Positions 1 through 64,000 are shown, counted from the first letter of the stretch. The stretch is 64,000 nucleotides of DNA from Minisyncoccota bacterium (GCA_041666305.1 JBAYHD010000004.1:3946-67945), one strand, 5' to 3'. The notes: generated by a model not told the origin, from the letters alone. Numbers and translations are program-made.

Positions 1-3000
1 ACTACCAAGACAGCTGTGTTGGTGGTCGTCGCGACCTGGAAGAGGTTCGTGGTGCTATCGGTGGAGTACACCGAGAGGCGGTAGGTGGGCGAAGTGTTGG
101 AGATGCCGACATTGCCGGTGCTGTTGATGATGTGGAATCGGTCGGTCGCGCCAGTCTTGAACGCGATGTCGCCCGAGCCATTCAAGTCAGAGTCGGCGGT
201 GATGACCGCGTCCGCTTGGGCGGTGAGGGTCGAAGCGGTGAGGCCGGCGGTCGCCATACAAGTCGCGTCGGTGAAGCAGAGCTCACTGCTGTTGGTGAGC
301 TGGATGCCGCCGGCGAAACTGCTCTTAACGCTCGTGCTGGTGGCGGTGTAGTGGTCGGCGACGACGCCCGTGCTGCCCACCACCGAGAGCGCAGCATACG
401 GCGAGGTGGTGCCGATGCCGAGGTTGCCGGCGCTCGAGAGGCGCATCTTCTCGCTGATGAGCCCTACGGCCGAATCGGTCTGGAAGCTTAGGTAGCCGCT
501 GTAGTCGCCGGCCGTGGCGTTCTCCATGAAGCCACCGATGAGGCCGAATCCGTATTTCGATATCGCCTTCCCCGTCTGCCCGCCGAAGAGGATGCTCGGG
601 CCAACGCCCGTGTCGCCGGCGGTGGTAGTCTCAAGCGTGAGGAGCGCGGGAGCGGCGGCATTTATCGCATAGGTGTTGTCGCCCTTGATGTGGAGGGCGG
701 ATTCTGGGATTGCGTTGCCCATTCCCACATTCCCGCTCGCTAGCACGGTCATGAGGGTTGAGGTGGATGTGCCGTCGGTGGTGGAGGCGATCGTGAAGAG
801 CGGGGTGTTCGCTGCCGTGCTCGCGGAATTACTGATAGAGAGCATCGAGTACGGAGACGTGGTGCCGATGCCGACGTTGCCTGAAGTATTCAGAATAGTG
901 AAGAAGTCGTTAGCGCCAAAACTAGTGCTGTTAGAAATCTGATAACCCGAATTATTCACTGCGCCACTCACCCAACCGCTGGATGCTCCAAGTGCTTTTT
1001 GATACAGACTTAGGTTATTGCTATCAACCTGCACCTTAAACTGAACCGCATTTGCTCCTGTACGCTCGGCGATGAGGGGCGATGCATTAACCGTCACAAC
1101 TGAATGGAGGAGCGCTGTCGGATTCGCTGTCCCAATCCCAACATTCCCATTCGCCAAGACGGTCATCAGGGTCGTGGTCGCAGTGCCGCCGGTCGTGGAG
1201 GCGATGGTGAAGAGCGGGGTGTTCGCGGCGGTGATCGCGCTATTTGAAATGGAGAGGAGTGAATAGGGCGAGGTAGTCCCGATACCGACGTTGCCTGCGC
1301 CAGTAATGCGCATCTTCTCTGCGATTGTTCCCACATTGCTCGCGAGGAAGGCAATGTCCGACGAGATGGCACCGCCACCGTGACTAGTGAACACACCCGA
1401 GATTTTTGAACCAAGTGCTGTGGTTCCTGCATTGTCTCGCGTCCAGAAGCCGAGGTCGGAGAAGTTGTTGGCCGTATTACTCGTATTCGTTATTGCTATT
1501 GCAGCGTTTGAATTCGTCGTAAGCGTCGTGTTGGTGTGAGATGTTGAAACATCAAGCAGTCGTGAGGGACTCGTCGTCCCGATGCCGACGTTGCCGGCGG
1601 CGTCGATGCGTACTCGCTCGGCGCCGCCGGTGGAAAATGCGAGCGTGCTCGCGAGCGGCGACCACATGCCGGTGATGAGGTCGGAGGAGAAGGTGAAGAC
1701 CGGCGCGCCCGCGAAGCCGCGGGTGGAAGCGGCGAATGCGGGCGCGGTGGAAGTGCCGGTGGAAGTGATGGCGCCGGTGATGGCACTAGTGAACGATGTG
1801 GAGCCCGAGACCGTGAGGTTGCCGCCGACAGTGAGGTTCGCGCCATTCAAAAGCGACAAGTCGCCGTTGCTGTTGATGGTGAGCGCAGTCGTTGTCGCAA
1901 AGCCTGCAGTGCTAGTGGAGATGGCAAAGAGGTTTTGCGTGCCGCCGGCGAGCCCGGCGAGCGAGAGGTTGGCGAAGGGCGAGCTGGTTGCAATGCCGAT
2001 GTTACCTGCGCTGTCTATCGTGAGACGCTCCGTGCTTGAAGTGAAGAAACGCAGGTAGTCGTCGGTGCCGGCGGTGATCTTGGTCGTGAGCGCCGGGTTG
2101 ATGACGCCGCCGATACCCTGCCACACGCCAGTGTCGTTGTAGCCCTCAAACTGGTGCGCGTCGGTGTTGAAGCGCACCTGCCCGATGAGCGCCATCGCCG
2201 GCCTTTGTGCATCGGTGCCGACGGGGATGCGCAGGGCATCGGTGCCGTATATCTCAAAAATGCTTGCCGGCGTGCTGGTGCCGATGCCGATGCGGCCGGT
2301 GTTGCTTGAAATATACAGAAGCGGCGTGGTGGTGCCGACCGTGAAGAAGCCGTCGCCCCACGGCGTGGTGGTGCCGATGGCGAGGCGACCGGCGAAGGTG
2401 CTGGTGGCGGTGGTGCTGGTGGCGATGAAGTACGGCGACTCTACGTGATTGAATGCCGCGAGCGGACCAGCAAACGTGCTGGTGGCGGTGGTGGAAGTTG
2501 CGCTGAAGTAGGAAGCGGAAATTGCTTCGCCGGAAGACAATCCGGAGATAGAAAGGAATCCGGCAGTAAGCGTTCCGCCGATGGTGGCATTGCCGGTCGT
2601 AGTGAAGTTGCCCGTAATGACGGCGTTGCCGGTCTCATTGAAGGCGCCATTGACGGTCGTGTCACCGGCAGTGAGACTGCCGAAGGTGCCGGCGTCTGCG
2701 GAAATCGACGGAATGTTCTGGAATGACAAACCGCGACTATCGCTGAAGCGCGTGATGATGGTTCTCGAAGTGTTCGCAGCGATCGCCGAGAACACATCGA
2801 GACGGAGCGCGGCGAGCGATTGATCCAAATAATCCGGTGAGACGCCCTGAATGATGGTCGTGAAGGAATTCGCGACCCGAGTCGTTGTTGCGTTGGTGGC
2901 GATATTTTGCGGTGCGAAATTTGGATACACGGTCGGCGGCGTAAACAAGAAGGCGAGTGCTCTGCCAGCATCGTTTATGAAATCGTGAATGGTCTCGTAG

Positions 3001-4526
3001 GTGGCGAGTGCGATTTTCTCGCCGGTAGTGAGCGCCGGCAATACCGCGGCGATGGCTGCGGCGACCGGCGGCGAATGAGTTATCGATGTGACCATCGGCG
3101 TCCGTGCGAACGTCTCAAACGCGAGTGCAGTTGTGCCGAGTGCACCGAGATACGCGTCGTTCACCGCGATGCGCGCATTCCTGATGAACGGACTCGCATT
3201 GTTCGCAACTTCGCGCGTGCTCTTCGCGCTTTCGTATGCAAGATTGCCGGCGCCCATCACCGATGCGAGGTACGCGCTTGAAATGCTGTCCGTCGCCGCT
3301 ACAAAATGAGTGGCGCCCGCATATTCCACATCGAAGACCGCTTGAGCGATGGCGGGAGCGATGTGCGCAGGAGCTTCAGTCGCACCGAGGAACACTGCGG
3401 TAGCGAGGGCAGGCACGCGCTCGGCGGCGAGTGCGAGCGCGTTGCCCGTGTTGCCCAGGAGCGCGACTGTGGCGCGAGCGGAGGCGGGTGCCGCGGAGGC
3501 GAGGCCGTAGGAAACCGCCACATCAGCGCCGATGAACGCGTGCGTTGCGTCAATAACCGCCGTGCCGAGCGCGAGATTTGTGTTCGCTATGATTTCCGGC
3601 GTCGCTTTGAGCGTGTCGCGTGTGGTCGCAGCAAGCGCAAGAACTTTTTCACCTGCTGATCCGATGAGCGAGTGGTACGCAGCAAATGCGGCACCGATAC
3701 CGGCGTACGCATTTTCGCCGAGCGCGACATACGCATTCACGAGCGCGCTCGCCGTGCGCGACGGCGAGGTGAGCGTCGCATACGTATCAAACGCAAATGT
3801 CCGCACGTCGTCGGCAGTAACGACCGAACCGTTGATCGCCGACAACTTGGCGGTCCGGTCGCCAAGTCCTGATGCGATGCGAACATTTTTATTTTCATCG
3901 AGCGCCATGCGGAGCGAAGAAAGATCCGGTTCCGCAAGAACGGTTGATGCAATGTTCGCTGTTGTGAATTCGTTTGACGTCGCAACGCGCGGAGAAATTT
4001 TCGCCGCTTCATTTTTCGCCGTATCGATGTGCGCGACGATGCGCGAAGGAATGTCGCCAAACGTCTCAGTGAATCCGAATGCAACCGTGCGTGTCATCTC
4101 TGCCGCACTCGCCGCGAATTGCGGGATCGCTGACGCGTGCGCCGCGAACGCACCTGATGCAACTACGAGAAGCGCTACCGAAAGCGCGAGCGCATGCGAG
4201 CGGATTGAATTTGTTACGAGGCTGAACGGTTTTGGCACATAAAGCGGCGCTGTCAACGTCTTCGTTGCACGATGGATCATCGAGCGGTGCGCACGATACT
4301 CCTCCGCGCGTGCGCTCGCGAGCGCACGCGCGCGAACGATCTTGTGATCGCCCTGCTTATCGAGGAAACGCTCGAGCGAATCTTTTTCGATAAGCCAGTT
4401 GTGTCCGATTCTTTTTCCGGTAATTTTTCCGGAGCGAATGAGGCGAGAAAGATAATCCGAAGTGTACCCAAAAAATTCACCTGCCTCTCTTGTCGTAATC
4501 AAATTTTCTTTAGGTGGAAGGTTCAT
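1..4526 (-). CDS. Giant cell-surface protein, partial (>1500 aa; C-terminus beyond left edge): N-terminal HTH_17 excisionase-type DNA-binding domain, one TM helix, then a long Gly/Thr/Ser/Ala-rich repetitive extracellular region
   Basis: ATG at 4526-4524. Hand translation of the minus strand is open for at least 900 nt: MNLPPKENLITTREAGEFFGYTSDYLSRLIRSGKITGKRIGHNWLIEKDSLERFLDKQ (HTH_17-like), then the hydrophobic stretch ALALSVALLVVASGAFAAHA. All minus-strand ORFs the track lists in 1-4526 share one alternative frame and none is in this frame, which fits one uninterrupted ORF without an in-window stop. The motif GNVGIGTTSP recurs, seen as ccgat(g/a)ccgacgttgcc on the plus strand near 405, 860, 1280, 1585, 1990 and 2285. 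Confidence 0.6.
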   Translation of the reverse strand, partial: MNLPPKENLITTREAGEFFGYTSDYLSRLIRSGKITGKRIGHNWLIEKDSLERFLDKQGDHKIVRARALASARAEEYRAHRSMIHRATKTLTAPLYVPKPFSLVTNSIRSHALALSVALLVVASGAFAAHASAIPQFAASAAEMTRTVAFGFTETFGDIPSRIVAHIDTAKNEAAKISPRVATSNEFTTANIASTVLAEPDLSSLRMALDENKNVRIASGLGDRTAKLSAINGSVVTADDVRTFAFDTYATLTSPSRTASALVNAYVALGENAYAGIGAAFAAYHSLIGSAGEKVLALAATTRDTLKATPEIIANTNLALGTAVIDATHAFIGADVAVSYGLASAAPASARATVALLGNTGNALALAAERVPALATAVFLGATEAPAHIAPAIAQAVFDVEYAGATHFVAATDSISSAYLASVMGAGNLAYESAKSTREVANNASPFIRNARIAVNDAYLGALGTTALAFETFARTPMVTSITHSPPVAAAIAAVLPALTTGEKIALATYETIHDFINDAGRALAFLFTPPTVYPNFAPQNIATNATTTRVANSFTTIIQGVSPDYLDQSLAALRLDVFSAIAANTSRTIITRFSDSRGLSFQNIPSISADAGTFGSLTAGDTTVNGAFNETGNAVITGNFTTTGNATIGGTLTAGFLSISGLSSGEAISASYFSATSTTATSTFAGPLAAFNHVESPYFIATSTTATSTFAGRLAIGTTTPWGDGFFTVGTTTPLLYISSNTGRIGIGTSTPASIFEIYGTDALRIPVGTDAQRPAMALIGQVRFNTDAHQFEGYNDTGVWQGIGGVINPALTTKITAGTDDYLRFFTSSTERLTIDSAGNIGIATSSPFANLSLAGLAGGTQNLFAISTSTAGFATTTALTINSNGDLSLLNGANLTVGGNLTVSGSTSFTSAITGAITSTGTSTAPAFAASTRGFAGAPVFTFSSDLITGMWSPLASTLAFSTGGAERVRIDAAGNVGIGTTSPSRLLDVSTSHTNTTLTTNSNAAIAITNTSNTANNFSDLGFWTRDNAGTTALGSKISGVFTSHGGGAISSDIAFLASNVGTIAEKMRITGAGNVGIGTTSPYSLLSISNSAITAANTPLFTIASTTGGTATTTLMTVLANGNVGIGTANPTALLHSVVTVNASPLIAERTGANAVQFKVQVDSNNLSLYQKALGASSGWVSGAVNNSGYQISNSTSFGANDFFTILNTSGNVGIGTTSPYSMLSISNSASTAANTPLFTIASTTDGTSTSTLMTVLASGNVGMGNAIPESALHIKGDNTYAINAAAPALLTLETTTAGDTGVGPSILFGGQTGKAISKYGFGLIGGFMENATAGDYSGYLSFQTDSAVGLISEKMRLSSAGNLGIGTTSPYAALSVVGSTGVVADHYTATSTSVKSSFAGGIQLTNSSELCFTDATCMATAGLTASTLTAQADAVITADSDLNGSGDIAFKTGATDRFHIINSTGNVGISNTSPTYRLSVYSTDSTTNLFQVATTTNTAVLV
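380..2320 (-). repeat. Intragenic tandem protein repeats (~300-450 nt period) inside the giant surface protein gene
   Basis: Plus-strand segments 700-815 and 1120-1235 are ~80% identical. Shadow ORFs 673..942 and 1072..1266 encode near-identical peptides (VPIPTFP...VEAIVKSGVFAAV). The GNVGIGTT-encoding motif repeats at least 6 times. Confidence 0.55.
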
Positions 4527-5157
4527 GTCGGATATCCGAATTAACTAAATAATAACTTATCATTTCGGCATTTCCTACAAAAAATGTGGGGATAATTATT
4601 TGCAAAAAAGTTACTGTCGCATCGCACTATATTCGCGCATCAAAAATGCATAAAAAATCCGAACATTTTAAGTCCGGAAAGCAGAAAAATTCGCCATAAA
4701 CTCATTCTGAATCAAAAAATTCTCTTTGTTCGCGTCCCAATGCTACTTTTTTCAGAAAAAATAGGCACACAGAGCCATTTTTGCGATCATATACATTATG
4801 TTAGGCAGATATGTGCGGATAGCCGAACAACATAGTGTTTAATTAACTATTCCGGTGCTCCAAACAGCACCTTATACTATCTATATAAAGGTATCCGCAC
4901 ATGTTCGCCTGCGTGTAGGCATTCAATATGCATTATTCACAGGTAGAACGTACACCGCACAGATACCAATGTTCAACACCTGGTGTTGAACATTGGTCAG
5001 TACGATCAACTAAATACCACTTTACGGTGTGTCTATACTCTACGAGCCGTTTACGAGCCCACAAAGCATCATTAAACCTTATAAAATTTATACATCACGA
5101 ACTTAACTTATTAATATGTCGTCTCGTGTATCCGAGACGAGAAACGCTGTATATAAA

Positions 5158-5958
5158 CTATTTATTGTAGAGTGCTACACCTGCAATTAATTGGGCTTGG
5201 CTATTCGAGAGTATGTAGGAGTCCAAATATCCGCTCCCGAGCACTGCAATTGTTGCAATTGCCATCGCAAATACTACTCCGAACGCCTGTAGTGCTCTTA
5301 CTGCCCTTCTGACGCCGCCAACTTCCACCTCCTCGTTTTCCGGCTGGACCACAGTATCTTCTTCAAGCGTCTGCTCAGGCTCATATACCGTGTGTATTGG
5401 TATGCTTACTTCGGGTTCTATCTCTATTGTCGTCTCTACAGCCTCATTTCTGGGCTTTTCCGGCGCGACAGAAGCGATCGTCGGTGTTGCTGTCGGAATA
5501 TTATCGAAACGATCGAACCATGCAGCCCAGGTGTCCTGCAGGCGTTGCGCTACTTCAATTTCTTTTTGCTTATCATCGGTGAGTTCAGGAGATCCATTAC
5601 CACGCAAACGATTCACTGAGGGCAATACTTCCGCATCGGAGGCTTCATAGCGAGGAGATTCCCAGGTAGATTGAAATTGGGGTGCTGTGGAGGTCTTCGG
5701 TTTTGTCTCTTCTATCGGTTCATTCCTCGGATTACCGAAGCGATGGTCATGAAGAGCCGATTCAAGCACATACCAGCTGCGCCCCACGAGCCGTGCAGGC
5801 ACTCTTCCTTCACGACAAAGCTGACCGACGTAATCCTTCGCATATCCGGTCACTTTCGCAGCTTGTTTTGACGATACGTATTTCTTCTCGCCTATGAGTA
5901 TCTCATCCATGTCCACAGTATAGCCATATCTCGGCTGGACTGGAAGGGCTGTGCACAA
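5158..5958 (-). CDS. HTH_17 (excisionase-family helix-turn-helix) protein with C-terminal TM anchor; likely true start at internal Met (MDEILIGEKKY, ~5910)
   Basis: ILIGEKKYVSSKQAAKVTGYAKDYVGQLCREGRVPARLVGRSWYV resembles the HTH of the giant protein. Acidic linker, then C-terminal hydrophobic helix VVFAMAIATIAVLGSGYL. Confidence 0.5.
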   Translation of the reverse strand: MCTALPVQPRYGYTVDMDEILIGEKKYVSSKQAAKVTGYAKDYVGQLCREGRVPARLVGRSWYVLESALHDHRFGNPRNEPIEETKPKTSTAPQFQSTWESPRYEASDAEVLPSVNRLRGNGSPELTDDKQKEIEVAQRLQDTWAAWFDRFDNIPTATPTIASVAPEKPRNEAVETTIEIEPEVSIPIHTVYEPEQTLEEDTVVQPENEEVEVGGVRRAVRALQAFGVVFAMAIATIAVLGSGYLDSYILSNSQAQLIAGVALYNK

Positions 5959-5962
5959 CTAC

Positions 5963-7378
5963 CTAACTAAGCTTGGAAATTATGAGCTTTTGCAGTTCCT
6001 GCGGATTCCCGGCGCCCTTACTTTCCTTCATTGCCTTACCCACGAGGTACTGCAGTGCCGCCTGTTTCCCATTCTTGTATTCCCCCACTGCCTTTGTCTC
6101 ATGAGCGAGTACTGCGTCGATTGCGACCGCGAGCACCTCAATATCATGTACCTGCATGAGGTTGTGCTCCTTTGCAATTACCTCCGGGTCGCCTCCTTCC
6201 TTCGTCATGATAAGCAATACATCTTTGGCGCCGCGCGATGAAAGTTCTTTTGAGGCAAACATCCGTATAAGTTTTGCAAATGATGTTGGCATAGCGCTGC
6301 CGCATTCTCCCGCAAGATCAGATATAAAATAATTCGCAGCAAGCGCAACAGATTCATGTTCCCCACCAAGCTCTTGTATGACCGCATCAAAAAATATTCC
6401 GCGCGCACCGGAGGCAATAATAAATTCGATGTCTTCCGCTTTAATGCCGAACTGCGCGTATCGTTCGCGACGGTCCCACGGCAATTCCGGCAGTGAAGCA
6501 CGCAGCGTCTCTGGAGCGAATTCCGGTATTTGGGAGAGAAAGAGTTTCGGAAGATCCGGCTCCGGAAAATAGCGATAGTCGGCGCTCCCCTCCTTGAAGC
6601 GCTGGTGGAAGGTCTCCTGCTTGCCCTCGTCCCATCCGCGCGTCTCCTGAACTACTTTCCCGCCGCTCTCAATGAGCGCCGTCTGGCGTTCTATTTCGTA
6701 CGCGATCGCTCGCTCGACGGAGCGGAATGAATTGATATTTTTCACTTCCACTTTAGTTCCCAAACTGCCTCCTGCTCCTGCCTCCTGCTTGCTCACACTG
6801 ACATTCGCCTCGATGCGCATCTCTCCCTTCTCAAGGTTCGCCTCACCGGCACCGAGCGTGCGAAGAAGAAGCTGGAGCTCGCGTGCAAATTTCCCCGCAG
6901 TCTCTGCGTCGTGTATTACCGGCTCGGTGACAAGTTCCATAAGCGGAATGCCCGCGCGATTAAAATCAACAAGACTTTTTCCTTCGGCATGAATGGAGCG
7001 TGCCGTGTCTTCCTCCAAATGCACGCGCGTGATGGCGACGCCCGCGAGCGAACCTCCGGTGATGAGCGGGTGCTCGTACTGACTGATTTGATACCCCTTC
7101 GGGATGTCCGGATAAAAATAACTCTTGCGATCGAATTCGGTGAAGTCGGCAATCGTCCCGCCGACCGCAGTTCCGATGCGCAGAACGTGTCGGACCGCTT
7201 CATGATTGATGACCGGCAACGTCCCCGGGTGCGCGAGACAAACGGGGCACACGTTCACGTTCGGCCGCATCTCATCGGGGTCGTTCGCCGAATTGCAGAA
7301 CATCTTGGTTCGCGTCTTGAGTTCCGCGTGAATTTCCAAACCTATGGTCGGGCGATACATACGGGAACGATACCCCAA
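5963..7378 (-). CDS. gatB: Asp/Glu-tRNA(Asn/Gln) amidotransferase subunit B
   Basis: PTIGLEIHAELKTRTKMFC, CPVCLAHPGTLPV and a GatB/YqeY-like C-terminal tail. Length 471 aa. Confidence 0.93.
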   Translation of the reverse strand: MGYRSRMYRPTIGLEIHAELKTRTKMFCNSANDPDEMRPNVNVCPVCLAHPGTLPVINHEAVRHVLRIGTAVGGTIADFTEFDRKSYFYPDIPKGYQISQYEHPLITGGSLAGVAITRVHLEEDTARSIHAEGKSLVDFNRAGIPLMELVTEPVIHDAETAGKFARELQLLLRTLGAGEANLEKGEMRIEANVSVSKQEAGAGGSLGTKVEVKNINSFRSVERAIAYEIERQTALIESGGKVVQETRGWDEGKQETFHQRFKEGSADYRYFPEPDLPKLFLSQIPEFAPETLRASLPELPWDRRERYAQFGIKAEDIEFIIASGARGIFFDAVIQELGGEHESVALAANYFISDLAGECGSAMPTSFAKLIRMFASKELSSRGAKDVLLIMTKEGGDPEVIAKEHNLMQVHDIEVLAVAIDAVLAHETKAVGEYKNGKQAALQYLVGKAMKESKGAGNPQELQKLIISKLS

Positions 7379-7400
7379 ACCGCGGAAAGAGCCAAACCCC

Positions 7401-8375
7401 TTAGGCTTTTTTGAGTATTTTTATCAGTGTATCGGAAAACGCTTTGAGGGATTTTGGCTCCTGTACCGACACCGAGAGTACTTCCCTGCCGGTCTCGCTA
7501 GAGAGCAATTGCATCTTTATATCGCGCTCCGCAGGCGAAATAAGGTCCGTTTTAGAAAGAACTATGATCTCGTGCTTCTTTGTAAGCTCCTGCCCGAATG
7601 ACTCCACTTCTTTATGCACTTCTCCATATGCCGCAAGTAGGTCATCTTGGTCAGCCGAGACGAGATGCAGTAAGATTCCTGTCCTTTCCACGTGCTTAAG
7701 AAATTTAATTCCAAGACCTTTGCCAGACGAGGCTCCTTCGATGAGGCCTGGGATGTCTGCGAGTATATAACCATAGAACTCCCCGAGGCTCGGTGAGAGA
7801 GTCGTGAACGGATATGAACCGACTTTAGACTTCGCCCGAGTGAGCGCATTGAGAAGCGATGACTTACCGGCGTTCGGCAGGCCCACGAGCCCGGCATCGG
7901 CGATGATCTTGAGGGTGAGCTCGATATCCCCACCCTTGCCCGACTTACCCAGCGTTTGCTGAAAAGGATTCTGATTGGTGGAGCTTTTGAAGCGCGCATT
8001 GCCAAGACCTCCTTTGCCGCCATGAAATAATTCTATCTCTTCCCCTTCTTTCGTAATTTCATACTCATCTCCTGTTTGCAGTACGCGCGCAATAGTGCCG
8101 ACCGGTACGTTGATGATTGCATGCTCACCGTTCTTTCCGTGCTTCAATTCTCCCTTTCCCGCTTCGCCGTTCTCTGCATGAAATTTTTTTTCATAGCGAT
8201 AGAGCGAAAGCGCCGCGAGATCGCGCACGCCGCAGAGTATGACGTTGCCGCCACGCCCGCCGTCGCCGCCTGAAGGACCGCCGCGCGCCGTCTCTTTGGT
8301 GCGTAGCCAGCGAATGACGCCATCGCCGCCCTTACCCGACTCCGCATGAATAGTTGCTTGGTCTACAAATGCCAT
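7401..8375 (-). CDS. obg: GTPase Obg (short form, no C-terminal extension)
   Basis: N-terminal Obg fold FVDQATIHAESGKGGDGVIRWLRTKETARGGPSGGDGGRGGNV, then GTPase motifs GLPNAGKSSLLNAL and DIPGLIEGAS. Confidence 0.9.
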   Translation of the reverse strand: MAFVDQATIHAESGKGGDGVIRWLRTKETARGGPSGGDGGRGGNVILCGVRDLAALSLYRYEKKFHAENGEAGKGELKHGKNGEHAIINVPVGTIARVLQTGDEYEITKEGEEIELFHGGKGGLGNARFKSSTNQNPFQQTLGKSGKGGDIELTLKIIADAGLVGLPNAGKSSLLNALTRAKSKVGSYPFTTLSPSLGEFYGYILADIPGLIEGASSGKGLGIKFLKHVERTGILLHLVSADQDDLLAAYGEVHKEVESFGQELTKKHEIIVLSKTDLISPAERDIKMQLLSSETGREVLSVSVQEPKSLKAFSDTLIKILKKA

Positions 8376-8397
8376 ATATCAGTACACAGTAGCAAAC

Positions 8398-8859
8398 ATG
8401 TGCATAAAATGCTCCTCCCTCCATATATGGAGGTATTATCGAAGTATGAAAAAGAAAATTAGCGAACTCAGCGAGCAGGAGCGCATTCGGACTCTTGATA
8501 CGCTCTATACGGCCGCATCGTCCGTACGCGGTCGTTCTGCAGTCAAATTATTCCTGCGTGACCTGCTCACCGAAAGCGAGCGGATCATGCTGGGACGCCG
8601 GATCATGATCGCCCGCCTTCTCCTCCAGAATGAAACTCCGGAAACAATACGGAAACGGACTGGTGTCGGGTACGGAACTGTCGGGCGTGTGCAACACTGG
8701 CTCCGTGATCGGTTTCCTGGATACGAGACAGCCATTGCGGCGATGGAGGAAGAGTTCGGAAAGCGCGACTTCAAAAGAAAATATGCGAAAAGCATGTTGT
8801 TCCGCTTCAAAAAACGATATCCGCTCCATTTCCTCCTCTTCCCCGAACCAAAGGTCTAA
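8398..8859 (+). CDS. TrpR-like YerC/YecD-family DNA-binding protein (likely start 8446, MKKKISELSEQ)
   Basis: LLTESERIMLGRRIMIARLLLQNETPETIRKRTGVGYGTVGRVQHWLR matches the TrpR_YerC/YecD helix-turn-helix pattern. Small, about 137 aa. Confidence 0.6.
   Translation: MCIKCSSLHIWRYYRSMKKKISELSEQERIRTLDTLYTAASSVRGRSAVKLFLRDLLTESERIMLGRRIMIARLLLQNETPETIRKRTGVGYGTVGRVQHWLRDRFPGYETAIAAMEEEFGKRDFKRKYAKSMLFRFKKRYPLHFLLFPEPKV
8417..8432. promoter_or_regulatory. 16-nt perfect palindrome CCTCCATATATGGAGG in the divergent obg/trpR-like promoter region; candidate operator
   Basis: Perfect palindrome 14 nt upstream of the likely start (8446) of the TrpR/YerC-like gene. The identical 16-mer recurs at 8875-8890. 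Confidence 0.35.
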
Positions 8860-8864
8860 CTGAA

Positions 8865-8900
8865 ATCCAAAAACCTCCATATATGGAGGTTTTTGGATTG
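8865..8900. terminator. 36-nt perfect palindrome AATCCAAAAACCTCCATATATGGAGGTTTTTGGATT between convergent genes; bidirectional terminator-like hairpin (A-tract / stem / T-tract)
   Basis: Perfect inverted repeat with AAAAA on the 5' side and TTTTT on the 3' side. It sits between the 3' ends of the trpR-like gene (+) and secA (-). Confidence 0.6.
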
Positions 8901-8965
8901 GCCTTTCTTGATCGGGTCCTTTTTGATTTGTTTGTTGTTTGTTTGCGTTTGCTGACGCTCACTGA

Positions 8966-11656
8966 TTATTCTTCGACGACTGACCAGCCTTCGGCGAGGA
9001 ACGATTCTGCTTTTTTGAATTTGAGTTCTTTTGTTTCGTCGCCTTTCTTTATAGTGACGAGGTCATTGCGGCCGTGGTGAGCCGCATTTTTAATCGGAAC
9101 GGAAACGGCGCCCTCCTCCTTCCCCGCCGCAACGAGCATCGCGCGCGTCTTTGCTTCTTCCGCGCGGATGCGCGCATCGTCCGCATTTTGGAGACGCGGA
9201 AGCGCTTCTGCAACCGCGGCGCGAATGTTCTCTTCCAATTGGCGGAAGCGCTGAAGTCCTTCGCGGCGATATTCGATAAGCGGGTCCCGCTGGCCGTAGG
9301 CGCGGAGCGATACCGAGCGGCGCAAATAGTCCATCGTTTCCAGATGCTCCAGCCAGAACGTATCAATCACTTGCAGAAGGAGCCGGCGCAAGTGCGGGAC
9401 GAACGCATCGCCGAACTCTGTTTTCTTCGCGTCAAACGCGACAGCGGCCGCTTCCCCATCGCCCAGAAGAGCGCGTATGAGTGCTTCGACCTCCTCGTCG
9501 GTGCCAGAAAGTGCGGCGCGGCGGCGCGCATAGATGGCAAGGCGCTGCGTGTTCATCACGTCGTCGTAGGCGAGCACTTGCTTGCGCGAGTCGAAATTGA
9601 ACCCTTCAATACGGCCTTGCGCGGTTTCGAGCGAGCGTGTGATCATGCCGCTCTCGATGGGCTCGTCTTCCGGTATGCCGAACTTCCCCATCACTTTCTT
9701 CAACGTTTCCGATGCGAACACGCGCATGAGCTTGTCTTCCAGAGAAACGAAGAATCTCGTCTCGCCGGGGTCGCCCTGACGACCGGAGCGGCCGCGGAGC
9801 TGATTGTCGATGCGGCGCGCGTCGTGGCGCTCGGTGCCCACCACCATGAGCCCGCCTTTTTCCAAAACCGATGCGCGCTGCTGCGGAGTGGCGAGCGCGC
9901 CGCCGAGCTTGATGTCCACGCCGCGACCTGCGAGGTTCGTTGCGACGGTCACCCTTCCCTCTTTCCCCGCTTCCGCGATTATCTCGCCTTCGCGCTCGTG
10001 GTTCTTCGCGTTCAACACTTCGTGCGGAACGCCCGCATCACTTAAAAAGGTGCTCACCGTTTCGTTGTCTTCAATGGACACCGTGCCCACCAATACCGGC
10101 TGTCCTTTTTCATGCCGTTCTTTCACCGCGCGCGCAACCGCACGGTATTTTCCTGCGGCGGTCTGGAAAATAAGGTCGTCGAAGTCTTTACGCGCCGAGG
10201 GCTTGTTGGTCGGCACGACGACGACTTCCAGACCATACACCGTATAAAATTCTTCTTCGGAAGAAAGCGCAGTGCCGGTCATGCCGGAAAGTCCGCCGTA
10301 CATTCTGAACAGATTTTGGAACGTCACGGTCGCATAGGTGCGCGTTTCTTCTTGAATTTTTACTCCCTCCTTCGCCTCTATCGCTTGGTGGAGCCCTTCC
10401 GACCAGCGGCGCCCAGGCTGGAGCCGTCCAGTGAATTCATCCACGATGACGATTTCATTGTCGCGAACCACGTACTCCTTATCTTGCTGGAAGAGCGCCT
10501 TCGCCCGTACTGCCGTCTCCAAATGATGCGCGTACTTCACGCCGCCTTCGGTGTAGAGATTCTCGAGCCCGAGTGCCGCCTCGGCTTTATGCATTCCTTC
10601 CTCGGTAATTTGAATCGCCTTCTGCTTCTCGTCGATCGTGTAGTCCTCTCCTTCCTTCAAATCGCGCACGATGCCGGCGAAGCGCTCGTAGAGATTTTGC
10701 GAATCGCCCGCAGGTCCGCTGATGATGAGCGGCGTGCGCGCTTCATCGATTAAAATAGAGTCCACTTCATCGATGATGGCGAAGTGATACCCGCGCTGTA
10801 CGATCTGCGAAGCATCATAGGCGGTGTTGTCGCGCAGATAATCGAACCCGAGCTCATTGTTGGTCACATAGGTGACATCGCACGCATAGGCACTCCGTTT
10901 TTCCACGGGCCGCAAGTAGTCGTAAAAGACTTTGAACGAACCGGCGACGTCGCGCTCGACATCTTCTTTCTTTTCCACGTGCGATTGGTCGTATTGATAG
11001 GTGCCAGCGGACGTCACGACGCCGACGGTGAGGCCGAGATAGTGATACACCTGTCCCATCCACGCCGCATCGCGACGTGCGAGATAATCGTTCACGGTCA
11101 CCACTTGTACCCCTTTACCAGCGAGCGCGTGAAAGGTTGCCGGAAGCGTGGCAACGAGCGTCTTGCCTTCACCGGTACGCATCTCGGAAATCTTGCCGCG
11201 CAGAAGCGCAAGTCCGCCGATGAGCTGAACATCGAAATGCGGCTGATGGAGCGTCCGACGCGACGCCTCGCGCACGAGTGCAAATACTTCGGGCAGGTCA
11301 GTTTCCGGTGTGGCGCCGGCTGCTGTGGCGCGCGTGCGGATCTCCCCAATCCGCGTGCGGAGCGCTTCGTCAGAATGACCTTTGAGCTCTTCCGAGGCTT
11401 TGTTTACCGCCGCCACAATCGGTGCCGCGGCCTTGAGGAAGGCCGCGGATTGGTTCGAAGAAAAGAAACGAGAGAGGCCGAGCATTGACAGGCAGTATAC
11501 CCCGTAGTAGATTTCGGCGAAAGACCTTGCGTCCGCGTCTGCGCATTGCCGAAATTCACTACAGGGTATAGCAAAATTTGAAATCCGAAGCACGCGAAAA
11601 GAAAAATCCCGCCGAAGCGGGATCTTTCTTTTCCTGACTGCCGTCAGGCGGTACAA
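8966..11656 (-). CDS. secA: Preprotein translocase ATPase SecA (true start probably the internal Met MLGLSRFF near 11484)
   Basis: KTLVATLPATFHALAGKGVQVVTVNDYLARRDA, FAIIDEVDSILIDEARTPLIISGP and the DEAD-motor/PPXD/HSD organisation. 896 aa in the track ORF. Confidence 0.95.
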   Translation of the reverse strand: MYRLTAVRKRKIPLRRDFSFRVLRISNFAIPCSEFRQCADADARSFAEIYYGVYCLSMLGLSRFFSSNQSAAFLKAAAPIVAAVNKASEELKGHSDEALRTRIGEIRTRATAAGATPETDLPEVFALVREASRRTLHQPHFDVQLIGGLALLRGKISEMRTGEGKTLVATLPATFHALAGKGVQVVTVNDYLARRDAAWMGQVYHYLGLTVGVVTSAGTYQYDQSHVEKKEDVERDVAGSFKVFYDYLRPVEKRSAYACDVTYVTNNELGFDYLRDNTAYDASQIVQRGYHFAIIDEVDSILIDEARTPLIISGPAGDSQNLYERFAGIVRDLKEGEDYTIDEKQKAIQITEEGMHKAEAALGLENLYTEGGVKYAHHLETAVRAKALFQQDKEYVVRDNEIVIVDEFTGRLQPGRRWSEGLHQAIEAKEGVKIQEETRTYATVTFQNLFRMYGGLSGMTGTALSSEEEFYTVYGLEVVVVPTNKPSARKDFDDLIFQTAAGKYRAVARAVKERHEKGQPVLVGTVSIEDNETVSTFLSDAGVPHEVLNAKNHEREGEIIAEAGKEGRVTVATNLAGRGVDIKLGGALATPQQRASVLEKGGLMVVGTERHDARRIDNQLRGRSGRQGDPGETRFFVSLEDKLMRVFASETLKKVMGKFGIPEDEPIESGMITRSLETAQGRIEGFNFDSRKQVLAYDDVMNTQRLAIYARRRAALSGTDEEVEALIRALLGDGEAAAVAFDAKKTEFGDAFVPHLRRLLLQVIDTFWLEHLETMDYLRRSVSLRAYGQRDPLIEYRREGLQRFRQLEENIRAAVAEALPRLQNADDARIRAEEAKTRAMLVAAGKEEGAVSVPIKNAAHHGRNDLVTIKKGDETKELKFKKAESFLAEGWSVVEE

Positions 11657-11869
11657 AACTAGCCGCGGCGCTTTGCTGCCTTGCGCTTCTTTGTTGCCTT
11701 CTTTGCGGCCTTTCGCTTTTTTGCCATGGTGGTTGCGATTATGGATTGAGACTTATAAGTCGACCCGTCCGCGCGCGAGAAATTTCTTTTGCGCAAACGT
11801 TTCTGAATGTAATTATCGCGCGTAAAAAAGATTTGTGTAAGAAAAAAATACGAAGTGTGGATAACTTTC

Positions 11870-11904
11870 GCAAAATAATTTTCGCGAAAATTATTTTGCT
11901 TTTT
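11870..11904. terminator. 30-nt perfect palindrome GCAAAATAATTTTCGCGAAAATTATTTTGC followed by TTTTT, overlapping the murB stop codon
   Basis: Perfect inverted repeat. It overlaps the last three murB codons and separates murB from the secA upstream region. Confidence 0.4.
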
Positions 11905-12985
11905 CTACGGCACCGATATATTCCACTTCGCGTTCAAGACGGATGCCAAACAGGTCCTCGACCGCCTTTTGCATATCAGAAGCAAGCCGTGCGATATCTT
12001 CCGCACGCGCGTTGCCGACATTGATGATGGAAAGCGTATGCCGCGGCGAAATGCCCGCTCCGCCATGCACATATCCTTTATGGAATTCGGTGTATTCGAG
12101 GAGAAATCCGGGAGCTATTTTGTATGAACCGTCCGGCTGTTCCCATGCCCACGGACGTAAGTGTTCCGCCTTTTCCGCATCAAGGGCGCGAGCACTCGTC
12201 TCGATCTGAGCATATCGTGCAGGAGAAACGAACGGCATATGGAAAAAAGAACCCGCGCTCTTGTAGCAATGGCGACCTTCCATGATGAGCGAACCTTTCT
12301 CTTCGCGCATGGTGAGTACCGCAGCGCGAACATCGGTTTGCGTAGGCGTGTGACCGAGCTTTTCGGCAAGCGTGGCCATATCAAAACGATTATCCCGATA
12401 TGAAAGCTGCGCCGAGGGATCACGCGAGAGCGCGAACGTGGCGCCGACGACGATGTATCGTCCGCTCGCGTGGCCAAACATGCTGTCGTGGTATGAAAAA
12501 TCGCACTGTTCTTTTTCAATAACTTTCAATCCATGATTTTGATCGTGCGTGTCCACCACTTCCGCGTGCACAAATGTATCACTCGCCTGCGCGCCGTACG
12601 CACCGAGATTTGCGACCACCGCTCCGCCGACCGTGCCCGGCACGCCGGAAAGACATTCCAGACCGCTGAGGCCGTGCTGGATTGTCCACACCACGAAGTC
12701 ATCCCACACGACGCCGGAACCGACCGTCACCCACGTTCGATCATCGTGTTCGGCAAGGGTGATGCCTGGTATGCGCATGGAGAGTACCAATCCGTCAAAG
12801 CCGTCGTCGGCAATGACAATGTTTGAGCCGCCGCCGAGCACGAACACCGGGAGTGCGTGCGTGCGTGCAAAATCGAGTGCTTCTTTCACTTCGTCTACCG
12901 ATTGCGGAGCGACAAAAAATCGCGCCTTCCCTCCCACGCCGAGAGTGGTGAGTGGCGCGAGTGGGACGTGTTCCTGGGGAGTCAT
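11891..12985 (-). CDS. murB: UDP-N-acetylenolpyruvoylglucosamine reductase
   Basis: LTTLGVGGKARFFVAPQSVDEVKEALDFARTHALPVFVLGGGSNIVIADDGFDGLVL (FAD-binding PCMH domain) plus a MurB C-terminal domain. Confidence 0.88.
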   Translation of the reverse strand: MTPQEHVPLAPLTTLGVGGKARFFVAPQSVDEVKEALDFARTHALPVFVLGGGSNIVIADDGFDGLVLSMRIPGITLAEHDDRTWVTVGSGVVWDDFVVWTIQHGLSGLECLSGVPGTVGGAVVANLGAYGAQASDTFVHAEVVDTHDQNHGLKVIEKEQCDFSYHDSMFGHASGRYIVVGATFALSRDPSAQLSYRDNRFDMATLAEKLGHTPTQTDVRAAVLTMREEKGSLIMEGRHCYKSAGSFFHMPFVSPARYAQIETSARALDAEKAEHLRPWAWEQPDGSYKIAPGFLLEYTEFHKGYVHGGAGISPRHTLSIINVGNARAEDIARLASDMQKAVEDLFGIRLEREVEYIGAVEKAK

Positions 12986-15168
12986 TGCCCTTGAATCTGT
13001 TTTATCGCGGAGGCACCGGCAGACGCCGCATCAGGGAAGAGTTTTACCGCTGTGTTGATTGCGGCAATGGCATTTGCTCTATCGCCTGATGCATAGTAAG
13101 CGGCCGCGAGAGAAAACCATGATTGGACGGTGGCGCCGGATGCTGCAGTGCGCATCTTCCACAGACGTATGAGACGCGGCCAATTCTTCGCGCGATAATA
13201 CGCGGCCGCGAGGATGTTGCTGTCTACGTCCGTTGTACCGAGGGCCGCTTCCAATATTTTGTCTGCCGTAGCGAAATCACCGATAGCAATATTGCCGGCG
13301 GCTGCATATATGGCGAGGTCAGTGAACTGCGGGCCGAGCTCATATGCCGTACTAAAATCCGTTTGCGCCGCTTTCACATTGCCCATGTCCCACTCGGTCG
13401 CCCCCATTTCAATCCATATTGCCTCTTTCCTCGGCGAAAGAAGCGATGCCGCTTGAATCTCTTTGAGCGCACTGGCGCCGTCGCCCGCCGCACGATACAC
13501 ATACGACAGTTGCAGATGTTCGCGCGCATCAAGAGGATAGGAGGCAATCTGTTTTTGCATTTCAGCCACCGCAAGCGAGACTGCCTGTTGTTTTTCCGTA
13601 TCGGTTGCCTGGGAGCTCTGCGCGATCGCTGCTGCAAAAGAGACCAACTGCTCGCGCACCTCCTGCGCCGCAAAAGCCGGATGCGCGGCAAGGTCTTGGA
13701 ACGTGGCGATGTTTCCCGAAATGCCGGACGAGGAAGACGAGAGCGCTGTAATGAGTTTGGTCGCCGTTTGTATCCCGGGCACATTGACGAACCAAATGAG
13801 CACGCCCGCAACCGCCGCCGCGATCGGAAGCGCGTACGTCATGCCGTCGGCAGGAGTAAGTTCGGGGGCCGCTTCAAGTTTGGCGAGGGGCCGCGCCACT
13901 TGCGAATCGATGAGTGCGAGAAGTGCGAAGAAATAAACGTAAGAATAGAGATTATCGAAAACGAACAGATTGTGAACGGCATACCCGACGAACGCGGCGG
14001 TGAGCGCTATGCGTTCGGGTCGCGAAAGCTCCGAACGCCTCCAGAGCAACATGATGGCCGTACCAAAGAGCGCCAGGTACAAGAGAAATGCCGGGAAGCC
14101 TCCTGCAGTAAGCCAGTCGAGGAATGCGTTGTGCGCTCGGTCGAACCACGGTTCCTGAGCATAGAGCGCCGGGTCGTAGTATTTGTTGAAAATATAGTTG
14201 AATCCTTCCTGCCCCCAGCCGGTGAGCGGGCGTTCAAGCACTCCTTGAAACGCCATGTTCCAGATGATGAAGCGTGTCTGACCGTCGGAAAGCGAAATGG
14301 TGGCGACGCGCTGCAAAATGTGATTTTGCTGGACGAATGCAGAATTGCGCGCGAGATAAAAACCGCCCACTAGAACGAGAATGAGCACGAATCCGCCCGC
14401 CGCCAACCGGCGAGCGTGCTTCCCCGCGGTAAGCGCGGTGAGAAACGCCGCAAGCGCGAGGGCGAGCACAAGTCCTATGATAGTACCGCGTGTCTCGGTG
14501 AAAAAAATGAGCACCGTTTCCAACACCGCGAGTGCGATGAGTGACCACTTGAGCCAAGAGAGTTTTTCGGTAAGTGCAAGCCAGAGCGCGGTGAATATGC
14601 TGAAAAGGAAATAGATAGCTAGATAGGCGGAATTGCCGAGTGTTGCGTCAATGCGTGTAGAGCCCTGGTGTATCGCGAGTGTGCCGTTAAGCTGGAGAAG
14701 CGCGTACCCAGAGATGATGAGTGAGACAACGAGCGACCAGAGGAACCACGCGCGCCACTTTTTTCCCGCTTGCAGTACGGCGCCGGCGGCAAAGAAAAAT
14801 CCGAGCAGATGAATGAGCATCACCCAGCCCTCCATGCGCTCAAAGTTGCTCCAAAATGCTTTTGCGGAATTGATTGCGAACGCGTCCGCGATAAACATCC
14901 ACACAACAAAAGCGACGGCTGCCACGCCTATTGCCGAGACGCGCGGACGGTATTCTTTGTCGAGGAGTGCAAGCACTACCCACGCTGCGACCGTTATCTC
15001 AACAAGGATGCGAAAGTAGAATGCTTTGCCGGTGATGAACGGGAAGAAATACCCGTCCGCGACAACGAGCGGCATAAGCGGAATGAGAAACAGCGCTCCG
15101 AGCGCCACCCAGCGTGCGATCTGCTTTACGGTACTGTCTCCCTGCATGATTGGACAATCATACCACAT
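12982..15168 (-). CDS. O-antigen ligase/Wzy_C-like polytopic membrane protein with C-terminal TPR-repeat domain
   Basis: About 10 TM helices in the N-terminal half (LGNSAYLAIYFLFSIFTALWLAL, FTETRGTIIGLVLALALAAF). The C-terminal 300 aa is an Ala-rich helical repeat (TPR-like). Confidence 0.7.
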   Translation of the reverse strand: MWYDCPIMQGDSTVKQIARWVALGALFLIPLMPLVVADGYFFPFITGKAFYFRILVEITVAAWVVLALLDKEYRPRVSAIGVAAVAFVVWMFIADAFAINSAKAFWSNFERMEGWVMLIHLLGFFFAAGAVLQAGKKWRAWFLWSLVVSLIISGYALLQLNGTLAIHQGSTRIDATLGNSAYLAIYFLFSIFTALWLALTEKLSWLKWSLIALAVLETVLIFFTETRGTIIGLVLALALAAFLTALTAGKHARRLAAGGFVLILVLVGGFYLARNSAFVQQNHILQRVATISLSDGQTRFIIWNMAFQGVLERPLTGWGQEGFNYIFNKYYDPALYAQEPWFDRAHNAFLDWLTAGGFPAFLLYLALFGTAIMLLWRRSELSRPERIALTAAFVGYAVHNLFVFDNLYSYVYFFALLALIDSQVARPLAKLEAAPELTPADGMTYALPIAAAVAGVLIWFVNVPGIQTATKLITALSSSSSGISGNIATFQDLAAHPAFAAQEVREQLVSFAAAIAQSSQATDTEKQQAVSLAVAEMQKQIASYPLDAREHLQLSYVYRAAGDGASALKEIQAASLLSPRKEAIWIEMGATEWDMGNVKAAQTDFSTAYELGPQFTDLAIYAAAGNIAIGDFATADKILEAALGTTDVDSNILAAAYYRAKNWPRLIRLWKMRTAASGATVQSWFSLAAAYYASGDRANAIAAINTAVKLFPDAASAGASAIKQIQGQ

Positions 15169-15196
15169 GCCCTAAAGCTCTTCCTTTTGACACCTC

Positions 15197-15223
15197 CCAT
15201 GTAGGACCTCCGAGGTCCTACAT
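15197..15223. repeat. REP-like palindromic hairpin, copy 1 (CATGTAGGACCTCCGAGGTCCTACATG)
   Basis: 13-bp perfect stem; 17 nt upstream of the RAYT start codon. Confidence 0.8.
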
Positions 15224-15239
15224 GGGTTATACTTGCTGA

Positions 15240-15914
15240 ATGGAGTTGTATCACGTGCTTAATCGAGGAGTTGATGGACGCAAACTATTTCTCGACTCGC
15301 AAGATTATGTGCGCTTTATACATAATTTGTTCGAATTCAATGATTCTGCTCCGTCAGTAGGATCTGCTCGCCGAGACATATGCGACACGAATGTAGGACC
15401 TCGGAGGTCCTACATTCGGAAACGACTGGTTGAGATCCATGGTTGGGTTCTCATGAAGGACCACTACCATTTAATCATCTCAGAACTTATTGAGGGCGGG
15501 TTGCTAAAATTCATGATGAAAGTAAATGTCGGCTACGCAAAATATTATAATGAACGATATACACGACACGGTCATCTCTTCCAAGGGAAGACGAAGAAAA
15601 TTCGCATCGAGCGTGCAGCGCATTTCTTATACATACTCCATTATGTGCACCTCAATCCTCTCGATTATTTGAGGGGAGCAGCCACATGGCGCGAGCGTGA
15701 TAAAAATACCATCAAAAACACACGCGAGGCATTGAAATATTTGGATGAATACCGTTGGAGCAGTTATCTCGATTATTGCAGCAAAAAGAATTTCCCTTCC
15801 ATCCTCACCAAGAGAATATTCGGAAATGTGTTTGGTAATTATCAGGAAGTGATCAAAGACTATTTGAAGAATGTTGAGGAATCGCCGATTGGTGACTCCA
15901 CCATTCTTGAATAG
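15240..15914 (+). mobile_element. IS200/IS605-family Y1 (HUH) transposase of the REP-associated tyrosine transposase (RAYT) type
   Basis: N-terminal YHVLNRGVDGRKLF; HUH motif HGWVLMKDHYHLII; Tyr-rich helix AKYYNERY. Flanked by REP palindromes, with a third copy in-frame inside the ORF. Confidence 0.75.
15391..15415. repeat. REP-like palindrome copy 2 (ATGTAGGACCTCGGAGGTCCTACAT), inside the RAYT coding sequence
   Basis: Exact 25-mer; it encodes NVGPRRSYI within the ORF. Confidence 0.8.
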
Positions 15915-15927
15915 CAGTGTGATATTG

Positions 15928-15952
15928 ATGTAGGACCTCGGAGGTCCTACAT
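15928..15952. repeat. REP-like palindrome copy 3, 14 nt downstream of the RAYT stop
   Basis: Exact 25-mer, identical to copy 2. Confidence 0.8.
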
Positions 15953-16026
15953 ATAGATACATACAAAACGCCCCGCGAAAAGCGGGGCATTTTGCGTTCA
16001 TATTTTTATTTCTCTAAGGCCTGGTT

Positions 16027-16857
16027 TTAAAACCGCCAGATGAAGAGTCCCCACATCTTCTGTTCTCTCTGTGCGAGGTCTTGAAGACGCGCCTGAGCAT
16101 CTTCCAATGCTTCTATTTGCGCCTTGAGGACCACCTGAATGTCTGCCGACACACTGGCTTCAACGAGAAGCTTGTTGAGGTCGGTGATGCGCTGTTGGTT
16201 TTGTGCGACTGCTTGCGAGATAACATTCGCCGCCGCACTATCGCCACCGAAGAAGAGTCGCGCAAGGAAACTGCGCGACTGTATCTTCGCTTCAGCCTTT
16301 GTCGTCGTTGCGACCGAATCATTCATCTCTTTCGCAATTTCCGATACTTTCGGACCGATGTCGCCGATGAGATCTTTGGAAGCGAGAAGCGCGTGCACTG
16401 CAAGGCGTACCTCGTTCGCATTTTTTACGATACCCCTATTCTGTTCTGTCGTGCTCGCCTCTTCATCCTCGAGTTCGAGTTTGCGATTCTCAATCTTCTG
16501 ATTCAGATCATCGAGCGAGAACGCGGTATCTTTATCGTCTTCGAGTTCGAACTCAAATTCGTCTTGATCATTTTGGTCATCGTTTATCGATTCATTATCA
16601 TCCCCGCTCTTCGAGCTGGTCGCTTGATTGTCGTTCCTGCGGTTCGAACTGGTCGCCTCATCGTCATCGTCATTGACTCGCGCGCTTCCGGTCACCGATG
16701 TGTCCACATCATCAGAGACGCGGACTTGCGTAACGGCGGTTATTTGTGTATCCGCACTTCCCTCGCCATCGTTGTTTTCGGCGGCCGCAATAGCCGGGAG
16801 TCCACTCATGGCGATCGCAAGTGCGAATGCCCCGCTCGTAAAGAGATATTTTTTCAT
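16027..16857 (-). CDS. Secreted acidic low-complexity protein with C-terminal coiled coil
   Basis: Signal peptide MKKYLFTSGAFALAIAMSGLPAIAAA; Asp/Glu/Ser/Asn-rich region; C-terminal heptad-like QAVAQNQQRITDLNKLLVEA...LEDAQARLQDLAQ. Confidence 0.5.
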   Translation of the reverse strand: MKKYLFTSGAFALAIAMSGLPAIAAAENNDGEGSADTQITAVTQVRVSDDVDTSVTGSARVNDDDDEATSSNRRNDNQATSSKSGDDNESINDDQNDQDEFEFELEDDKDTAFSLDDLNQKIENRKLELEDEEASTTEQNRGIVKNANEVRLAVHALLASKDLIGDIGPKVSEIAKEMNDSVATTTKAEAKIQSRSFLARLFFGGDSAAANVISQAVAQNQQRITDLNKLLVEASVSADIQVVLKAQIEALEDAQARLQDLAQREQKMWGLFIWRF

Positions 16858-16926
16858 GCGGATTGATTATTGGTTAATTGCTACCTCCCGCAAGTATACC
16901 CCACGTCGAGCACAGAACACTTCGCG

Positions 16927-18687
16927 CTATGTTCTCTGCATTTTATAGAAATAGGAATCGTGGTTTTTGAGCAATTCCTCGGGCGTTCCGCGCTCCACGA
17001 TATGCCCGTGGCTAAGGACGAGAATGCTATCGGCTTCAGCGACCGTGGAGGGGCGGTGCGCGATGATAAGCACCGTCACTTTGCCGTGCAGTGCGCGAAT
17101 GGACTCGTGGATAAGCTTTTCCGACTCATGATCGAGCGCACTCGTCGCTTCATCAAGGATAAGGAGCGCGGGTCGGCTCACGAGCGCACGGGCAAGCGCA
17201 ATGCGCTGGCGCTGACCGCCTGAAAGCATGACGCCGCGGTCGCCCGTTATCGTTTGGAATCCTTCGGGCAATCCCATGATGAAATCGTAAATGTTCGCCT
17301 GCTTCGCAGCAGTCTCTATATCCCTTTCGGTCACCGTGTGATCATAAAACCGGATATTGTCCTCGATAGTGCTGTTGAGCAAGAACACGTCTTGCGACAC
17401 ATAGCCAATGTTCTTGCGCCAGACATCGAGAGCGATATGGGTGCTTGGCACGTCATCCAAAAAAAGCACTCCTTCGTTCGGCTTGAAGAGCCGGAGAAGA
17501 AGATCGGCGACCGACGTCTTTCCCGCGCCCGACGGCCCGACGAGCCCGACGGTTTCTCCCGCTCGTATGGAGAAATCAACGTTGTCAAGAATCGGTTTAC
17601 CCTCGTTGTACGAAAACGACACTCCTTTGAATGCAAGCTCCTTTTTGAAGACAAAGGGAGCGATACCCTCGGATGATTCCTTGTGCAGGTTAAGATTGTG
17701 CTTGAAGGCGGCGATATTCCGCGCGTAGGGCAAGAGTTCGTTCACTCCTTGAAGTGCGGCCTGGCCGGATTCAAGATAGGTGAATATTTTTTGTATCAAA
17801 TACAGCGACGCCGCAAATGAAATGATACTGAACTCCGGCGTGCGATACGTCAACAGGAAAAGCACGACCACGAGTACGATGCTCGCCGGCTGGAAAAAAC
17901 TGGAACTAACGGTGCGTACGAGTGCTTGTCGTATCGAAAGAGAACGCAATAAACGGATATGCGCGGTGCCGTCCGCAATAGCAGCACGCTCCACGCCCGC
18001 GGCTTTAACGGATTTCATGCCGATGATGTGCTCGCTCAAAAATTGCGCGAACTGTTTTTCCACCCCTGCCGCCTGGGTTCCGATGCGCCGAGCGCGACGG
18101 AGAAACGGCCGCAAAAAGAACACCAGGATAATTCCGCCGCCTAGCGCATAGAACGTCATGGTCGGTGAGATGTTGACGGCCACGAGAAGATACATGAGGA
18201 ATCCACTGAACGATTGGACGATCTGAGCGATCGAACCGAGAAGTCCGCCGGTTTGCTGAATATCTCGCACCAAGGTGTTATGCATCGTCCCTATTTTCTG
18301 TTTCAAAGTAAATGCCCATGACGAAAGGAGCGTCCGGCGGAGTACGTCCTCGCTTTCTTTGCCGAGAAAGTCCGCGCTTATCCAACCGCGAATGTATCCG
18401 AACACGATGACGGAGATCGCACGCAGAATGAATAGACAGAGAATGAAGCCGAGCAGATAGCGAAATTTGAACGGTAGGGAGAAAAAGCTGAAAAGCTCCT
18501 GAATGGTTTTCGTGATGAAATCCGTTGCCGCGCCGCCTCCGCCGTTGAAGAACGACATCAATGGGATGACCGCATTGATACCAATGCCTTCCAAAAGCGC
18601 GCTCAGGAAGCCAAAGACGGCGAGCGCCACGACATGCCAGCGATATCTACCGAACGCCCGCCAGAGCGTTATGAAAGCGTCTTTCAT
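16927..18687 (-). CDS. ABC transporter, fused permease/ATP-binding exporter (MsbA-like)
   Basis: Six N-terminal TM helices; Walker A GPSGAGKTS; signature LSGGQRQRIALARAL; Walker B LLILDEATSALD. Confidence 0.88.
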   Translation of the reverse strand: MKDAFITLWRAFGRYRWHVVALAVFGFLSALLEGIGINAVIPLMSFFNGGGGAATDFITKTIQELFSFFSLPFKFRYLLGFILCLFILRAISVIVFGYIRGWISADFLGKESEDVLRRTLLSSWAFTLKQKIGTMHNTLVRDIQQTGGLLGSIAQIVQSFSGFLMYLLVAVNISPTMTFYALGGGIILVFFLRPFLRRARRIGTQAAGVEKQFAQFLSEHIIGMKSVKAAGVERAAIADGTAHIRLLRSLSIRQALVRTVSSSFFQPASIVLVVVLFLLTYRTPEFSIISFAASLYLIQKIFTYLESGQAALQGVNELLPYARNIAAFKHNLNLHKESSEGIAPFVFKKELAFKGVSFSYNEGKPILDNVDFSIRAGETVGLVGPSGAGKTSVADLLLRLFKPNEGVLFLDDVPSTHIALDVWRKNIGYVSQDVFLLNSTIEDNIRFYDHTVTERDIETAAKQANIYDFIMGLPEGFQTITGDRGVMLSGGQRQRIALARALVSRPALLILDEATSALDHESEKLIHESIRALHGKVTVLIIAHRPSTVAEADSILVLSHGHIVERGTPEELLKNHDSYFYKMQRT

Positions 18688-19391
18688 ATGTTGGAGGGAT
18701 ATACGAGAGGGTATAATTTCTTTGCAAGCTCCAGGTCTTCATAGGTATCGATATCAGCCCCCCTTTCAAAGGGGAGAACATATTTCGTAAGGTCTTTTCC
18801 ATAAAACTTATTTTCTACAAGAAAATTCGCGATTTTTATCCACCGTATGGCTCCGCTGGGGCAATATATATCCTTCGGCAACAGCTTGGAATCAACTACA
18901 TATTTTTTGCCAAAAAAGAAATCCAGTTTCCCCTCTTGTTCCTGAAGTGCCCAAAAAGGATACAGCCACTCATACCTCAATACGCTCATTAAGCAGTTGG
19001 CTCCCGATTCAATGACCCGTGCATGCGACGCAGTGACATCCTCGCTCGTTCGCAGCGGACAATTAGGCATCAGGAGACAAAGATTTTCGAATGTCGTCTG
19101 CCCCACTTCTCGCAATACGTGCTGGGTAACCTCCTCCAAGGAAGCGGTGTCCCCCGAAAATTCTGCGGGACGGCGCACCGTCTTAACCCCATACGAAGAA
19201 GCTACGTGGAGTATTTCCTCAGAATCTGAGCTTACATATATGTGTGCGCCGAAAAGACCCGAATGTTGTGCCGCCTCAATGGTATACGCCAGCATGGGCT
19301 TGCCGTGGAAATCAACGATGTTTTTTTTAGGGATCCGTTTAGAACCTCCTCGAGCCGGGATGAGGCATATATTTTTTGTGGTGTCCGGCAT
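18684..19391 (-). CDS. CMP-nonulosonic acid synthetase (acylneuraminate cytidylyltransferase family, PseF/NeuA-like)
   Basis: N-terminal IPARGGSKRIPKKN, the hallmark of the CMP-NeuAc/CMP-Pse synthetase family. Confidence 0.8.
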   Translation of the reverse strand: MPDTTKNICLIPARGGSKRIPKKNIVDFHGKPMLAYTIEAAQHSGLFGAHIYVSSDSEEILHVASSYGVKTVRRPAEFSGDTASLEEVTQHVLREVGQTTFENLCLLMPNCPLRTSEDVTASHARVIESGANCLMSVLRYEWLYPFWALQEQEGKLDFFFGKKYVVDSKLLPKDIYCPSGAIRWIKIANFLVENKFYGKDLTKYVLPFERGADIDTYEDLELAKKLYPLVYPSNI

Positions 19392-19394
19392 AGA

Positions 19395-20348
19395 TCAGTG
19401 TGCAACGTACTTCGTGCTGTAAGCCTTTCGTGCCCCCGGATATTTCCGTAATGCTGGCTTCCCGGGCCATCCGGAATCCAGCGACAGGATGATGAACATC
19501 TGTTTTGTTTCGAGCGTATGATCCATCTCCCCGGCGGTCAACAAACCTTCATGCAGTTTTTCTCCGGGCCGGAGACCTATGAAACTGAGTTTGACTTTCT
19601 TCCCATTCGCATATTTCTTCACTGTTTCCTCCGCAAAGGCAACGATCGAATGTTCTTTCATTTTTAGCACGAAAATCTCTCCTCCCTTCATAAGGCGCGC
19701 GGCATCAAAGGTAAGACGGACCGCCTCGGGAATTTCCATGAAGAAGCGAAATGCTCGGCGATCAGTGATGGTCACCGGATCCCCCACTTCTATCTGCTTG
19801 CGCCAGAGATGGACCACTGAGCCTCGGGAATGCAGAACATTCCCAAAGCGCACGCAAGAAAACCTCGTACGCCCCATGCCGATGGTACCGTTCGCAGCTA
19901 TGATGAGGCGCTCCATCATGAGTTTGCTTGCACCTAATACAGACTCGGGACTAACTGCTTTATCGGTTGAGATGGCAATAACTTTTTCGAGATTGTGTCT
20001 GAGACTCACATCTATGACATTTTGCGTGCCAACCACATTCGTCTTCACGGCTTCAAAGGGATTATATTCACAGACCGGCACATGCTTCAGTGCCGCGGCA
20101 TGAAAACATATGTCAACATCCTTGAAAGCAAAATCGAGACGATCTTTGTCACGTACGTCGCCGATAAGATAGCGGAGACGCATATCCTCGCCAAGCTCTT
20201 GCCGCAGCTCATATTGTTTGTGTTCATCCCGACTGTAAATGCGTATTTGAGCGACATTGGTCATACGCAATTGCCGAACTATTTCGGAGCCGATGGAGCC
20301 CGTGCCGCCGGTGACCAATATTATTTTCCCGTCAAATATTCCTTTCAT
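19395..20348 (-). CDS. pseB: UDP-GlcNAc inverting 4,6-dehydratase (PseB/FlaA1/CapD family)
   Basis: Collinear with PseB: ILVTGGTGSIGSEIV, YSRDEHKQYEL, IGDVRDKDRL, HAAALKHVPVCEYNP, TNVVGTQNVI, ISTDKAV.P.SV.GASK, FGNVLHSRGSVV. Confidence 0.88.
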   Translation of the reverse strand: MKGIFDGKIILVTGGTGSIGSEIVRQLRMTNVAQIRIYSRDEHKQYELRQELGEDMRLRYLIGDVRDKDRLDFAFKDVDICFHAAALKHVPVCEYNPFEAVKTNVVGTQNVIDVSLRHNLEKVIAISTDKAVSPESVLGASKLMMERLIIAANGTIGMGRTRFSCVRFGNVLHSRGSVVHLWRKQIEVGDPVTITDRRAFRFFMEIPEAVRLTFDAARLMKGGEIFVLKMKEHSIVAFAEETVKKYANGKKVKLSFIGLRPGEKLHEGLLTAGEMDHTLETKQMFIILSLDSGWPGKPALRKYPGARKAYSTKYVAH

Positions 20349-21535
20349 ATTGTAGGGGCCTTATTGTTGTCGGTAAATTTCCTGAACACGGCGATGACGC
20401 GGTCCATATCTTTTTTCGGTATATGCGAATACAACGGCAAGGATAGCACACGCTCTGCCACATCATCGGTCACCGGAAGCAGTGTTCTTTTTTTTGCGAA
20501 CTGCCGATAGGCGGTCTGTCGATGGAGCGGCGGGTAGAAATACTTCCGTGTGGCAATATGGTGCTCTGCAAAAAAATCAAAGAGTTGGTCACGCGTATAA
20601 CCAAGCGTATCCGAATCAATGTAGACAGAGAGTATGTAATAGGTGGTCGTACTGCCGCGCGGGATTACCTGGAACCGTAGTCCGGGTTCAATTTCTGTAA
20701 GTTTGGATATCATATAGGCAGCCTTTGCGCGCCGATTTCCAAGATTTGTAGGAAGTTTCGCGAATGACCGAAGCCCGATGGCCGCATGAAGCTCCGACAT
20801 GCGCGCACTGAGCCCCACGAAGAGAGTATTGTTCGTTCCATCATCACCGTAGTTGCGCCCCAAGCGGACGAATTGCGCCAGTTCGTCGTTATTCGTAGCA
20901 ACGATGCCGCCTTCCCCGGCCGTCAATAATTTTATGGGACTGCAACTGAACACCTCTGCATCGCCAAAACTGCCCGCATGCCGTTTTCCATAGGTCGAGC
21001 CAAATGCATGCGCCGCATCAAAAATAAGTTTCAACGTATACTTCTTCGCTAAAGCTTCCAATTTCTTTACATCACATACGGCACCAAACACATGTGTGGC
21101 AAGTATCGCCGATGTTTTCGGCGTAATGAGCTTCTGTACGGATTTCGGATCGATTGTGTAGGTCCGAGGATTGATGTCGGCAAATACCGGCGTAAGACCG
21201 TTCCAGATGAGCGCATGGCCGGACGCCGAAAAAGTAAAACTCGGTATGATAACTTCCCCACGAAGCCCAAGACCTTTGAGCGCGAGCATGAGGCCAGAGG
21301 TACACGAGGAAACCGCAACACAGTGTTTTACGCCGAGATATCGGGCGGTCTTTTTTTCAAACTCGCGTACATGCACATGTGTCGTAAGCATACCGCTCGT
21401 CATAGTCTTTCTGAAAAGTGGGACGTAGGCAGAAAATGCCTCAAGCGTAGGCCGGGTCACGGGGATATACTTCGCAGACCGCGAAGGGGTCTTCGGGGGT
21501 GATTTTTTCATCTTTTCACTCATAGTATTAAACAA
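20345..21535 (-). CDS. pseC: DegT/DnrJ/EryC1/StrS-family PLP-dependent sugar aminotransferase (PseC-like by context)
   Basis: GEVIIPSFTFSASGHALIWNGLTPVFADI, ILATHVFGAVCDV, IFDAAHAFGSTY, FSCSPIKLLTAGEGG. A 4-nt overlap with pseB. Confidence 0.85.
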   Translation of the reverse strand: MFNTMSEKMKKSPPKTPSRSAKYIPVTRPTLEAFSAYVPLFRKTMTSGMLTTHVHVREFEKKTARYLGVKHCVAVSSCTSGLMLALKGLGLRGEVIIPSFTFSASGHALIWNGLTPVFADINPRTYTIDPKSVQKLITPKTSAILATHVFGAVCDVKKLEALAKKYTLKLIFDAAHAFGSTYGKRHAGSFGDAEVFSCSPIKLLTAGEGGIVATNNDELAQFVRLGRNYGDDGTNNTLFVGLSARMSELHAAIGLRSFAKLPTNLGNRRAKAAYMISKLTEIEPGLRFQVIPRGSTTTYYILSVYIDSDTLGYTRDQLFDFFAEHHIATRKYFYPPLHRQTAYRQFAKKRTLLPVTDDVAERVLSLPLYSHIPKKDMDRVIAVFRKFTDNNKAPTI

Positions 21536-21603
21536 AACCTAGACCGTCAAAGTTACCAAAAATAAAATTTTGCCGAGACAAACCGCGGCCCAATCCTAAC
21601 CGC

Positions 21604-22290
21604 CTAGTGCGATTTTGGCACGAAAAATCTACCCAAATCGTCGACTATTGTATCTTTGATCGTTGCTCCGCCGTAACATGTTTCTGCAGCGACAGAGCAC
21701 ACGGTCACTTTTGACTGCAATCCTTCGAAGACCTTGAATGCATCACGCAAAACACGAGGCGCGTGATTGGCAGAACTGACGGCATAGAACATGACCGAAT
21801 TCGTGTTGTATGTATCAGCGATAATGTTCCGTGCCGCGACGAGCCCATCTTGTGTAAACTGGCTCTTGGTGTCACATATCGATCTACTTTCAAGCCATTG
21901 TTTATAGACCGTTTCGTCCGCCCACATAGCATCATTGAATCGGTGCGGAAAATCTCGCTTGAGAGCGGAGAATGACTTCAAAGCCATATCAAGAAAGAAT
22001 TCAGATTCATACAACCCGTCTTTGATTCGGCTCGAGCCACTTGACCAAATGATACGGTCTGCGGCGATGTGCTGTGCGAGCCAAATGGTCATCGGCAACC
22101 GGCCTAATGCTCCCGTCTCTTTGTCGCCCCAGCACACAAGTGGTAGATCCTGGTGTGTTCCTTCAGACCCGATGTACTGAATGGTGTTTCGAGGAATATT
22201 CGGGTCTTCTGCGAGAGAGTACCCCAGGAAAAAAACAACATTTTTAGTGTCTCGATGATGAGCGCTATTGATAAGATTCCGGTCAGCCAT
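21604..22290 (-). CDS. Hypothetical protein (228 aa), no confident family assignment
   Basis: ORF with codon usage like its neighbours. It occupies the position where a PseG-type hydrolase would be expected but shows no GT-B motifs. Confidence 0.4.
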   Translation of the reverse strand: MADRNLINSAHHRDTKNVVFFLGYSLAEDPNIPRNTIQYIGSEGTHQDLPLVCWGDKETGALGRLPMTIWLAQHIAADRIIWSSGSSRIKDGLYESEFFLDMALKSFSALKRDFPHRFNDAMWADETVYKQWLESRSICDTKSQFTQDGLVAARNIIADTYNTNSVMFYAVSSANHAPRVLRDAFKVFEGLQSKVTVCSVAAETCYGGATIKDTIVDDLGRFFVPKSH

Positions 22291-22385
22291 AATGGATGGA
22301 TGAGATTATACACTACTGATTCAGGTATCCGTTCTGATAGGATCCCTTTAGAACCCTTACGGAAATTTGACAGGCAAAGAAATAG

Positions 22386-22856
22386 GTGATTAAATACAGG
22401 CAGACAGGAATTGCAATCAATGAAGACCTTTACAAGGAGAACACCATGACCAGCCGTTTTAAAAATCGACCGCCGTTGCCAAAGCTTGTGCACGGTCAGC
22501 CGACAGAGTGGCACTGGGTCGTGTACCACCCGAAAAATCTGGTTCTCAGCGATGAAACCGATATCGGGTGCTTCACTTCCATCCATGCTCAACATGGCGT
22601 CGTGATTGAGGACGAAGTGCAGATCGGTTCGCACTGCTCCATCTACTCAATGTCCAGCATCAGTGTGAGCGGAGAACCCGTTGTCGGCAAGGTAACCATC
22701 AAAAAAGGCGCCAGCGTCGGGTCTCACTCAACCGTGATGCCCGGTGTCACCATCGGCGAGGGAGCTGTCGTCGGTGCGCACAGTCTCGTCCTTACGGACA
22801 TTCCGGCGCATTGCATCGCGTACGGCGTGCCTGCAAAGGTGGTCAAGCAACTCTAG
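22386..22856 (+). CDS. Left-handed beta-helix (hexapeptide-repeat) sugar N-acetyltransferase (PglD/NeuD-like); likely start 22446 with AGGAG 8 nt upstream
   Basis: Hexapeptide repeats VQIGSHCSIYS, VGKVTIKKGASVGSHSTVMPGVTIGEGAVVGAHSLV. Confidence 0.8.
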   Translation: MIKYRQTGIAINEDLYKENTMTSRFKNRPPLPKLVHGQPTEWHWVVYHPKNLVLSDETDIGCFTSIHAQHGVVIEDEVQIGSHCSIYSMSSISVSGEPVVGKVTIKKGASVGSHSTVMPGVTIGEGAVVGAHSLVLTDIPAHCIAYGVPAKVVKQL

Positions 22857-22881
22857 ATCTCACGTCTAGGCGCGAGACCAA

Positions 22882-22909
22882 CCCCCGGTATGCCGGGGGT
22901 TTCCTTTTT
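22882..22909 (+). terminator. Rho-independent terminator (CCCCCGGTATGCCGGGGG stem, then TTTCCTTTTT)
   Basis: 7-bp GC stem plus T-run, immediately after the stop of the acetyltransferase gene. Confidence 0.7.
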
Positions 22910-22920
22910 ACGTGGGCAGT

Positions 22921-23976
22921 TCAAAAATCCTTTCCTTCTATGATCTGGTCCTTTCCTATGTTTCGGCGCGCCGTCTTTCCGATAATATACTCCATTGCTT
23001 CCGGAGGCAGACCGGTTCCAGGGCGCTTAACATCCAAATCTTTTTCTGTAATGATCTCTCCTTGCTTGATATCTTTGGCCGCTACGACGCTTCTGCGAAA
23101 CGCGTCCTTTCGCTCCTGACTCTCCTGACTCACGATCCGTGTACTGCCGAGCGCTTTATGAATTCTTTTACTCTCGGTGCACATGATCCTCAAATCAGCC
23201 TCGTCAGCGGAGACCTTGTGGTCCCACCCGACCATCGTCTTATCGAGAGTAAAATGTTTTTCAATAACGCATGCCCCGAGTGCCACCGAAGCCAAAGGTA
23301 TGGAATAACCGATGGTATGGTCCGAGAAACCGACCGGATACGGATAGAGCTTCTGATAGGTCGGTATATTGTTCAAATTAACTTGGCGGTCCTCGGGCGG
23401 ATAGATGGAGATACAGTGGAGAATGACTATCTGGGTGTTCCCTTCCGCTTCAATGACCGAAATCGCCTTATCGATCTCGCTCAGAGTACTGAGACCCGTG
23501 GACATGACAATGGGCTTGCCCTTTCTTGCAATATATTTCAAAAACGGATAATTATTCGCGTCCATTGACGCCACTTTGATGAAAGGAGCGTGGAGCTTGT
23601 CGACCAAGAAATCAACTTCCTTTTTTGAGAACGGCGTCGATATCATATCGATGCCTACCTCATCCGCTATTTTCTTCATCTCTAAGAGCTCGGACTCGGA
23701 GATGGAAAACTTTTCTACGATCTTCTCCAGGGTGTAATCCTTCCTGTTGCGATAATCGTCCTTTAGGAAAAAATTGTCGTCATACACTTTCTTTGAAAAG
23801 ATGGAATCTTTTGACCAACTTTGAAATTTCACACAATCGGCGCCGGCCGCCCCCGCGGCGCGGATCATATTTTCCGCCAGCTTCATATCTCCATTGTGAT
23901 TTGAACCGAGCTCGGCAATGATATATGGCTCGCAAAAATTGAACACCTCTCTTGTATCGGTAAGGTTAACTTTCAT
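22921..23976 (-). CDS. Nonulosonic acid synthase (NeuB/PseI/LegI family) with C-terminal SAF domain
   Basis: IIAELGSNHNGDMKLAENMIRAAGAAGADCVKFQ, VGFSDHTIG, VIEKHFTLDK. C-terminal SAF: AKDIKQGEIITEKDLDVKRPGTGL. Confidence 0.9.
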   Translation of the reverse strand: MKVNLTDTREVFNFCEPYIIAELGSNHNGDMKLAENMIRAAGAAGADCVKFQSWSKDSIFSKKVYDDNFFLKDDYRNRKDYTLEKIVEKFSISESELLEMKKIADEVGIDMISTPFSKKEVDFLVDKLHAPFIKVASMDANNYPFLKYIARKGKPIVMSTGLSTLSEIDKAISVIEAEGNTQIVILHCISIYPPEDRQVNLNNIPTYQKLYPYPVGFSDHTIGYSIPLASVALGACVIEKHFTLDKTMVGWDHKVSADEADLRIMCTESKRIHKALGSTRIVSQESQERKDAFRRSVVAAKDIKQGEIITEKDLDVKRPGTGLPPEAMEYIIGKTARRNIGKDQIIEGKDF

Positions 23977-24063
23977 AGGTTAGTATCGTAGCGCGAGTGT
24001 CGTCATTAGTATAACTGCGTATTGGACAAAAAAGAAACACCTCCAAAACTGGCACCAGAAAAT

Positions 24064-25059
24064 CTATCTCTTGTGCGAGTCTGCTACTTTTTTTGCGACG
24101 ACCCACATACTGGAAGAGAGATTGTTCGAAGAAAGAAATTCTTGGAATGGTTTCCCTAACCTCTCCCATTCCCCGATCAAAACTCGTTTTAAGAATGGGT
24201 CGGCAAGTTCGAATGTACCATCGAGAACCTCTCGACGAACAAGTTCTGCGTCTAATTTGCCCGGTGTGGTAATCTCAACAATCTCAAATCCACATCGTTC
24301 AAATAATATTTGAATAGAATGCGGATTGAAATAGTTGATATGTTCGTGATCAACATTTGAACTTACTGTTCCAAGAAGTTCGATATCAAATCCTTTTCCG
24401 TTCGGGCACGTAAGTATCATAAGCCCGCCCGGCCGTAAGAATCTATTGCAATTTTTCAGGAAGTCATACGGGGAAAACAAATGCTCAATGACCTCAAAAT
24501 TCGCCACCACATCAAATAGCTCGTCCATCTGCACCTTTTCGATGGCACTCTCTATCGTTTCGATGCCTTTGTCCCGACAAACTTGTGCGAGAGCGGGAAC
24601 GGGTTCTACGGCCACTATTCTTTTAAAGACATTCCGGGACATAAGCTCCTCGCAAAAAGTTCCGTAGGCCGCACCGACTTCAAGAAGAGAAGCTTGTCCG
24701 CGAGTGCAAACGGAAAGTAATTTGTCTACCCTGGGCTTAAACATCATCTCTCTCCGAGCGGCATCAGAACTCGGGAATATATTTTCAGCCCAGTACGTAT
24801 ACAGCTTAGATATTCGATAAAATTCGTTCAACAGCGCTTCCGAGGGCCGAGGATTTACATACATCGTCGTACACACGTTGCAATCGACATACGTAATCCC
24901 CAACTTACTGTATTTGTATGTGCAATCATCTGCACCACACGCAGGGCACGGCACCGTGACAAATTGATCCTTTCTTTCTACCAAATATGCCGCATCCTGC
25001 AGACTAGCTTTTTTGGCATCTTTTTCGAATATTGCAGGACGTATGTCGTTTACCTTCAT
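24064..25059 (-). CDS. Class I SAM-dependent methyltransferase with N-terminal Cys4 zinc ribbon
   Basis: CPACG...C.VC zinc ribbon; LLEVGAAYGTFCEEL (motif I); VVANFEVIEHLFSP; PGGLMILTCPN. Confidence 0.75.
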   Translation of the reverse strand: MKVNDIRPAIFEKDAKKASLQDAAYLVERKDQFVTVPCPACGADDCTYKYSKLGITYVDCNVCTTMYVNPRPSEALLNEFYRISKLYTYWAENIFPSSDAARREMMFKPRVDKLLSVCTRGQASLLEVGAAYGTFCEELMSRNVFKRIVAVEPVPALAQVCRDKGIETIESAIEKVQMDELFDVVANFEVIEHLFSPYDFLKNCNRFLRPGGLMILTCPNGKGFDIELLGTVSSNVDHEHINYFNPHSIQILFERCGFEIVEITTPGKLDAELVRREVLDGTFELADPFLKRVLIGEWERLGKPFQEFLSSNNLSSSMWVVAKKVADSHKR

Positions 25060-25997
25060 AATGCCTCATTGACTGCTTCTTCAATAATGTAGTGCGGACG
25101 CGCTTTCGCCTCATCAAAGATAACCCCTATGTACTCGCCAAGGATACCTAAAAAGATGAGCTGGGTACCGCTGAATATTGAAAGGAGGACGGTGACGGTC
25201 GCCCATCCGGCAGGAAAGACGTTGCCGATGAAATATTGAACGGTCGTGAGAAGCGCAAAAAAGAACCCGAACAACGCGAAGGCGAACCCCACAAAGGTCG
25301 CGAGGCGGAGCGGTTTCTTGCTGAAAGAAACCGCCCCCAGTACCGCGAACCCGACGAGCTTACTGAACGAGTAGTGACTTTCCCCGGCAAAACGCCGTTT
25401 TGCGGTGAAAAAAACGGGAACCTGACGAAAACCGACCCAACTCACCAGTCCACGAAGGAACAGTGTCCGCTCACGAAGATCGTTTTTCAGAACATCGACA
25501 ACGCGCCGAGACATCAAGCGGAAATCCGCGACATTCTCGTTCATCGGCAGATCAGATATGAATTGGAAGAACCGATAGAACATGCGGCCGGCGAACCGGC
25601 GAACCACAGACCCCCCTTCAGTGCCCGTGCGCACGGTGTAGACAATATCGTTCCCTTTTTCGTATTCGGCGAGGAGTTCGGGGATAACTTCAGGTGGATG
25701 TTGGAGGTCAGAATCCATTGTGATGACGATATCCCCTATCGCGTGGTCGAGCCCCGCAAGGAGCGCCATCTGATGTCCGAAATTCCTGGAGAACTTTATG
25801 ATACGAACGTCCGGATCGCGTTTCGCGAGCGTTTTCAACAGGTCGAATGTTCCGTCGCTCCCTCCATCAACGACGAAAAGGACATCCGTTGCATAGCGGC
25901 CCGACAGCTTCATAAGCTCTGCTTTCAGAGCTTCATAGAAGGTTGTGATGCCCTCCACTTCGTTATACGCGGGGCAGACGACGGTGAGCCGTTTCAT
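25056..25997 (-). CDS. GT2 polyprenyl-phosphate glycosyltransferase (DPM1/ArnC/GtrB-like) with C-terminal TM helices
   Basis: LTVVCPAYNEVEGI, VLFVVDGGSDGT, ITMDSDLQHPPE; two C-terminal TM helices. Confidence 0.85.
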   Translation of the reverse strand: MKRLTVVCPAYNEVEGITTFYEALKAELMKLSGRYATDVLFVVDGGSDGTFDLLKTLAKRDPDVRIIKFSRNFGHQMALLAGLDHAIGDIVITMDSDLQHPPEVIPELLAEYEKGNDIVYTVRTGTEGGSVVRRFAGRMFYRFFQFISDLPMNENVADFRLMSRRVVDVLKNDLRERTLFLRGLVSWVGFRQVPVFFTAKRRFAGESHYSFSKLVGFAVLGAVSFSKKPLRLATFVGFAFALFGFFFALLTTVQYFIGNVFPAGWATVTVLLSIFSGTQLIFLGILGEYIGVIFDEAKARPHYIIEEAVNEAL

Positions 25998-26019
25998 GGG
26001 AATGTGAGGAAATGATACC

Positions 26020-26982
26020 TCATAACTCTAAATATTTCCGCACCGCTTTCTCAAGAGGAATCTTTGCATGCCATGCCAGGAGACGTTCCGCCTTTTCGGA
26101 AACGCCGACTGACTGACGTTTTTTGCGGGACAGATTTTTCAGAATATACGGCAGATGAAGCGCCTTACTAAAAAGCTCCACGACGTCACGGATCGGTGTT
26201 CCATGACCTGAACATATATTGACAAGCTCGTACTCGCCGTCTGCCTTCGCGGTGAGCGCCGCGAGAATTGCCTCAAGTACATCTTCCATCGCCACGAAAT
26301 CGCGTACGTCCTTTGCGCTGCTCACTTCTATCACTCTCGGGGGTCTTTTTTTGAACTGGTCCGTAAGTGCTGTGAAAATATTTGGCCGATCAGAAACAAA
26401 TCCTTCTATAGGCCGACGCGTCACAAATCCCATCACATTGAAGATGCGAAGGTTGAATGTCTTTACTTTGTGTGTCCGTGCGAACGCTTCGACAAGAATG
26501 CTCTGTGCAAGTTTGCTCTGTCCGTACGCACCTTCGGGATGACCTTTTGAATTTTCGCGGAACGGGCGCGAGGAAAAGCCATACTCGGAAGCCGAACCGA
26601 TATTCACGAAACGAGTGAGCTTCTTCATACGGGACAACGTAGCGAGGAGCGTGGCGGTCCCGGTGACATTTGCCGCGTGATAGGCAGCCTTGGAGGGAGC
26701 CTTATTTCTTACGAGTGAGTGGGGGGTGATACCTCCGAAGTGGACAACGGCCGTAATGTCGCGCGCAATCGATTTCGGATGCGCTCGATCATATGGTACA
26801 TACGGAATGCCTCGTTTCTTAAGGACCTCAACGAACGCACTTCCCAGTACGCCGTGGCTCCCGGTCACCAAGACCTTCATGGCTCTTTCAGCCTTTTTTG
26901 CCATCATACGGGGCATTCTACAGGATGCGCGTTCAGAAACAATGAAGCGTATCCGCTCGCTTTTATTTCTTTCTGACCGCAA
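26020..26982 (-). CDS. NAD-dependent sugar epimerase/dehydratase (extended SDR); likely start 26880 (MKVLVTGSHG)
   Basis: VLVTGSHGVLGSAFV Rossmann motif; YGQSK catalytic YxxxK. Confidence 0.8.
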   Translation of the reverse strand: MRSERNKSERIRFIVSERASCRMPRMMAKKAERAMKVLVTGSHGVLGSAFVEVLKKRGIPYVPYDRAHPKSIARDITAVVHFGGITPHSLVRNKAPSKAAYHAANVTGTATLLATLSRMKKLTRFVNIGSASEYGFSSRPFRENSKGHPEGAYGQSKLAQSILVEAFARTHKVKTFNLRIFNVMGFVTRRPIEGFVSDRPNIFTALTDQFKKRPPRVIEVSSAKDVRDFVAMEDVLEAILAALTAKADGEYELVNICSGHGTPIRDVVELFSKALHLPYILKNLSRKKRQSVGVSEKAERLLAWHAKIPLEKAVRKYLEL

Positions 26983-27667
26983 CTGCGATCAGACTTAAAC
27001 CAAACGGCAACGATACGACACGGGTCATAAACGCTTCTAGACGTATGAGTTGCAAAAGAACGACATTGATAAAACTTCCCGGCGAAAGGCCGCTTTCTCC
27101 TGCAACACCGCACAATCGAGCAAGCGCCGCCACGGGGAAAAGCACTGCATTCCAGTATCCAATGACGCGAACCTCAAAACCGCTCTCCACAAGCTTCCGT
27201 CTCAGCTCGCGGGCGCGATACCGACGAAAATGCCGGTTGCGTTCGTCGTGTGCACTCCAGAGCCACTGGTAGGAGGGTACGGTGAGTACGAGCACCCCGT
27301 CCTCAGTAAGGGAATTACGCAAACGAGTGAGCATATCCCCGTCGTTCTCGATATGCTCCAGCACGTCAAAAAGTCCAATCATATCGTGTTTCTCCGTGAG
27401 CGCCTGCGTAACATCGGTGTATATATGCCGATACCCGCGATGTGCGAGCTCCTGCATCGCTTCACGGTCCGGTTCAAATGCATCGATGTCATCTGCATAC
27501 TTCTTGAGGAGCACACACATACCACCGTAGCCGGCGCCGAGGTCGAGCGCCGTATTCCGCTTCGGAGTATGGGCACGGCTGAGCGCAGAGCGCACGATAC
27601 TGATGCGCCCGCGATACCACCACGAATCCTCGGTGTCATGCATAAGCTTTAAAAGTGCGTGGTCCAT
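26963..27667 (-). CDS. Class I SAM-dependent methyltransferase (Methyltransf_11/23-like)
   Basis: ALDLGAGYGGMCVLL, IGLFDVLEHIEND, DGVLVLTVP. Confidence 0.78.
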   Translation of the reverse strand: MDHALLKLMHDTEDSWWYRGRISIVRSALSRAHTPKRNTALDLGAGYGGMCVLLKKYADDIDAFEPDREAMQELAHRGYRHIYTDVTQALTEKHDMIGLFDVLEHIENDGDMLTRLRNSLTEDGVLVLTVPSYQWLWSAHDERNRHFRRYRARELRRKLVESGFEVRVIGYWNAVLFPVAALARLCGVAGESGLSPGSFINVVLLQLIRLEAFMTRVVSLPFGLSLIAVAVRKK

Positions 27668-27670
27668 AGG

Positions 27671-28930
27671 TTATGGCGTAAATATAAAACGCCGCATGAT
27701 ACTAAAGCTCGATAGTGCGATCAGGAGGGCCACAAAAAATTCAGACGCAATGTACCAAAGACCGAGTTCGGTAAGAAGATACACTCCGCAAGCGTTGAGA
27801 CCGATATTCATGATATTCAAGAAGAGGAACCGTATGAATTGCGCACGCGCTGCGGCAGAGATGCTATTTTGGAATGTCCAAAACTTCTGGAACGCGAAGC
27901 TCACCGCAATGGATATCGCGTATGCAATCGTTGCCGAGTAGAGATACCAGAGCGAGAACCATTCGGTGAGCACATACAGCAAAGAGAGCGTTGTGAGAAA
28001 AGCAAGAATACCCGTGATGAGAAATCGCACCATACGCCACGGGTCAAGTAATTCGTTCCCGGCAGAAGCATGCATCGCTTTATCGAGGATTACTCGAAAC
28101 TGCTCGCTCATAAGCAGAGCCTTTTCTGCTGTGCGAGCCGATGAAAGATACCATGCGCTATTGGCATGATTCCTATTGAACTCGGAGCGTTCTGCGACTC
28201 CTGGATGGAAAACAAGTTCGACGGTCCCCGCTCGATACTTTTGCAACGTCGAAAAGCCGGCGGCGATGTTGTCAACGGTCATGTGTCCGGAAAATAAAAA
28301 ACCAAGTAGGTAGTCATTTGTCCGGATGCCCCTTGCCGCCGCATACGCGCGATTACGATGCCCCAGAAAAAGAAAGGCATATCGGGTCAGGGCATGCATA
28401 CCAATATATGTTCGCACATTCCCGCGTGCGTAATAGAACGGCTCCGTCGTGATACGGATGTACCGTATGCCGGGAAGCGCCGAGACGATGTCGAAGACGA
28501 ACGGGATCATGTGCACATGCTGATGTCCGTTCGCAGCATCCACCGCAACCTCAGCCCGTATCCGTTGCCATTGCGCAGAAAGCTCGCGACTAACCTGTTC
28601 CCGCAATTCTGTCCGCCGCGAGCTTGAACTGAACAGGTAGGTGAGCAGAAGCGAGGTGCTGGAATTCTTGAACATACCGTGCGCATCGACGAGATGGGGG
28701 ATTTCTTTCGGATCCAAAAGCGCTTTCCCTTCGGTAAGATTCAGGTGCACCGCCAACGTAAGTCCGTCATGGCGTTTTTGATATTCTTGGAGCGCGTAGT
28801 CTGTTGCTTCACCGTTCGCAAGAATGGAGGTAGAGGTTATTGCGCCCCTATCAAATGTTTCGAGTATCGAGTCGGTCACGCGTTCCGTCAGACCGAGATC
28901 ATCGGCACTAACGATAAAAGAGTGGTTCAT
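27671..28930 (-). CDS. Fusion protein: YdjC/ChbG/HpnK-like carbohydrate deacetylase domain plus C-terminal GtrA-family membrane domain
   Basis: N-terminal FIVSADDLGL...HLNLTEG...HQHVHM (YdjC-like metal/substrate motifs). The C-terminal 120 aa has 4 TM helices with the GtrA-like FAFQKFWTF. Confidence 0.65.
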   Translation of the reverse strand: MNHSFIVSADDLGLTERVTDSILETFDRGAITSTSILANGEATDYALQEYQKRHDGLTLAVHLNLTEGKALLDPKEIPHLVDAHGMFKNSSTSLLLTYLFSSSSRRTELREQVSRELSAQWQRIRAEVAVDAANGHQHVHMIPFVFDIVSALPGIRYIRITTEPFYYARGNVRTYIGMHALTRYAFLFLGHRNRAYAAARGIRTNDYLLGFLFSGHMTVDNIAAGFSTLQKYRAGTVELVFHPGVAERSEFNRNHANSAWYLSSARTAEKALLMSEQFRVILDKAMHASAGNELLDPWRMVRFLITGILAFLTTLSLLYVLTEWFSLWYLYSATIAYAISIAVSFAFQKFWTFQNSISAAARAQFIRFLFLNIMNIGLNACGVYLLTELGLWYIASEFFVALLIALSSFSIMRRFIFTP

Positions 28931-28933
28931 GGG

Positions 28934-30427
28934 TCATTGTTTCTCCAGTATCGTATACCGACTGAAATTTTGCACTGGCTTGTACTTCGACATATCAACA
29001 TCGGGCACGGTCCCTGTATTTAGAAGAATGTAATCGACGGTTCCGTTGGCGATGGCTTGGAGAGCGTCCGTACCCAGTATACCGATGGTCGGATGAGGTT
29101 TGATGTATTGATAGTAATTGAGCGACGGCAAAAGAATCACTGCCTCCGGCGCATTATAAACGAATATACTCGCGTTCGGCGGTAAGGAGTTAAGCGCCGC
29201 CGTCAGGTCGCGCGTCATGTGGCTACTATAGTACGCCGCGACGAATGAAGCGTTCGCCGTTTGATAGCATTGCGCAACGATAAGGAGTGAGAGCACAAGC
29301 CATGGCAAGACCCTTGCGATACGCGGTATGCCGATGCGCTCGCGTACCCACTCCTCCATACGCCACAATGCATGCGATACGAACAACAACCCGACCATAA
29401 TGGCTGGGAATAAATACCGATACCATCCCGGCATGCGCAGGAATGCGAGCATCACGAGCCCTGAAAAGATAAAGCCGACCGTCTCAGCTGAAGAAACAGA
29501 TTCTCCTGCACGACGTCGCACAAACATTGCACATCCCCAGAGCGCAAAGACCGCGAGTGCATAAAAAGGCGTTACATCGGTAACAAACAGCAATAGATTC
29601 GCCAACACGTTTGTCGTGAGGTCAGTCACTTCGTACGGATTGGTGTAAAACGTGAGAACGTTCGCGAGCGTGTCGTGCGTGCCGAATTGGAGTAGGAACC
29701 ACGGCACCATGGTCGCGATAAAGACCAGGGTGGCAAGGACTACCCCTCCCCAGCGTATCGGAACGCTTTTACGATAGAGGAACCAGACGATGGCAAGCGC
29801 AGGCAACAGAAGAATAAAAATGGGCTTTGTGGCGATGCATAATCCGGCCGCTAAGGCACTTACTCCATACGCCGAGAGACTGCGGTACCCGCTACGCTCC
29901 AGGTACACTAACGCAATGAGCGCCACGACGAAGAAAAAAAGTCCCGGTACTTCCCCCAACACGCTTTTACCGTTGCCGTACAGCATCGGAAAGCTCGCAA
30001 TGAGAAATGCGCTCCACAGCGCGAAACGCGTCCCAAACAACAGCGTGATGAGATACACCGTCGCCAAAAAGAATGAGACGATGAACATAACCATCACCGC
30101 ACGTCCCGATAACACCCCGACTCCAAACAACTGGTAAGAGAGCGCGACAGGAACTATGAGCGGATACCCTCCGGTTATGGTACTTGCAGAGGTGAATTCA
30201 CCAGGAGCCACTTGTAATACTTGTTGCCCGGATAACATGAAATTTTGCGCGGTCTGAGTGTAATATCCTTCGTCGTACCAGATATGCGGCGCTTCCGACA
30301 GACGGTAGGTCGCAAAAAACAAAAGAAGAGCCCCCGCAAGCGCGAAAAGCATCCATGTACCCATCGTCCGATGTGTCACTGTTGTGAATTTCATATCGCC
30401 AGTATACACATCGTTATACATCGACAT
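28934..30427 (-). CDS. GT-C-fold membrane glycosyltransferase (ArnT/PMT_2-like, polyprenyl-phosphate-sugar dependent)
   Basis: About 11 TM helices; N-terminal loop WYDEGYYTQTAQN; short C-terminal soluble domain. Confidence 0.65.
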   Translation of the reverse strand: MSMYNDVYTGDMKFTTVTHRTMGTWMLFALAGALLLFFATYRLSEAPHIWYDEGYYTQTAQNFMLSGQQVLQVAPGEFTSASTITGGYPLIVPVALSYQLFGVGVLSGRAVMVMFIVSFFLATVYLITLLFGTRFALWSAFLIASFPMLYGNGKSVLGEVPGLFFFVVALIALVYLERSGYRSLSAYGVSALAAGLCIATKPIFILLLPALAIVWFLYRKSVPIRWGGVVLATLVFIATMVPWFLLQFGTHDTLANVLTFYTNPYEVTDLTTNVLANLLLFVTDVTPFYALAVFALWGCAMFVRRRAGESVSSAETVGFIFSGLVMLAFLRMPGWYRYLFPAIMVGLLFVSHALWRMEEWVRERIGIPRIARVLPWLVLSLLIVAQCYQTANASFVAAYYSSHMTRDLTAALNSLPPNASIFVYNAPEAVILLPSLNYYQYIKPHPTIGILGTDALQAIANGTVDYILLNTGTVPDVDMSKYKPVQNFSRYTILEKQ

Positions 30428-31667
30428 ATCCTCGCCCGATCAAGGTGTATGCGTCTTTTGGGGGATCTTTTATTTTGGATGGCGTGACCTCGAAACGGCA
30501 GTCTTCTTTTTTAGCGAGTCGCACGGCATCAACGCCCTCATCGTCTCGATGCTTGGCACAATCATCTTTGAGCACCCATGTCCCATCGTCATTCCCCAGC
30601 CATGCATGCGTATCGCGATGCTGGTTTATCAAATAATAAAAACCTGCTTCGGTCATGCCGAGCCAATCCAAAAAAAGCGGAAGTGTTTTCGGAGCAACGG
30701 CATTGTAGCGAGCGACTAAATCAATTCCTTCTTCTCGAGTGAGTCGTTTCAAGCGTATCTCTCGACACGCATGATCGGTCACCTTCCCATATCCATACTT
30801 CAAGAACTTTATATAGTCATGGATATCCGAATAATGGAAACAATCAACATCATTGTAGGTGTCGAATGTCCGCGTTTGCGAAGCGCTCTCATATTCGTAT
30901 AGCCGGATCATCTCTTCGTGCTGAGCTTTCGAATCCCAGCGAATATAATTCCCCAGATAGATGCCGCGCACGCCGACTTTCTCTATTTCCTTGTCGTGCG
31001 GATACGCATACGGCGCGAGATCATCGGCCGTCACATTCATGGTCTCATCGACAAGATCCTCCGCCTCATATCCCATAAGGTCATGGTCCTTCCTGTATTT
31101 GCGCGTCATTTCAACTTCGTCCGTATGCGAGAACATACCAACTTGATCGAGCCCCTGGTGCGCGCCCCAAATTATGAGAGGTATCTTGAACCGAACCGCT
31201 ACCTGCACCGGAAACACCGTCTGCCCGGCGATGCAGTGCCAATACATGCTTCCCATTTTTCGTAGTGTCGCTCGTGTGACATTCTTCACCTTTTCCGGAC
31301 TTACGGTCATCGTCATGAGGTCGCACCCAAAGAGCGTGCGCAAATAGGCGAGATTCCGTATGCCCCGCTCAGTGTTGTACTGCTTGTTATAGGTGACAAG
31401 AAGCGGTCGCAACCCGAGTTTCTTCATCACGGTGTGGACGATAAAGTACGAATCACGCGCGCCGGAGACGGGAACCACGCAGTCATAATTATTCCCGGAA
31501 CGATTCTTGTACGAGGCCGTTATCTTTTTCAGATGTTCGAATCGCGCATTCCAGTCAAGCGAATCTTTTTCTTCATGCACTCTGCATCCACTGCACACGC
31601 CGTTCGCGTCGAACGTGAGGTCAAGCGGATGATTCGCCGGATAGAGGCATCGCGTGCAGTATTTCAT
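30414..31667 (-). CDS. N-acetyl sugar amidotransferase (WbpG/PseA-like, PP-loop ATPase family), paralogue 1
   Basis: N-terminal Cys cluster CTRCLYPANHP...GVCSGC; PP-loop DCVVPVSGARDS; 35-45% identical to the ORF at 33163..34278. Confidence 0.78.
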   Translation of the reverse strand: MKYCTRCLYPANHPLDLTFDANGVCSGCRVHEEKDSLDWNARFEHLKKITASYKNRSGNNYDCVVPVSGARDSYFIVHTVMKKLGLRPLLVTYNKQYNTERGIRNLAYLRTLFGCDLMTMTVSPEKVKNVTRATLRKMGSMYWHCIAGQTVFPVQVAVRFKIPLIIWGAHQGLDQVGMFSHTDEVEMTRKYRKDHDLMGYEAEDLVDETMNVTADDLAPYAYPHDKEIEKVGVRGIYLGNYIRWDSKAQHEEMIRLYEYESASQTRTFDTYNDVDCFHYSDIHDYIKFLKYGYGKVTDHACREIRLKRLTREEGIDLVARYNAVAPKTLPLFLDWLGMTEAGFYYLINQHRDTHAWLGNDDGTWVLKDDCAKHRDDEGVDAVRLAKKEDCRFEVTPSKIKDPPKDAYTLIGRGYVDV

Positions 31668-32614
31668 ATGACTTCTTTAGGGTGGTACTCAAAGCGTAAT
31701 TTCTCAAGAACCGCATCATCTTGCTTCGCGAGACGACCGGCATCATCGAATGTCGTATGTGCATAGGTGGCATACGTATCGAGCCGTATCGGGAAGTCCG
31801 ATTTCAAAAATGCCTTGGCAATCGTTACGCTGTGTTCCGTAAAATGGAAAGAATTACCCACAGCAACTGCATCCGCATGCCCATTCTGGAACGCATCTGC
31901 AATATGCTGCGGATGACCGCAACCGCCCGCCGCAACCACGGGAATATCCACGGCTTCCGAAACACGCCGGATAAGTTCCGTGTCGAACCCTTTCTTTGAC
32001 CCGTCGCGGTCAATGGAGCGTATAAAAATCTCGCCTGCCCCCTGCGCTGCACAGGATCTCGCAACTTCGACCGGGTCTTTCCCTGTTCCGGTTCGACCGG
32101 AGTCTGTGAACGCTTCATAGCGTCCTTCACCGACTTCTTTTGCGTCTATGGAAACAACGACGCACTGATTTCCGAAAATACGAGCGGCCTCATGTATGAG
32201 CTCCGGATGTTCGATAGCCGCGCGATTGATAACGACCTTGTCCGCACCCATCCGGATAAGCTGGCGTATCGTCTCGACCGAATTGATGCCGCCGCCAACG
32301 GTGAGTGGCACCATACTCTTGTCCGCGAGTCGTGCGAGGAGACCAAGGTCCAACGTTCGATTCTCACGACTTGCTTCGATATCAACCACCACTATCTCAT
32401 CAGCGCCCCATTGATTGAGGAACTCAACCGCTATTTCAGGCGAGCCGATGGGCAGATATTTTTTAAAGCCCACACTCTGGACGACGATGCCGTCTTTCAC
32501 AATGAGGCTGGCGATGATGCGTTTGGAGAGCATATTAATTTTTGGTGTGTTCCATAAAAGCGCGCAGGAGGCGCAGGCCGCTCGTCTGGCTTTTCTCGGG
32601 ATGGAACTGAACAC
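31664..32614 (-). CDS. HisF-like imidazole-glycerol-phosphate-synthase cyclase homologue (WbuZ-type, glycan acetamidino formation); likely start 32533
   Basis: IIASLIVKDGIVVQSVGF, DEIVVVDI, VPLTVGGGI, VAAGGCGHPQH. These are HisF (beta/alpha)8 motifs. Confidence 0.82.
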   Translation of the reverse strand: MFSSIPRKARRAACASCALLWNTPKINMLSKRIIASLIVKDGIVVQSVGFKKYLPIGSPEIAVEFLNQWGADEIVVVDIEASRENRTLDLGLLARLADKSMVPLTVGGGINSVETIRQLIRMGADKVVINRAAIEHPELIHEAARIFGNQCVVVSIDAKEVGEGRYEAFTDSGRTGTGKDPVEVARSCAAQGAGEIFIRSIDRDGSKKGFDTELIRRVSEAVDIPVVAAGGCGHPQHIADAFQNGHADAVAVGNSFHFTEHSVTIAKAFLKSDFPIRLDTYATYAHTTFDDAGRLAKQDDAVLEKLRFEYHPKEVI

Positions 32615-33350
32615 CGTAGATGTTGTCCTTTTGCACAGCGGCCGTTATCTCTTCGCCGTACGAACATGCCGCGGCGATATATTCTTTTTCCGTTTGGAAA
32701 TAAAAACTGTGGTCAAAATAGAAGCGTGCGCCCTTCGGCACGGACGCAAAGAGTGGTTCCGACCGGTACACCATAAGTTCATTCCAGCCCACATGCGGAA
32801 CGCGCACTGAGGCGGCAGGAATGCGCACCACATGCCCCGGAATGAATCCGAGTCCTTGATGCAATCCTCCCTCAATCGAATCTTCGGCGAGCACCTGCAT
32901 ACCGAGACAGATGCCCAGAAGCGGCTTTTTCTTTTCAACGACTTCTCTCCGCAAAACTTCAATAATGTCGCGCTTCTTAAGGTTCAGCATAGCTTCCTCA
33001 AAGGCGCCAACTCCCGGCAATATATATGCCCTCGCTTTTTGTATGTCCTCTTTTTTATGCGAAACGGCGTAGGAATAGCCGAGCCGCTCAAGCGCATTCG
33101 TGACCGAACGATGGTTTCCTACGCCATAATCAATGACGAGTACGTCAGGTTTTCGAGTAGTGTCAGACATACGCGTGTTTGAGCTGCCATTCTCCCGAGG
33201 CATTCTTCTCGAACAGTTCTTGATTTCGATAAGATTCAGCGACCTTCCAAAATTCTTTTTCTGAGATCTCCAGGTACTTGCAGAACCGGTGGATATATTC
33301 TGCGGAACATTTGCCATCATACTTTGCAACGAGCTCAAAGCCCTTCTCAC
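32535..33350 (-). CDS. HisH-like class I glutamine amidotransferase (WbuY-type); likely start 33170 (MSDTTRKPDVLVIDYG)
   Basis: VLVIDYGVGNHRSV; catalytic GICLGMQVL; HVGWN; FHPEKS. Confidence 0.82.
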   Translation of the reverse strand: MRRALSSLQSMMANVPQNISTGSASTWRSQKKNFGRSLNLIEIKNCSRRMPRENGSSNTRMSDTTRKPDVLVIDYGVGNHRSVTNALERLGYSYAVSHKKEDIQKARAYILPGVGAFEEAMLNLKKRDIIEVLRREVVEKKKPLLGICLGMQVLAEDSIEGGLHQGLGFIPGHVVRIPAASVRVPHVGWNELMVYRSEPLFASVPKGARFYFDHSFYFQTEKEYIAAACSYGEEITAAVQKDNIYGVQFHPEKSQTSGLRLLRAFMEHTKN

Positions 33351-34278
33351 GCGTCATCCGGCCATACCGAATGAGTTCGCATACTTCGTCAGTCACTTTA
33401 CCGAACCCGTATTTAAAGTATTTGATCATTTGATTGACGAACACGAAATCCTCGTCAAGCGCTTCGAACGGATGGAGCGCTCCGCGTTCAAGTGGCGTAT
33501 CGGTGCGCACCTCGAGCCCGTGCGATATGGAAAAAGCGGCGTTATCTACTTTGGTAAAATTGGGCCAAAAATACCCGAGGTACACTACTTGCACATTTGC
33601 CCACTCCGTTTCTTCACCCGAGGGATATGTATAGGGAATAAGATGTTGTGTCGTGACATCGTCGTTCAAATACAGAGCACTCCCTCCTCCTATGGTATTG
33701 GCGTTCCGTATATTATTACCGTTCCAATCAAGCGATCCGACGGTCAAATCTCCCATCTGCGTCGCGGCATTTTCCCCCAGAAATACGAGTGGGATCTTAT
33801 ATGCAATAGATAGCCTTGGCAGTGTTGCGTACAGTGCGGTCTCGGTGGACTTGGCCAAGTTGCCATATTCAAGAAAACCTTTTCGCATGAGTTTTTTCCA
33901 TGTTTGCGGGTCAGGCATAACATTAATGACATCGAACCCGAGCGAGATAAGATTAGAAATATTGTACGCTCCAAGGTCCGTGATTTGTTCAGGAGGATAA
34001 TTACATGAAACGAGAAGCGGTTTGAGCCCGAGAGAATCACGTGCATACATCGCTTGGCGCGTACTGTCCTTACCACCAGAAATGCCGATGATGCAATCGT
34101 AATCTGAATGATTGTTCTTTCTTGTCCGCTCAATTATATTCTCGAGCTCCTGATGACGGACACTCCAATCAACATCCTTAAGTTGTTCCCTATAGTGACA
34201 CGCCGGGCACACACCTTCGGCGTCAAATCGTATCCCTGGTCGCGTATCTGGTTGAACACATTTTTTACAATACTTCAT
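33163..34278 (-). CDS. N-acetyl sugar amidotransferase (WbpG/PseA-like), paralogue 2
   Basis: CKKCVQPDTRPGIRFDAEGVCPAC; PP-loop DCIIGISGGKDS. Confidence 0.78.
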   Translation of the reverse strand: MKYCKKCVQPDTRPGIRFDAEGVCPACHYREQLKDVDWSVRHQELENIIERTRKNNHSDYDCIIGISGGKDSTRQAMYARDSLGLKPLLVSCNYPPEQITDLGAYNISNLISLGFDVINVMPDPQTWKKLMRKGFLEYGNLAKSTETALYATLPRLSIAYKIPLVFLGENAATQMGDLTVGSLDWNGNNIRNANTIGGGSALYLNDDVTTQHLIPYTYPSGEETEWANVQVVYLGYFWPNFTKVDNAAFSISHGLEVRTDTPLERGALHPFEALDEDFVFVNQMIKYFKYGFGKVTDEVCELIRYGRMTREKGFELVAKYDGKCSAEYIHRFCKYLEISEKEFWKVAESYRNQELFEKNASGEWQLKHAYV

Positions 34279-34321
34279 AGGTCTTACACTTAATTACAAC
34301 CTGGGGCGCGACAAAACCGTT

Positions 34322-36202
34322 TCAAGATTTTACGTTACTGACGCGCCGAATGAGCTCTGCGACACGCTCGAACGATCTTCCATCAAGCACAAAATTCTCT
34401 TGTACAAAAGCATCGGCGCGCGCTACGAGCACCGCACGATTATTCGGGGCAGCAAGATGCTTCAGATGCGCATGTAATTCCTCCTTCGTGCGTGCCATCA
34501 AAACCGCGCCGGACTCCCAAAACTCCTTAAAGTCATTATCCAAGACTTTAGGTACATACATAATAACTGATTTGTGCATAAGCAATGCCTCCAGTATTAC
34601 GGTAGATGTACCTGAAAGAACAATGTCCGAAAGAGCCAGAAGTACTTGCAGATCTTCGTGGACGAGTAGACGACTTTCTTTACCAAACAACCGATGTATC
34701 TCCTGCTCATAAAAAGATCTACGAAAGCTCGGCCTGGGTCTGAAGAGTATTTGTAACGAGAGATCTCGTTGTGCCTCTGCAACATCTTCGAAAATTCGCT
34801 GCACCTCGTAACTCGTATGGTTTCCGTATTCGAGCAACGAATAGGAGACCTCTGGCATCCCCCACATGACCGTGCAACGTCCCTTTTTTAATCCCAGGCG
34901 CTGCTGCAGATCAATAATTTTCTCCTTTGGCAGGGCTGATGCATAGCGGTCGAAGCGTGGCGAACCTACGGACACTAACCGTTGCGACGCAATCCCCCAC
35001 GACTCGTACATACCGTTGATAAGCGGCCCATACGAGGCGAGGTAACGACTATTGAGCCGGCAGTGCACGAGCGTCTTTTCATTGTTAACAAGCGCATGCT
35101 CAAGCTCAATGGAGGGTATGTCCATATTCTCCGCAACGCGGGCGACAAGATTGCTGTACCCTTTAATCGAAGTACGGAGGAGTACGCAGTTGACCTTGTA
35201 GCGAGCAAAGAGACGCTTGGTGTTCTCTATAGTTGCTATGGTATCCTCGGCATATTCTTTGACTATACAGTCGAGTGCCTGCCGCACTACCGGCCACAGC
35301 GATATATTGTTGTAGACAAAACCCTTGCTTATTTCTGGTACCTCGCCGAGAGCATCCCATCGTTCCGCCATGGTCCTTGCGCGAGTTCGCGCGAGTTCGC
35401 GGACATGCGTGTCCACAAAATCAAGACGGTGACAAAAACGCGCGCGCGCGCGCCATGCGAGGACAGGTAGCATGGTGCGCATCTCTTGCCGTCGCGACAT
35501 AATAAGCTCGACATCCGGCATTGTGCTGATAAAAGGCTCTACCCGATACCATGGATCGGTGGCAAAAAGAACGATGGGGCGTGGGCGGTGCCATGCATCA
35601 ACGAGGGCATTCCACACCACACTTATTGCTCGTGCGAACCACTGCTCTAAAGCTATGCGCAAAACGCTTAAGAACACTGCGCTCTGTTGTACGAGCGGCG
35701 TACGGATAACCTCGACGGTCACATTGTGCTTCTTCGCCAAGAGTCGCACCACATCTTCAACGACACGCGCTCTAAACACGGCGACTGGATCGGCGGTTGG
35801 CAACATGCCAGATTTTTCGAAGACGCACGCGTTAATCGCATTGGGATATGCCGTGAACACCTGATCGAGCATGGCCGCCCAATAAAACACTGTCTGTATG
35901 TAGTAAAGGATTGCGGGCTCATATTGCTCGCCAAGTTTAATTCCGTCGTATTCAAAAAAGGCCGTCTCGGACGCGGTGTACCAGCCTGAAGCAAGAGCGC
36001 GTGTGCGCTCTAGCAGTGCACGGTCGCCATCGGGCGAGACGGCAATAGTAACAAGCGAGATAAACGGTATGTCGTGTTTCTGCAAATCCAATTCAATCTC
36101 ATAGTCAAGGGCAACAACTATTGGAGCATCTCGCCCATCTAAAAGTTCCCGCACATAGGGAACCTGTTCCGGTTTGGATATAAAAAAAAGAGTCGTATTC
36201 AT
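34322..36202 (-). CDS. Large hypothetical protein (626 aa) with GT-B-like C-terminal half (TagF/KpsS/PseG-like?); candidate glycan transferase or hydrolase
   Basis: C-terminal VLSGTSTVILEALLMHKSVIMYVP resembles the GT-B nucleotide-binding C-terminal Rossmann. No definitive motif. Confidence 0.35.
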   Translation of the reverse strand: MNTTLFFISKPEQVPYVRELLDGRDAPIVVALDYEIELDLQKHDIPFISLVTIAVSPDGDRALLERTRALASGWYTASETAFFEYDGIKLGEQYEPAILYYIQTVFYWAAMLDQVFTAYPNAINACVFEKSGMLPTADPVAVFRARVVEDVVRLLAKKHNVTVEVIRTPLVQQSAVFLSVLRIALEQWFARAISVVWNALVDAWHRPRPIVLFATDPWYRVEPFISTMPDVELIMSRRQEMRTMLPVLAWRARARFCHRLDFVDTHVRELARTRARTMAERWDALGEVPEISKGFVYNNISLWPVVRQALDCIVKEYAEDTIATIENTKRLFARYKVNCVLLRTSIKGYSNLVARVAENMDIPSIELEHALVNNEKTLVHCRLNSRYLASYGPLINGMYESWGIASQRLVSVGSPRFDRYASALPKEKIIDLQQRLGLKKGRCTVMWGMPEVSYSLLEYGNHTSYEVQRIFEDVAEAQRDLSLQILFRPRPSFRRSFYEQEIHRLFGKESRLLVHEDLQVLLALSDIVLSGTSTVILEALLMHKSVIMYVPKVLDNDFKEFWESGAVLMARTKEELHAHLKHLAAPNNRAVLVARADAFVQENFVLDGRSFERVAELIRRVSNVKS

Positions 36203-36229
36203 GCTATGTATCGGTATCCAGCAGCAGTA

Positions 36230-36922
36230 TTATTTTTTTCTGAGAAGAAACCACATTTGCCTTGTTTTCTTATCACGCTCGACCGTTTTCAGTTCCTCTC
36301 GGTCTAGATTTACGAGAGTGAATACTTGCTCTATTTTTTCTATATCGAAAAATGGATACACCGCCTGTGACATATCCTGAAAATTTCTATAGGTTGACAC
36401 ATATCTGTTTTGCAAAAATTCAGAATATCCATCAAAAGTGAAAGTATCAAGATACGAAGTCGGGACCTTCATGATCAAGACCCCTTCGGGATTCAGGAGT
36501 TTGTGGCACTCATCCAGATAGGTGGTGAACTTGTCGTCAGTAAGGTACTGGACCAGGCCGATTGATACTATGGTGTCATATTTTTTGTCGCCATATTCGC
36601 TCCACATCTCATCCGTCCCGCATGCTTTGGCGTGTATATTTTCAATGTGTTCCTCCGCGATTTTCTTATTCAAAATCTTTATATTGTTTGATGCAAAATC
36701 AAAACAATCAAATTGTATCTTTGGATGCAGTTTCGATAGTTCTATGCAGTGCCTTCCGGTGCCACACCCGGTGTCTAACAGAGCACCCTCGCGCATATGG
36801 ACATGTACCCACGCCACTTCGATGAGATCGCCTTTTAAAGACAGCGCCTCGCCATACCGCCATGGATCATGGTCGGTAAGTTTGTCAGCCCTCTCATTAA
36901 ATATTTGTTTTAAGTCAGTCAT
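36230..36922 (-). CDS. Class I SAM-dependent methyltransferase
   Basis: LLDTGCGTGRHCIEL, TIVSIGLVQYLTDD, PEGVLIMKVP. Confidence 0.75.
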   Translation of the reverse strand: MTDLKQIFNERADKLTDHDPWRYGEALSLKGDLIEVAWVHVHMREGALLDTGCGTGRHCIELSKLHPKIQFDCFDFASNNIKILNKKIAEEHIENIHAKACGTDEMWSEYGDKKYDTIVSIGLVQYLTDDKFTTYLDECHKLLNPEGVLIMKVPTSYLDTFTFDGYSEFLQNRYVSTYRNFQDMSQAVYPFFDIEKIEQVFTLVNLDREELKTVERDKKTRQMWFLLRKK

Positions 36923-36924
36923 GG

Positions 36925-38190
36925 TTATCCCAAGAAGGTGAACTGGTCCTGCTGATGAGGCAAATATTGCAAGGTGACCCCTTCTTTGTCTTCCTTCACT
37001 TTGGTATTTGCAAAAAACAGATGCTTGAAATCGGTCCGCTCCCCACTGCGCAACCCCGGCACCGGCAAGACCCGCACACCCAGAGGCTTTTTCAGAACGA
37101 TGGAGGTCGACAGCACATCCATAATCAGTCCGACTACTGCCGTATCCTTTACTGCGCCGGAGAGGGGGACCATATCAACCCCACAACCGCAGGTCGTAGA
37201 CAGGAGCTTCAGAAAATTCAAGTCAAATGCCCCTTCTTCATATCGCTTGCTCAAATAGGTATCCTCTAAAACTGAATACATGATCCCGTTAAATCCGGTT
37301 GTTTTTATTTTTGACTCTTTCACTATGAATTTCAAGATATTCGTCAGATAGGTATTTATGAAGTGTGTGCCATTGGACCCAAATTCAAAAACAGATTCTC
37401 CACGAGAGCGGCCGATCTGTCCTATTTCTTCAATAAGAGAAACAATGCTCTGATCCTCTAGCGGGTATGGATACGGAGCCAGCGATATATCCATACCCCC
37501 GTATGCGACTCCGGAATCTTTTTCGAACACGAGGCATGCATCCTGTATCTTTTGTAATTCGGATACAAGAGAGCTGATCAGGAGCTCCCGGAGAGAGTCC
37601 AGGTCCAAGCGATTATTATTTTTAACCAGCTCGGTAAGATACCCTACCATTTCCACCCCGACGATAAACTCGGCATCGCGTTCCGCACACGCAAACGGAA
37701 AGAAGGGGGATTTGATTTTGCCTGAGGACACCCCGACCCTAAAATTATCTATGGGATTCTGCGTATTTTTGATAATAAAATCGGCAACCTTTGTTATCGC
37801 TTTTATATGCAATTTCCCCTCGTTGACGGGAACAAAATTTATAAATATGTTGTCCTTGAGCTTGCTCGCGTATGCAGCCAGAGCCAAGGAATCCGCATAT
37901 GCGTGGCCTGAGACATCAAAGGGAAGGCCGATGCCCCAAAAATTATATTTTTCCGCCAATCCGACATAGTTCGAAATTAACTGCTCTGTTTTTTTGCTGT
38001 CGCCGGGGCCGATCAAGTCAGCGAGTATTCGGTACGTTCGCAGTGAATAACCACTTTTTTCGAAGCTGGCCAGGTTAGTGGTAAATTTTTTCAGCAGGTT
38101 CTCGTCATTGGTCGAAAGAAAACTTTGTAAGGTGATGGTCCTGATTTTTATATTCATGGGTAGAGAAGAGAATCGAGTGAAATATTGCAA
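36925..38190 (-). CDS. Hypothetical protein (about 410 aa; likely start 38157 overlapping the upstream stop as ATGA) in a low-GC islet
   Basis: Long ORF, AT-rich codon usage unlike the flanks, no recognisable catalytic motif. Should be compared with DUF711/UPF0210 models. Confidence 0.4.
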   Translation of the reverse strand: MQYFTRFSSLPMNIKIRTITLQSFLSTNDENLLKKFTTNLASFEKSGYSLRTYRILADLIGPGDSKKTEQLISNYVGLAEKYNFWGIGLPFDVSGHAYADSLALAAYASKLKDNIFINFVPVNEGKLHIKAITKVADFIIKNTQNPIDNFRVGVSSGKIKSPFFPFACAERDAEFIVGVEMVGYLTELVKNNNRLDLDSLRELLISSLVSELQKIQDACLVFEKDSGVAYGGMDISLAPYPYPLEDQSIVSLIEEIGQIGRSRGESVFEFGSNGTHFINTYLTNILKFIVKESKIKTTGFNGIMYSVLEDTYLSKRYEEGAFDLNFLKLLSTTCGCGVDMVPLSGAVKDTAVVGLIMDVLSTSIVLKKPLGVRVLPVPGLRSGERTDFKHLFFANTKVKEDKEGVTLQYLPHQQDQFTFLG

Positions 38191-39260
38191 TCTGTTATTT
38201 CTACAGGAAACTTGTGTTTTACCGTCTTATAAGGATAGATATCATCTTGATCAACTCTGTTTCTGATTGATTCGACACTTACTTCGTAGTTTTTTCTTAA
38301 CGAGAAGAATTCTACATCAGAATAATCAAAAACGATCACGGGAACCTTCTTTAGTCCTAATTCTTTTGAGACTTCCATTCTATGCTGCCCGTCCATAACC
38401 AGTCCGTTCGGGTCTACGCAAATCGGCCTCGTCCATATCTTTTCATCAAGGATCTTCTTTTTTAGCCACGCAACTCTTTTTTTAGAAAAAGATTCTATAT
38501 GTTTCAACTTAGAAGTATCGAAGTAAATCGTTGCGCCGATGTTTTTTAACATAGATTCATATTCCGACTGTGTGTTGAACGTATACCTCTTTCCTGATAC
38601 TATTTTGCATGTTAAGTGGAATTTTTCCTTATCGAATAGAGGCTCAAAATAATAAAAGTCCAATCCTCCTTTAGCCAAAGAAGACGCCTCCGCGACAAAT
38701 GTCGATACATCATCGCTGGAAATCCAAAGCGCGCCAGTCATATCAAAATACTGATCATCAATGGGCCCATTTCTCTTTCCAATGATAAAATCTTCGAAAA
38801 GATTATTTTTCACTCTAACGATCCCATTAGATTTATTCTGGTCAGCTTGGCCACCCAGAAACATAACGGAGTCCTTGCTTAAAGAGGCCCCAATCTCACG
38901 GAAAGCAAGGTCATCGTATACGCAATCACCCTCCAAGATCAAAACTCCGTCTTTTGCACCCTTGGCTCCAAGAACGGCAGACCAGATGTTCTTATCACTT
39001 GCAAATTTGTCGTTGACTACATATGAGATCCCGTAGCCTGCCGTATGGTTCTCTATTTGCTCTCGGTTATATCCCACAACGACTTTAATTTTTGCATCTG
39101 GAATGTATCGATTGACTTGACCTATCGCTCTTGAAATAACCGATTGGTTATCAACCGCAGAAAGACATTTGGGTTCTTTGGAATTGAACCTGGTACCCAT
39201 GCCTGCGGCGAGTATCACTACGGTCTTCATATTAGAATCTTGCGAACAAGGCAACGACAC
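38154..39260 (-). CDS. Fusion: LicC-like sugar-phosphate nucleotidyltransferase (N-terminal) plus ParB/Srx-like domain (C-terminal); likely start 39230 (MKTVVILAAG)
   Basis: N-terminal VVILAAGMGTRF...PKCL (NTP_transferase/LicC signature). C-terminal PICVDPNGLVMDGQHRMEVSKELGLKKVPVIVFDY matches the ParB N-terminal/Srx DGxHR core. Confidence 0.65.
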   Translation of the reverse strand: MSLPCSQDSNMKTVVILAAGMGTRFNSKEPKCLSAVDNQSVISRAIGQVNRYIPDAKIKVVVGYNREQIENHTAGYGISYVVNDKFASDKNIWSAVLGAKGAKDGVLILEGDCVYDDLAFREIGASLSKDSVMFLGGQADQNKSNGIVRVKNNLFEDFIIGKRNGPIDDQYFDMTGALWISSDDVSTFVAEASSLAKGGLDFYYFEPLFDKEKFHLTCKIVSGKRYTFNTQSEYESMLKNIGATIYFDTSKLKHIESFSKKRVAWLKKKILDEKIWTRPICVDPNGLVMDGQHRMEVSKELGLKKVPVIVFDYSDVEFFSLRKNYEVSVESIRNRVDQDDIYPYKTVKHKFPVEITDCNISLDSLLYP

Positions 39261-39984
39261 GAAGAAGCATCAGGGCAAATGGCCCGGTGCGGGACTTTGA
39301 TGTAACATACTTGTGATGGTTTTCATCGCGGATGGGTGTTCTCCAGTCGCCGTAGTACCACTCCATATATCGCTCCGGTGCGGCAAATGTCCTATACTGC
39401 TCACCGCGCAATGTAACACTGCTTTCGCCGTGCATAAAGTTATCGGGATAATATGACCACTTTCGGTACCGCTTGTCGCCCATCTTAAAAAATCCTACTA
39501 CCTCAAATATTGACCCGTGCTTTTCTGTCCGTATTCTGAAATCTATCTTGCTTTGTTTATACGCTTTTATCTGATAGCCGGCTTTGACAAAAGCTTCTAT
39601 AAGTTGGGCCTGTTTTGGATACACATCCTCTACTCGCACATCAATATCAACATCACCGTCCCACGCGATAAAATCACCGTCCCTCACAATACCAAGGAGG
39701 GTACCCCCCGCTAAATAATACGGAATGGACAATGTATCAAGAAACGCGCAGACCTCTTTTAAATCTTTGGCACGCAGGGCTAACTCCTCTTCAGTCCTCG
39801 TGCGCATAGACTCTCGTATTTCCCGCTCGGAACGCTCAAAAACTATGCGCGATGGCACAAAAAAAACGACCACTTTCTGTATGATTTTATTGAGAAAATA
39901 ACGCATCGTATGGAGGTTATTATAAGCTGTAACTGCTTTTCTCGCTCCTAGGTTGCTCTGGCCGATGCCTGTGTAGTGGCACAC
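39232..39984 (-). CDS. LicD-family phospho-alcohol (phosphocholine/ribitol-phosphate-type) transferase; likely start ~39906
   Basis: YYLAGGTLLGIVRDGDFIAWDGDVDIDV matches the LicD/fukutin nucleotidyltransferase-fold motif. Confidence 0.72.
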   Translation of the reverse strand: MCHYTGIGQSNLGARKAVTAYNNLHTMRYFLNKIIQKVVVFFVPSRIVFERSEREIRESMRTRTEEELALRAKDLKEVCAFLDTLSIPYYLAGGTLLGIVRDGDFIAWDGDVDIDVRVEDVYPKQAQLIEAFVKAGYQIKAYKQSKIDFRIRTEKHGSIFEVVGFFKMGDKRYRKWSYYPDNFMHGESSVTLRGEQYRTFAAPERYMEWYYGDWRTPIRDENHHKYVTSKSRTGPFALMLLRVVALFARF

Positions 39985-40976
39985 ATATCTTTCGCTTTGG
40001 TGGCAACGGCCTTCATGTCGACGGCATTGAGGCAGGGACCGTAGCCGGAATAATCATGGCCGTGGGGACACGCCTCCGGCTGACAAAAGACCTGTATCGG
40101 CGCATCACCATACTGGTCGGTACCGACCCACTGGAGCCCCTGGCAAGCGACAAGCACCACCAAGGGAGTGTGCAGGAGCGAGGCGATATGGGACGTTCCG
40201 GTGCCGAGTGAGACCATACATGCACTGTCGTCGATGAGCGCCGAGACCTCCTGAACCGATGTTTTAACTATTTTTGAGTTCTGCGGTAACCGCATGTGCT
40301 CTATCTGTTCGCGCTCTTTCTCTGTTCCGATAAACACAAGCGGCATCACGGGCATTGCACGCGCAAGTGCGTCAACGAGCTCCTGCCGCTTCTCCGGAGA
40401 AAGTCCGCGCGCATCGGCGCCGGAAAATAGTCCAACAACAACATACTCATTCTTCTGCAGATCGAGGCGCGCAAGTAAGCCCGGTTGCGGAAGATATTTG
40501 AAGGTCATTTGTTCCATCGCAATCGGAATGCCAGCAGCACGGAGAGCATCGCATTCGAGCAAGCGCGGCACGCTTGAGCGGTCCGGTTTGAGGTAAAGCA
40601 GTTTGTCATACAAGAATGTGTTCACCGAAGAGCGATCGATATACCCGATAAGTGCGCCACGGCGCGCGAGCAACCGCGCCATCAATTTGGTGGAAAGATT
40701 GAGCAGTCCGCCAGTGTAGAGCGTACAGACAAAATCGCTTTGCCAGAAACGCCTTACGAGCATCAGCAGCGCGCGCGGACTTTTGCGATTAGCTTCGATG
40801 ACCTCTATCCACGGATACGCGGCAAGCAAGTCACGTATCATGGCCCCCCGGCTCGCAACGACGAGCCCGCAGCGCGCGTCCGGAAATTCTGCACGGATAT
40901 TTTCTAGAAGATACTTCCCCATCAGCGAGTCCCCGATGGAAGAAGCGCGGAAAGTCAGTGCTTTTCGGAGGTGCAT
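39948..40976 (-). CDS. GT9 family glycosyltransferase (ADP-heptose heptosyltransferase-like)
   Basis: N-terminal RKALTFRASSIGDSLM; C-terminal VSLGTGTSHIASLLHTPLVVL. Confidence 0.72.
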   Translation of the reverse strand: MHLRKALTFRASSIGDSLMGKYLLENIRAEFPDARCGLVVASRGAMIRDLLAAYPWIEVIEANRKSPRALLMLVRRFWQSDFVCTLYTGGLLNLSTKLMARLLARRGALIGYIDRSSVNTFLYDKLLYLKPDRSSVPRLLECDALRAAGIPIAMEQMTFKYLPQPGLLARLDLQKNEYVVVGLFSGADARGLSPEKRQELVDALARAMPVMPLVFIGTEKEREQIEHMRLPQNSKIVKTSVQEVSALIDDSACMVSLGTGTSHIASLLHTPLVVLVACQGLQWVGTDQYGDAPIQVFCQPEACPHGHDYSGYGPCLNAVDMKAVATKAKDMCATTQASARAT

Positions 40977-40996
40977 GTGTCGAATGTATCGAGAAA

Positions 40997-41593
40997 CTAT
41001 GCTATCGCCTCAAGCTCCCAGGTGAGGCACTTGACGGGGACATACACCGAGAGGTATTGATCGTAAAACTGCGAGTGCTTATGCATGAAAGACTTGAATG
41101 CTCGGCGCAAGGGATTGTGTGGGTGATGAGGCCATCCATACCAAAAACCGATTTTTTTAAACCGTATGGGTGTGTAACCATACTCGGCCGGACGAGCACC
41201 CTCGATAAAAAAATCGAGTGTTTTCGAGGTAAAAAAATGCTTATGCGTTGGGTCGCCATACGCATCCGTGGAGCGGAAATAGGGCACCTGAATGACCGCG
41301 CGGCCACCCGGCTTCAATACTCTGTGTATTTCCTCCATAGTACGCACCACGTCATTCGCATGCTCTAAAAGATGATTCGCAAACACTAAGTCAAAGCGTG
41401 CATTCTGTATTGGCCAGGGGAATATCGAGAGGTCATGCACAATATCAACTGACGGAAACTTGAGTATATCTATCCCCACCGCGCCGGGAAGCTTGCGATC
41501 GCCACAGCCGAGTTCGAGCGCTGTATACTCGCCGAGAATATTGTCAGGCGTAAATCCTTGCGGCGTATATATGCGGGGTGCCCACTGATCCAT
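40997..41593 (-). CDS. Class I SAM-dependent methyltransferase
   Basis: ALELGCGDRKL, LVFANHLLEHAND, LKPGGRAVIQVP. Confidence 0.75.
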   Translation of the reverse strand: MDQWAPRIYTPQGFTPDNILGEYTALELGCGDRKLPGAVGIDILKFPSVDIVHDLSIFPWPIQNARFDLVFANHLLEHANDVVRTMEEIHRVLKPGGRAVIQVPYFRSTDAYGDPTHKHFFTSKTLDFFIEGARPAEYGYTPIRFKKIGFWYGWPHHPHNPLRRAFKSFMHKHSQFYDQYLSVYVPVKCLTWELEAIA

Positions 41594-41683
41594 AGCAGTT
41601 AGCGTATCAGCGGAATCTTACAAACACAAGAACCGTTGCTCCTATACACAGAGAGGTCGTATTACGATCTTTTGAAGAATCTT

Positions 41684-42862
41684 TCATTGCGGAAAACTTC
41701 GGATGAAGGCGAGTACCTTGCGAGCGCGCGCATCCCAACTAAGATTTTCTGCTGCCGCACGAGCACGGCTCACTCGTGCTGCGGCTTCTTGCGGTGAGGC
41801 AAATACTTCGTGAATAGCGCTTGCAATGGCCTTCGCATTGTCCGGCTCGACAAAATAGCCCATTCCGTCTTTAAGTACATCGCGAATGCCGGGCACGTCG
41901 GAAGCGACAATCGGCCGACCTGACGCCATGTACTCGATAAGTTTTGTGGGTGAGGATTCAAGGCTACTGGCCGTATCCTTAGCAGTGTTGGGAAGAGAAA
42001 GAATGTCTGCCGCTCGCAACCAAAGCGGTATGTCTTGATTGCGCTTGCGTCCCGCAATGACGATAGAGTCCGGCCTTCCTGCTTCTTGCCATTTATGGCG
42101 GAAATGTGCAATGTCGGTATCGGTTCCTCCAATGAAGTAGATCACTTCACCCGGCTCAAGGAAGCGGTGCGCATCGAAAAGAACATCCACTCCTTTGACT
42201 GGAAATAGATGTCCGGCATAAAAGATTAGTTTCCCTTCACGCGGCAGTCCGAGTGCCGCACGAGCATCCTCCTTACTCGTGTCTAAGGCGTAGCGCTTGA
42301 TGTTGACAGCGCTTGGCGTATGAATTAAACGATTCGACTCTACTCCATACGTCGTTCGGATATTTTCAAGTATAGGAGTTGTGTTTGCCATGAGACCGCG
42401 CACGCGCTTGAAACCCCAACGATTCACGATGTCGATACTGCTACGGTAATACATATGCACCTCGCAAAATGCCCGTCTAGAGAACAGGAGCGTGGCCCAT
42501 GCATCGCGCAAATCAAAAAAATAAAGAACCGCGTTGCGTCGCGCAGAGGACATCGCTACGTAACATGCGGCGACTATCGAAAAGCTCGCGAGCATGAGAA
42601 GGAACCCTGCCGTACCCGGCAATACGTGCATGAGGTCAATGACCGGGAGTTTCTTTATCGTAAAAGTTCGATCTATACCATGATATTCGAAAGGATCAAC
42701 ATTCTGTAATGCGGGATCGCGACGACGAGGACAAAGAAGCTCGACCTCTACACCCTCGCGTGCCACGGCTTCGAGCATGCACATTATGTATGGCGCAAAC
42801 GTTTTTTCAGACGGAAACCGCCAGTGGGAGATACAGATGAGTTTCATAGAGGCAGTTTCCAT
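41684..42862 (-). CDS. GT4 family (GT-B) glycosyltransferase
   Basis: C-terminal KLIFYAGHLFPVKGVDVL...ADILSLPNTAKDTASSLESSPTKLIEYMASGRPIVASDVPG (GT4 EX7E region). Confidence 0.8.
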   Translation of the reverse strand: METASMKLICISHWRFPSEKTFAPYIMCMLEAVAREGVEVELLCPRRRDPALQNVDPFEYHGIDRTFTIKKLPVIDLMHVLPGTAGFLLMLASFSIVAACYVAMSSARRNAVLYFFDLRDAWATLLFSRRAFCEVHMYYRSSIDIVNRWGFKRVRGLMANTTPILENIRTTYGVESNRLIHTPSAVNIKRYALDTSKEDARAALGLPREGKLIFYAGHLFPVKGVDVLFDAHRFLEPGEVIYFIGGTDTDIAHFRHKWQEAGRPDSIVIAGRKRNQDIPLWLRAADILSLPNTAKDTASSLESSPTKLIEYMASGRPIVASDVPGIRDVLKDGMGYFVEPDNAKAIASAIHEVFASPQEAAARVSRARAAAENLSWDARARKVLAFIRSFPQ

Positions 42863-44640
42863 AATTCAAAACGAGTATCGCGGTAAACACGCACGGCACC
42901 GAGCTTTTCAGGGGAATAATTGAGATCCACTACCGTATCTTTGAGGATATACGAGACATGATACTTCTCAAGATATGCCTTGATATTGGGTTTGATGTCG
43001 GTGGTGAACTTTTGTTCAAGATCGTTAAAGAATTTCTCACCGAGCAGTTCTTCCGACGTGGGTGGTGTGCCGCAATCCTTATTTCTGTCCCAGAAGAATA
43101 GTATCCGGCATATCTTGACCCCGCGCTCGATAGTTTTTGCGTTATGGAACACATCCTGTCGTCCGAGATAAGCCACCATTTTGTCTTTAAGATCGACGGC
43201 CGTCGGATCGTTGAAATATTGCGAGACAAGATATCGTTCGCGAATCTCGCTATTAGGTACTAATCGCCACATACCGTACGGAGCATAGAGCGTGAAGTGC
43301 CGGGTATACACCGACAAACTGGACGTGAGGTGGCTACGTGGATTACTCCACACGACGACCGGATTTTTCTCCTGACTTTGAAGCCAAGCGAACGGCTCTG
43401 CATACAACTGTTCGGTCTGCCAGAATTCACGATGTACTTCTACGTTGGTAAACTGAGAGAAATAATAATAGGTGTAGTACAGACTCCCCATCGAACATAT
43501 TAGTATCACCGCAACCGAGACTGCCCGTATCCCTGTTGAAAGTTCGGCGCGTCGTTTCCATACGTATGATCCGATTACTACCGTAGCAAATGCGAGCCAT
43601 AGCAGAATAAACCCACGGAGGTGTTCACCGGTTTCAAGCAGCTTCCCGGTGATGAGATTACTTCCCTGCATGATCCAGAGACCGAATCCGCTTATGCCCA
43701 GAAACATACTAAGAAAAAAGAACTCCGTATCTTTCCGTATTGTCGGTACGCGAAAGTAGAGTATCGCCAAGAATGCAAGCATAATGCCCACCCATCCGCC
43801 AGAATAAACGATTTCGGCCATAGGAAGGTGGGTGTTCACAAGCCCGAAGCGACTGATACTTTCCCAAAAATAGGGCGAGGTGCGAGAGAGCCAAAGAGTA
43901 TAGAGTGGAACAGGAAGACCGATCACGCCGCCTATCACCGAGGAAGCCGCTGTTGCCTTGAGTAGCGACCAGTTCTTGCGAACAAGCGCGTATAGAAAGA
44001 GCAGGCCGAGGGTAATGACGGCCGTTTGCCACAGATAGGCAAAAAGATAGAACATTGAACCTGTTACGAGAGCAAGCACCACAATATTCTTGCGAGACTG
44101 TTCCCGCATGAGACGAATAATGGCAATATAAAATAAAAAATAAAACGGCAATACGGGTTGCAAATTAGCAGGCCTCCACACTCGTGCGTATGCCTGCAGA
44201 TAGAGGAGCACCGTGCCGAGGACCGCTATCCACGGCCTCACTCGCAATTCCCTGAATAACCAGTAGAGGACAGCCGCGAATGCCAGACTCCAGAGTATAA
44301 AATTAAAGAACAGTGCAGTATTGAGCGACATTCCGGCAAAGAATGGGATCGCATCTATCCATGCCCCGCCGAAGATGACCAGAGGAGGATCATTGCGATG
44401 TTCATAGAAATAAGGGTTGCCGTCATTAAAATTTCCTCTTGCAATATCCTGTATGTGCGAGGTATAGACAGCTTCATCTAAGAACGAGGGCAGGATTCCT
44501 TGCCACGCATTTCCTACTACTAAATAGGTGTCCAGAATAGGAACGGTCGTGAGCACCAACACGATTCCCACGAGCACTGCGACAGGACGATGGGCTCGCA
44601 GGAATTCCTTTATTCGAGTCATGGTATAATACAATATCAT
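42844..44640 (-). CDS. Polytopic membrane protein (about 13 TM helices) with C-terminal soluble domain; probable glycan polymerase/GT-C-like
   Basis: Hydrophobicity pattern only; no catalytic motif identified. Confidence 0.5.
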   Translation of the reverse strand: MILYYTMTRIKEFLRAHRPVAVLVGIVLVLTTVPILDTYLVVGNAWQGILPSFLDEAVYTSHIQDIARGNFNDGNPYFYEHRNDPPLVIFGGAWIDAIPFFAGMSLNTALFFNFILWSLAFAAVLYWLFRELRVRPWIAVLGTVLLYLQAYARVWRPANLQPVLPFYFLFYIAIIRLMREQSRKNIVVLALVTGSMFYLFAYLWQTAVITLGLLFLYALVRKNWSLLKATAASSVIGGVIGLPVPLYTLWLSRTSPYFWESISRFGLVNTHLPMAEIVYSGGWVGIMLAFLAILYFRVPTIRKDTEFFFLSMFLGISGFGLWIMQGSNLITGKLLETGEHLRGFILLWLAFATVVIGSYVWKRRAELSTGIRAVSVAVILICSMGSLYYTYYYFSQFTNVEVHREFWQTEQLYAEPFAWLQSQEKNPVVVWSNPRSHLTSSLSVYTRHFTLYAPYGMWRLVPNSEIRERYLVSQYFNDPTAVDLKDKMVAYLGRQDVFHNAKTIERGVKICRILFFWDRNKDCGTPPTSEELLGEKFFNDLEQKFTTDIKPNIKAYLEKYHVSYILKDTVVDLNYSPEKLGAVRVYRDTRFELWKLPL

Positions 44641-44809
44641 GCATGCGATTCAAAAAAAAGCGAAAAAAAACGCTTTCTTTGACCGTCATGCCGAGAGTGA
44701 TGTGTATGACGCTTTTACGCCGGAATCGAATGCCCTTCTCATCAACGCGTTTAAACCGATACTCTCTTTTGTCCTCACGAGCGAAGAAAAGCTATCGGTG
44801 GTGTAAACG

Positions 44810-45253
44810 ATGGAACAACTATGTCGTGTTGCACATGTGCTCTGGCAGAAACGAGTATACCGCGCTGCACTTATGGGTGCTGTCGGAGCCGCGGCACAGA
44901 GCATCGTATTTGTCATAGTGGGGCTGTGGCTTGCCTTCGTGCGCCCTTCTACGGCGGTACTTATCAGTACCGAGATCGGCCTCATCACGAATTTTTATTT
45001 AAACAACCGTTTCTCCTTCACTGGCAACCCGCATTCATCACTTCCACTGCGTTTTGTGCGTTATCACATCACGGTACTCGGCTCCTTTTTCTGTCAGTGG
45101 CTTTTTGTTTTTGTCGTCGAGCAGATGACGACAAACATATATGCTCTGTTAGCGGCATACGCAGCAGGCGTTCTAGTCGGGTTTGCCATCAGTTATACCG
45201 GCTATCGTCTCTGGGTGTGGAAGAATCACGAAGCATCTTCGCGACCGACATAA
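44810..45253 (+). CDS. GtrA-family small membrane protein (polyprenyl-phosphate-sugar flippase component)
   Basis: 4 TM helices; FYLNNRFSF / YRLWVWKN are typical of GtrA. Confidence 0.72.
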   Translation: MEQLCRVAHVLWQKRVYRAALMGAVGAAAQSIVFVIVGLWLAFVRPSTAVLISTEIGLITNFYLNNRFSFTGNPHSSLPLRFVRYHITVLGSFFCQWLFVFVVEQMTTNIYALLAAYAAGVLVGFAISYTGYRLWVWKNHEASSRPT

Positions 45254-46013
45254 AGCGAATCCGCAGACCGGCACGGACATAGCCAACCAGATCGATCTTT
45301 TTTGCGCGACCTACGGAGGAGGTGCGCGATGTGAACATATCCCACGGCGCATCTACCTCGCCAATGGAATACCCGAGTCGGAGCGCCTTCAAAATGGCCT
45401 CAAAGAAAAAAGGGTGGCGATCCTCCTCGAAACGGATTGCATTAACGACCGATGGCTTGTATACGCGAAACCCGAACGTCAGGTCGTGCAGGTGCGTGAG
45501 ATAGAGCACACGGAAGAACTGTTGGAAGATATAGGCGAGCAACAACTTAATCGGATGATAGCCGTTAAAGGTGATGCCGTGGCTCCACCGATTCGAGGCG
45601 ACGATATCGTACCCCTGCTGGAACTTCTCCAACATCAAGGGAAGCGCTGCTGCCGGTGTCTCGCCGTCAGCCGCCATGACGACAATCGCATCACCCTGCG
45701 CGCGCGTAAACGCTTCACGCACGGCGATACCGAGACCGGGGCGCGATTGATCAAAAGACTCGATGTACCCCGGATGGCTCGCTGCGAGCGTATCAATAAC
45801 CGCACGAGTCTCGGATGTCGTGAGTCGCGCTGAGGTCGCTAGCAGCATATGCACATCATACTGTGTAAGACACGCAAACACCTCCTCAACGATTGATTGT
45901 AAGAGCGGTCCCTCATCGAGGGTTGGTAGTATAATAGTTATGCGCATGTGATATAGTTTCCCGCGTATCACTATAAACCGCAAGCAATGACTAAAGATTC
46001 GACCGGTCCCCAA
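45189..46013 (-). CDS. GT2 family glycosyltransferase (GtrB/DPM1-like); likely start 45947 (MRITIILPT)
   Basis: ITIILPTLDE, AADGETPAAA (DXD-like), FGFRVYKPSV. Confidence 0.78.
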   Translation of the reverse strand: MGTGRIFSHCLRFIVIRGKLYHMRITIILPTLDEGPLLQSIVEEVFACLTQYDVHMLLATSARLTTSETRAVIDTLAASHPGYIESFDQSRPGLGIAVREAFTRAQGDAIVVMAADGETPAAALPLMLEKFQQGYDIVASNRWSHGITFNGYHPIKLLLAYIFQQFFRVLYLTHLHDLTFGFRVYKPSVVNAIRFEEDRHPFFFEAILKALRLGYSIGEVDAPWDMFTSRTSSVGRAKKIDLVGYVRAGLRIRFMSVAKMLRDSSTPRDDSRYN

Positions 46014-47231
46014 ATGCGCTGCCAGATATGCGGCAATCCGAAGCTCTCTTTGGTGCTTTCATTAGGGCACCAGCCGGTGTTGCAGGAATACCTCACCGAA
46101 GAAAAGCTCCAAGAGCCAGAAGTCACGTATCCGCTTAATCTTGTCTTTTGCAACATATGCGGCCTTTCCCAGCTCGATTACATCATCGACCCGAAATTGG
46201 TATTTATGCCGCACTATCCCTACCGTACCGGGCTTACTCTCATGTTGGTGCGCAATTTCGACTCGTTGGCGGAGACGATGCACGAAGCGGGTCACTACAA
46301 GAAAAATGATTTGGTAGTAGATATCGGCAGCAACGACGGCACGCTCCTGCAGCAATTTAAAAAGAGGGGTGCAAAAGTCGTCGGTATCGAGCCAACCAAT
46401 GTCGCAAAAATCGCAAACAAAAGCGGCATCCCTACGCTTCAGCATTACTTCAATGCAGGGACCGTAAAAGACATACGAAAAAAATATGGAACTCCGCGGG
46501 TCATAGCGGCAACGAACGTGTTCGCGCATATTAACGATACCGCGGGATTGGTAAAAAATATCAAAGCGCTCATGGACGCAGAGACCGTGTTCGTATCCGA
46601 GTCGCAGTACCTGCGCGATATGGTAGAAAAATTCGCATTCGACACTATTTATAATGAACACCTGCGCTACTACGGTCTCAAACCGATGATCCACTTGTTT
46701 GCTCTGCACAATATGTCGGTCATAGATGCCGAACGCATAGAGGCCGCCGGCGGTTCCATTCGCGTGTATGTAAAAAAGGGTACCCATCCTATGAGCGCGC
46801 GCGCAAAGAAATTACTGGCCGAGGAAAAGAAGATGGGGTTGCACGATCTCAAGACCCTACACTCTTTTGCAAAACGAGTGCATGATGCCAAACACAATTT
46901 CGTCGCGCTTCTCACAAAACTGAAGAAGACGGGCGCGCGCATTGCCGGCATTACGAGCGCCGGACGCTCGAACGCTCTTCTTGGATTTACTAAAATAAAC
47001 AACACTCTGCTGGATTACAACGCCGAGAAAAAAGGCTCCCCGAAGATAGGCATGTACACCCCGGGCACCCATATTCCGGTCGTTGACGAAGAACAACTTA
47101 TACAAGACCAGCCGGAATATGCCGTCGTTCTCTCATGGCATATCGGCGAGGAGTTGATGAAAAAAACCCGCGCCGCCGGCTATAAAGGGAAATTCGTCCT
47201 TCCGCTCCCCGTGGCACGTGTTGTTCGATGA
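45987..47231 (+). CDS. NDP-hexose C-methyltransferase-type SAM methyltransferase (N-terminal zinc ribbon, Methyltransf_13/14 core, C-terminal C-methyltransf domain)
   Basis: CQICGNPKLSLVLSLGHQPV...LVFCNICGLSQL (Zn ribbon); VVDIGSNDGTLL (motif I); C-terminal 100 aa domain. The architecture is that of TylC3/EvaC-like sugar C-methyltransferases. Confidence 0.78.
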   Translation: MTKDSTGPQMRCQICGNPKLSLVLSLGHQPVLQEYLTEEKLQEPEVTYPLNLVFCNICGLSQLDYIIDPKLVFMPHYPYRTGLTLMLVRNFDSLAETMHEAGHYKKNDLVVDIGSNDGTLLQQFKKRGAKVVGIEPTNVAKIANKSGIPTLQHYFNAGTVKDIRKKYGTPRVIAATNVFAHINDTAGLVKNIKALMDAETVFVSESQYLRDMVEKFAFDTIYNEHLRYYGLKPMIHLFALHNMSVIDAERIEAAGGSIRVYVKKGTHPMSARAKKLLAEEKKMGLHDLKTLHSFAKRVHDAKHNFVALLTKLKKTGARIAGITSAGRSNALLGFTKINNTLLDYNAEKKGSPKIGMYTPGTHIPVVDEEQLIQDQPEYAVVLSWHIGEELMKKTRAAGYKGKFVLPLPVARVVR

Positions 47232-48145
47232 CAAAAAAGAAACTGCGCTTCGCGGTGATGGGGCTTGGGCTACAGGGGAATCGCCTCATACAGGCAATCG
47301 CGGGTTCTCACAGTGCCGTGTTGTCTGCGACTGCAAGCGAACGTGAAAAAGAGTCTTTTGTCCAAGCACTCAAAGATAAAAATATCGATGCCGTTGTCAT
47401 CGCCACGCCGAATAATCAGCATGCGAAGCAGGTCGTTGCCGCCGCTCGAGCCGGTAAACACGTGCTCTGCGAGAAGCCGCTTGTGCTCTCCATGCGCGAG
47501 GCGCGAGCAATCAAGCAGGTCGTGAAGAAAAATCGCGTGCATTGTTTCGTCAATTATCACTTGCGCATGCATCCCGAAGTGCAAAAAGCGAAAGGCCTCA
47601 TTGCGAAAAAGAAATTGGGCGACCTAACGTATATTGAGATGCAATGGTCCATCGGCGGGCTCGCACAAAAAAACTTGCCCACCCTTCCCAGCCATATGCG
47701 CTGGCGCGAGAACCCCGTGCAAGCAGGCGGCGGGGCGCTCATGGCGCGTGGGGTTCATCTCTTTGACCTTCTGCGATTTCTCACCGGTCAGGAGGCTCGC
47801 GAGGTGAGCGCGTGGAGCGATGCGACACGTACAACCGTAGACCGCACGGCTATTGGCATTTTTCTGCTTACTACGGGCATCCCTGCGGTTATCACGACGA
47901 GCAAGTCCATCCCTGACGCCGACAATCGTATCGTTCTCTGCGGCACTAAAGGAAAGCTCGTATTATGCGACCTGTTTACCGCCGACCCGCACACAATGTA
48001 CACTTCTGTATTTGACTCTTTTGCCGGTGCTCTTCGTGGTAAAAAAACTCCGCTCGCAACACTTGAGGACGGTATCGCCGTTCTGGCTATGACGAGTGCA
48101 TTCCTCGCTTCGGCAAAACACAAACGAGCAGAACGTATAATGTAA
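47228..48145 (+). CDS. Gfo/Idh/MocA-family NAD(P)-dependent oxidoreductase
   Basis: LRFAVMGLGLQGNRLIQA, VVIATPNNQHAKQVVAAARAGKHVLCEKP. Its start overlaps the previous stop as ATGA. Confidence 0.82.
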   Translation: MTKKKLRFAVMGLGLQGNRLIQAIAGSHSAVLSATASEREKESFVQALKDKNIDAVVIATPNNQHAKQVVAAARAGKHVLCEKPLVLSMREARAIKQVVKKNRVHCFVNYHLRMHPEVQKAKGLIAKKKLGDLTYIEMQWSIGGLAQKNLPTLPSHMRWRENPVQAGGGALMARGVHLFDLLRFLTGQEAREVSAWSDATRTTVDRTAIGIFLLTTGIPAVITTSKSIPDADNRIVLCGTKGKLVLCDLFTADPHTMYTSVFDSFAGALRGKKTPLATLEDGIAVLAMTSAFLASAKHKRAERIM

Positions 48146-48154
48146 TAAACTATT

Positions 48155-48697
48155 ATGGATAAAGAACCCGCGCTCTATATTGAAAAAGGATTCACTGGCA
48201 TGGAAAAAGTATTCCTTCCTGATGATGAATATGCGCGAGCGATAGAAGCGTTTATCGTGACCTGTGTTGATACCATCATAATCGACCGCTATGCAAAAAA
48301 AGTATATCTGCCTAAACGGCGATCGAAACCCGCACAGGATCTGTGGTGGGTCATAGGTGGCCGTCGCAAAACTGGCATAACGGCGCGTGAAGCGATGCGA
48401 GAAATATTCAAGCGTGAGACCTCATTGGAGATCCCGCTTGAACGATTCGTATTCGTCGCCATCGCCGAATATCTTTGGAGCAATCGACAGCAATCGCCGC
48501 AGAAGAAAGGCGTTCATATGCAGGGCTACACGTTTGCCGTAGACCTGACACCGGAAGAACGCTCCATAGTCGCAAAAAATCTGGACCCGAAAGAATACTC
48601 TGCCGAGCTCGAGCTGCGTGCCTTCACGCTTGAAGAGCTTCAGGACGGATCGCACCATCCCGCCGTCGTCGCCATCGCCGCACGCGCTCTACAATAA
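48155..48697 (+). CDS. Hypothetical protein with degenerate Nudix-like box
   Basis: WWVIGGRRKTGITAREAMREIFKRETSLEI loosely fits GX5EX7REUXEEXGU but lacks the EE pair. Confidence 0.35.
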   Translation: MDKEPALYIEKGFTGMEKVFLPDDEYARAIEAFIVTCVDTIIIDRYAKKVYLPKRRSKPAQDLWWVIGGRRKTGITAREAMREIFKRETSLEIPLERFVFVAIAEYLWSNRQQSPQKKGVHMQGYTFAVDLTPEERSIVAKNLDPKEYSAELELRAFTLEELQDGSHHPAVVAIAARALQ

Positions 48698-48800
48698 CAG
48701 TATTTTACGAGAAAATACGGCACATTTGACTTTTATAATTCCTTATGTTATTCTATAAGGGTGTTCTCGCATTAAAGCCATTCCGCTGCTAACTAACCAA

Positions 48801-49004
48801 ATGGAGGTTTTTATGTTTCAGATTAAGTCGTTCCTTTCCTTGCTCTTTGCTTTTATGTTCATTTTCTCGGTTATCGGACTGGCAATCGGTTTGGTGTGGG
48901 CGGCCGGATACATCGGGGGAACGCGGATAGCCTTCTGGACTATGATGTTCCTACTCATCGCGGGAAATGCATGGGAAATATCACTCTTAAAGAAATCCGG
49001 CTGA
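48801..49004 (+). CDS. Small 2-TM membrane protein (likely start 48813, MFQIK, with GGAGG 7 nt upstream)
   Basis: One of the few clear SD-like sites in the window; two hydrophobic helices. Confidence 0.35.
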   Translation: MEVFMFQIKSFLSLLFAFMFIFSVIGLAIGLVWAAGYIGGTRIAFWTMMFLLIAGNAWEISLLKKSG

Positions 49005-49038
49005 AGCAGATCTAATCGGTACGGTAAGGGACGCGCTG

Positions 49039-50112
49039 TTATCGGCGTGCCCTTTTTCTTTTTCCGTTATCCTGCGTTGGCAACGCGACGCCACGGAGAG
49101 CGCAATCGTGCTCGAGCATGATACGCACCAACTCCTTGAATTTTACTTTTGGCTTCCAACCGAGCTTGCGGCGTGCCTTACTGCTGTCGCCGAGAAGATA
49201 ATCCACTTCCGTCGGACGCTTGTGGCGCTCATCTATGACGACATATTTCTTCCAATTATCTATTCCGGCCAAATGGAAGACTTCTTCGACTAATTCCCGA
49301 ACGCTGTGCGACTCCCCCGTCGCAATGACATAATCGTCCGGCTTGTCTTGCTGGAGCATCAGCCACATCGCTTCAACGTAATCAGGGGCATATCCCCAAT
49401 CGCGCTTCGCATCCAGGTTGCCGAGATAAAGCTTGTCGCGTTTGCCGGCTAAAATATCCGCCACGCCCAAAGTAATTTTCCGCGTGACGAAATTAGTCCC
49501 GCGGCGAGGCGACTCGTGATTGAACAAAATACCGTTTGACGCATGGATGCCGTACGCCTCACGATAGTTAACGGTGGCCCAATACGCGTATACTTTGGCA
49601 ATTCCGTATGGACTCCTCGGATAAAATGGCGTTTTCTCGTTTTGGGGGAATTCGCGGGCTTTTCCGAACATCTCCGACGACGAGGCCTGATAAAATCTAG
49701 TTTTGATGCGCGTGTCTCGTATTGCTTCAAGGAGTCTCATCGTTGCAAGGCCGGCTGCTTCGCCCGTATATACGGGCATATCAAAACTGATACCCACATG
49801 ACTTTGCGCGCCCAGATGGTAGATCTCATCCGGCACGATACGCTCTATCAGCCGATGCAAAGAACTTGAATCGTTCAGGTCGCCATAATGCAGATGGAGT
49901 CCGGTCGATTTGCCAAGGTCTTTGCCGTCATATTCGATAGGCTTATTGGTGGCACGTCGCGCCCGTTCGTACACGTGTTCCAAACGCTCGCGATTCACAA
50001 CGCTCGAGCGGCGCACCAAACCGTGCACTTCATATCCCTTGGCCAGCAAGAGGTCGGCTAAGTATGAGCCATCTTGCCCGGTAACTCCGGTGATGAGGGC
50101 TTTCTTCTTCAT
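49039..50112 (-). CDS. gmd: GDP-mannose 4,6-dehydratase
   Basis: [53 protein letters not shown]. Confidence 0.9.
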
Positions 50113-50138
50113 ATAATAAAGGGATAATACTGCTTGCG

Positions 50139-50570
50139 ATGATATATGGCAACGCTCGTGATCGTGAGGTAGAATGTTCGGTATCTATGAACGGACATAT
50201 TCGCCTCGCTATATCAAAAGCAAAAACTCATAAAAAAGGCTGGGGCGAGGAAGTATGGATAATCAATAATGATACGTATTGCGGCAAGTTACTTAAGTTC
50301 AATAAAGGAGCATCGTTCAGCGACCATTACCATATCATTAAAGACGAGGCGTGGTATGTGCTCTCAGGCAAACTCGAATTGCGGTATTACAATCTCGCCA
50401 ACGCCGATCGCGTGGTCAAAGTATTAAAAGAGGGCGATGTGGTCCATATCCCGCCCAACACACCGCACCAATTGGTCGCGCGCGAGACATCGGTCATCAT
50501 AGAAGTTTCCACACCGCATGACGAAGCGGACTCTTACCGTATCGGCAAAGGCGACAGCCAGAAAAAATAA
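50139..50570 (+). CDS. Cupin-fold protein (sugar isomerase/epimerase-like)
   Basis: HYH...E...G.....[10 protein letters not shown], a cupin metal-site pattern. Confidence 0.55.
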
Positions 50571-50576
50571 ATCGTA

Positions 50577-51008
50577 CTAGCTAAGGAGCAGTGCGGCGAC
50601 TATCGCCGCGATGAAGCCGATCCCTTGTTTTAGATTCACACCGTGATTTATCACCGCATAGAAAATTGCCGGAATGGAGATCTGCACGATGAGCAGAAGG
50701 ACGTAGAGCGTACTCAAATGTGTCGCCGATGTTCTTCCTACTACATCACTAAGGAAAAGAAGTGAAAGTGCCGCCAACAATCCTGCACCGAGAGCAATTC
50801 CCCATTGCACCGTGTTCGATTGCGCGTTTATTTGTATTCCGCCAGTTGCGACGAGCAGGCCGATGGCGGCAACGAGAGAAACAAAACTATAGACCACGGC
50901 GATAGGCGCCCCGATGAGTCCGCTCCGTTGCATCACGAGCGGCCATGCTCCGGCCGCGATGCCCGCAACAATGACTTCTACATACACATTTCTTAACATA
51001 TCCAACAT
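50577..51008 (-). CDS. Small 4-TM membrane protein (SMR/EamA-half-like; possible ArnE/F-type lipid-linked sugar flippase subunit)
   Basis: 143 aa, four hydrophobic helices. Confidence 0.45.
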   Translation of the reverse strand: MLDMLRNVYVEVIVAGIAAGAWPLVMQRSGLIGAPIAVVYSFVSLVAAIGLLVATGGIQINAQSNTVQWGIALGAGLLAALSLLFLSDVVGRTSATHLSTLYVLLLIVQISIPAIFYAVINHGVNLKQGIGFIAAIVAALLLS

Positions 51009-51033
51009 CAGGTTAAGTATAGAGCTTGTTCCT

Positions 51034-51077
51034 AAAAAAAGTTAGTGCCGCACTTCCTCTGTGAGGAAATGCGGCAC
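51034..51077 (-). terminator. Rho-independent terminator of the EEP-family gene (14-bp stem GTGCCGCACTTCCTC/GAGGAAATGCGGCAC followed by U7 on the minus strand)
   Basis: Near-perfect hairpin 51045-51077, with an A7 run at 51034-51040 on the plus strand (a U-tract on the minus-strand transcript). Confidence 0.65.
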
Positions 51078-51087
51078 CGAAGAACTG

Positions 51088-51924
51088 CTACAGCCCGTAC
51101 TCGATCTCGACCGTTGCCGACAGAGCGCAATGGTCGCTGACATCGGAGCGTAGGCGAACATCCGAAAGAACGAACGAACGGTCATGCCGATTTTGCGCGA
51201 AGAACCAGTCCGTCACGACCTTCCCGCCCTTTTTTACGAACGGATGATCGGGGTCGAGCGTGTTATCGATATTCGCAGGCATTTTGTCGGAAAAACCTAC
51301 TGCGATGTGGCGGCCGGCAGTGACCATTTGGTACATCTCACCGCCACGACCAAAGTTCATATCGGCGGCCAAAAACAACCCATCGCGCGCGTTCCCTTCG
51401 CGCGTGAGAAACTCGAGTAGTTTGCGAGTGCTTTCGCGTTGCCGATCGCTCGTAGCACCACCGCGTACCCAGTAGCCGTGCGTTGTCGCGATGTTGTATT
51501 TGCGGTTATCTTTGATGACGGTGACGCAAATCGCACGGCGATCTTCGGTCGTGTCGATCAAGTCGTCGGTCTCTTTCGTCGGGGGGAATCTTTCGTTCTT
51601 GTCGTTGACTCCCTGCAAGTCTTTCAACTTGCCGTTGCCCCACGTAGTGTGACGCGTGATGTAAATCATCGGATAGCGCGAAAGGATCGCGATACCCACG
51701 ACCGCCCGATGCCCGTTGATCAAGTGGTTGGTCATGGCCGCAAATGCGACATGCCGCCATTGTCTGCGAAGCCACGGCAGGTCGCGCTCCGGGATGTCTT
51801 GTAGACACAAGACATCCGGTGCTGGCTCCGCGCCGGTGACGAGACCGTTCAGATACCCCCAGGTGCGCTGTTGAAGCAGACGCCCCGCGTTGAGGGTCAT
51901 AATGGTGAGACTCTTGTTGGGCAT
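51088..51924 (-). CDS. Endonuclease/exonuclease/phosphatase (EEP) family protein
   Basis: MTLNAGRLL, VLCLQDI, C-terminal SDHCAL. Confidence 0.72.
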   Translation of the reverse strand: MPNKSLTIMTLNAGRLLQQRTWGYLNGLVTGAEPAPDVLCLQDIPERDLPWLRRQWRHVAFAAMTNHLINGHRAVVGIAILSRYPMIYITRHTTWGNGKLKDLQGVNDKNERFPPTKETDDLIDTTEDRRAICVTVIKDNRKYNIATTHGYWVRGGATSDRQRESTRKLLEFLTREGNARDGLFLAADMNFGRGGEMYQMVTAGRHIAVGFSDKMPANIDNTLDPDHPFVKKGGKVVTDWFFAQNRHDRSFVLSDVRLRSDVSDHCALSATVEIEYGL

Positions 51925-52071
51925 TTCTGCCTCCTTTCATGTCAATTGAACCGCGGTGTGCAGGAAATCCTGCTCTAAATACTCCGATACTAGAATAGCA
52001 CAAAACTACCCTATCTGTCAATGGTCCTCGGCAACGGCGCGAGAATACCCCCCTCCCTTAACCACTGTCCC

Positions 52072-52103
52072 AATATTTGTCCTATAGGATATAATTTGAG
52101 ACA
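52072..52103 (+). promoter_or_regulatory. Promoter/operator of the paaX-like gene: TATAAT at 52091-52096 only 6 nt before the ATG (probably a leaderless mRNA), embedded in a palindromic TTGTCCTATAGGA element
   Basis: A related 38-nt perfect palindrome lies at 52706-52743. Confidence 0.4.
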
Positions 52104-52690
52104 TGAAGAAAATGCGCACGGAAACACGAGGAAAATATCTGCCGATGCGCAATCTGATTCTCCGAACGCTGGTGATGACCGGTGGGATAAGTGTCGCGCT
52201 TGTCGCACCGAAAACTTTGACTCTGCTTAAGAAGCTTGATCGCGGTATGGCGAATCGCAAGAACCTGTATCGAAATATTACCAAGGCGATAACTCGACTC
52301 GAACACGCAGGGCTTGTGCGGGTGTCGGGACAATACGCCAGCCGTAGAGTGGCATTGACCGACAAAGGGCGCACTATGATCGAAACGATCCGTGCAAGCG
52401 AGTATCATATCCCCGAACCGGTATTCTGGGACGGTAAGTGGCGAGTAGTGATGTTCGATATCCGCGAGAAGCGCCGTAGAGCTCGCTCACAGCTCCGTTC
52501 TCTGCTCATGGGTGCCGGATTCTTGCGGCTTCAGGATAGCGTGTGGATCCATCCCTACCCGTGCGACGAATTCATCGGGCTTGTTCGCGCACACCTGAAG
52601 AGCGGGACGGGTGAGATGCTTTCTTTCACTGCTGATGCACTTGAATCGGACAAAAGGTTGCGAGAACACTTCCGTCTCCCCGTCTCATAA
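52103..52690 (+). CDS. PaaX-family transcriptional regulator (wHTH plus PaaX C-terminal-like domain)
   Basis: wHTH ITKAITRLEHAGLVRVS; then WDGKWRVVMFDIREKRRRARSQLRSLLMGAGFLRLQDSVWIHP, typical of the PaaX family. Confidence 0.6.
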   Translation: MKKMRTETRGKYLPMRNLILRTLVMTGGISVALVAPKTLTLLKKLDRGMANRKNLYRNITKAITRLEHAGLVRVSGQYASRRVALTDKGRTMIETIRASEYHIPEPVFWDGKWRVVMFDIREKRRRARSQLRSLLMGAGFLRLQDSVWIHPYPCDEFIGLVRAHLKSGTGEMLSFTADALESDKRLREHFRLPVS

Positions 52691-52705
52691 TTCTACAAAA
52701 CTGAC

Positions 52706-52743
52706 TGTCTCAAATATTGTCCTATAGGACAATATTTGAGACA
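52706..52743. promoter_or_regulatory. 38-nt perfect palindrome TGTCTCAAATATTGTCCTATAGGACAATATTTGAGACA between convergent genes; second copy of the paaX-like operator element, possibly also a terminator
   Basis: 17-bp arms around a TATA centre; resembles 52072-52103. Confidence 0.45.
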
Positions 52744-52803
52744 TTGGGTGTTTGATTCTGCTGTACCGTGCCCCACACCATGGTTGCTTGATTCCTATAT
52801 CAC

Positions 52804-53601
52804 TTATTTTCGCTTTGCACGCTTTTTGACCGTCTTCTTTTTGCTTTTCTTTTTGCTCGCAGTTTTTCCTATCACTGTTACGCCCTTGTGCTGCACCACT
52901 TCGGAGGCGCATTCGTTCGCGAAAGCGATGGCTTCCTCTACGTTCCCTGTTTCCAAATATTTCACGAGGAGCGCGGCGAAGAAGCTGTCCCCCGCTCCAG
53001 TGACATCTTTCACTTCTACTTTCTTACTGACTGGATAATTCTTCCCTTTGAAAAAAGCACCCTGGTCGCCCTTCGTATAGATTATTTTTTTCTCAAGACC
53101 TTTCGGAAGCGACGCTTTTGAACGCTCGTATTCATAATTGTTTATCTTTATGTACTTCGCCTTCATCGCCCAATCGCCCAGGACTTTTTTCGTATCCATA
53201 AAAACCAAGTCGTGATTCTCGCAGATGTGTCGAATATCGTCCTCGGTCAGAAATCCTTTGTTGTAATCGGAGATAGCGACGAGGTCGTACTCGTGAAGCG
53301 GCACCTTGTGCACGTTGATGCGTTCGATGTTTGGTTCGGCGTCGATACGGATGAATGTGTGGTTCGTATTGCGATGCACATAGCGCGTCTTCGTCACCTT
53401 CTCCCATCCCTCATTCGTGTAGAGATCGGCTTGCGGGTAGATGTTGTGCACGTTGCGGTGCATATTGGCCGCCATGCCGGGATTTTCGGTCTCCTCGATG
53501 ACGCGCAGTACGGGCACCGGCAGGTCCGGCGCGAGGCGCTCCGCATGGCAATATACGAATTTATCGAGGCACGCCTCGCCGACGATGAGGATTTTTTTCA
53601 T
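52804..53601 (-). CDS. PfkB-family sugar kinase (RfaE/HldE domain-I-like heptose-7-phosphate kinase) with Lys-rich C-terminal tail
   Basis: ILIVGEACLDKFVY; DVTGAGDSFFAALL (PfkB anion-hole/ATP motif); tail KTASKKKSKKKTVKKRAKRK. Confidence 0.75.
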   Translation of the reverse strand: MKKILIVGEACLDKFVYCHAERLAPDLPVPVLRVIEETENPGMAANMHRNVHNIYPQADLYTNEGWEKVTKTRYVHRNTNHTFIRIDAEPNIERINVHKVPLHEYDLVAISDYNKGFLTEDDIRHICENHDLVFMDTKKVLGDWAMKAKYIKINNYEYERSKASLPKGLEKKIIYTKGDQGAFFKGKNYPVSKKVEVKDVTGAGDSFFAALLVKYLETGNVEEAIAFANECASEVVQHKGVTVIGKTASKKKSKKKTVKKRAKRK

Positions 53602-53648
53602 AGTGTGGCTACGCTATACATAACGAGAAAAACGCGAGAAAAGTTGCT

Positions 53649-54368
53649 TCACAATTCCCTCTCCACAAAGATGGAATTGACCCTGGTGTCCGCGTACAAA
53701 GAGTACCCCTGCGCTATGAGGTAGTCGTTAATGTTCGGACTTTTCTGAAGATCGCCATTCGCATCGTATCGCAAAGTTTCAACGCAAATGATCTTCGGAC
53801 GGAATCTTTTGAAATCCAGCGAACGCAGGATGTCCAGATCGTAGCTTTCCGTATCCACCGAAAGAATATCAACGCCGTGAGGAAAATAGGTCTCCATGAT
53901 CGAATTGATGGTGACGAGCGGTATGTGCAGTACTTTTTCTATCTTTTGTTTCGTTTTTAATTCTTTGTTGGCAACGGTCTCATCCGCTTCTTCTTTGCTG
54001 AACGTGTTGAGGAATGGCGACGTCATCACATAATAGTCAGCGCTCGTGTTCGCAACCGGGCTGATGCCCACATTCAGGCCTATATCTTTGCTCCGTTTCT
54101 TTTGTATGAGCCGGAACATATCCGGGTTCGGCTCAATGCAGACGCCATGCCCCCCTGCGAGATAGAAAAAGTAGGTGTTGTTCGAATAGGTGGGATCATA
54201 GGCGCCGATATCAAGATAGGAAGGCTTGCCTATGCCGAGTTCTTTGCACGCATAGTCAATAATGAGGTCCTCGCCGACTTGCGCATAACTGCGCCTATAT
54301 CTCCTATTTTGGAGATATTTAAAATAATCAATATAATTCTGTATCTTCAGATATTTCTCAATGTGCAT
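53649..54368 (-). CDS. FkbM-family SAM-dependent methyltransferase
   Basis: GEDLIIDYACKELGIGKPSYLDIGAYDPTYSNNT (FkbM motif I region). Confidence 0.68.
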   Translation of the reverse strand: MHIEKYLKIQNYIDYFKYLQNRRYRRSYAQVGEDLIIDYACKELGIGKPSYLDIGAYDPTYSNNTYFFYLAGGHGVCIEPNPDMFRLIQKKRSKDIGLNVGISPVANTSADYYVMTSPFLNTFSKEEADETVANKELKTKQKIEKVLHIPLVTINSIMETYFPHGVDILSVDTESYDLDILRSLDFKRFRPKIICVETLRYDANGDLQKSPNINDYLIAQGYSLYADTRVNSIFVEREL

Positions 54369-54379
54369 GGCGGTTGAGA

Positions 54380-55549
54380 CTATTCCAACGTAATCGTCGG
54401 CGGGAGATGCAGCTCTTCAAACGAGAGCTTCAAGTTAAGTTTCGGCTTCCCGAACATCGTGAGGATCGCATTCGCAATATCGACCTTGGTCGGGTACCAA
54501 AACTCGCTCAAAGCAGGCGAGGTCGGGCACGGGACGGCGGGACACGAAATCGCGACGGGAGCACTTTTTAATTTCAGCGCGGTATTCTTGGCGATGCTCG
54601 CGATGATCTCCGATCCCACAGAAAATGCTCCATTGGTCGTATCAACCGTGATAAGACGGCCAGTCTTTTTTACCGAGGCGTGAATAGTCTTGTAATCCAG
54701 GGGATTGATGCTCACGAGATCGATGAGCTCCACGCGTTTCGCGTCCTTACCCAAAAGTTCGAGCGCGCGGCGCGCAGTAAAGAGAGCGTCGCCATAACCC
54801 ACAACCGTGATGTCGCTTCCTTTCTTTACTAGGTGCGCTTTATCGAGCGGTACTTCATACAGTTTTGCGGGAACTTCTTCTTTGATGCCGTAGAGCCAGC
54901 GCGACTCAAGCATGACAACCGGATTCTTATCACGTGCGGCGGCAACGAGGAGTCCTTTTGCCATTTTCGGAGACGACGGTACGACGACCTTGAGCCCCGG
55001 CACGCTGCCAAAAAGTGAATAGAGCGCTTGAGAGTGCTGAGGACCGTTGCCCCATTGGCGACCGACCACGATACGAAAAATGATAGGAACCGGACCGCCG
55101 CCGCCGAACATATAGTTCCATTTCGCGGCTTGAGTGAAGATCTGGTCGGCGGCAAGCAGACTGAACTCCACACGATCGTGATGGACGATAGGGTGCAGTC
55201 CGCTGATGGCTGAACCGACGGCGAGCCCGGTCAGTGCGGCTTCAGAGGTAGGCGTCTCGAGAATGCGGGCGGGATATTTTTCCTTCAATCCATTCGTCGT
55301 ACCGGCAGCACCCTGCGGTACGCCGAGTCCGATGACATAGACGGACGGATCCTTCTCCATCACCTGGTCGGTTGCTTCGCGTATCGCATCCGCACATTTG
55401 ATGATCCGGTCAGACATAAAAAATATCGGTATACATCTCCTTCTTCGCGGGATACGGAGATGCCTTCGCGAATTCGATCGCCTCCCGTACTTCAGCATGT
55501 ATCTCGTCCTCAATTTTCTGCAATTTCTTCTCCGCCACTCCATCAGCAA
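54380..55549 (-). CDS. Pyruvate/2-oxoacid dehydrogenase E1 beta-subunit-like protein (transketolase Pyr plus C-terminal domains); likely start 55417 (MSDRIIKC)
   Basis: VYVIGLGV, TPTSEAALTGLAVGSA, KVVVPSSPKMAKGLL, ITVVGYGDAL. Confidence 0.82.
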   Translation of the reverse strand: MLMEWRRRNCRKLRTRYMLKYGRRSNSRRHLRIPRRRRCIPIFFMSDRIIKCADAIREATDQVMEKDPSVYVIGLGVPQGAAGTTNGLKEKYPARILETPTSEAALTGLAVGSAISGLHPIVHHDRVEFSLLAADQIFTQAAKWNYMFGGGGPVPIIFRIVVGRQWGNGPQHSQALYSLFGSVPGLKVVVPSSPKMAKGLLVAAARDKNPVVMLESRWLYGIKEEVPAKLYEVPLDKAHLVKKGSDITVVGYGDALFTARRALELLGKDAKRVELIDLVSINPLDYKTIHASVKKTGRLITVDTTNGAFSVGSEIIASIAKNTALKLKSAPVAISCPAVPCPTSPALSEFWYPTKVDIANAILTMFGKPKLNLKLSFEELHLPPTITLE

Positions 55550-56368
55550 GAAGATATTTCTTCATCAGCTTCACGCTGTCGCGCTTCAGCCGTTCGTTGA
55601 GCGTGTCTTTTCTGCGTAAACCATGTTTGTCGTCCATAAGCGGCGTGCTGTGCGCCATGTGGCGATAGGTCATGCATTCAAGCACTGCCGGTCCCTTTCC
55701 CGCCCGCACGCCCTTAAGAAGGGTCGCAACTTTCTTAGAAACATCACGGAAGTCGTTACCATCCGCGCGCAGATACGAGAGGCCGAATCCCTTTGCTATT
55801 GTCTTGATGTCATACTTCTCACCCCGGCGGTCCGCGATATTCGAATTGACCGACCATGAATTATTTTCGATGACGAGCAGTACGGGAAGTTTGTAGAGTG
55901 CGGCGAGATTATACGTCTCGTAGACAACCCCCTCTTCCGAAGCGCCGTCTCCCATGAATCCAACGGCAACGCCTTTTTTATTATTATATTTTTTTCGAAC
56001 GCTACTCCGGCTGCGAGCGGAACGGCACTTCCAAGGAGTGGTGTTGAACCGACGAAATTCACCGATGTATCTATCATGTGCATGGAGCCGCCTTTGCCGC
56101 GCGCAACGCCATTCCCTCTGCCGAGAAGCTCGCAGGCCATACGGCGCAAGTCCCCTCCCTTGGCGAGATAATGTCCGTGCGAACGGTGGGTAGAGAGTAC
56201 TTTGTCTTCGGCGCCGAGCTGACTACACACGCCGACCGCAACTGCTTCCTGACCGACATAGAAATGGACCATGCTGAATATTTTTTGGTCCAAATACAAC
56301 TTAACCAATTCCTCTTCCGCAATACGCACGAGGAGCATTCGTTTGTAAGCGTCAAATAATTTCTTCAT
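55410..56368 (-). pseudogene. Pyruvate/2-oxoacid dehydrogenase E1 alpha-subunit-like (TPP-binding) gene split by a 1-nt frameshift in an A-tract (track ORFs 55796..56368 and 55410..55955)
   Basis: ORF1 carries YVGQEAVAVGV...GGSMHM...GSAVPLAAGVAFEKNIIIKK. ORF2 continues (G)VAVGFMGDGASEEGVVYE...ENNSWS in another frame. The frames switch in gaaaaaaatataataataaaaaaggcg (plus strand 55958-55990). One extra A in the second A6 run restores a collinear ~320-aa E1alpha. Confidence 0.7.
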
Positions 56369-56371
56369 ACA

Positions 56372-57403
56372 TTACATCACGATAACTATTCTGCTTGCTT
56401 GCCCTTTGCGCAAGAGATCGATCGCCTCATTCACTTCGTCGAGCTTTACCCGATGCGTGATGAGATCTTGCACGGCAAGCGCGCCACTTGTATGTAGCTT
56501 GAGATACTCCGGTATCTCTTCATGCGGCTTGAATTGCCCTCCTTGGGTTGCCTTGATAGATTTACCTTCCCCACCGAAGAGATGCAGCGCATCCTTGATC
56601 TCGATTGTCTCGCCGGGCTTTGGTTGTCCGAGCAGAATGAAGCGGCCCTTGCCGGAGAGGAGCGGGAGTGTTGCTTCAATGGCTTTCTTTGCTCCGGAAG
56701 TGTCTATGATGACATCTACATCGTGCAGGCCGTGGGACGCGAGTGTCTCGGCGATATCTTCGGTGGCAGAATTTATGTAGATGTCGGCGCCAAATCCTTT
56801 CATCTGGTCGCGCTTATGGTCATAGATATCGACCGAGATGATAGGAGCGGCGCCGGCGAGCTTTGCCGCCTTGACGAGATTGGCGCCCAGGCCGCCGGCG
56901 CCCACGATCATCACACGTTCGCCTTTCATCACACGCGCTTCGGCATTAATGGCGCCGAGCGCGGTGGAGAGCGAACAGCCGAGCAGTGCACAGAGTTCGT
57001 CCGGGGTGTCGTGGGGGACCGGGGTCAATCGGTTCTCAGAAACGATCGAGTATTCGCTGAACGTCGTGACTTTTCCGCTTTGTATCTTTTTACCTTTGTA
57101 GATATAGGTCGGGAAATCAGATTCGATGCCGAGGCCTTTACGCCAATGCATAACGACTTTATCGCCCGGTTTGACGTGTGTGACGCCCTCGCCCACTTCC
57201 ATCACCGTGCCGGCGCCCTCATGACCCATCAGATGCGGGACGAATTTCGCGTTCCCTTTGTGACCGGCGATCTCCTGGAGTTGGGAACCGCAAATGCCGC
57301 TCATAAGGACCTTCACCAGTACTTGGCCGCGGACAAGAGGGGTAAGCCCCACCTCGGCGACGACAAGCGGGGTATTAATGGTCTCAAGTACGGCGGCCTT
57401 CAT
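56372..57403 (-). CDS. Zn-dependent medium-chain alcohol/polyol dehydrogenase
   Basis: GICGSQLQEIAGHKG...GHEGAGTV (catalytic Zn site); GAGGLGANLVKAAKLAGA (NAD Rossmann). Confidence 0.88.
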   Translation of the reverse strand: MKAAVLETINTPLVVAEVGLTPLVRGQVLVKVLMSGICGSQLQEIAGHKGNAKFVPHLMGHEGAGTVMEVGEGVTHVKPGDKVVMHWRKGLGIESDFPTYIYKGKKIQSGKVTTFSEYSIVSENRLTPVPHDTPDELCALLGCSLSTALGAINAEARVMKGERVMIVGAGGLGANLVKAAKLAGAAPIISVDIYDHKRDQMKGFGADIYINSATEDIAETLASHGLHDVDVIIDTSGAKKAIEATLPLLSGKGRFILLGQPKPGETIEIKDALHLFGGEGKSIKATQGGQFKPHEEIPEYLKLHTSGALAVQDLITHRVKLDEVNEAIDLLRKGQASRIVIVM

Positions 57404-57452
57404 ATGTGCTGAATATATTCTATAACCAAGAAAAGTCCACTAAAAGTTTCTC

Positions 57453-58328
57453 TTAGGGGTATACGAGACTGCCGTGCGTGAAAGTGGCGTAGGTGTTCTC
57501 AAAATACTTTTTCTTGTCCCGATAATACGGCCAGTCAACTGGCTCATCCGTGGCGACAATATGCGGAACATCGCCGAACCACGCCGCGAGATTGCTGAAC
57601 GTGGAATTGTCGCCGATGACGGCACTGCATTTTGAAAGAAGGAACAAATTCGTTTTTTCGTCTTCCGGAGACATCACGGTCGTAAAACCTTCAAATGCGC
57701 CATCCGGTATCGGACAATCGGACACAACGACGAGCGCGACATCTCTCGCATGCAGCATCTTTTCTCGCAGAAATTCTTCAAGGATAGTTTTCATGCGAGC
57801 CAAGGAAATAAGGAATTCGCCATTCTCAAATCCTTTGAATGGCCGTTGCCGTATATGCATACCGATACGAATACGGTCGCTCGGCACTGTCGCGAGAATG
57901 TCCTGTATTTTATTCTGTATGCGCGCGCCGGGCGCAAATGCTTTGATGAGCGCGTCACGGTATTTTTTTAATCCGGCCGGATTTCGAAATAGCCAACCGA
58001 AAAAATATAGCGTGTTGCATGCTTCAAATTTCTTCGACAACGACGCGGTCGGCGGAAGGAATTTTGGCATTCCGGTGGTCCACACGCCGCAGGTATGCCG
58101 CGTCGCAACATCGACAAAACGTGCGTAGAGCATATGCACATATCGCCAGAAATGAAGATGCTCCAAACGGGTGGTATTGATGACGCGCGCGCCCATGGAC
58201 ATGCCGAATGCCGTTATGCTCAGATCGTTCCAGAGGCGATTCGCCAATTCTTTGGCGCGATGTTCGACAATAATGATGTTCCTCATACGAGAATGGTCCA
58301 CGGTTTCTTCAGCACCGGCATATTCCAC
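57453..58328 (-). CDS. GT11-like glycosyltransferase (alpha-1,2-fucosyltransferase-like), tentative
   Basis: IGMHIRQRPFKGF resembles the HxRRGDY region. C-terminal SKCSAVIGDNSTFSNLAAWFG resembles the GT11 SNSTFSWWAA motif. Confidence 0.45.
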   Translation of the reverse strand: MEYAGAEETVDHSRMRNIIIVEHRAKELANRLWNDLSITAFGMSMGARVINTTRLEHLHFWRYVHMLYARFVDVATRHTCGVWTTGMPKFLPPTASLSKKFEACNTLYFFGWLFRNPAGLKKYRDALIKAFAPGARIQNKIQDILATVPSDRIRIGMHIRQRPFKGFENGEFLISLARMKTILEEFLREKMLHARDVALVVVSDCPIPDGAFEGFTTVMSPEDEKTNLFLLSKCSAVIGDNSTFSNLAAWFGDVPHIVATDEPVDWPYYRDKKKYFENTYATFTHGSLVYP

Positions 58329-58987
58329 GGGGGATTCTGCCGTGCGTACCGATGCACGAAAAGCTTCTGACGGGGATTTTCATATTGAAGATTGTCAACG
58401 AGGAACATGAATACCGAATCCACAACGTGTATTTCCTCCGCGCGCTCCAAGAGCGTGCAGTAGTCAAGAATATTATTCGTGAGCGTTTTGCCGGGACGCA
58501 CGACCGGCAGTGTGCTGGCTATCCTGTGCTGGTCTATAGACGAGCCGTAAATGGCGTCATCATGGATGAATATATACGGCTCGTTCCCCACCACTCGCGC
58601 GAGAAAATCGAGCTCTCTCGGCATATCGCGTTCAACATAAAAGCTGTCCCATTTTTTCTGGTGCGGGACACCGGCGAGTGCGTAGAATTGCCGTTCGGCG
58701 ATGATGCCGGTCTCTGGATCGTTCTGAAGCATTTTTATTTCATCATACCGACGGTCGCCAAATCGAAAAGCATTCAGCCAAAGAAAATATTGTTTCCGTC
58801 GGTGATCGCGCACTACCTCGAACCGGAGATTCTTCAGGTCGCGGAACATGAACGATACCGACTCCACATACCGTGGGATGCAGAAGATGCCGACGCGGTC
58901 GTATCGCTTGCAATACTCGCGCACCAGTCCATTGCAGATAAGATTGTCGCCGAGCTTATTGTGGAAATCGAGGAGGATGCTAGACAT
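58283..58987 (-). CDS. Hypothetical protein (234 aa), probable glycan-modifying enzyme by context
   Basis: ORF only; no motif recognised. Confidence 0.35.
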   Translation of the reverse strand: MSSILLDFHNKLGDNLICNGLVREYCKRYDRVGIFCIPRYVESVSFMFRDLKNLRFEVVRDHRRKQYFLWLNAFRFGDRRYDEIKMLQNDPETGIIAERQFYALAGVPHQKKWDSFYVERDMPRELDFLARVVGNEPYIFIHDDAIYGSSIDQHRIASTLPVVRPGKTLTNNILDYCTLLERAEEIHVVDSVFMFLVDNLQYENPRQKLFVHRYARQNPPWNMPVLKKPWTILV

Positions 58988-60026
58988 ATTTTTTAGGAAG
59001 TTCTTCGGTGAAGAAGCGGCGGAAGAATGTATCCTGCTTCAGGTACTTTTCGAATGTCTCCCGCGCTAGTTGCTGGCGGCGTCGCCACTCTTCGTCAGTG
59101 AGCGAATCATAGAAATCGCGGATGAAACGCGGGGTCTCTGCGATCTTCTCCATAGGCACGCGAACGATTATTCGCGCATAATCGATCTCATCCTCAACCG
59201 GAAGCACGATGTCCGTATCGGCAACGACGGGGATCCGTCCGAGAGAAAGAGTTTCTAAAAATCGATTGGAATAATTCCCGTCGCCTTTTGGCGCAAGCAC
59301 GAAATCGGCATCCACGATGCTCTGCAAGAACTCGGAGCGTGCCTGCACCGGATCAAGCTCAATGCTTTTTGCGTGTCCAGAGAATGAGCGCCGGACGATG
59401 AAATTGGTTTTTACCTGCGGCGAGCGCTCACACGCGCTCATCATTGCTCGGCGCCAATACACGCCCAGTTTTCGAGCTCGCAGAGAGGGCTTCAATAACG
59501 TGCCGAAACTATAGAGCAGATTTTTTGTATAATATTTGATCCAACTGCGCAGAGAACGAAATCCGCCCATGCCGCAAAACGAAACGACCGGTTTTTCGTT
59601 CTTGCCTCTCACCGCCAGCAATTCCTGCGGAAAATCTTCTGTCGTCGTCGGCATACAAATGTCTCGCGGGCGGCGAGAACTCCGATACAACGATTGGCGG
59701 AATACCCAGATGCGCGAATCAAAGCGGACCGTATCGGAGAAATCCCCGCACGAAAAAATAAAAAGCGGTTTATGGAGCTGTTCGGCGAGGTCCGCATGAT
59801 ACCGCAGATATTCCCTCGCCCTTTCACCCTGCTCCCGGGGAAAATCATTGACCAGCACAATGGCGTCTGCTGATGCTATGTCTGTCGTCTCGGCCTCCTT
59901 GAAAAAAGAATACGTTATATTCCGGAACAATCCCCCACCAGTACGAGCGGGCGGATGGCGATACTGGAACACAGCGTGCACGCCAATTCCCTCAAGCGGT
60001 TCTGGATAATACAATCGTACCGACAT
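58980..60026 (-). CDS. Exostosin-like (GT47-like) glycosyltransferase
   Basis: FVLAPKGDGNYSNRFLETLSLGRIPVV matches the exostosin PxGDxxxSxRxxExxxxGCIPV region. Confidence 0.5.
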   Translation of the reverse strand: MSVRLYYPEPLEGIGVHAVFQYRHPPARTGGGLFRNITYSFFKEAETTDIASADAIVLVNDFPREQGERAREYLRYHADLAEQLHKPLFIFSCGDFSDTVRFDSRIWVFRQSLYRSSRRPRDICMPTTTEDFPQELLAVRGKNEKPVVSFCGMGGFRSLRSWIKYYTKNLLYSFGTLLKPSLRARKLGVYWRRAMMSACERSPQVKTNFIVRRSFSGHAKSIELDPVQARSEFLQSIVDADFVLAPKGDGNYSNRFLETLSLGRIPVVADTDIVLPVEDEIDYARIIVRVPMEKIAETPRFIRDFYDSLTDEEWRRRQQLARETFEKYLKQDTFFRRFFTEELPKKYV

Positions 60027-60028
60027 AC

Positions 60029-61195
60029 CTATGATCGCGACATCAGCATGCGCTGCATCTCACTGATGATACGTTCCTTCGTAATATCGTACAAACAACG
60101 ATAGACGACCCCGCCGAGCGTTCTGACGCCGCACTCGCCGGTCTTATCGCCGTGGCAGCCGCAGTGTTCGCTCGCGGAAAGCTGGACCGTATGTTCTGCA
60201 TATGCCGGCAGCCAGCATGGGTCGGAGAGATTGCAGAGGACGACCGATGGCACGCCGAGGTGCGAAGCGATATGCGTCACTCCCGAAGACACGCCGACGC
60301 ATATACCCGCTTGTTTGAGCAGGCAGAAAAGATCGTGGGCATGCGGGCTCACTTCCACTCGCGCCCCGGAAATATCTTTTACCATTTCGCGCGCCGCCGC
60401 TTCCTCTTGATGCGCGCAGGTCAAGACAAATTCATGCGCCGGAAATTTGCTCCGCGCATCGACGAGCAAGGGGCGGACTTTTTCTATCGGGAAACTCCGG
60501 CGATAGCTCCCCGCAAAGAAATGGAAAAGGATGTACGGACGTGCGGGTAGTGTCGGGCACACGGGTGCCGACAACGAAGGCACCGGCGCCGGTACGGCAC
60601 GTCCGCCCCAAAGCGGCACCACGCGAGCGATCATAGAAAAAAGACTATCCGTCTTCGGGTCATAGGAAAGCACGCGGACACGGGCGGGCACTTTTTGCGA
60701 GCGCGATTGGCAATGCACCTCCACACTACCAGGGAGCAGTGTGGAGATGCGCGCAAGTATCTTCCACCACGCCGACACGACATCTTGAAATGGCTCGAGG
60801 AACACAACGCCGTGCGGATGCAGAGCAAGTCCTAAAAGAGTGAACCACGAACGGATGTCGCCCCGCGGCATTTCGCGATACTGAACCTCCGGCACCATCT
60901 CCACGATCTGGCGTACGAAATCGCTTTTGCGCGTGGAGATCAGCGTCAGGCGACTCGGAGAGTCTGCGGCTGCGAGCGTGTGCGCTAACTGTATGCCAAG
61001 CAATGCATCGCCTATGGCTCCACCGAAGATGTACAAAAGGTCTTTAGGCATGTGTGAGTTTGAGCACGAAGAAATGGTGGTATGGGCTGCCGAATGGCAC
61101 GAAATCGCGGATGAGCATGCCGTATTTGGAAAGTTTCCGACGAATGAGGGTGACTGGGTATCCGTGTTTGCCGAGTTCCCAATAATGCTGACCAT
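60029..61195 (-). CDS. GT9 family glycosyltransferase (heptosyltransferase-like); likely start internal (MPKDLLYIFGGAIGD)
   Basis: LYIFGGAIGDALLG N-terminal GT9 motif; C-terminal ICVGVSSGVTHIASHLGVPSVVL. Confidence 0.72.
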   Translation of the reverse strand: MVSIIGNSANTDTQSPSFVGNFPNTACSSAISCHSAAHTTISSCSNSHMPKDLLYIFGGAIGDALLGIQLAHTLAAADSPSRLTLISTRKSDFVRQIVEMVPEVQYREMPRGDIRSWFTLLGLALHPHGVVFLEPFQDVVSAWWKILARISTLLPGSVEVHCQSRSQKVPARVRVLSYDPKTDSLFSMIARVVPLWGGRAVPAPVPSLSAPVCPTLPARPYILFHFFAGSYRRSFPIEKVRPLLVDARSKFPAHEFVLTCAHQEEAAAREMVKDISGARVEVSPHAHDLFCLLKQAGICVGVSSGVTHIASHLGVPSVVLCNLSDPCWLPAYAEHTVQLSASEHCGCHGDKTGECGVRTLGGVVYRCLYDITKERIISEMQRMLMSRS

Positions 61196-61673
61196 TAAAT
61201 ATATGTTTTTTCGGGAACGGGATCTTCAACGCGATGTGTATTTCCTGCAGAAATGGAACCTTGAGCGAGAAAGAAAGCATCGGCCCGAAATGCGGTACGC
61301 TGATGACGACGTGCGTGCGTGCAACGCGACAGAGCTCACCTAGCGCCTGATCAAATTGTTCGAACGGCAGATGCTCCAGCACTTCAAACGCACACGCAAC
61401 ATCGAATGATGCCTCGGCAAAAGGAAGTGCGAGAACGCTTCCGACGACGTCGGGGTGCAGTGCTTCATCAACATCCACGGACGTGTACGAAATCGTTGTG
61501 TTGTTTTTTAGAAAACTGCCGAATACTCGATCGCCGACGCCGACCTCAAGCACCGAAGACGGTTTCTGCGCCAGCACCTCTTTGAGCTGTGCGTAGTAGC
61601 TTACGAACCGCCCTTCAAAGGAGTACCGCTCGAAATCATAATGCGACTTTCCCACCTGCGTAACGGGTTTCAT
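61044..61673 (-). CDS. Class I SAM-dependent methyltransferase
   Basis: VLEVGVGDRVFG, VACAFEVLEHLP, HVVISVP. Confidence 0.75.
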   Translation of the reverse strand: MKPVTQVGKSHYDFERYSFEGRFVSYYAQLKEVLAQKPSSVLEVGVGDRVFGSFLKNNTTISYTSVDVDEALHPDVVGSVLALPFAEASFDVACAFEVLEHLPFEQFDQALGELCRVARTHVVISVPHFGPMLSFSLKVPFLQEIHIALKIPFPKKHIFNGQHYWELGKHGYPVTLIRRKLSKYGMLIRDFVPFGSPYHHFFVLKLTHA

Positions 61674-62596
61674 AGAGCTTGCATGTCGTTCAGTATCGCA
61701 GGAATCAGTTTTTGGAGCGAGTGCTGTTCCCGGACATACTGCGGGCCTTCATGCTCGAGCGGCTTGAGCGCCGGATCATTCGTTACGATAGGCAATCCGC
61801 AGGCAAGCGCCTCGAGTACGACCTTGTCCAAACTTCCAGTTTCGCTCGTATGTATGAAGTATGCGGCGGTTCGGTATTCGTCACGCAATTGCGCCTGCGT
61901 CAAAGCGCCCAGGAATTGCACCGATGCATGCAATTCGTGAGCAAGCGCCTCCAAGCGGGCGCGCTCAGGACCTTCACCTGCAATGCGCAGCGCCCTGCCT
62001 TCCTGTACCGCTCTTCGAATGGCAAGATCGTGTCGCTTGCTCGGCATGAGCCGTCCGACTGAAAGCGCCCAATCGCCGCGCGCAATACGTGCATCGGGAG
62101 AAAAGAAATCAACGTCGATGCCATGCTTCATCACATGCACTTTTTTACTTGCGAGCCGAAAGCTTTCTTTTGAAGCGGTGAAAATAATACCCGCCAGTTT
62201 TTCTGCGACCCGCAGTTTCAGATCAACGCTTTTGTGCGTATACCAGAGCGCAATTTTCTTTCCCCACATCCGCCAGAACACGCCGCCGAGAATAACGTAC
62301 TCCGGATTCATGTGCACGAAAACGGTATCGTACTCATGCCGGAGCCGCCACATGAGCACGTAAAAACGAGCTGCATACGCCACGCGCCGCCACGTACTGG
62401 TATGATATATCATACTAGCACGCTCTTTACCCAAGGAATGCACGCGCACATTCGCGGGGAGCTTGTGCTTTCCTTCTTTCAAACAAATGACCTCCAGGTG
62501 TTCAGCATGCTTCGCGAACTCCTCTATCCAGCGCACGAAAAATCCGAGGTCAGAATCCTCTTGATCAACTGATTGCGTAACGATAAGAAGTTTCAT
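61670..62596 (-). CDS. GT4 family (GT-B) glycosyltransferase
   Basis: C-terminal TAAYFIHTSETGSLDKVVLEALACGLPIV (GT4 EX7E). Confidence 0.75.
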   Translation of the reverse strand: MKLLIVTQSVDQEDSDLGFFVRWIEEFAKHAEHLEVICLKEGKHKLPANVRVHSLGKERASMIYHTSTWRRVAYAARFYVLMWRLRHEYDTVFVHMNPEYVILGGVFWRMWGKKIALWYTHKSVDLKLRVAEKLAGIIFTASKESFRLASKKVHVMKHGIDVDFFSPDARIARGDWALSVGRLMPSKRHDLAIRRAVQEGRALRIAGEGPERARLEALAHELHASVQFLGALTQAQLRDEYRTAAYFIHTSETGSLDKVVLEALACGLPIVTNDPALKPLEHEGPQYVREQHSLQKLIPAILNDMQAL

Positions 62597-63498
62597 TTTT
62601 TCCTCCTGTGATGAACAACAATATCCTTGCCGTGCACATGCTCGACGAGATCAAGATCTTTCCCGGATGTTACCAATAAATCGACATTCTTTTCGATGGC
62701 TGCACGAAGAAATTCGGTGCCCCACCGGTCTTTGGTCGATCGTTCATACAGATTGGCGAGTGCGGCCACATCTTTAATGAAGCATACACCTCCCGCTCCG
62801 CGACCGCGTATGGCACCTTTGTGACCGCTGTCATGCATCACGTGCAGGTGAGAGGATCCTATGCGCGGGTCGGCGGCAACCGCGGTGCGGACAATGTCAT
62901 AATCGGCACCTGTTGCCTGTGCCAGGTCATATATAATATTTCCGAAAAGTACTCGTAGATACAGAAAAAAATTTCCTGCATATTTGATGAGTTCCGCTTC
63001 TGTCGCGGAGCATATGGATTCGTATGGAGCTTTGGGCAGCATCTTCAAGATTGCACGCGCGCGAATACGATAGGCTTTCGTGTCTTTCGTGATGCCGACG
63101 ATATTGCGCAATGGGCGAGCTGCATCCTCTGCCGCCTGCCGCAACACTAAAAACTCAGGCGAGTGCATAATGTAGAGCTTCGGGAAGTGTTTCTGCAATC
63201 TGTTGGTCGTTCCAGGCAAGATGGTCGATTTCACCACGGCAGTTTTCCCAGCACCTACGAGCGACAATACTCTTTCCACAATACTCGCGTCAAACCCGTT
63301 CGGGGTCGTCGGCGTCGGCACCGCAATAAAAACAACGTCACATGCGCGGATTTTATCTTTGTTCGCTTTATATGGCTCCTCCAGCGAATAACGCACTACC
63401 GTATACCCGCGGCGCTCAAAATCATCCGCATAACTCTTGCCTATGAACCCCTGACCAATAAAACCGACCAGGGGTCTTGCACCAGCTACACGCCCCAT
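62593..63498 (-). CDS. NAD-dependent nucleotide-sugar dehydrogenase (UDP-glucose/GDP-mannose dehydrogenase family, short form)
   Basis: VGFIGQGFIGKSYA Rossmann; ELIKYAGNFFL; catalytic region GGVCFIKDV. Confidence 0.72.
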   Translation of the reverse strand: MGRVAGARPLVGFIGQGFIGKSYADDFERRGYTVVRYSLEEPYKANKDKIRACDVVFIAVPTPTTPNGFDASIVERVLSLVGAGKTAVVKSTILPGTTNRLQKHFPKLYIMHSPEFLVLRQAAEDAARPLRNIVGITKDTKAYRIRARAILKMLPKAPYESICSATEAELIKYAGNFFLYLRVLFGNIIYDLAQATGADYDIVRTAVAADPRIGSSHLHVMHDSGHKGAIRGRGAGGVCFIKDVAALANLYERSTKDRWGTEFLRAAIEKNVDLLVTSGKDLDLVEHVHGKDIVVHHRRKK

Positions 63499-63552
63499 AG
63501 AAACAACTGTGGTACGTGCCTGGTATCGCCTGTCATACGGAATACAACCGCT

Positions 63553-64000
63553 CTACAAAGAAGAACGTTGCTGTGCGGCAGACGCGAGGTCAGCAACGAT
63601 GCGTGTCGGGACATCTCCGACTGATGCGAGATGAGCGCGTGCCGCGGCTTCGGCGTGAATAGGGAGCTCAAGCCGTACGCGCGTATCTTCGATGAATCCG
63701 ACGATATTGAGTGAGAGAGCGGTTGGATCCGCCACCGGAGCGGCAAGCACGTCTTCGTATCCTTTGAATACTTCCCCGACGATACCGACGTCGGTCGTGA
63801 TGATGGGCACTTTGGCGAGCGCCGCTTCCACAAGCGTGCGGCTGTACCCTTCATAGGCGCTGGCCTGAATGTATGCCTGCGCACTCGCCATGAGCGCTCG
63901 CGCATCGGCGCGCTGCCCGAGGAAAACAACGCTGTCGGCAAGCCCGAGCTCATCAGCCATACGTTCGATCTTCCCGCGTTCACTGCCTTCACCCACAATG
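63553..64000 (-). CDS. GT4-family glycosyltransferase, C-terminal part (gene continues beyond the right edge)
   Basis: VVFLGQRADARALMASAQAYIQASAYEGYSRTLVEAALAKVPIITTDVG; no stop-to-start closure within the window. Confidence 0.6.
   Translation of the reverse strand, partial: IVGEGSERGKIERMADELGLADSVVFLGQRADARALMASAQAYIQASAYEGYSRTLVEAALAKVPIITTDVGIVGEVFKGYEDVLAAPVADPTALSLNIVGFIEDTRVRLELPIHAEAAARAHLASVGDVPTRIVADLASAAQQRSSL

What the first reader, a model, noticed from the sequence alone, without database searches (positions are those of the whole stretch)
36230..39984. Low-GC islet carrying a phospho-alcohol decoration module (LicC-like-ParB fusion plus LicD)
Base composition drops to roughly 35-40% GC by eye across 36230-39260, against the ~55-60% flanks. 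The islet holds a methyltransferase, an unassigned ~410-aa protein, a LicC-type nucleotidyltransferase and, at its edge, a LicD transferase. The genes are tightly coupled: ATGA overlap at 38154-38157 and a 1-nt gap at 39230-39232. LicC/LicD pairs install phosphocholine or related phospho-alcohols (ribitol-P, glycerol-P) on glycans. The composition suggests recent acquisition of the module into the island. The 410-aa protein may supply the activated head group, as a kinase or synthase analogue.
Basis: partly seen in the sequence, partly recalled or inferred. Interest (0 to 1): 0.7.

Follow-up and report, generated by a model that had tools for sequence, protein, structure and literature searches.

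The report
Phospho-amino-acid glycan decoration module with DUF711
A mildly AT-rich gene block in a candidate-phyla bacterium's sugar-coat locus most likely makes a CDP-activated, methylated, probably serine-like head group and attaches it to a surface glycan through a phosphate bridge; it also gives a first functional setting for DUF711, a protein family of unknown function that accompanies this gene set in bacteria, archaea and some viral contigs.

Summary
The region 36230-39984 is the lowest-GC stretch of the window, at 43.5% against a 51.5% mean, not 35-40% against 55-60%.

Gene calls and couplings are correct:
- LicD-like transferase
- LicC-like cytidylyltransferase fused to a ParB/Srx domain
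- a 410-aa DUF711 protein
- a SAM methyltransferase
- a TagF-like phosphotransferase directly downstream

The ParB-like domain resembles the free-serine kinases SerK and SbnI. Its invariant Glu aligns with the SerK position mutated in deposited structures, and the DGxHR and KTxKH motifs are kept. It is therefore the likely kinase, not DUF711.

The kinase, cytidylyltransferase, DUF711 and methyltransferase recur together in both search directions. Of 80 loci with this DUF711 subtype (75 distinct genome loci plus 5 earlier look-ups), 68 carry the kinase. Of 54 kinase loci with enough flank, 52 carry DUF711. They usually sit with a TagF-like, LicD or sulfatase-like transferase. About half also carry a two-cysteine amino-acid racemase, including an 82%-identical sister locus.

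The closest known system is the C. difficile FtaABCD pathway (CDP-N-methylthreonine), which has no DUF711 and a different phosphorylating enzyme.

Best reading: a new variant of a CDP-amino-acid head-group pathway. The DUF711 step is unknown. The low-GC signature is shared by relatives, so acquisition is not recent.

The parts
39232..39906 (-). LicD-family phosphotransferase, 224 aa from the ATG at 39906. The longest ORF, from a GTG, reaches 39984.
   Evidence: Pfam LicD scores 1.3e-11. Residues 75-122 align to the FKRP catalytic region 286-333, including WDxDVD. Relatives-227 aa. Translation from 39906 starts MRYF. Its stop lies one base from the next start codon.
38535..39230 (-). N-terminal LicC-like nucleotidyltransferase domain of the 358-aa fusion protein (aa 1 to about 232). 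The inferred reaction is CTP + phospho-X giving CDP-X + PPi.
   Evidence: Pfam NTP_transf_3 scores 1.6e-9. PDB LicC 1jyk scores 1.2e-6. The AF2 model has pLDDT 95. Foldseek's top hits are LicC (TM 0.82) and then PntC. The G-x-G-x-R...K and E-x-D signature residues are invariant in 61 homologues.
38154..38534 (-). C-terminal ParB/Srx-fold domain of the fusion (aa about 233-358, plus the stop codon). It is SerK/SbnI-like and is the inferred small-molecule (hydroxy-amino-acid) kinase.
   Evidence: NCBIfam SerK scores 1e-8 and SbnI 2.4e-6. The E of the 'LKHIE' motif aligns with the SerK position that is E, Q or A in the three deposited SerK sequences. DGQHR aligns with DGHHR. The C-terminal YPYKTVKHKFP aligns with SerK YSPKTTRHVLP. 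E246, D280, G281, H283, K335, T336 and K338 are invariant.
36925..38157 (-). DUF711 (UPF0210) protein of 410 aa, of the 'CGCG' subtype. It is an obligate but functionally unassigned partner of the kinase and cytidylyltransferase.
36230..36922 (-). Class I SAM-dependent methyltransferase of 230 aa. It is inferred to methylate the activated head group.
   Evidence: Pfam Methyltransf_25/12/31/11 score 1e-10 to 1e-14, and Methyltransf_PK scores 1.8e-9. A methyltransferase follows DUF711 in 47 of 54 kinase-anchored loci, and is fused to DUF711 in several proteins.
34322..36202 (-). TagF-like (Glyphos_transf) protein of 626 aa. It is a second candidate CDP-X:glycan phosphotransferase and lies outside the low-GC stretch.
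   Evidence: Pfam Glyphos_transf scores 2.5e-6 over residues 399-618. It holds the same position in relatives L085 and L086. TagF-like genes accompany the cassette in 44 of 82 long loci. The window's copy is not detectably orthologous to the proteobacterial ones.

Best explanation
The low-GC block is the core of a co-transcribed 'post-glycosylation modification' module on the minus strand. Gene order is: LicD-like transferase, LicC-like cytidylyltransferase fused to a SerK/SbnI-like kinase domain, DUF711, SAM methyltransferase, TagF-like phosphotransferase.

Proposed mechanism:
1. The ParB/Srx-fold domain phosphorylates the hydroxyl of a small hydroxy-amino acid. Serine is the best guess; threonine or a close analogue is possible.
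2. The LicC-like domain condenses the phospho-amino acid with CTP to give a CDP-amino acid.
3. The methyltransferase and the DUF711 enzyme tailor this head group. Methylation is expected. The DUF711 reaction is unknown. It is probably not decarboxylation, and it may act on the free amino acid or on the CDP conjugate.
4. The LicD-like and/or TagF-like enzyme transfers the phospho head group onto a sugar hydroxyl of the glycan made by the surrounding island, releasing CMP.

Shown here: domain identities, conserved catalytic motifs, operon coupling, and strong two-way gene linkage across phyla. Inferred: substrates, nucleotide used, order of steps, acceptor.

The block was probably acquired from a lower-GC relative before the window's lineage split from its 82-90% identical relatives.
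For: DOMAINS. SerK-type catalytic Glu, DGxHR and KTxKH are conserved in 61 homologues.

LINKAGE FROM THE DUF711 SIDE. Of the 80 loci held at that point (75 distinct GTDB loci plus 5 earlier look-ups, some duplicates), 68 have the SerK-like domain and 63 the nucleotidyltransferase directly upstream, and 47 have a methyltransferase downstream.

LINKAGE FROM THE KINASE SIDE. Of 54 metagenome loci with at least 2.5 kb downstream, 52 have DUF711 and 47 a methyltransferase.

FUSIONS. NT-kinase, NT-kinase-NT (about 606 aa) and DUF711-methyltransferase fusions occur.

TRANSFERASES. 68 of 82 long loci carry a TagF-like (44), LicD (16) or sulfatase-like (10) candidate phosphotransferase.

AMINO-ACID CHARACTER.
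- A two-Cys Asp-racemase-type gene is present in 37 of the 80 loci searched and in 25 of 54 metagenome loci. It scores 2e-49 on the cysteate racemase model, with both catalytic Cys aligned.
- It is inserted between the methyltransferase and TagF-like genes in the 82%-identical sister locus.
- Other members of this DUF711 subtype sit beside ATP-grasp or AMP-binding-like amino-acid-ligase-type genes.

PRECEDENT. In FtaABCD, CDP-threonine is N-methylated by FtaC as the CDP conjugate and transferred by the TagF-like FtaD (PMC10714395; bioRxiv 10.64898/2026.02.12.704994).

DUF711-LESS VARIANTS. L116 and L138 keep kinase-NT + MT + LicD. DUF711 is therefore a tailoring or supply step, not part of activation or transfer.
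Against: - No biochemistry exists for any component.
- The kinase domain scores far below the SerK equivalog cut-off (34.7 against 380 bits). It also lacks the central third of SerK.
- The closest structural neighbours of the cytidylyltransferase domain, LicC and PntC, take amino-alcohol-type substrates (phosphocholine, aminoethylphosphonate), not amino acids.
- The window itself has no racemase. The amino-acid argument therefore rests on relatives.
- The window's methyltransferase and TagF-like protein are only distantly related, or not detectably related, to those of proteobacterial cassettes. Products may differ between cassette types.
- DUF711 has no assigned chemistry, and all characterised proteins of its fold are radical enzymes.
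Confidence: 0.5

Rival explanations
1. De novo phosphocholine or N-methyl-phosphoethanolamine pathway. Serine is phosphorylated by the SerK-like domain. DUF711 decarboxylates phosphoserine (or CDP-serine) to the ethanolamine level. The methyltransferase N-methylates it one to three times. The LicC-like domain makes CDP-choline, and LicD installs phosphocholine.
For: - LicC is the best sequence and structure match of the nucleotidyltransferase domain.
- A LicD transferase is tightly coupled.
- The methyltransferase is conserved and is fused to DUF711 in some proteins.
- No LicA- or LicB-like hit appeared among the genes scanned.
- SAM synthetase and AdoHcy hydrolase lie next to the cassette in L084.
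- Some enzymes of the DUF711 fold class are decarboxylases, though radical ones.
Against: - A true two-Cys amino-acid racemase is embedded in about half of the cassettes, and in a sister locus whose NT-kinase fusion is 82% identical to the window's. Racemising a centre that is then destroyed by decarboxylation would be futile.
- DUF711-less cassettes keep the methyltransferase and LicD.
- DUF711 has no cofactor-binding or decarboxylase signature, and no glycyl-radical domain or activase is conserved nearby.
Confidence: 0.17
2. Classical Lic-type salvage. Exogenous choline or ethanolamine is phosphorylated (by the ParB-like domain or by DUF711), cytidylylated and transferred by LicD. The methyltransferase belongs to sugar modification in the surrounding island.
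For: LicC and LicD similarities. JGI annotates several homologues as 'choline kinase'. Many other methyltransferases are present in the island.
Against: - No LicA-type kinase or LicB permease hit appeared among the genes scanned.
- The methyltransferase is positionally conserved next to DUF711 across phyla, and is sometimes fused to it.
- The kinase domain keeps SerK-specific motifs.
- A racemase in the cassette is unexplained.
Confidence: 0.06
3. Teichoic-acid-like polyol-phosphate module. The nucleotidyltransferase makes CDP-glycerol or CDP-ribitol. TagF-like and LicD (FKRP-like) enzymes add or polymerise polyol phosphate. DUF711 and the ParB-like domain supply or phosphorylate the polyol.
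For: A TagF-like gene is adjacent in the window, and TagF-like genes sit in 44 of 82 cassette loci. LicD aligns best to FKRP, a ribitol-phosphate transferase. There is a weak IspD/TarI-type hit.
Against: - No TarJ-type reductase or TagD-type cytidylyltransferase is in the block.
- The SerK-type kinase motifs, amino-acid racemase and conserved methyltransferase are not expected for polyol phosphates.
- TagF-like enzymes also transfer amino-acid phosphates, as FtaD does (bioRxiv 10.64898/2026.02.12.704994).
Confidence: 0.08
4. The GC dip marks a recent horizontal insertion specific to this genome.
For: The block is the lowest-GC stretch of the window. The same four genes occur in a 31%-GC Patescibacteria genome, in a different neighbourhood.
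Against: Relatives at 90% and 82% protein identity have the block at the same site, between the same GT9-like and TagF-like genes, with the same dip. No tRNA, integrase or flanking repeats were found.
Confidence: 0.1

Closest known systems
FtaABCD (CD0241-CD0244), the Type A flagellin post-glycosylation modification pathway of Clostridioides difficile, and PA1088-PA1091 of Pseudomonas aeruginosa (PMC10714395; PMC11833859; bioRxiv 10.64898/2026.02.12.704994)
   Same: The logic is the same: make a phospho-hydroxy-amino acid, cytidylylate it to a CDP-amino acid, methylate it with a small class I SAM methyltransferase, and transfer the phospho-amino acid to a sugar with a TagF-like enzyme. The GT + TagF-like fusions upstream of many proteobacterial cassettes recall PA1091.
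   Different: - The phosphorylating enzyme here is a ParB/Srx-fold SerK-like kinase, not a HAD ThrH-like phosphotransferase, and it is usually fused to the cytidylyltransferase.
- An obligate DUF711 protein has no Fta counterpart.
- LicD and sulfatase-like transferases are alternative partners.
- A racemase is often present.
- The context is polysaccharide loci (GTs, Wzy, flippase), not flagellin.
Lic1 phosphocholine pathway (LicA kinase, LicB permease, LicC cytidylyltransferase, LicD transferase)
   Same: The LicC-like fold is the top structural hit. A LicD-family transferase is immediately adjacent. The CDP-activated head group is transferred as a phosphodiester.
   Different: No LicA (protein-kinase-like fold) or LicB was found. 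The kinase is of an unrelated fold. The DUF711, methyltransferase and, in relatives, racemase are extra.
Free serine kinases SerK (Thermococcus kodakarensis, PMC5120207; PDB 5x0b) and SbnI (Staphylococcus aureus)
   Same: ParB/Srx fold, an aligned catalytic Glu, the DGxHR motif and a C-terminal K-T-x-[KR]-H motif.
   Different: The domain here is about 125 aa, against 242-254 aa. It lacks the region corresponding to about SerK 109-192, scores far below the equivalog cut-offs, and is fused to a cytidylyltransferase. The product feeds glycan decoration, not cysteine or siderophore synthesis.
UPF0210/DUF711 proteins such as SP0239 (PDB 2ha9), normally paired with an ACT-domain protein
   Different: This is a distinct subtype with a CGCG motif and 16-17% identity to SP0239. 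It has no ACT partner and is embedded in kinase/cytidylyltransferase or ATP-grasp glycan cassettes.
MeOPN pathway of Campylobacter jejuni (Cj1415-Cj1418: glutamine kinase, CTP:phosphoglutamine cytidylyltransferase, CDP-glutamine hydrolase). This item rests on my own knowledge and on discussion in the 2026 bioRxiv paper.
   Same: A kinase is followed by an NTP_transf_3 cytidylyltransferase. A further enzyme reworks the CDP-amino acid, and methyltransferases act before the group is attached to a capsule.
   Different: The kinase and hydrolase families are different. There is no DUF711. The end product there is a phosphoramidate, which is not indicated here.

Membership tests
Lic1 phosphocholine system | LicC-type CTP:phospho-base cytidylyltransferase | tested here: met
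   PDB LicC 1jyk scores 1.2e-6. Foldseek's top hit is LicC with TM 0.82-0.83. Signature residues are invariant. Use of CTP is not shown.
Lic1 phosphocholine system | LicD-family phosphotransferase with a DxD motif | tested here: met
   Pfam LicD scores 45.5 bits against a cut-off of 22.6, over the N-terminal part only. The WDGDVD region aligns to FKRP WDYDVD.
Lic1 phosphocholine system | LicA choline kinase (protein-kinase-like fold) and LicB choline permease in the locus | tested here: not met
   No choline-kinase (LicA-type) or permease hit appeared among the 19 ORFs Pfam-scanned between about 24 and 48 kb. The rest of the window was not scanned.
FtaABCD-type CDP-amino-acid modification pathway | ThrH-like HAD phosphotransferase (FtaA) that makes the phospho-amino acid | tested here: not met
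   No HAD or PSP-like gene is in the block. A SerK-like ParB/Srx domain occupies this role.
FtaABCD-type CDP-amino-acid modification pathway | Nucleotidyltransferase, small class I SAM methyltransferase and TagF-like phosphotransferase encoded together | tested here: met
   All three family types are adjacent in the window. Orthology to FtaB, FtaC and FtaD was not tested because no sequences were available.
FtaABCD-type CDP-amino-acid modification pathway | [quoted passage not shown] | not testable with these tools
   Needs metabolite MS and glycan analysis.
SerK/SbnI free serine kinases | ParB/Srx fold with DGxHR and the catalytic Glu (SerK E30) | tested here: met
   The alignment places the invariant Glu on the position that is E, Q or A in the deposited SerK variants, and places DGQHR on DGHHR. 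These residues are invariant in 61 homologues.
SerK/SbnI free serine kinases | Full-length architecture and equivalog-level similarity | tested here: not met
   34.7 bits against a cut-off of 380 (SerK), and 27.1 against 350 (SbnI). The domain is about 125 aa and lacks the SerK middle region.
SerK/SbnI free serine kinases | Phosphorylation of free L-serine | not testable with these tools
   Needs an enzyme assay.
DUF711 / UPF0210 | Match to Pfam PF05167 and to the SP0239 fold | tested here: met
DUF711 / UPF0210 | Adjacent ACT-domain (UPF0237) partner, as in the canonical pair | tested here: not met
   The window's neighbours are a cytidylyltransferase-kinase fusion and a methyltransferase. The canonical pair was seen on an Enterococcus plasmid.
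Glycyl radical enzymes / ribonucleotide reductases (fold relatives of DUF711) | Ten-stranded barrel plus a radical source: a glycyl-radical domain with activase, B12 or an R2 subunit | tested here: inconclusive
Phosphonate tailoring (Ppm/PntC/LicD) | PEP mutase and phosphonopyruvate decarboxylase near the cytidylyltransferase | tested here: not met
   PntC is the second-best structural hit. No Ppm or Ppd hit appeared among the scanned ORFs or in the recurrent cassette partners.

The most novel reading that the evidence does not exclude
The cassette of SerK-like kinase, LicC-like cytidylyltransferase and DUF711 (± methyltransferase ± racemase) is an undescribed, widely distributed pathway. It would make a new CDP-activated head group, a D- or L-amino acid phosphate tailored by DUF711, for decorating glycans in bacteria, archaea and possibly phage-infected cells. 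In this reading DUF711 is a non-radical descendant of the RNR/glycyl-radical-enzyme barrel that catalyses a new reaction on an amino acid or a CDP-amino acid. This would give the UPF0210 family its first function.
Probability: 0.4. Interest if true: 0.8.

Novelty: new variant of a known kind. Interest (0 to 1): 0.62.

Why it matters
- CDP-amino acids were detected in cells only in 2026, in the C. difficile flagellin pathway. This cassette suggests that such chemistry is much more widespread, with a different kinase solution. It occurs in Patescibacteria, Proteobacteria, Bacteroidota, Firmicutes, Cyanobacteria, archaea and viral contigs.
- It places DUF711/UPF0210 in a defined and testable biochemical context. 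This family has had a crystal structure since 2006, an RNR/GRE-like fold and no known function.
- Cultured carriers are available for experiments, for example Castellaniella denitrificans CCUG 39541, Pseudomonas mangrovi TC11 and Roseovarius litoreus DSM 28249.
- Presence or absence of the racemase between near-identical loci hints at stereochemical (D/L) surface variation.
- For candidate-phyla bacteria, which have minimal metabolism, a self-contained head-group module speaks to how they build surface glycans.

Tried and rejected
Rejected: the fold is an RNR/GRE barrel, and a SerK-like kinase domain is already fused to the cytidylyltransferase.
- DUF711 as a phosphoserine decarboxylase leading to phosphocholine (my first hypothesis). 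Down-weighted because of the embedded two-Cys racemase and the DUF711-less MT + LicD cassettes.
- Literature on DUF711, UPF0210 and PF05167. Only fold-classification mentions were found, and no function.
- The PNAS 2025 ParB-fold survey has no match to any 'nucleotidyl' or 'cytidylyl' term, so it does not appear to describe this fusion.
- Search for the proteobacterial cassette in 5,426 complete E. coli genomes, hoping to link it to a known O-antigen structure. No match.
- Plasmid search. It returned only canonical ACT + DUF711 pairs, which were uninformative.
- Foldseek against PDB for DUF711. Only SP0239 was significant.
- PDB matches of the methyltransferase do not discriminate N- from O-methylation.
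- tRNA genes and flanking repeats as insertion scars. None were found.
- Direct comparison with FtaB, FtaC and FtaD sequences was not possible with the collections available.
- The SbnI (JBC 2018) paper could not be retrieved, and a literature search did not surface the SerK structural paper.

Full report
OBSERVATION

The composition dip exists but is smaller than described. The stretch 36230-39984 is 43.5% GC, and the window as a whole is 51.5%. Among all 3755-nt windows, the lowest starts at 36151 (43.4%, about 2.9 SD below the mean of 51.1%). Within the stretch, 500-nt windows range from 38% to 51%, and the flanks are about 50-55%.

All genes are on the minus strand. They are:
- a LicD-like protein at 39232-39906 (the GTG ORF reaches 39984);
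- a 358-aa fusion protein at 38154-39230;
- a 410-aa DUF711 protein at 36925-38157;
- a 230-aa SAM methyltransferase at 36230-36922.

Public gene calls on the source contig give the same lengths. One source names that contig's copy of the DUF711 protein as a Candidatus Paceibacterota MAG protein. The ATGA overlap (38157-38154) and the one-base gap (39231) are real.

Directly downstream, with a 27-nt gap, lies a 626-aa TagF-like protein at 34322-36202. Around it sits a large glycan island. It contains GT4 and GT9-like transferases, several methyltransferases, WbuX/HisH/HisF, a YdjC-GtrA protein, epimerases and a C-methyltransferase.

WHAT THE PARTS ARE

The fusion protein. Its N-terminal two thirds are a LicC-type nucleotidyltransferase. 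LicC (1jyk) is both the best sequence hit in the PDB and the best Foldseek hit of a pLDDT-95 model (TM 0.82). The phosphonate cytidylyltransferase PntC comes next.

Its C-terminal 125 residues are a ParB/Srx-fold domain of the small-molecule-kinase kind. NCBIfam SerK scores 1e-8 and SbnI 2.4e-6. In the alignment to SerK structures, the invariant Glu of the motif LKHIE falls on the position that reads E, Q or A in the three deposited SerK sequences, which are evidently active-site mutants. DGQHR matches DGHHR. The C-terminal YPYKTVKHKFP matches SerK YSPKTTRHVLP. These residues are invariant or nearly so in 61 homologues.

The domain is a shortened SerK and scores far below the equivalog cut-offs. 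It works like a SerK-type kinase but is not a member of that equivalog.

The LicD-like protein. It passes the motif test. Residues 75-122 align with the FKRP catalytic region, including WDxDVD.

No paper in the library assigns DUF711 a function.

THE CASSETTE IS CONSERVED AND WIDESPREAD

Starting from DUF711. A scan of one genome per species returned 75 loci from many phyla. Of the 80 loci then held (these 75 plus 5 earlier look-ups, some of them duplicates), 68 carry the SerK-like domain and 63 a nucleotidyltransferase immediately upstream. 47 have a methyltransferase immediately downstream.

Starting from the kinase motifs. Among metagenome loci with at least 2.5 kb of downstream sequence, 52 of 54 have DUF711 and 47 a methyltransferase.

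Two layouts exist:
- Type A: fused NT-kinase, DUF711, MT. It is found in the window, other Patescibacteria, some archaea and marine contigs.
- Type B: NT, kinase, a second NT, DUF711, MT, racemase. It is found in Proteobacteria, Bacteroidota, Firmicutes, Prochlorococcus and others.

Gene fusions link NT-kinase, NT-kinase-NT and DUF711-MT.

Of 82 long loci, 68 also carry a candidate phosphotransferase. 44 have a TagF-like gene, often fused to a GT25 or GT61 domain. 16 have LicD. 10 have a soluble sulfatase-family protein.

Two loci, L116 and L138, lack DUF711 but keep NT-kinase + MT + LicD. The DUF711 profile finds only 573 clusters (at 50% identity) with E below 1e-30 among 1.84 billion representatives, so the family is small.

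WHAT THE HEAD GROUP IS LIKELY TO BE

Thirty-seven of the 80 loci searched and 25 of the 54 metagenome loci contain an Asp/Glu-racemase-family gene inside the cassette. Both catalytic cysteines align with those of Pyrococcus aspartate racemase. The best NCBIfam model is cysteate racemase CuyB (2e-49; 168 bits against a cut-off of 190).

A sister locus whose NT-kinase fusion is 82% identical to the window's has this racemase inserted between the methyltransferase and the TagF-like gene. The window and the 90%-identical relative lack it.

A PLP-independent racemase acting inside the pathway implies that the head group keeps an alpha-carbon bearing a carboxylate. This points to an amino acid with a small anionic or polar side chain. 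Together with the SerK-like kinase, it makes serine or phosphoserine, or a close analogue such as threonine, the best guess. It also argues against decarboxylation to ethanolamine or choline.

In loci without the kinase and NT, the same DUF711 subtype lies beside ATP-grasp ('sugar-transfer associated' and L-amino-acid-ligase type) or AMP-binding-like genes within glycosyltransferase clusters. This is also consistent with amino-acid chemistry. The canonical DUF711 is paired with an ACT domain, a typical amino-acid sensor.

CLOSEST KNOWN SYSTEM

The literature search for CDP-amino acids led to the C. difficile Type A flagellin modification:
- FtaA (ThrH-like) makes phosphothreonine.
- FtaB makes CDP-threonine.
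- FtaC N-methylates the CDP conjugate.
- The TagF-like FtaD transfers N-methylthreonine phosphate to GlcNAc.

P. aeruginosa PA1088-PA1091 install N,N-dimethylthreonine phosphate on rhamnose, using a GT + TagF-like fusion protein (PMC10714395, PMC11833859, bioRxiv 10.64898/2026.02.12.704994).

The window's module has the same logic. It differs in four ways. It uses an unrelated kinase. It adds DUF711. It uses LicD as an additional or alternative transferase. It sits in polysaccharide loci rather than flagellar loci. Those papers do not mention DUF711 or ParB-like kinases.

MECHANISM PROPOSED

1. The kinase domain phosphorylates the hydroxy-amino acid.
2. The LicC-like domain forms the CDP conjugate.
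3. The methyltransferase, and DUF711 at an adjacent step or as a supplier of the amino acid, tailor it.
4. LicD-like and/or TagF-like enzymes transfer the phospho head group to the glycan.

Domain identity, motif conservation and linkage are shown. Substrates, the nucleotide used, the order of steps and the acceptor are inferred. I put 0.5 on this general model and roughly 0.35 on serine specifically.

The main rival is a de novo phosphocholine or N-methyl-phosphoethanolamine route with DUF711 as the decarboxylase. It keeps about 0.17 because of the LicC and LicD resemblance and the SAM-recycling genes beside one cassette.

EVOLUTION OF THE ISLET

The same four genes show the same GC dip in the relatives at 90% and 82% identity. 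In L085 they are 40-46% against 50-55% for the flanks. In L086 they are 42-47% against 49-54%. In both they lie at the same site, between the GT9-like and TagF-like genes.

A more distant Patescibacteria genome (31% GC overall) carries the block at 23-27% GC in a different neighbourhood. There is no tRNA gene in the window, and the flanks carry no repeat above chance level.

The block was therefore probably acquired horizontally from a lower-GC donor, but before these lineages diverged. It is not recent.

LIMITS

- The window's methyltransferase is only 20% identical to the type B methyltransferase. Its TagF-like protein shows no significant pairwise similarity to proteobacterial ones. Cassette types may therefore make different products.
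- The role of the second nucleotidyltransferase in type B is unexplained, as is the reaction catalysed by DUF711.
- Homology to FtaB, FtaC and FtaD could not be tested.

VERDICT

The finding is real and its annotation is largely right. The interpretation needs revision in three ways: the kinase is the ParB-like domain, the head group is amino-acid-like, and the acquisition is older than proposed. The block is a new variant of the CDP-activated head-group decoration systems, with an uncharacterised, tightly linked DUF711 enzyme at its centre.

Noticed in passing
L086:12171-12917 and L087:10087-10833, against window 36203-36229: Loci whose NT-kinase fusion is 82% identical to the window's carry a 248-aa two-Cys Asp/Glu-type racemase between the methyltransferase and the TagF-like gene. 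The window and the 90%-identical relative L085 have only a 27-nt spacer there. This is a possible D/L switch of the head group between near-identical loci.
   Followed up: partly
contig of P0030 (no DNA held); L088-L090 (IMG/VR): The cassette (GT2, sulfatase-like, NT-kinase, DUF711, MT) lies on a contig that also encodes the T4-type major capsid protein Gp23, gp25 baseplate, a clamp-loader-like AAA protein and dUTPase. Three IMG/VR viral contigs, one of 335 kb, also encode the DUF711 subtype.
   Followed up: partly
L084:1-4874; L083:2793-4900: In marine type A loci the cassette is preceded by a sulfotransferase-sulfatase fusion (731 aa), or by separate sulfatase-like and faint sulfotransferase-like genes. 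In L084 it is also preceded by SAM synthetase and AdoHcy hydrolase. This may mean that sulfur chemistry or heavy SAM use is linked to the pathway.
   Followed up: no
L010, L024, L069, L072: The same CGCG-type DUF711 occurs without the kinase or cytidylyltransferase. It sits next to ATP-grasp ('sugar-transfer associated' PF14397, or L-amino-acid-ligase type) or AMP-binding-like genes inside glycosyltransferase clusters.
   Followed up: partly
L042:7219-7944 and equivalents; L014, L016, L021 (about 606-aa proteins): Type B cassettes encode a second MobA-like nucleotidyltransferase between the kinase and DUF711. In some archaea the lengths suggest that NT, kinase and the second NT are fused into one protein. 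The role of the second NT is unexplained, and it is absent from the window.
   Followed up: partly
window 31664-34278: A WbuX (N-acetyl sugar amidotransferase, 319 bits), HisH-like and HisF-like trio lies just downstream of the TagF-like gene. This is the gene set associated with acetamidino-sugar formation in O-antigen loci, so the island probably makes an amidino-modified sugar.
   Followed up: no
window 39649-39690: A 21-nt imperfect tandem repeat (81% identical) inside the LicD-like gene encodes IVRDGDF/IAWDGDV. This is a duplicated heptapeptide that spans the catalytic DxD region.
   Followed up: no
window 1-4000: The first 4 kb of the window are about 60% GC with a strong positive GC skew (0.13-0.18), unlike the rest of the window.
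   Followed up: no
L031:3994-5838, L048:2691-5756, L042:4272-6101: Upstream of many proteobacterial cassettes are large multidomain proteins that combine GT25 or GT61, a TagF-like domain and sometimes a C-terminal methyltransferase. They recall P. aeruginosa FgtA (PA1091) and chain-terminating enzymes of ABC-transporter-dependent O-antigen pathways.
   Followed up: no

Follow-up and report, generated by a model that had tools for sequence, protein, structure and literature searches.

An E1-type thiamine enzyme pair without E2/E3 partners, with its neighbouring zinc alcohol dehydrogenase, in a Patescibacteria glycan island: a candidate system for tailoring an activated heptose

Genes for the two subunits of a pyruvate dehydrogenase-like E1 enzyme, accompanied by a gene for an MDR zinc alcohol dehydrogenase (ADH), lie inside a glycosylation island of a Minisyncoccota bacterium, and raise the question of what an E1 of this type might do in such a setting. 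The window analysed here is the whole 64 kb stretch of DNA that contains the island, and it was compared with a collection of related loci (L001-L074). Our answer is that the three-gene cassette probably transfers a pyruvate-derived two-carbon unit onto an activated sugar.

Organisation and identity of the cassette

The cassette consists of the ADH gene (56372..57403, 343 aa; PF08240 2.4e-17, PF00107 9.1e-19), a frameshifted gene for the ThDP-binding subunit E1alpha (55410..56368) and a gene for E1beta, with its pyrimidine-binding and C-terminal domains (54380..55417, 345 aa; PF02779 1.7e-25, PF02780 3.7e-25). Downstream lie genes for an FkbM-family methyltransferase (53649..54368; PF05050 6.9e-19, TIGR01444) and a short PfkB kinase resembling RfaE domain I (52804..53601; TIGR02198 rfaE_dom_I, 1.8e-33). 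Upstream are orf291 (57453..58289), a candidate GT11-like (fucosyltransferase-type) glycosyltransferase; orf234 (58283..58987), a CPR-only protein with a compact predicted fold that is GT9-like (heptosyltransferase-like); glycosyltransferases of the GT47 (exostosin-like; 58980..60026; PF03016 4.2e-12) and GT9 (heptosyltransferase) families (60029..61195; PF01075 4.8e-08); and a GT4 gene. The E1 pair, ADH, methyltransferase, kinase and glycosyltransferases all lie on the minus strand, the ADH and the E1 pair at the coordinates given in an earlier note on this DNA, and the C-methyltransferase that it had also reported is present at 45987..47231 (PF08421 + PF08484).

The genes are tightly packed: 3 nt separate ADH from E1alpha, E1alpha and E1beta overlap by 8 nt, the stop codon of the former running into the ATG of the latter (ATGTCTGA), and 11 nt separate E1beta from the FkbM gene. 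The cassette is translationally coupled to the methyltransferase and to the putative heptose kinase, and the probable end of this transcription unit is a terminator-like hairpin with a 17-bp stem directly past the kinase stop (52706..52743, minus strand), called by a consensus scan in which hairpin counts were not higher than in shuffled controls.

Each protein of the cassette could be identified from its Pfam, NCBIfam and PDB matches. The E1 subunits have the domains of a heterotetrameric PDH/AcoAB-type E1, namely E1_dh with a GDG...NN motif, Transket_pyr and Transketolase_C. The best PDB matches are human PDH E1alpha (7e-52) and human PDH E1beta (2.4e-59), both subunits are nearest to the pyruvate-type (mitochondrial-type) E1, and a reading of the alignments with human PDH E1 shows the catalytic His and Glu positions to be retained. 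Both nonetheless fall short of the NCBIfam cutoffs set for PDH E1 equivalogs: E1alpha, once its frame is repaired, reaches 318.8 bits on TIGR03182 (PDH_E1_alph_y; cutoff 393.85) and E1beta 264.3 bits on NF006667 (cutoff 321). Assignment of the pair to the single-chain YerE type (TPP_enzyme_N/M/C) was rejected, since the Pfam domains are of the E1_dh/transketolase type.

The ADH likewise has the GroES-like and Rossmann domains of an MDR zinc enzyme. Alignment with plant and class III ADH indicates that it retains the catalytic zinc ligands C38, H61 and C153 and lacks the structural-zinc lobe, some 30 residues being gone between positions 85 and 101; its best PDB match, a class P/III ADH (5.5e-42), shows a gap at the same lobe. 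A GxGxxG motif followed by 'VD' marks it as an NAD-type enzyme. It falls below all NCBIfam cutoffs, the nearest models being NDMA-dependent ADH and class III ADH, and its CPR homologues (65-94% identity) carry generic names only.

The E1alpha gene is interrupted. Its PF00676 match is divided between two ORFs, 56368..55796 covering profile positions 2-119 and 55955..55410 covering positions 130-298, and alignment to L001 and L005, relatives of 85-86% DNA identity, locates the break at an A7 homopolymer (55989..55995, minus strand) where both relatives have A8. Addition of one A to the run gives a 319-aa E1alpha with its ThDP motif (GDGASEEG...ENN) intact, and the undamaged genes of L001 and L005 also encode 319 aa. 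The single-base frameshift in E1alpha leaves two readings of the cassette in this assembly, loss of activity or an assembly error. If the step from A8 to A7 is real, then this copy is either a pseudogene that lost its function recently or the 'off' allele of a phase-variable gene, and no product is formed; slippage in homopolymers is a classic switch of surface-glycan genes, and the difference from both relatives would fit. Homopolymer miscalls, on the other hand, are common sequencing errors; the A7 tract is the sole uncompensated indel in an alignment of ~9 kb in which the neighbouring genes are all intact; and the A run is not kept in more distant relatives, which argues against a dedicated switch. 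Genuine inactivation is possible, but we regard it as doubtful.

Absence of E2 and E3 partners

An E1 that serves a dehydrogenase complex should be accompanied by a lipoyl-bearing E2 and an E3. The expectation of the earlier note that neither would be found was borne out within the window and the related loci. Pfam scans of the ~60 window ORFs revealed no member of the lipoyl, 2-oxoacid_dh or Pyr_redox families; phmmer searches of the window and of L001-L074 gave no match to E. coli AceF or Lpd at E<=10, and none at E<=0.01 to the E2 and E3 proteins of three alpha/beta-type operons. In those control operons (from C. difficile, Priestia and Shinella; L082-L084), genes for E2 and lpdA lie directly downstream of E1alpha/beta in each case. 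The same note had proposed a phylogeny to place the pair with sugar-branching enzymes or with acetoin and pyruvate dehydrogenases. In a small NJ tree, which contains E2/E3-linked references and uncharacterised glycan-linked pairs only, E1beta proteins of the E2/E3-linked controls do form a separate clade with 100% support, while those linked to glycan genes do not form a single clade.

These results bear directly on the idea that the genes are an ordinary catabolic or fermentative set, in which the E1 belongs to an acetoin or pyruvate dehydrogenase and the ADH acts on 2,3-butanediol or some other alcohol, with E2 and E3 encoded elsewhere or unneeded and the glycan site incidental. The kinship to PDH E1 in both structure and NCBIfam models would agree with this, as would the source annotations of some homologues ('acetoin:DCPIP oxidoreductase subunit beta', 'pyruvate dehydrogenase E1 beta'), and an MDR ADH next to AcoA/AcoB recalls butanediol/acetoin operons. 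Yet E2 and E3 are missing not only from 64 kb here but from ~70 related loci, the equivalog scores are too low, the cassette is coupled to the methyltransferase and kinase genes, and its glycan/heptose context is kept in at least four phyla. A catabolic role is, in our judgement, highly improbable.

Conservation of the cassette and its link to ADP-heptose

The ADH-E1alpha-E1beta cassette is conserved at 65-96% identity across Patescibacteria, and E1beta alone has relatives in more than 120 clusters (66-96% identity) from Kaiserbacteria, Paceibacterota and Vogelbacteria; more distant cassettes occur in SAR11, SAR86, Mucilaginibacter and Opitutaceae. In 47 of 60 loci the ADH gene lies directly 5' of E1alpha, and in five (L012, L025, L048, L065, L073) the two are truly fused, with no linker; both arrangements tie the function of the ADH to that of the E1. 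As in the window, the pair in the related loci examined lies in a glycan island with no E2 or E3 nearby. An FkbM gene directly follows E1beta also in Mucilaginibacter (L066).

The upstream genes share in this conservation. Although orf291 of the window has no Pfam match, it is kept beside the cassette in 14 loci, and 3 of 13 family members match PF01531 (best E 4.6e-05). orf234 has neither a Pfam match nor a PDB sequence match, and its 151 homologues are every one named hypothetical; its AF2 model (mean pLDDT 91.8) gives as top Foldseek hits 3TOV (GT9), WaaF (1PSW), TibC and WaaC, with E values from 2e-4 to 1e-2 and TMq 0.46-0.59. The GT47 gene is syntenic in L001, L006 and L007, and GT9-like genes repeatedly adjoin the cassette in relatives.

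The PfkB kinase, previously described simply as a sugar kinase, appears more specifically to be a heptose-7-phosphate kinase with the role of HldA in the ADP-heptose pathway, an assignment suggested by homology and gene context. Its TIGR02198 score, 116 bits, is well under the cutoff of 345, and its C-terminal tail is Lys-rich. Orthologues lie directly 3' of E1beta in 25 of 63 loci and are the sole HldE-kinase homologue in loci that also bear GmhA, GmhB, HldC and HldD. Five loci (L010, L022, L034, L039, L058) hold GmhB, GmhA, HldC and an HldD-like protein together with the cassette kinase, and L036 has the same set minus GmhB. Of the 35 CPR loci whose flanks reach 5 kb or more on each side, 25 contain at least one ADP-heptose gene. 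The association extends to distant loci: the HldD encoded beside the cassette in Mucilaginibacter and SAR86 (L066, L067) scores above its NCBIfam cutoff, and in SAR11 and Azospirillum a bifunctional HldE and GmhA adjoin E1alpha/beta. In the window and its 96% relative L001 the kinase is the only heptose-pathway gene within reach, and no match to GmhA or HldC was found in the 64 kb. The bacteria that carry such genes here are not known to make LPS. The conserved partners point to ADP-heptose more than to a classical TDP- or UDP-linked deoxyhexose, TDP/UDP-4-keto sugars being the substrates that the earlier note had proposed for an assay. The frameshift, the conservation of the cassette and the probable heptose-7-phosphate specificity of the kinase had not figured in that note.

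A keto-sugar acceptor might be supplied by an SDR. A GDP-mannose 4,6-dehydratase-like SDR is encoded 2.7 kb past the kinase (49039..50112, minus strand; PF16363 1.7e-137; 393 bits to E. coli Gmd), and distant variants of the locus have RfbB-like SDRs; in many CPR loci the SDRs are HldD-like only, or there are none. If the ADH acts solely as a reductase, an SDR that supplies the keto acceptor is needed, and no SDR able to do so was found within 10 kb in several cassette loci (e.g. L009, L017, L044).

Proposed function and comparison with known systems

For E2-less E1alpha/beta pairs in sugar clusters the sole documented role is two-carbon branching from pyruvate, as with Plm8/9 (= Pau11/12), AviB1/B2 and EvdU5/S3 (PMC4802897, PMC4753412, PMC10338323), roles that in these actinomycetes are assigned from genetics only (PMC4802897, PMC4753412). 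Here too the E2-less pair lies inside a nucleotide-sugar/glycosylation cluster, and the two-carbon branching envisaged in the earlier note is to that extent upheld. The cassette would then be a conserved E2/E3-independent unit, usually co-transcribed with the heptose-7-phosphate kinase, and would modify a nucleotide-activated sugar destined for a glycan on the cell surface. E1alpha2beta2 would decarboxylate pyruvate to hydroxyethyl-ThDP and deliver the two-carbon unit to the carbonyl carbon of an NDP-keto-sugar instead of to a lipoyl-E2. The acceptor would most likely be an ADP-heptose-derived sugar, an alternative in the window being GDP-4-keto-6-deoxymannose from the nearby Gmd. The product would bear an acetyl (alpha-hydroxy-ketone) branch, the ketone of which the NAD-type ADH would reduce to a 1-hydroxyethyl group; the FkbM enzyme may then methylate the product, and the neighbouring GT9-like, GT11-like and GT47 transferases may install it. 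The two-carbon donor, its acceptor, the site of attack and the direction in which the ADH works are all inferred from gene content and context, and we give about an even chance to this particular course of events, in which hydroxyethyl-ThDP attacks the carbonyl of an activated heptose and the ADH then reduces the ketone.

Placing the ADH after the E1 is supported by those loci from which it is absent. In Azospirillum and in the metagenomic L062 and L063, DegT aminotransferases flank E1alpha/beta in its place, matching published tailoring of acetyl branches by a reductase, such as Pau7, or a transaminase (PMC9306805); the position of DegT after E1beta in these loci may mean that the product there is an amino rather than a hydroxy compound.

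The order of the two enzymes might instead be reversed. The ADH would act first on ADP-heptose, turning, say, its primary C7-OH into an aldehyde or oxidising a secondary hydroxy group, after which the E1 would join hydroxyethyl-ThDP from pyruvate to the new carbonyl in an acyloin condensation like that of DXP synthase; re-reduction by the same ADH might leave the sequence redox-neutral. Such a course would yield a chain-extended 9-deoxy-nonose or a branch elsewhere than at C4, and a 4,6-dehydratase would not be required. Fusion of ADH to E1alpha without a linker in five genomes would help to pass a reactive aldehyde or ketone directly between the two enzymes; the families nearest to the ADH (class III/P and NDMA-dependent) act on primary alcohols or hemithioacetals; complete ADP-heptose loci carry an HldD-like SDR only, and some loci no SDR at all; and E1 enzymes are reported to carboligate aldehydes (PMC7696235). 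Against reversal, the exchange of ADH for DegT is simpler if both enzymes process a ketone made by the E1, the RfbB-like SDRs of Azospirillum, L062 and L063 could make a 4-keto acceptor, and the ADH resembles characterised enzymes too little for its substrate to be predicted. We think the reversed order unlikely. Likewise unlikely, in our view, is the related suggestion that the ADH and the E1 pair, fused outright in some genomes, form a self-contained machine, which would oxidise, ligate and reduce so as to convert plain ADP-heptose and pyruvate, without the help of a 4,6-dehydratase, into a heptose that is C-branched or extended to nine carbons. If it were true, higher-carbon sugars would have a route of synthesis not known before, and they would decorate the surfaces of Patescibacteria and occur also in SAR11, SAR86, Bacteroidota and Verrucomicrobia.

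The activated sugar itself might not be the acceptor. E1 and ADH could suffice to make an acyloin, and from it a diol, out of pyruvate alone or of pyruvate and an aldehyde, so that a small pyruvate-derived block (acetoin, 2,3-butanediol or a related C4 unit) would be attached to the glycan; alternatively, heptose might be modified after its transfer to glycan or protein. The pair is indeed not confined to sugar chemistry: in a closely related CPR subgroup without ADH it lies beside an aminotransferase, ATP-grasp ligases and a 2-hydroxyacid dehydrogenase, and it occurs also in a Streptomyces PKS/NRPS cluster. The CPR subgroup weighs to some degree against the sugar-branching reading too. But an enzyme that would activate such a block is not among the conserved neighbours of the cassette, whose constant partners are ADP-heptose genes and GT9-type transferases, and we consider this reading very unlikely.

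Of known systems, PdhA/PdhB and AcoA/AcoB are nearest in sequence and share fold, domains and ThDP motif with the window pair, which differs in lacking E2 and E3, in its sub-cutoff scores, in falling outside the clade of E2/E3-linked references and in its biosynthetic context. The yersiniose A enzymes YerE/YerF, with ErwE/ErwF and MyGE (erwiniose, caryophyllose-type), follow the same logic, adding a ThDP acyl anion from a 2-oxo acid to an NDP-4-keto sugar and then reducing the side chain with NAD(P)H, and they too serve cell-envelope glycans. YerE-type proteins are single-chain and acetolactate synthase-like, a ThDP family different from that of the E1_dh/transketolase-type heterotetramer, and the parallel with yersiniose drawn earlier for this locus does not hold at the level of the enzyme.

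The Azospirillum plasmid loci (A. oryzae KACC 14407, A. lipoferum 4B), known from their genes alone, and L062/L063 encode an E2-less E1alpha/beta with E1beta at 43% identity. In A. oryzae the pair directly follows HldE-like, GmhA-like and SDR genes in a polysaccharide locus; in all of these loci the MDR ADH is missing, and one or two DegT aminotransferases come after E1beta. Homologues of all five enzymes of the ADP-L-glycero-D-manno-heptose pathway (GmhA, HldE/HldA, GmhB, HldC and HldD) and of GT9 heptosyltransferases lie around the cassette in many relatives; in the window the system is represented by the kinase and GT9-type genes only. The LPS-core heptose pathway has neither a ThDP enzyme nor an ADH, whereas the heptose genes of the cassette loci are coupled to both.

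The closest parallels in proposed function are the antibiotic systems AviB1/AviB2 (the eurekanate of avilamycin), Pau11/Pau12 (= Plm8/Plm9; paulomycose) and EvdU5/EvdS3 (everninomicin), to which AlmDI/AlmDII (aldgarose) may be added as a further E1 pair for sugar branching. Each of the first three is, as here, a PDH-E1-like pair without E2 or E3 in an NDP-sugar cluster, proposed to transfer a two-carbon unit from pyruvate to a keto-sugar to give an acetyl branch that is then reduced; the likeness is one of description and gene context. Those pathways act in actinomycetes on TDP- or UDP-linked 4-keto deoxyhexoses or pentoses, in contrast to the Patescibacteria cell-surface glycan island with its conserved ADP-heptose genes and GT9-like transferases. 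The one characterised branch reductase, Pau7, is an aldo-keto reductase (AKR), whereas the candidate for that step in the cassette belongs to the MDR zinc ADHs and is in some genomes one protein with E1alpha.

Arrangement of the cassette and its surroundings

The three genes of the cassette are packed in an operon-like manner on the minus strand. The gene for a 343-aa MDR zinc alcohol dehydrogenase (ADH; 57403..56372, PF08240 and PF00107) is separated by 3 nt from the ATG of E1alpha (start at 56368), whose E1_dh domain is split over two overlapping ORFs, and the E1alpha stop codon is in turn overlapped by the ATG (ATGTCTGA) of E1beta (55417..54380, PF02779 and PF02780). An FkbM methyltransferase gene follows after 11 nt and a short PfkB kinase gene 47 nt further on, with a 17-bp hairpin, found by consensus scan only, just 3' of the latter. 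Lying 5' of the cassette on the same strand are orf291 (57453..58289), orf234 (58283..58987), and genes for GT47, GT9, a methyltransferase, GT4 and a UDP-glucose-dehydrogenase-like protein. The kinase ends in a strongly basic, Lys-rich tail (KTASKKKSKKKTVKKRAKRK, window 52804-52880) that is unusual in a sugar kinase. The sole plus-strand gene separating the kinase from the next minus-strand gene (52103-52690) encodes a PaaX-central/Cas2-like domain protein (PF20803, 1e-17), which may be a regulator; its homologues (cluster c80) are located among the heptose genes of two related loci, L008 and L010.

A one-base deletion in an A run (A7, 55995..55989) disrupts the reading frame of E1alpha. Two related loci, L001 (96% identity, measured on E1beta) and L005, have A8 at this position and an intact E1alpha of 319 aa, and the deletion is the sole uncompensated indel in an alignment with them of about 9 kb at 85–86% DNA identity. 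Addition of one A in silico restores AFEKKYNNKKGVAVGFMGDGASEEG and the complete ThDP motif. The tract consists of nothing more than Lys codons and is not kept beyond close relatives; for this reason programmed slippage or phase variation was dropped as a designed switch. The A7 may be either a homopolymer sequencing error or a recent real mutation.

A very large glycan island takes up the window between about 13 and 64 kb, and houses genes for a Wzy_C/TPR protein, an ABC exporter, nonulosonic-acid biosynthesis, many methyl- and glycosyltransferases, a C-methyltransferase and Gmd; housekeeping genes for GatB, Obg, SecA and MurB occupy 5-13 kb. The nonulosonic-acid set (18684-23976) comprises a CTP_transf_3 CMP-sugar synthetase-like protein, a PseB-like dehydratase, a DegT aminotransferase, a hexapeptide acetyltransferase and NeuB, so that a sugar of the pseudaminic/legionaminic type would also be made by the same island. 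Three genes in a row at 36925-39984, encoding a DUF711 protein, an NTP-transferase whose fused C-terminal region is SerK/SbnI-like (phosphoserine-forming), and a protein of the LicD family, look like a pathway for a phospho-substituent of the glycan. Between the Wzy_C/TPR gene and the genes of the island that come after it, a weak match to PF01797 (8.2e-05; 15240-15914, plus strand) hints at an IS200-like Y1 transposase. A 143-aa ORF (50577..51008) was considered as a missing nucleotidyltransferase and rejected, its translation being a small hydrophobic membrane protein. The first 4 kb has a G+C content of 60%, against about 50% elsewhere (47% at 4-6 kb), and the ORFs scanned in window 1-4500 gave no Pfam match, nor did this region give any Rfam or tRNA hit. 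Scans of the whole window for tRNA and Rfam families were likewise empty, and therefore provided no taxonomic marker.

Relationships of the E1 pair and the search for E2 and E3

Both E1 subunits are nearest to the pyruvate-type (mitochondrial-type) E1, with matches to human PDH E1 of 7e-52 and 2.4e-59, and score under the cutoffs of the NCBIfam PDH models. As judged from the alignments by eye, neither the ThDP motif nor the conserved 'HS'-loop His has been lost, and E1beta retains its Glu and QHSQ motifs; loss of lipoyl chemistry is therefore not evident from sequence alone. The ADH retains the catalytic zinc ligands C38, H61 and C153 and is missing the structural-zinc lobe; its GxGxxG motif followed by 'VD' predicts an NAD-type enzyme, and its nearest families, the class III/P and NDMA-dependent ADHs, are all far under cutoff.

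The earlier note had read the pair as a sugar-branching enzyme and had taken nearby E2 and E3 genes as the mark of a canonical acetoin or pyruvate dehydrogenase operon. Within reach of the available sequence such genes are absent, and on this point the reading holds. No lipoyl, 2-oxoacid_dh or pyridine-nucleotide-disulfide oxidoreductase domain was found in the approximately 60 window ORFs scanned; and phmmer searches of the window and of the related loci L001-L074 gave no match at E<=10 with E. coli AceF and Lpd as queries, and none at E<=0.01 with the E2 and E3 of three alpha/beta-type operons. The positive controls (C. difficile, Priestia and Shinella plasmids) have E2 and lpdA directly after E1alpha/beta. 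A catabolic role as pyruvate or acetoin dehydrogenase, which the similarity to PDH E1 might bring to mind, is unlikely because E2 and E3 are missing from the window and the related loci searched, because the cassette is translationally coupled to the FkbM and kinase genes, and because this context is kept across phyla. Since neither E2 nor E3 accompanies these genes, their automatic annotation as pyruvate/acetoin dehydrogenase in metabolic reconstructions of Patescibacteria (CPR) is unsupported, even if a role in sugar chemistry fails.

A small neighbour-joining tree of E1beta was built from E2/E3-linked references together with CPR, marine and other glycan-linked pairs. The three E2/E3-linked references formed one clade (100% support), the window fell within a CPR clade (87%), and SAR11, SAR86 and Mucilaginibacter made up a third clade (100%), with Azospirillum, Opitutaceae and Hyphomicrobium falling between these clades. 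The idea that glycan-linked E1beta proteins are a single clade finds no support in this tree, which has at least three groups of them in the sample.

Distribution and association with ADP-heptose genes

E1beta has homologues in more than 120 database clusters at 66–96% identity, the named ones being from Kaiserbacteria, Paceibacterota and Vogelbacteria, and carrying names that are generic or 'pyruvate/acetoin dehydrogenase'; the ADH shows the same pattern of conservation, with generic names only. A scan with one genome per species yielded 70 loci, mostly from Patescibacteria, and relatives at 32–47% identity were found in Pelagibacteraceae, SAR86, Mucilaginibacter, Opitutaceae and Hyphomicrobium. 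Many loci with a Paceibacteria-type cassette and 62–72% E1beta identity (L009, L013, L017, L018 and others) are labelled 'uncultured Candidatus Saccharibacteria', and a few such loci 'Gammaproteobacteria', 'Planctomycetia' or 'Rheinheimera'; these third-party taxon labels look unreliable. The trio also lies within glycan islands in Vogelbacteria (67% identity) and in the 96% relative, and the ADH gene is immediately 5' of E1alpha in 47 of the 60 loci with enough flank. Five Patescibacteria genomes encode ADH and E1alpha as a single protein of 661–690 aa (L012:4040-6031, L025:7930-10002, L048:8011-9996, L065:296-2287 and L073:8023-10008), in which ADH residues 1-343 run straight into the E1alpha N-terminus without a linker.

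Despite its short length and a score under the cutoff, the PfkB kinase is similar to RfaE domain I (heptose-7-phosphate kinase); orthologues of it lie directly 3' of E1beta in 25 of 63 loci. E. coli K-12 GmhA, GmhB, HldE (its two domains separately), HldD, Gmd, RfbB and WaaC/F were used as reference queries. GmhB, GmhA, an HldC-type adenylyltransferase and an HldD-like SDR are encoded within 10 kb in L010, L022, L034, L039 and L058, and the same set minus GmhB in L036; in these six loci the sole kinase homologue is the cassette's own, while L038, L040, L051 and L054 have instead a more canonical HldA-type kinase near the cassette. Of the 35 CPR-type loci whose flanks reach 5 kb or more on each side, 25 contain at least one ADP-heptose gene. 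The gene order in Mucilaginibacter is HldD (328 bits, against a cutoff of 274.6), GmhA, kinase, then ADH-E1alpha-E1beta-FkbM; in SAR86, Gmd, Fcl, GmhB, HldD (above cutoff), GmhA, bifunctional HldE and a GT9-like gene precede the cassette; and in SAR11, GmhA, an SDR and bifunctional HldE do so. The association of E1alpha/beta with ADP-heptose genes is thus cross-phylum.

The window itself has, of this heptose-linked set, the kinase and GT9-type genes alone, one GT9 gene being near the cassette; a Gmd-like dehydratase is encoded 2.7 kb past the kinase. The neighbouring transferases (GT9, GT11-like orf291 and GT9-like orf234) fit the heptose picture. The GT11-like signal of orf291 is weak, and came from a Pfam run on its whole family; the same search of the family of orf234 gave no Pfam match, and sequence-profile searches of both against the PDB found none. 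The orf234 family has about 150 proteins, exclusively from Patescibacteria and every one named hypothetical. Its AF2 model (pLDDT 91.8) was found by Foldseek to be most similar to GT9 heptosyltransferases, and the predicted fold resembles a shortened version of these.

Proposed chemistry and comparison with known systems

Where E2-less E1alpha/beta pairs occur in sugar clusters, the one role on record for them is to move two carbons from pyruvate onto an NDP-keto-sugar, as with Plm8/Plm9 (= Pau11/Pau12), AviB1/AviB2 and EvdU5/EvdS3, the role of the last being still a hypothesis as of 2023; the acetyl branch is subsequently reduced by Pau7, an AKR (PMC4802897, PMC4753412, PMC10338323). Tailoring of acetyl branches generally involves reductases, transaminases or oxygenases (PMC9306805). 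No in vitro reconstitution of E1-type sugar-branching enzymes was found in the literature searched.

By analogy with these systems, the comparative data fit a scheme of two-carbon branching. Pyruvate would be converted into hydroxyethyl-ThDP, and the two-carbon unit would be added to the keto group of an ADP-heptose-derived sugar or, as an alternative acceptor in the window, of GDP-4-keto-6-deoxymannose; reduction of the product by the ADH would give a 1-hydroxyethyl group, to be followed by methylation by FkbM and transfer by GT9-like enzymes. The main rival would use the same enzymes with the ADH acting first to create the carbonyl, and in one variant a C7 aldehyde would permit chain extension of the DXP-synthase kind. 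Such an order would account for the linker-less ADH-E1alpha fusions, and for loci without a dehydratase-type SDR. The MDR ADH is missing from Azospirillum, L062 and L063, where DegT aminotransferases adjoin E1alpha/beta; the presence of either an ADH or a DegT protein at one position thus suggests two alternative ways to process a ketone, and their interchange therefore favours the scheme with reduction last. We infer both models alike, reduction-last and ADH-first.

The Azospirillum pairs, on plasmids of A. oryzae (L080, NZ_CP054615.1, locus 5780-18135) and A. lipoferum 4B (L085), are E2-less and are followed by one or two DegT genes; judged by gene content they would represent an amino variant of the cassette. 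In L080, SDR, HldE-like and GmhA-like genes lie directly before E1alpha-E1beta, and two DegT genes and then a radical SAM enzyme gene lie 3' of the pair. A CPR subgroup with about 65% E1beta identity (L023, L026, L029, L032, L033, L035 and L056; for example L033:9028-12609) has neither ADH nor heptose genes, and its 3' genes encode a class I/II aminotransferase, two ATP-grasp/L-amino-acid-ligase-like proteins, a NUDIX protein, a D-2-hydroxyacid dehydrogenase and an NDK-like protein; these pairs look as if they serve a different, non-glycan pathway. In Streptomyces griseofuscus (L081, pSGRIFU1, locus 10986-16516), an E2-less pair lies among PKS genes, directly 5' of an NRPS condensation-domain protein, and seems to serve polyketide/peptide chemistry, not that of sugars. 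Acceptors thus differ among the pathways that have taken up this type of E1, and only limited weight can be put on context.

Patescibacteria account for a large share of bacterial diversity and their surfaces presumably make host contact, yet to our knowledge their cell-surface chemistry has scarcely been described. Few genes of CPR glycan islands are as well conserved as the cassette, which keeps >=65% identity across several candidate classes and is found again in abundant marine clades. No description of it turned up in the literature on E1 pairs with heptose, Patescibacteria or caryophyllose, and the searchable papers likewise gave no account of the trio with an MDR ADH, the ADH-E1alpha fusion, the link to ADP-heptose, or the occurrence across Patescibacteria and marine clades. 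CPR versions, which are compact and in some cases fused, would make tractable systems, as would the cultured carrier strains Mucilaginibacter sp. PPCGB 2223 and Azospirillum oryzae KACC 14407. The proposed chemistry is of an already known kind. If a two-carbon unit from pyruvate is indeed added to ADP-heptose, the products would be a new family of heptose-derived sugars, and E1-type ThDP carboligation would extend from antibiotic deoxysugars to the glycans of the cell envelope.
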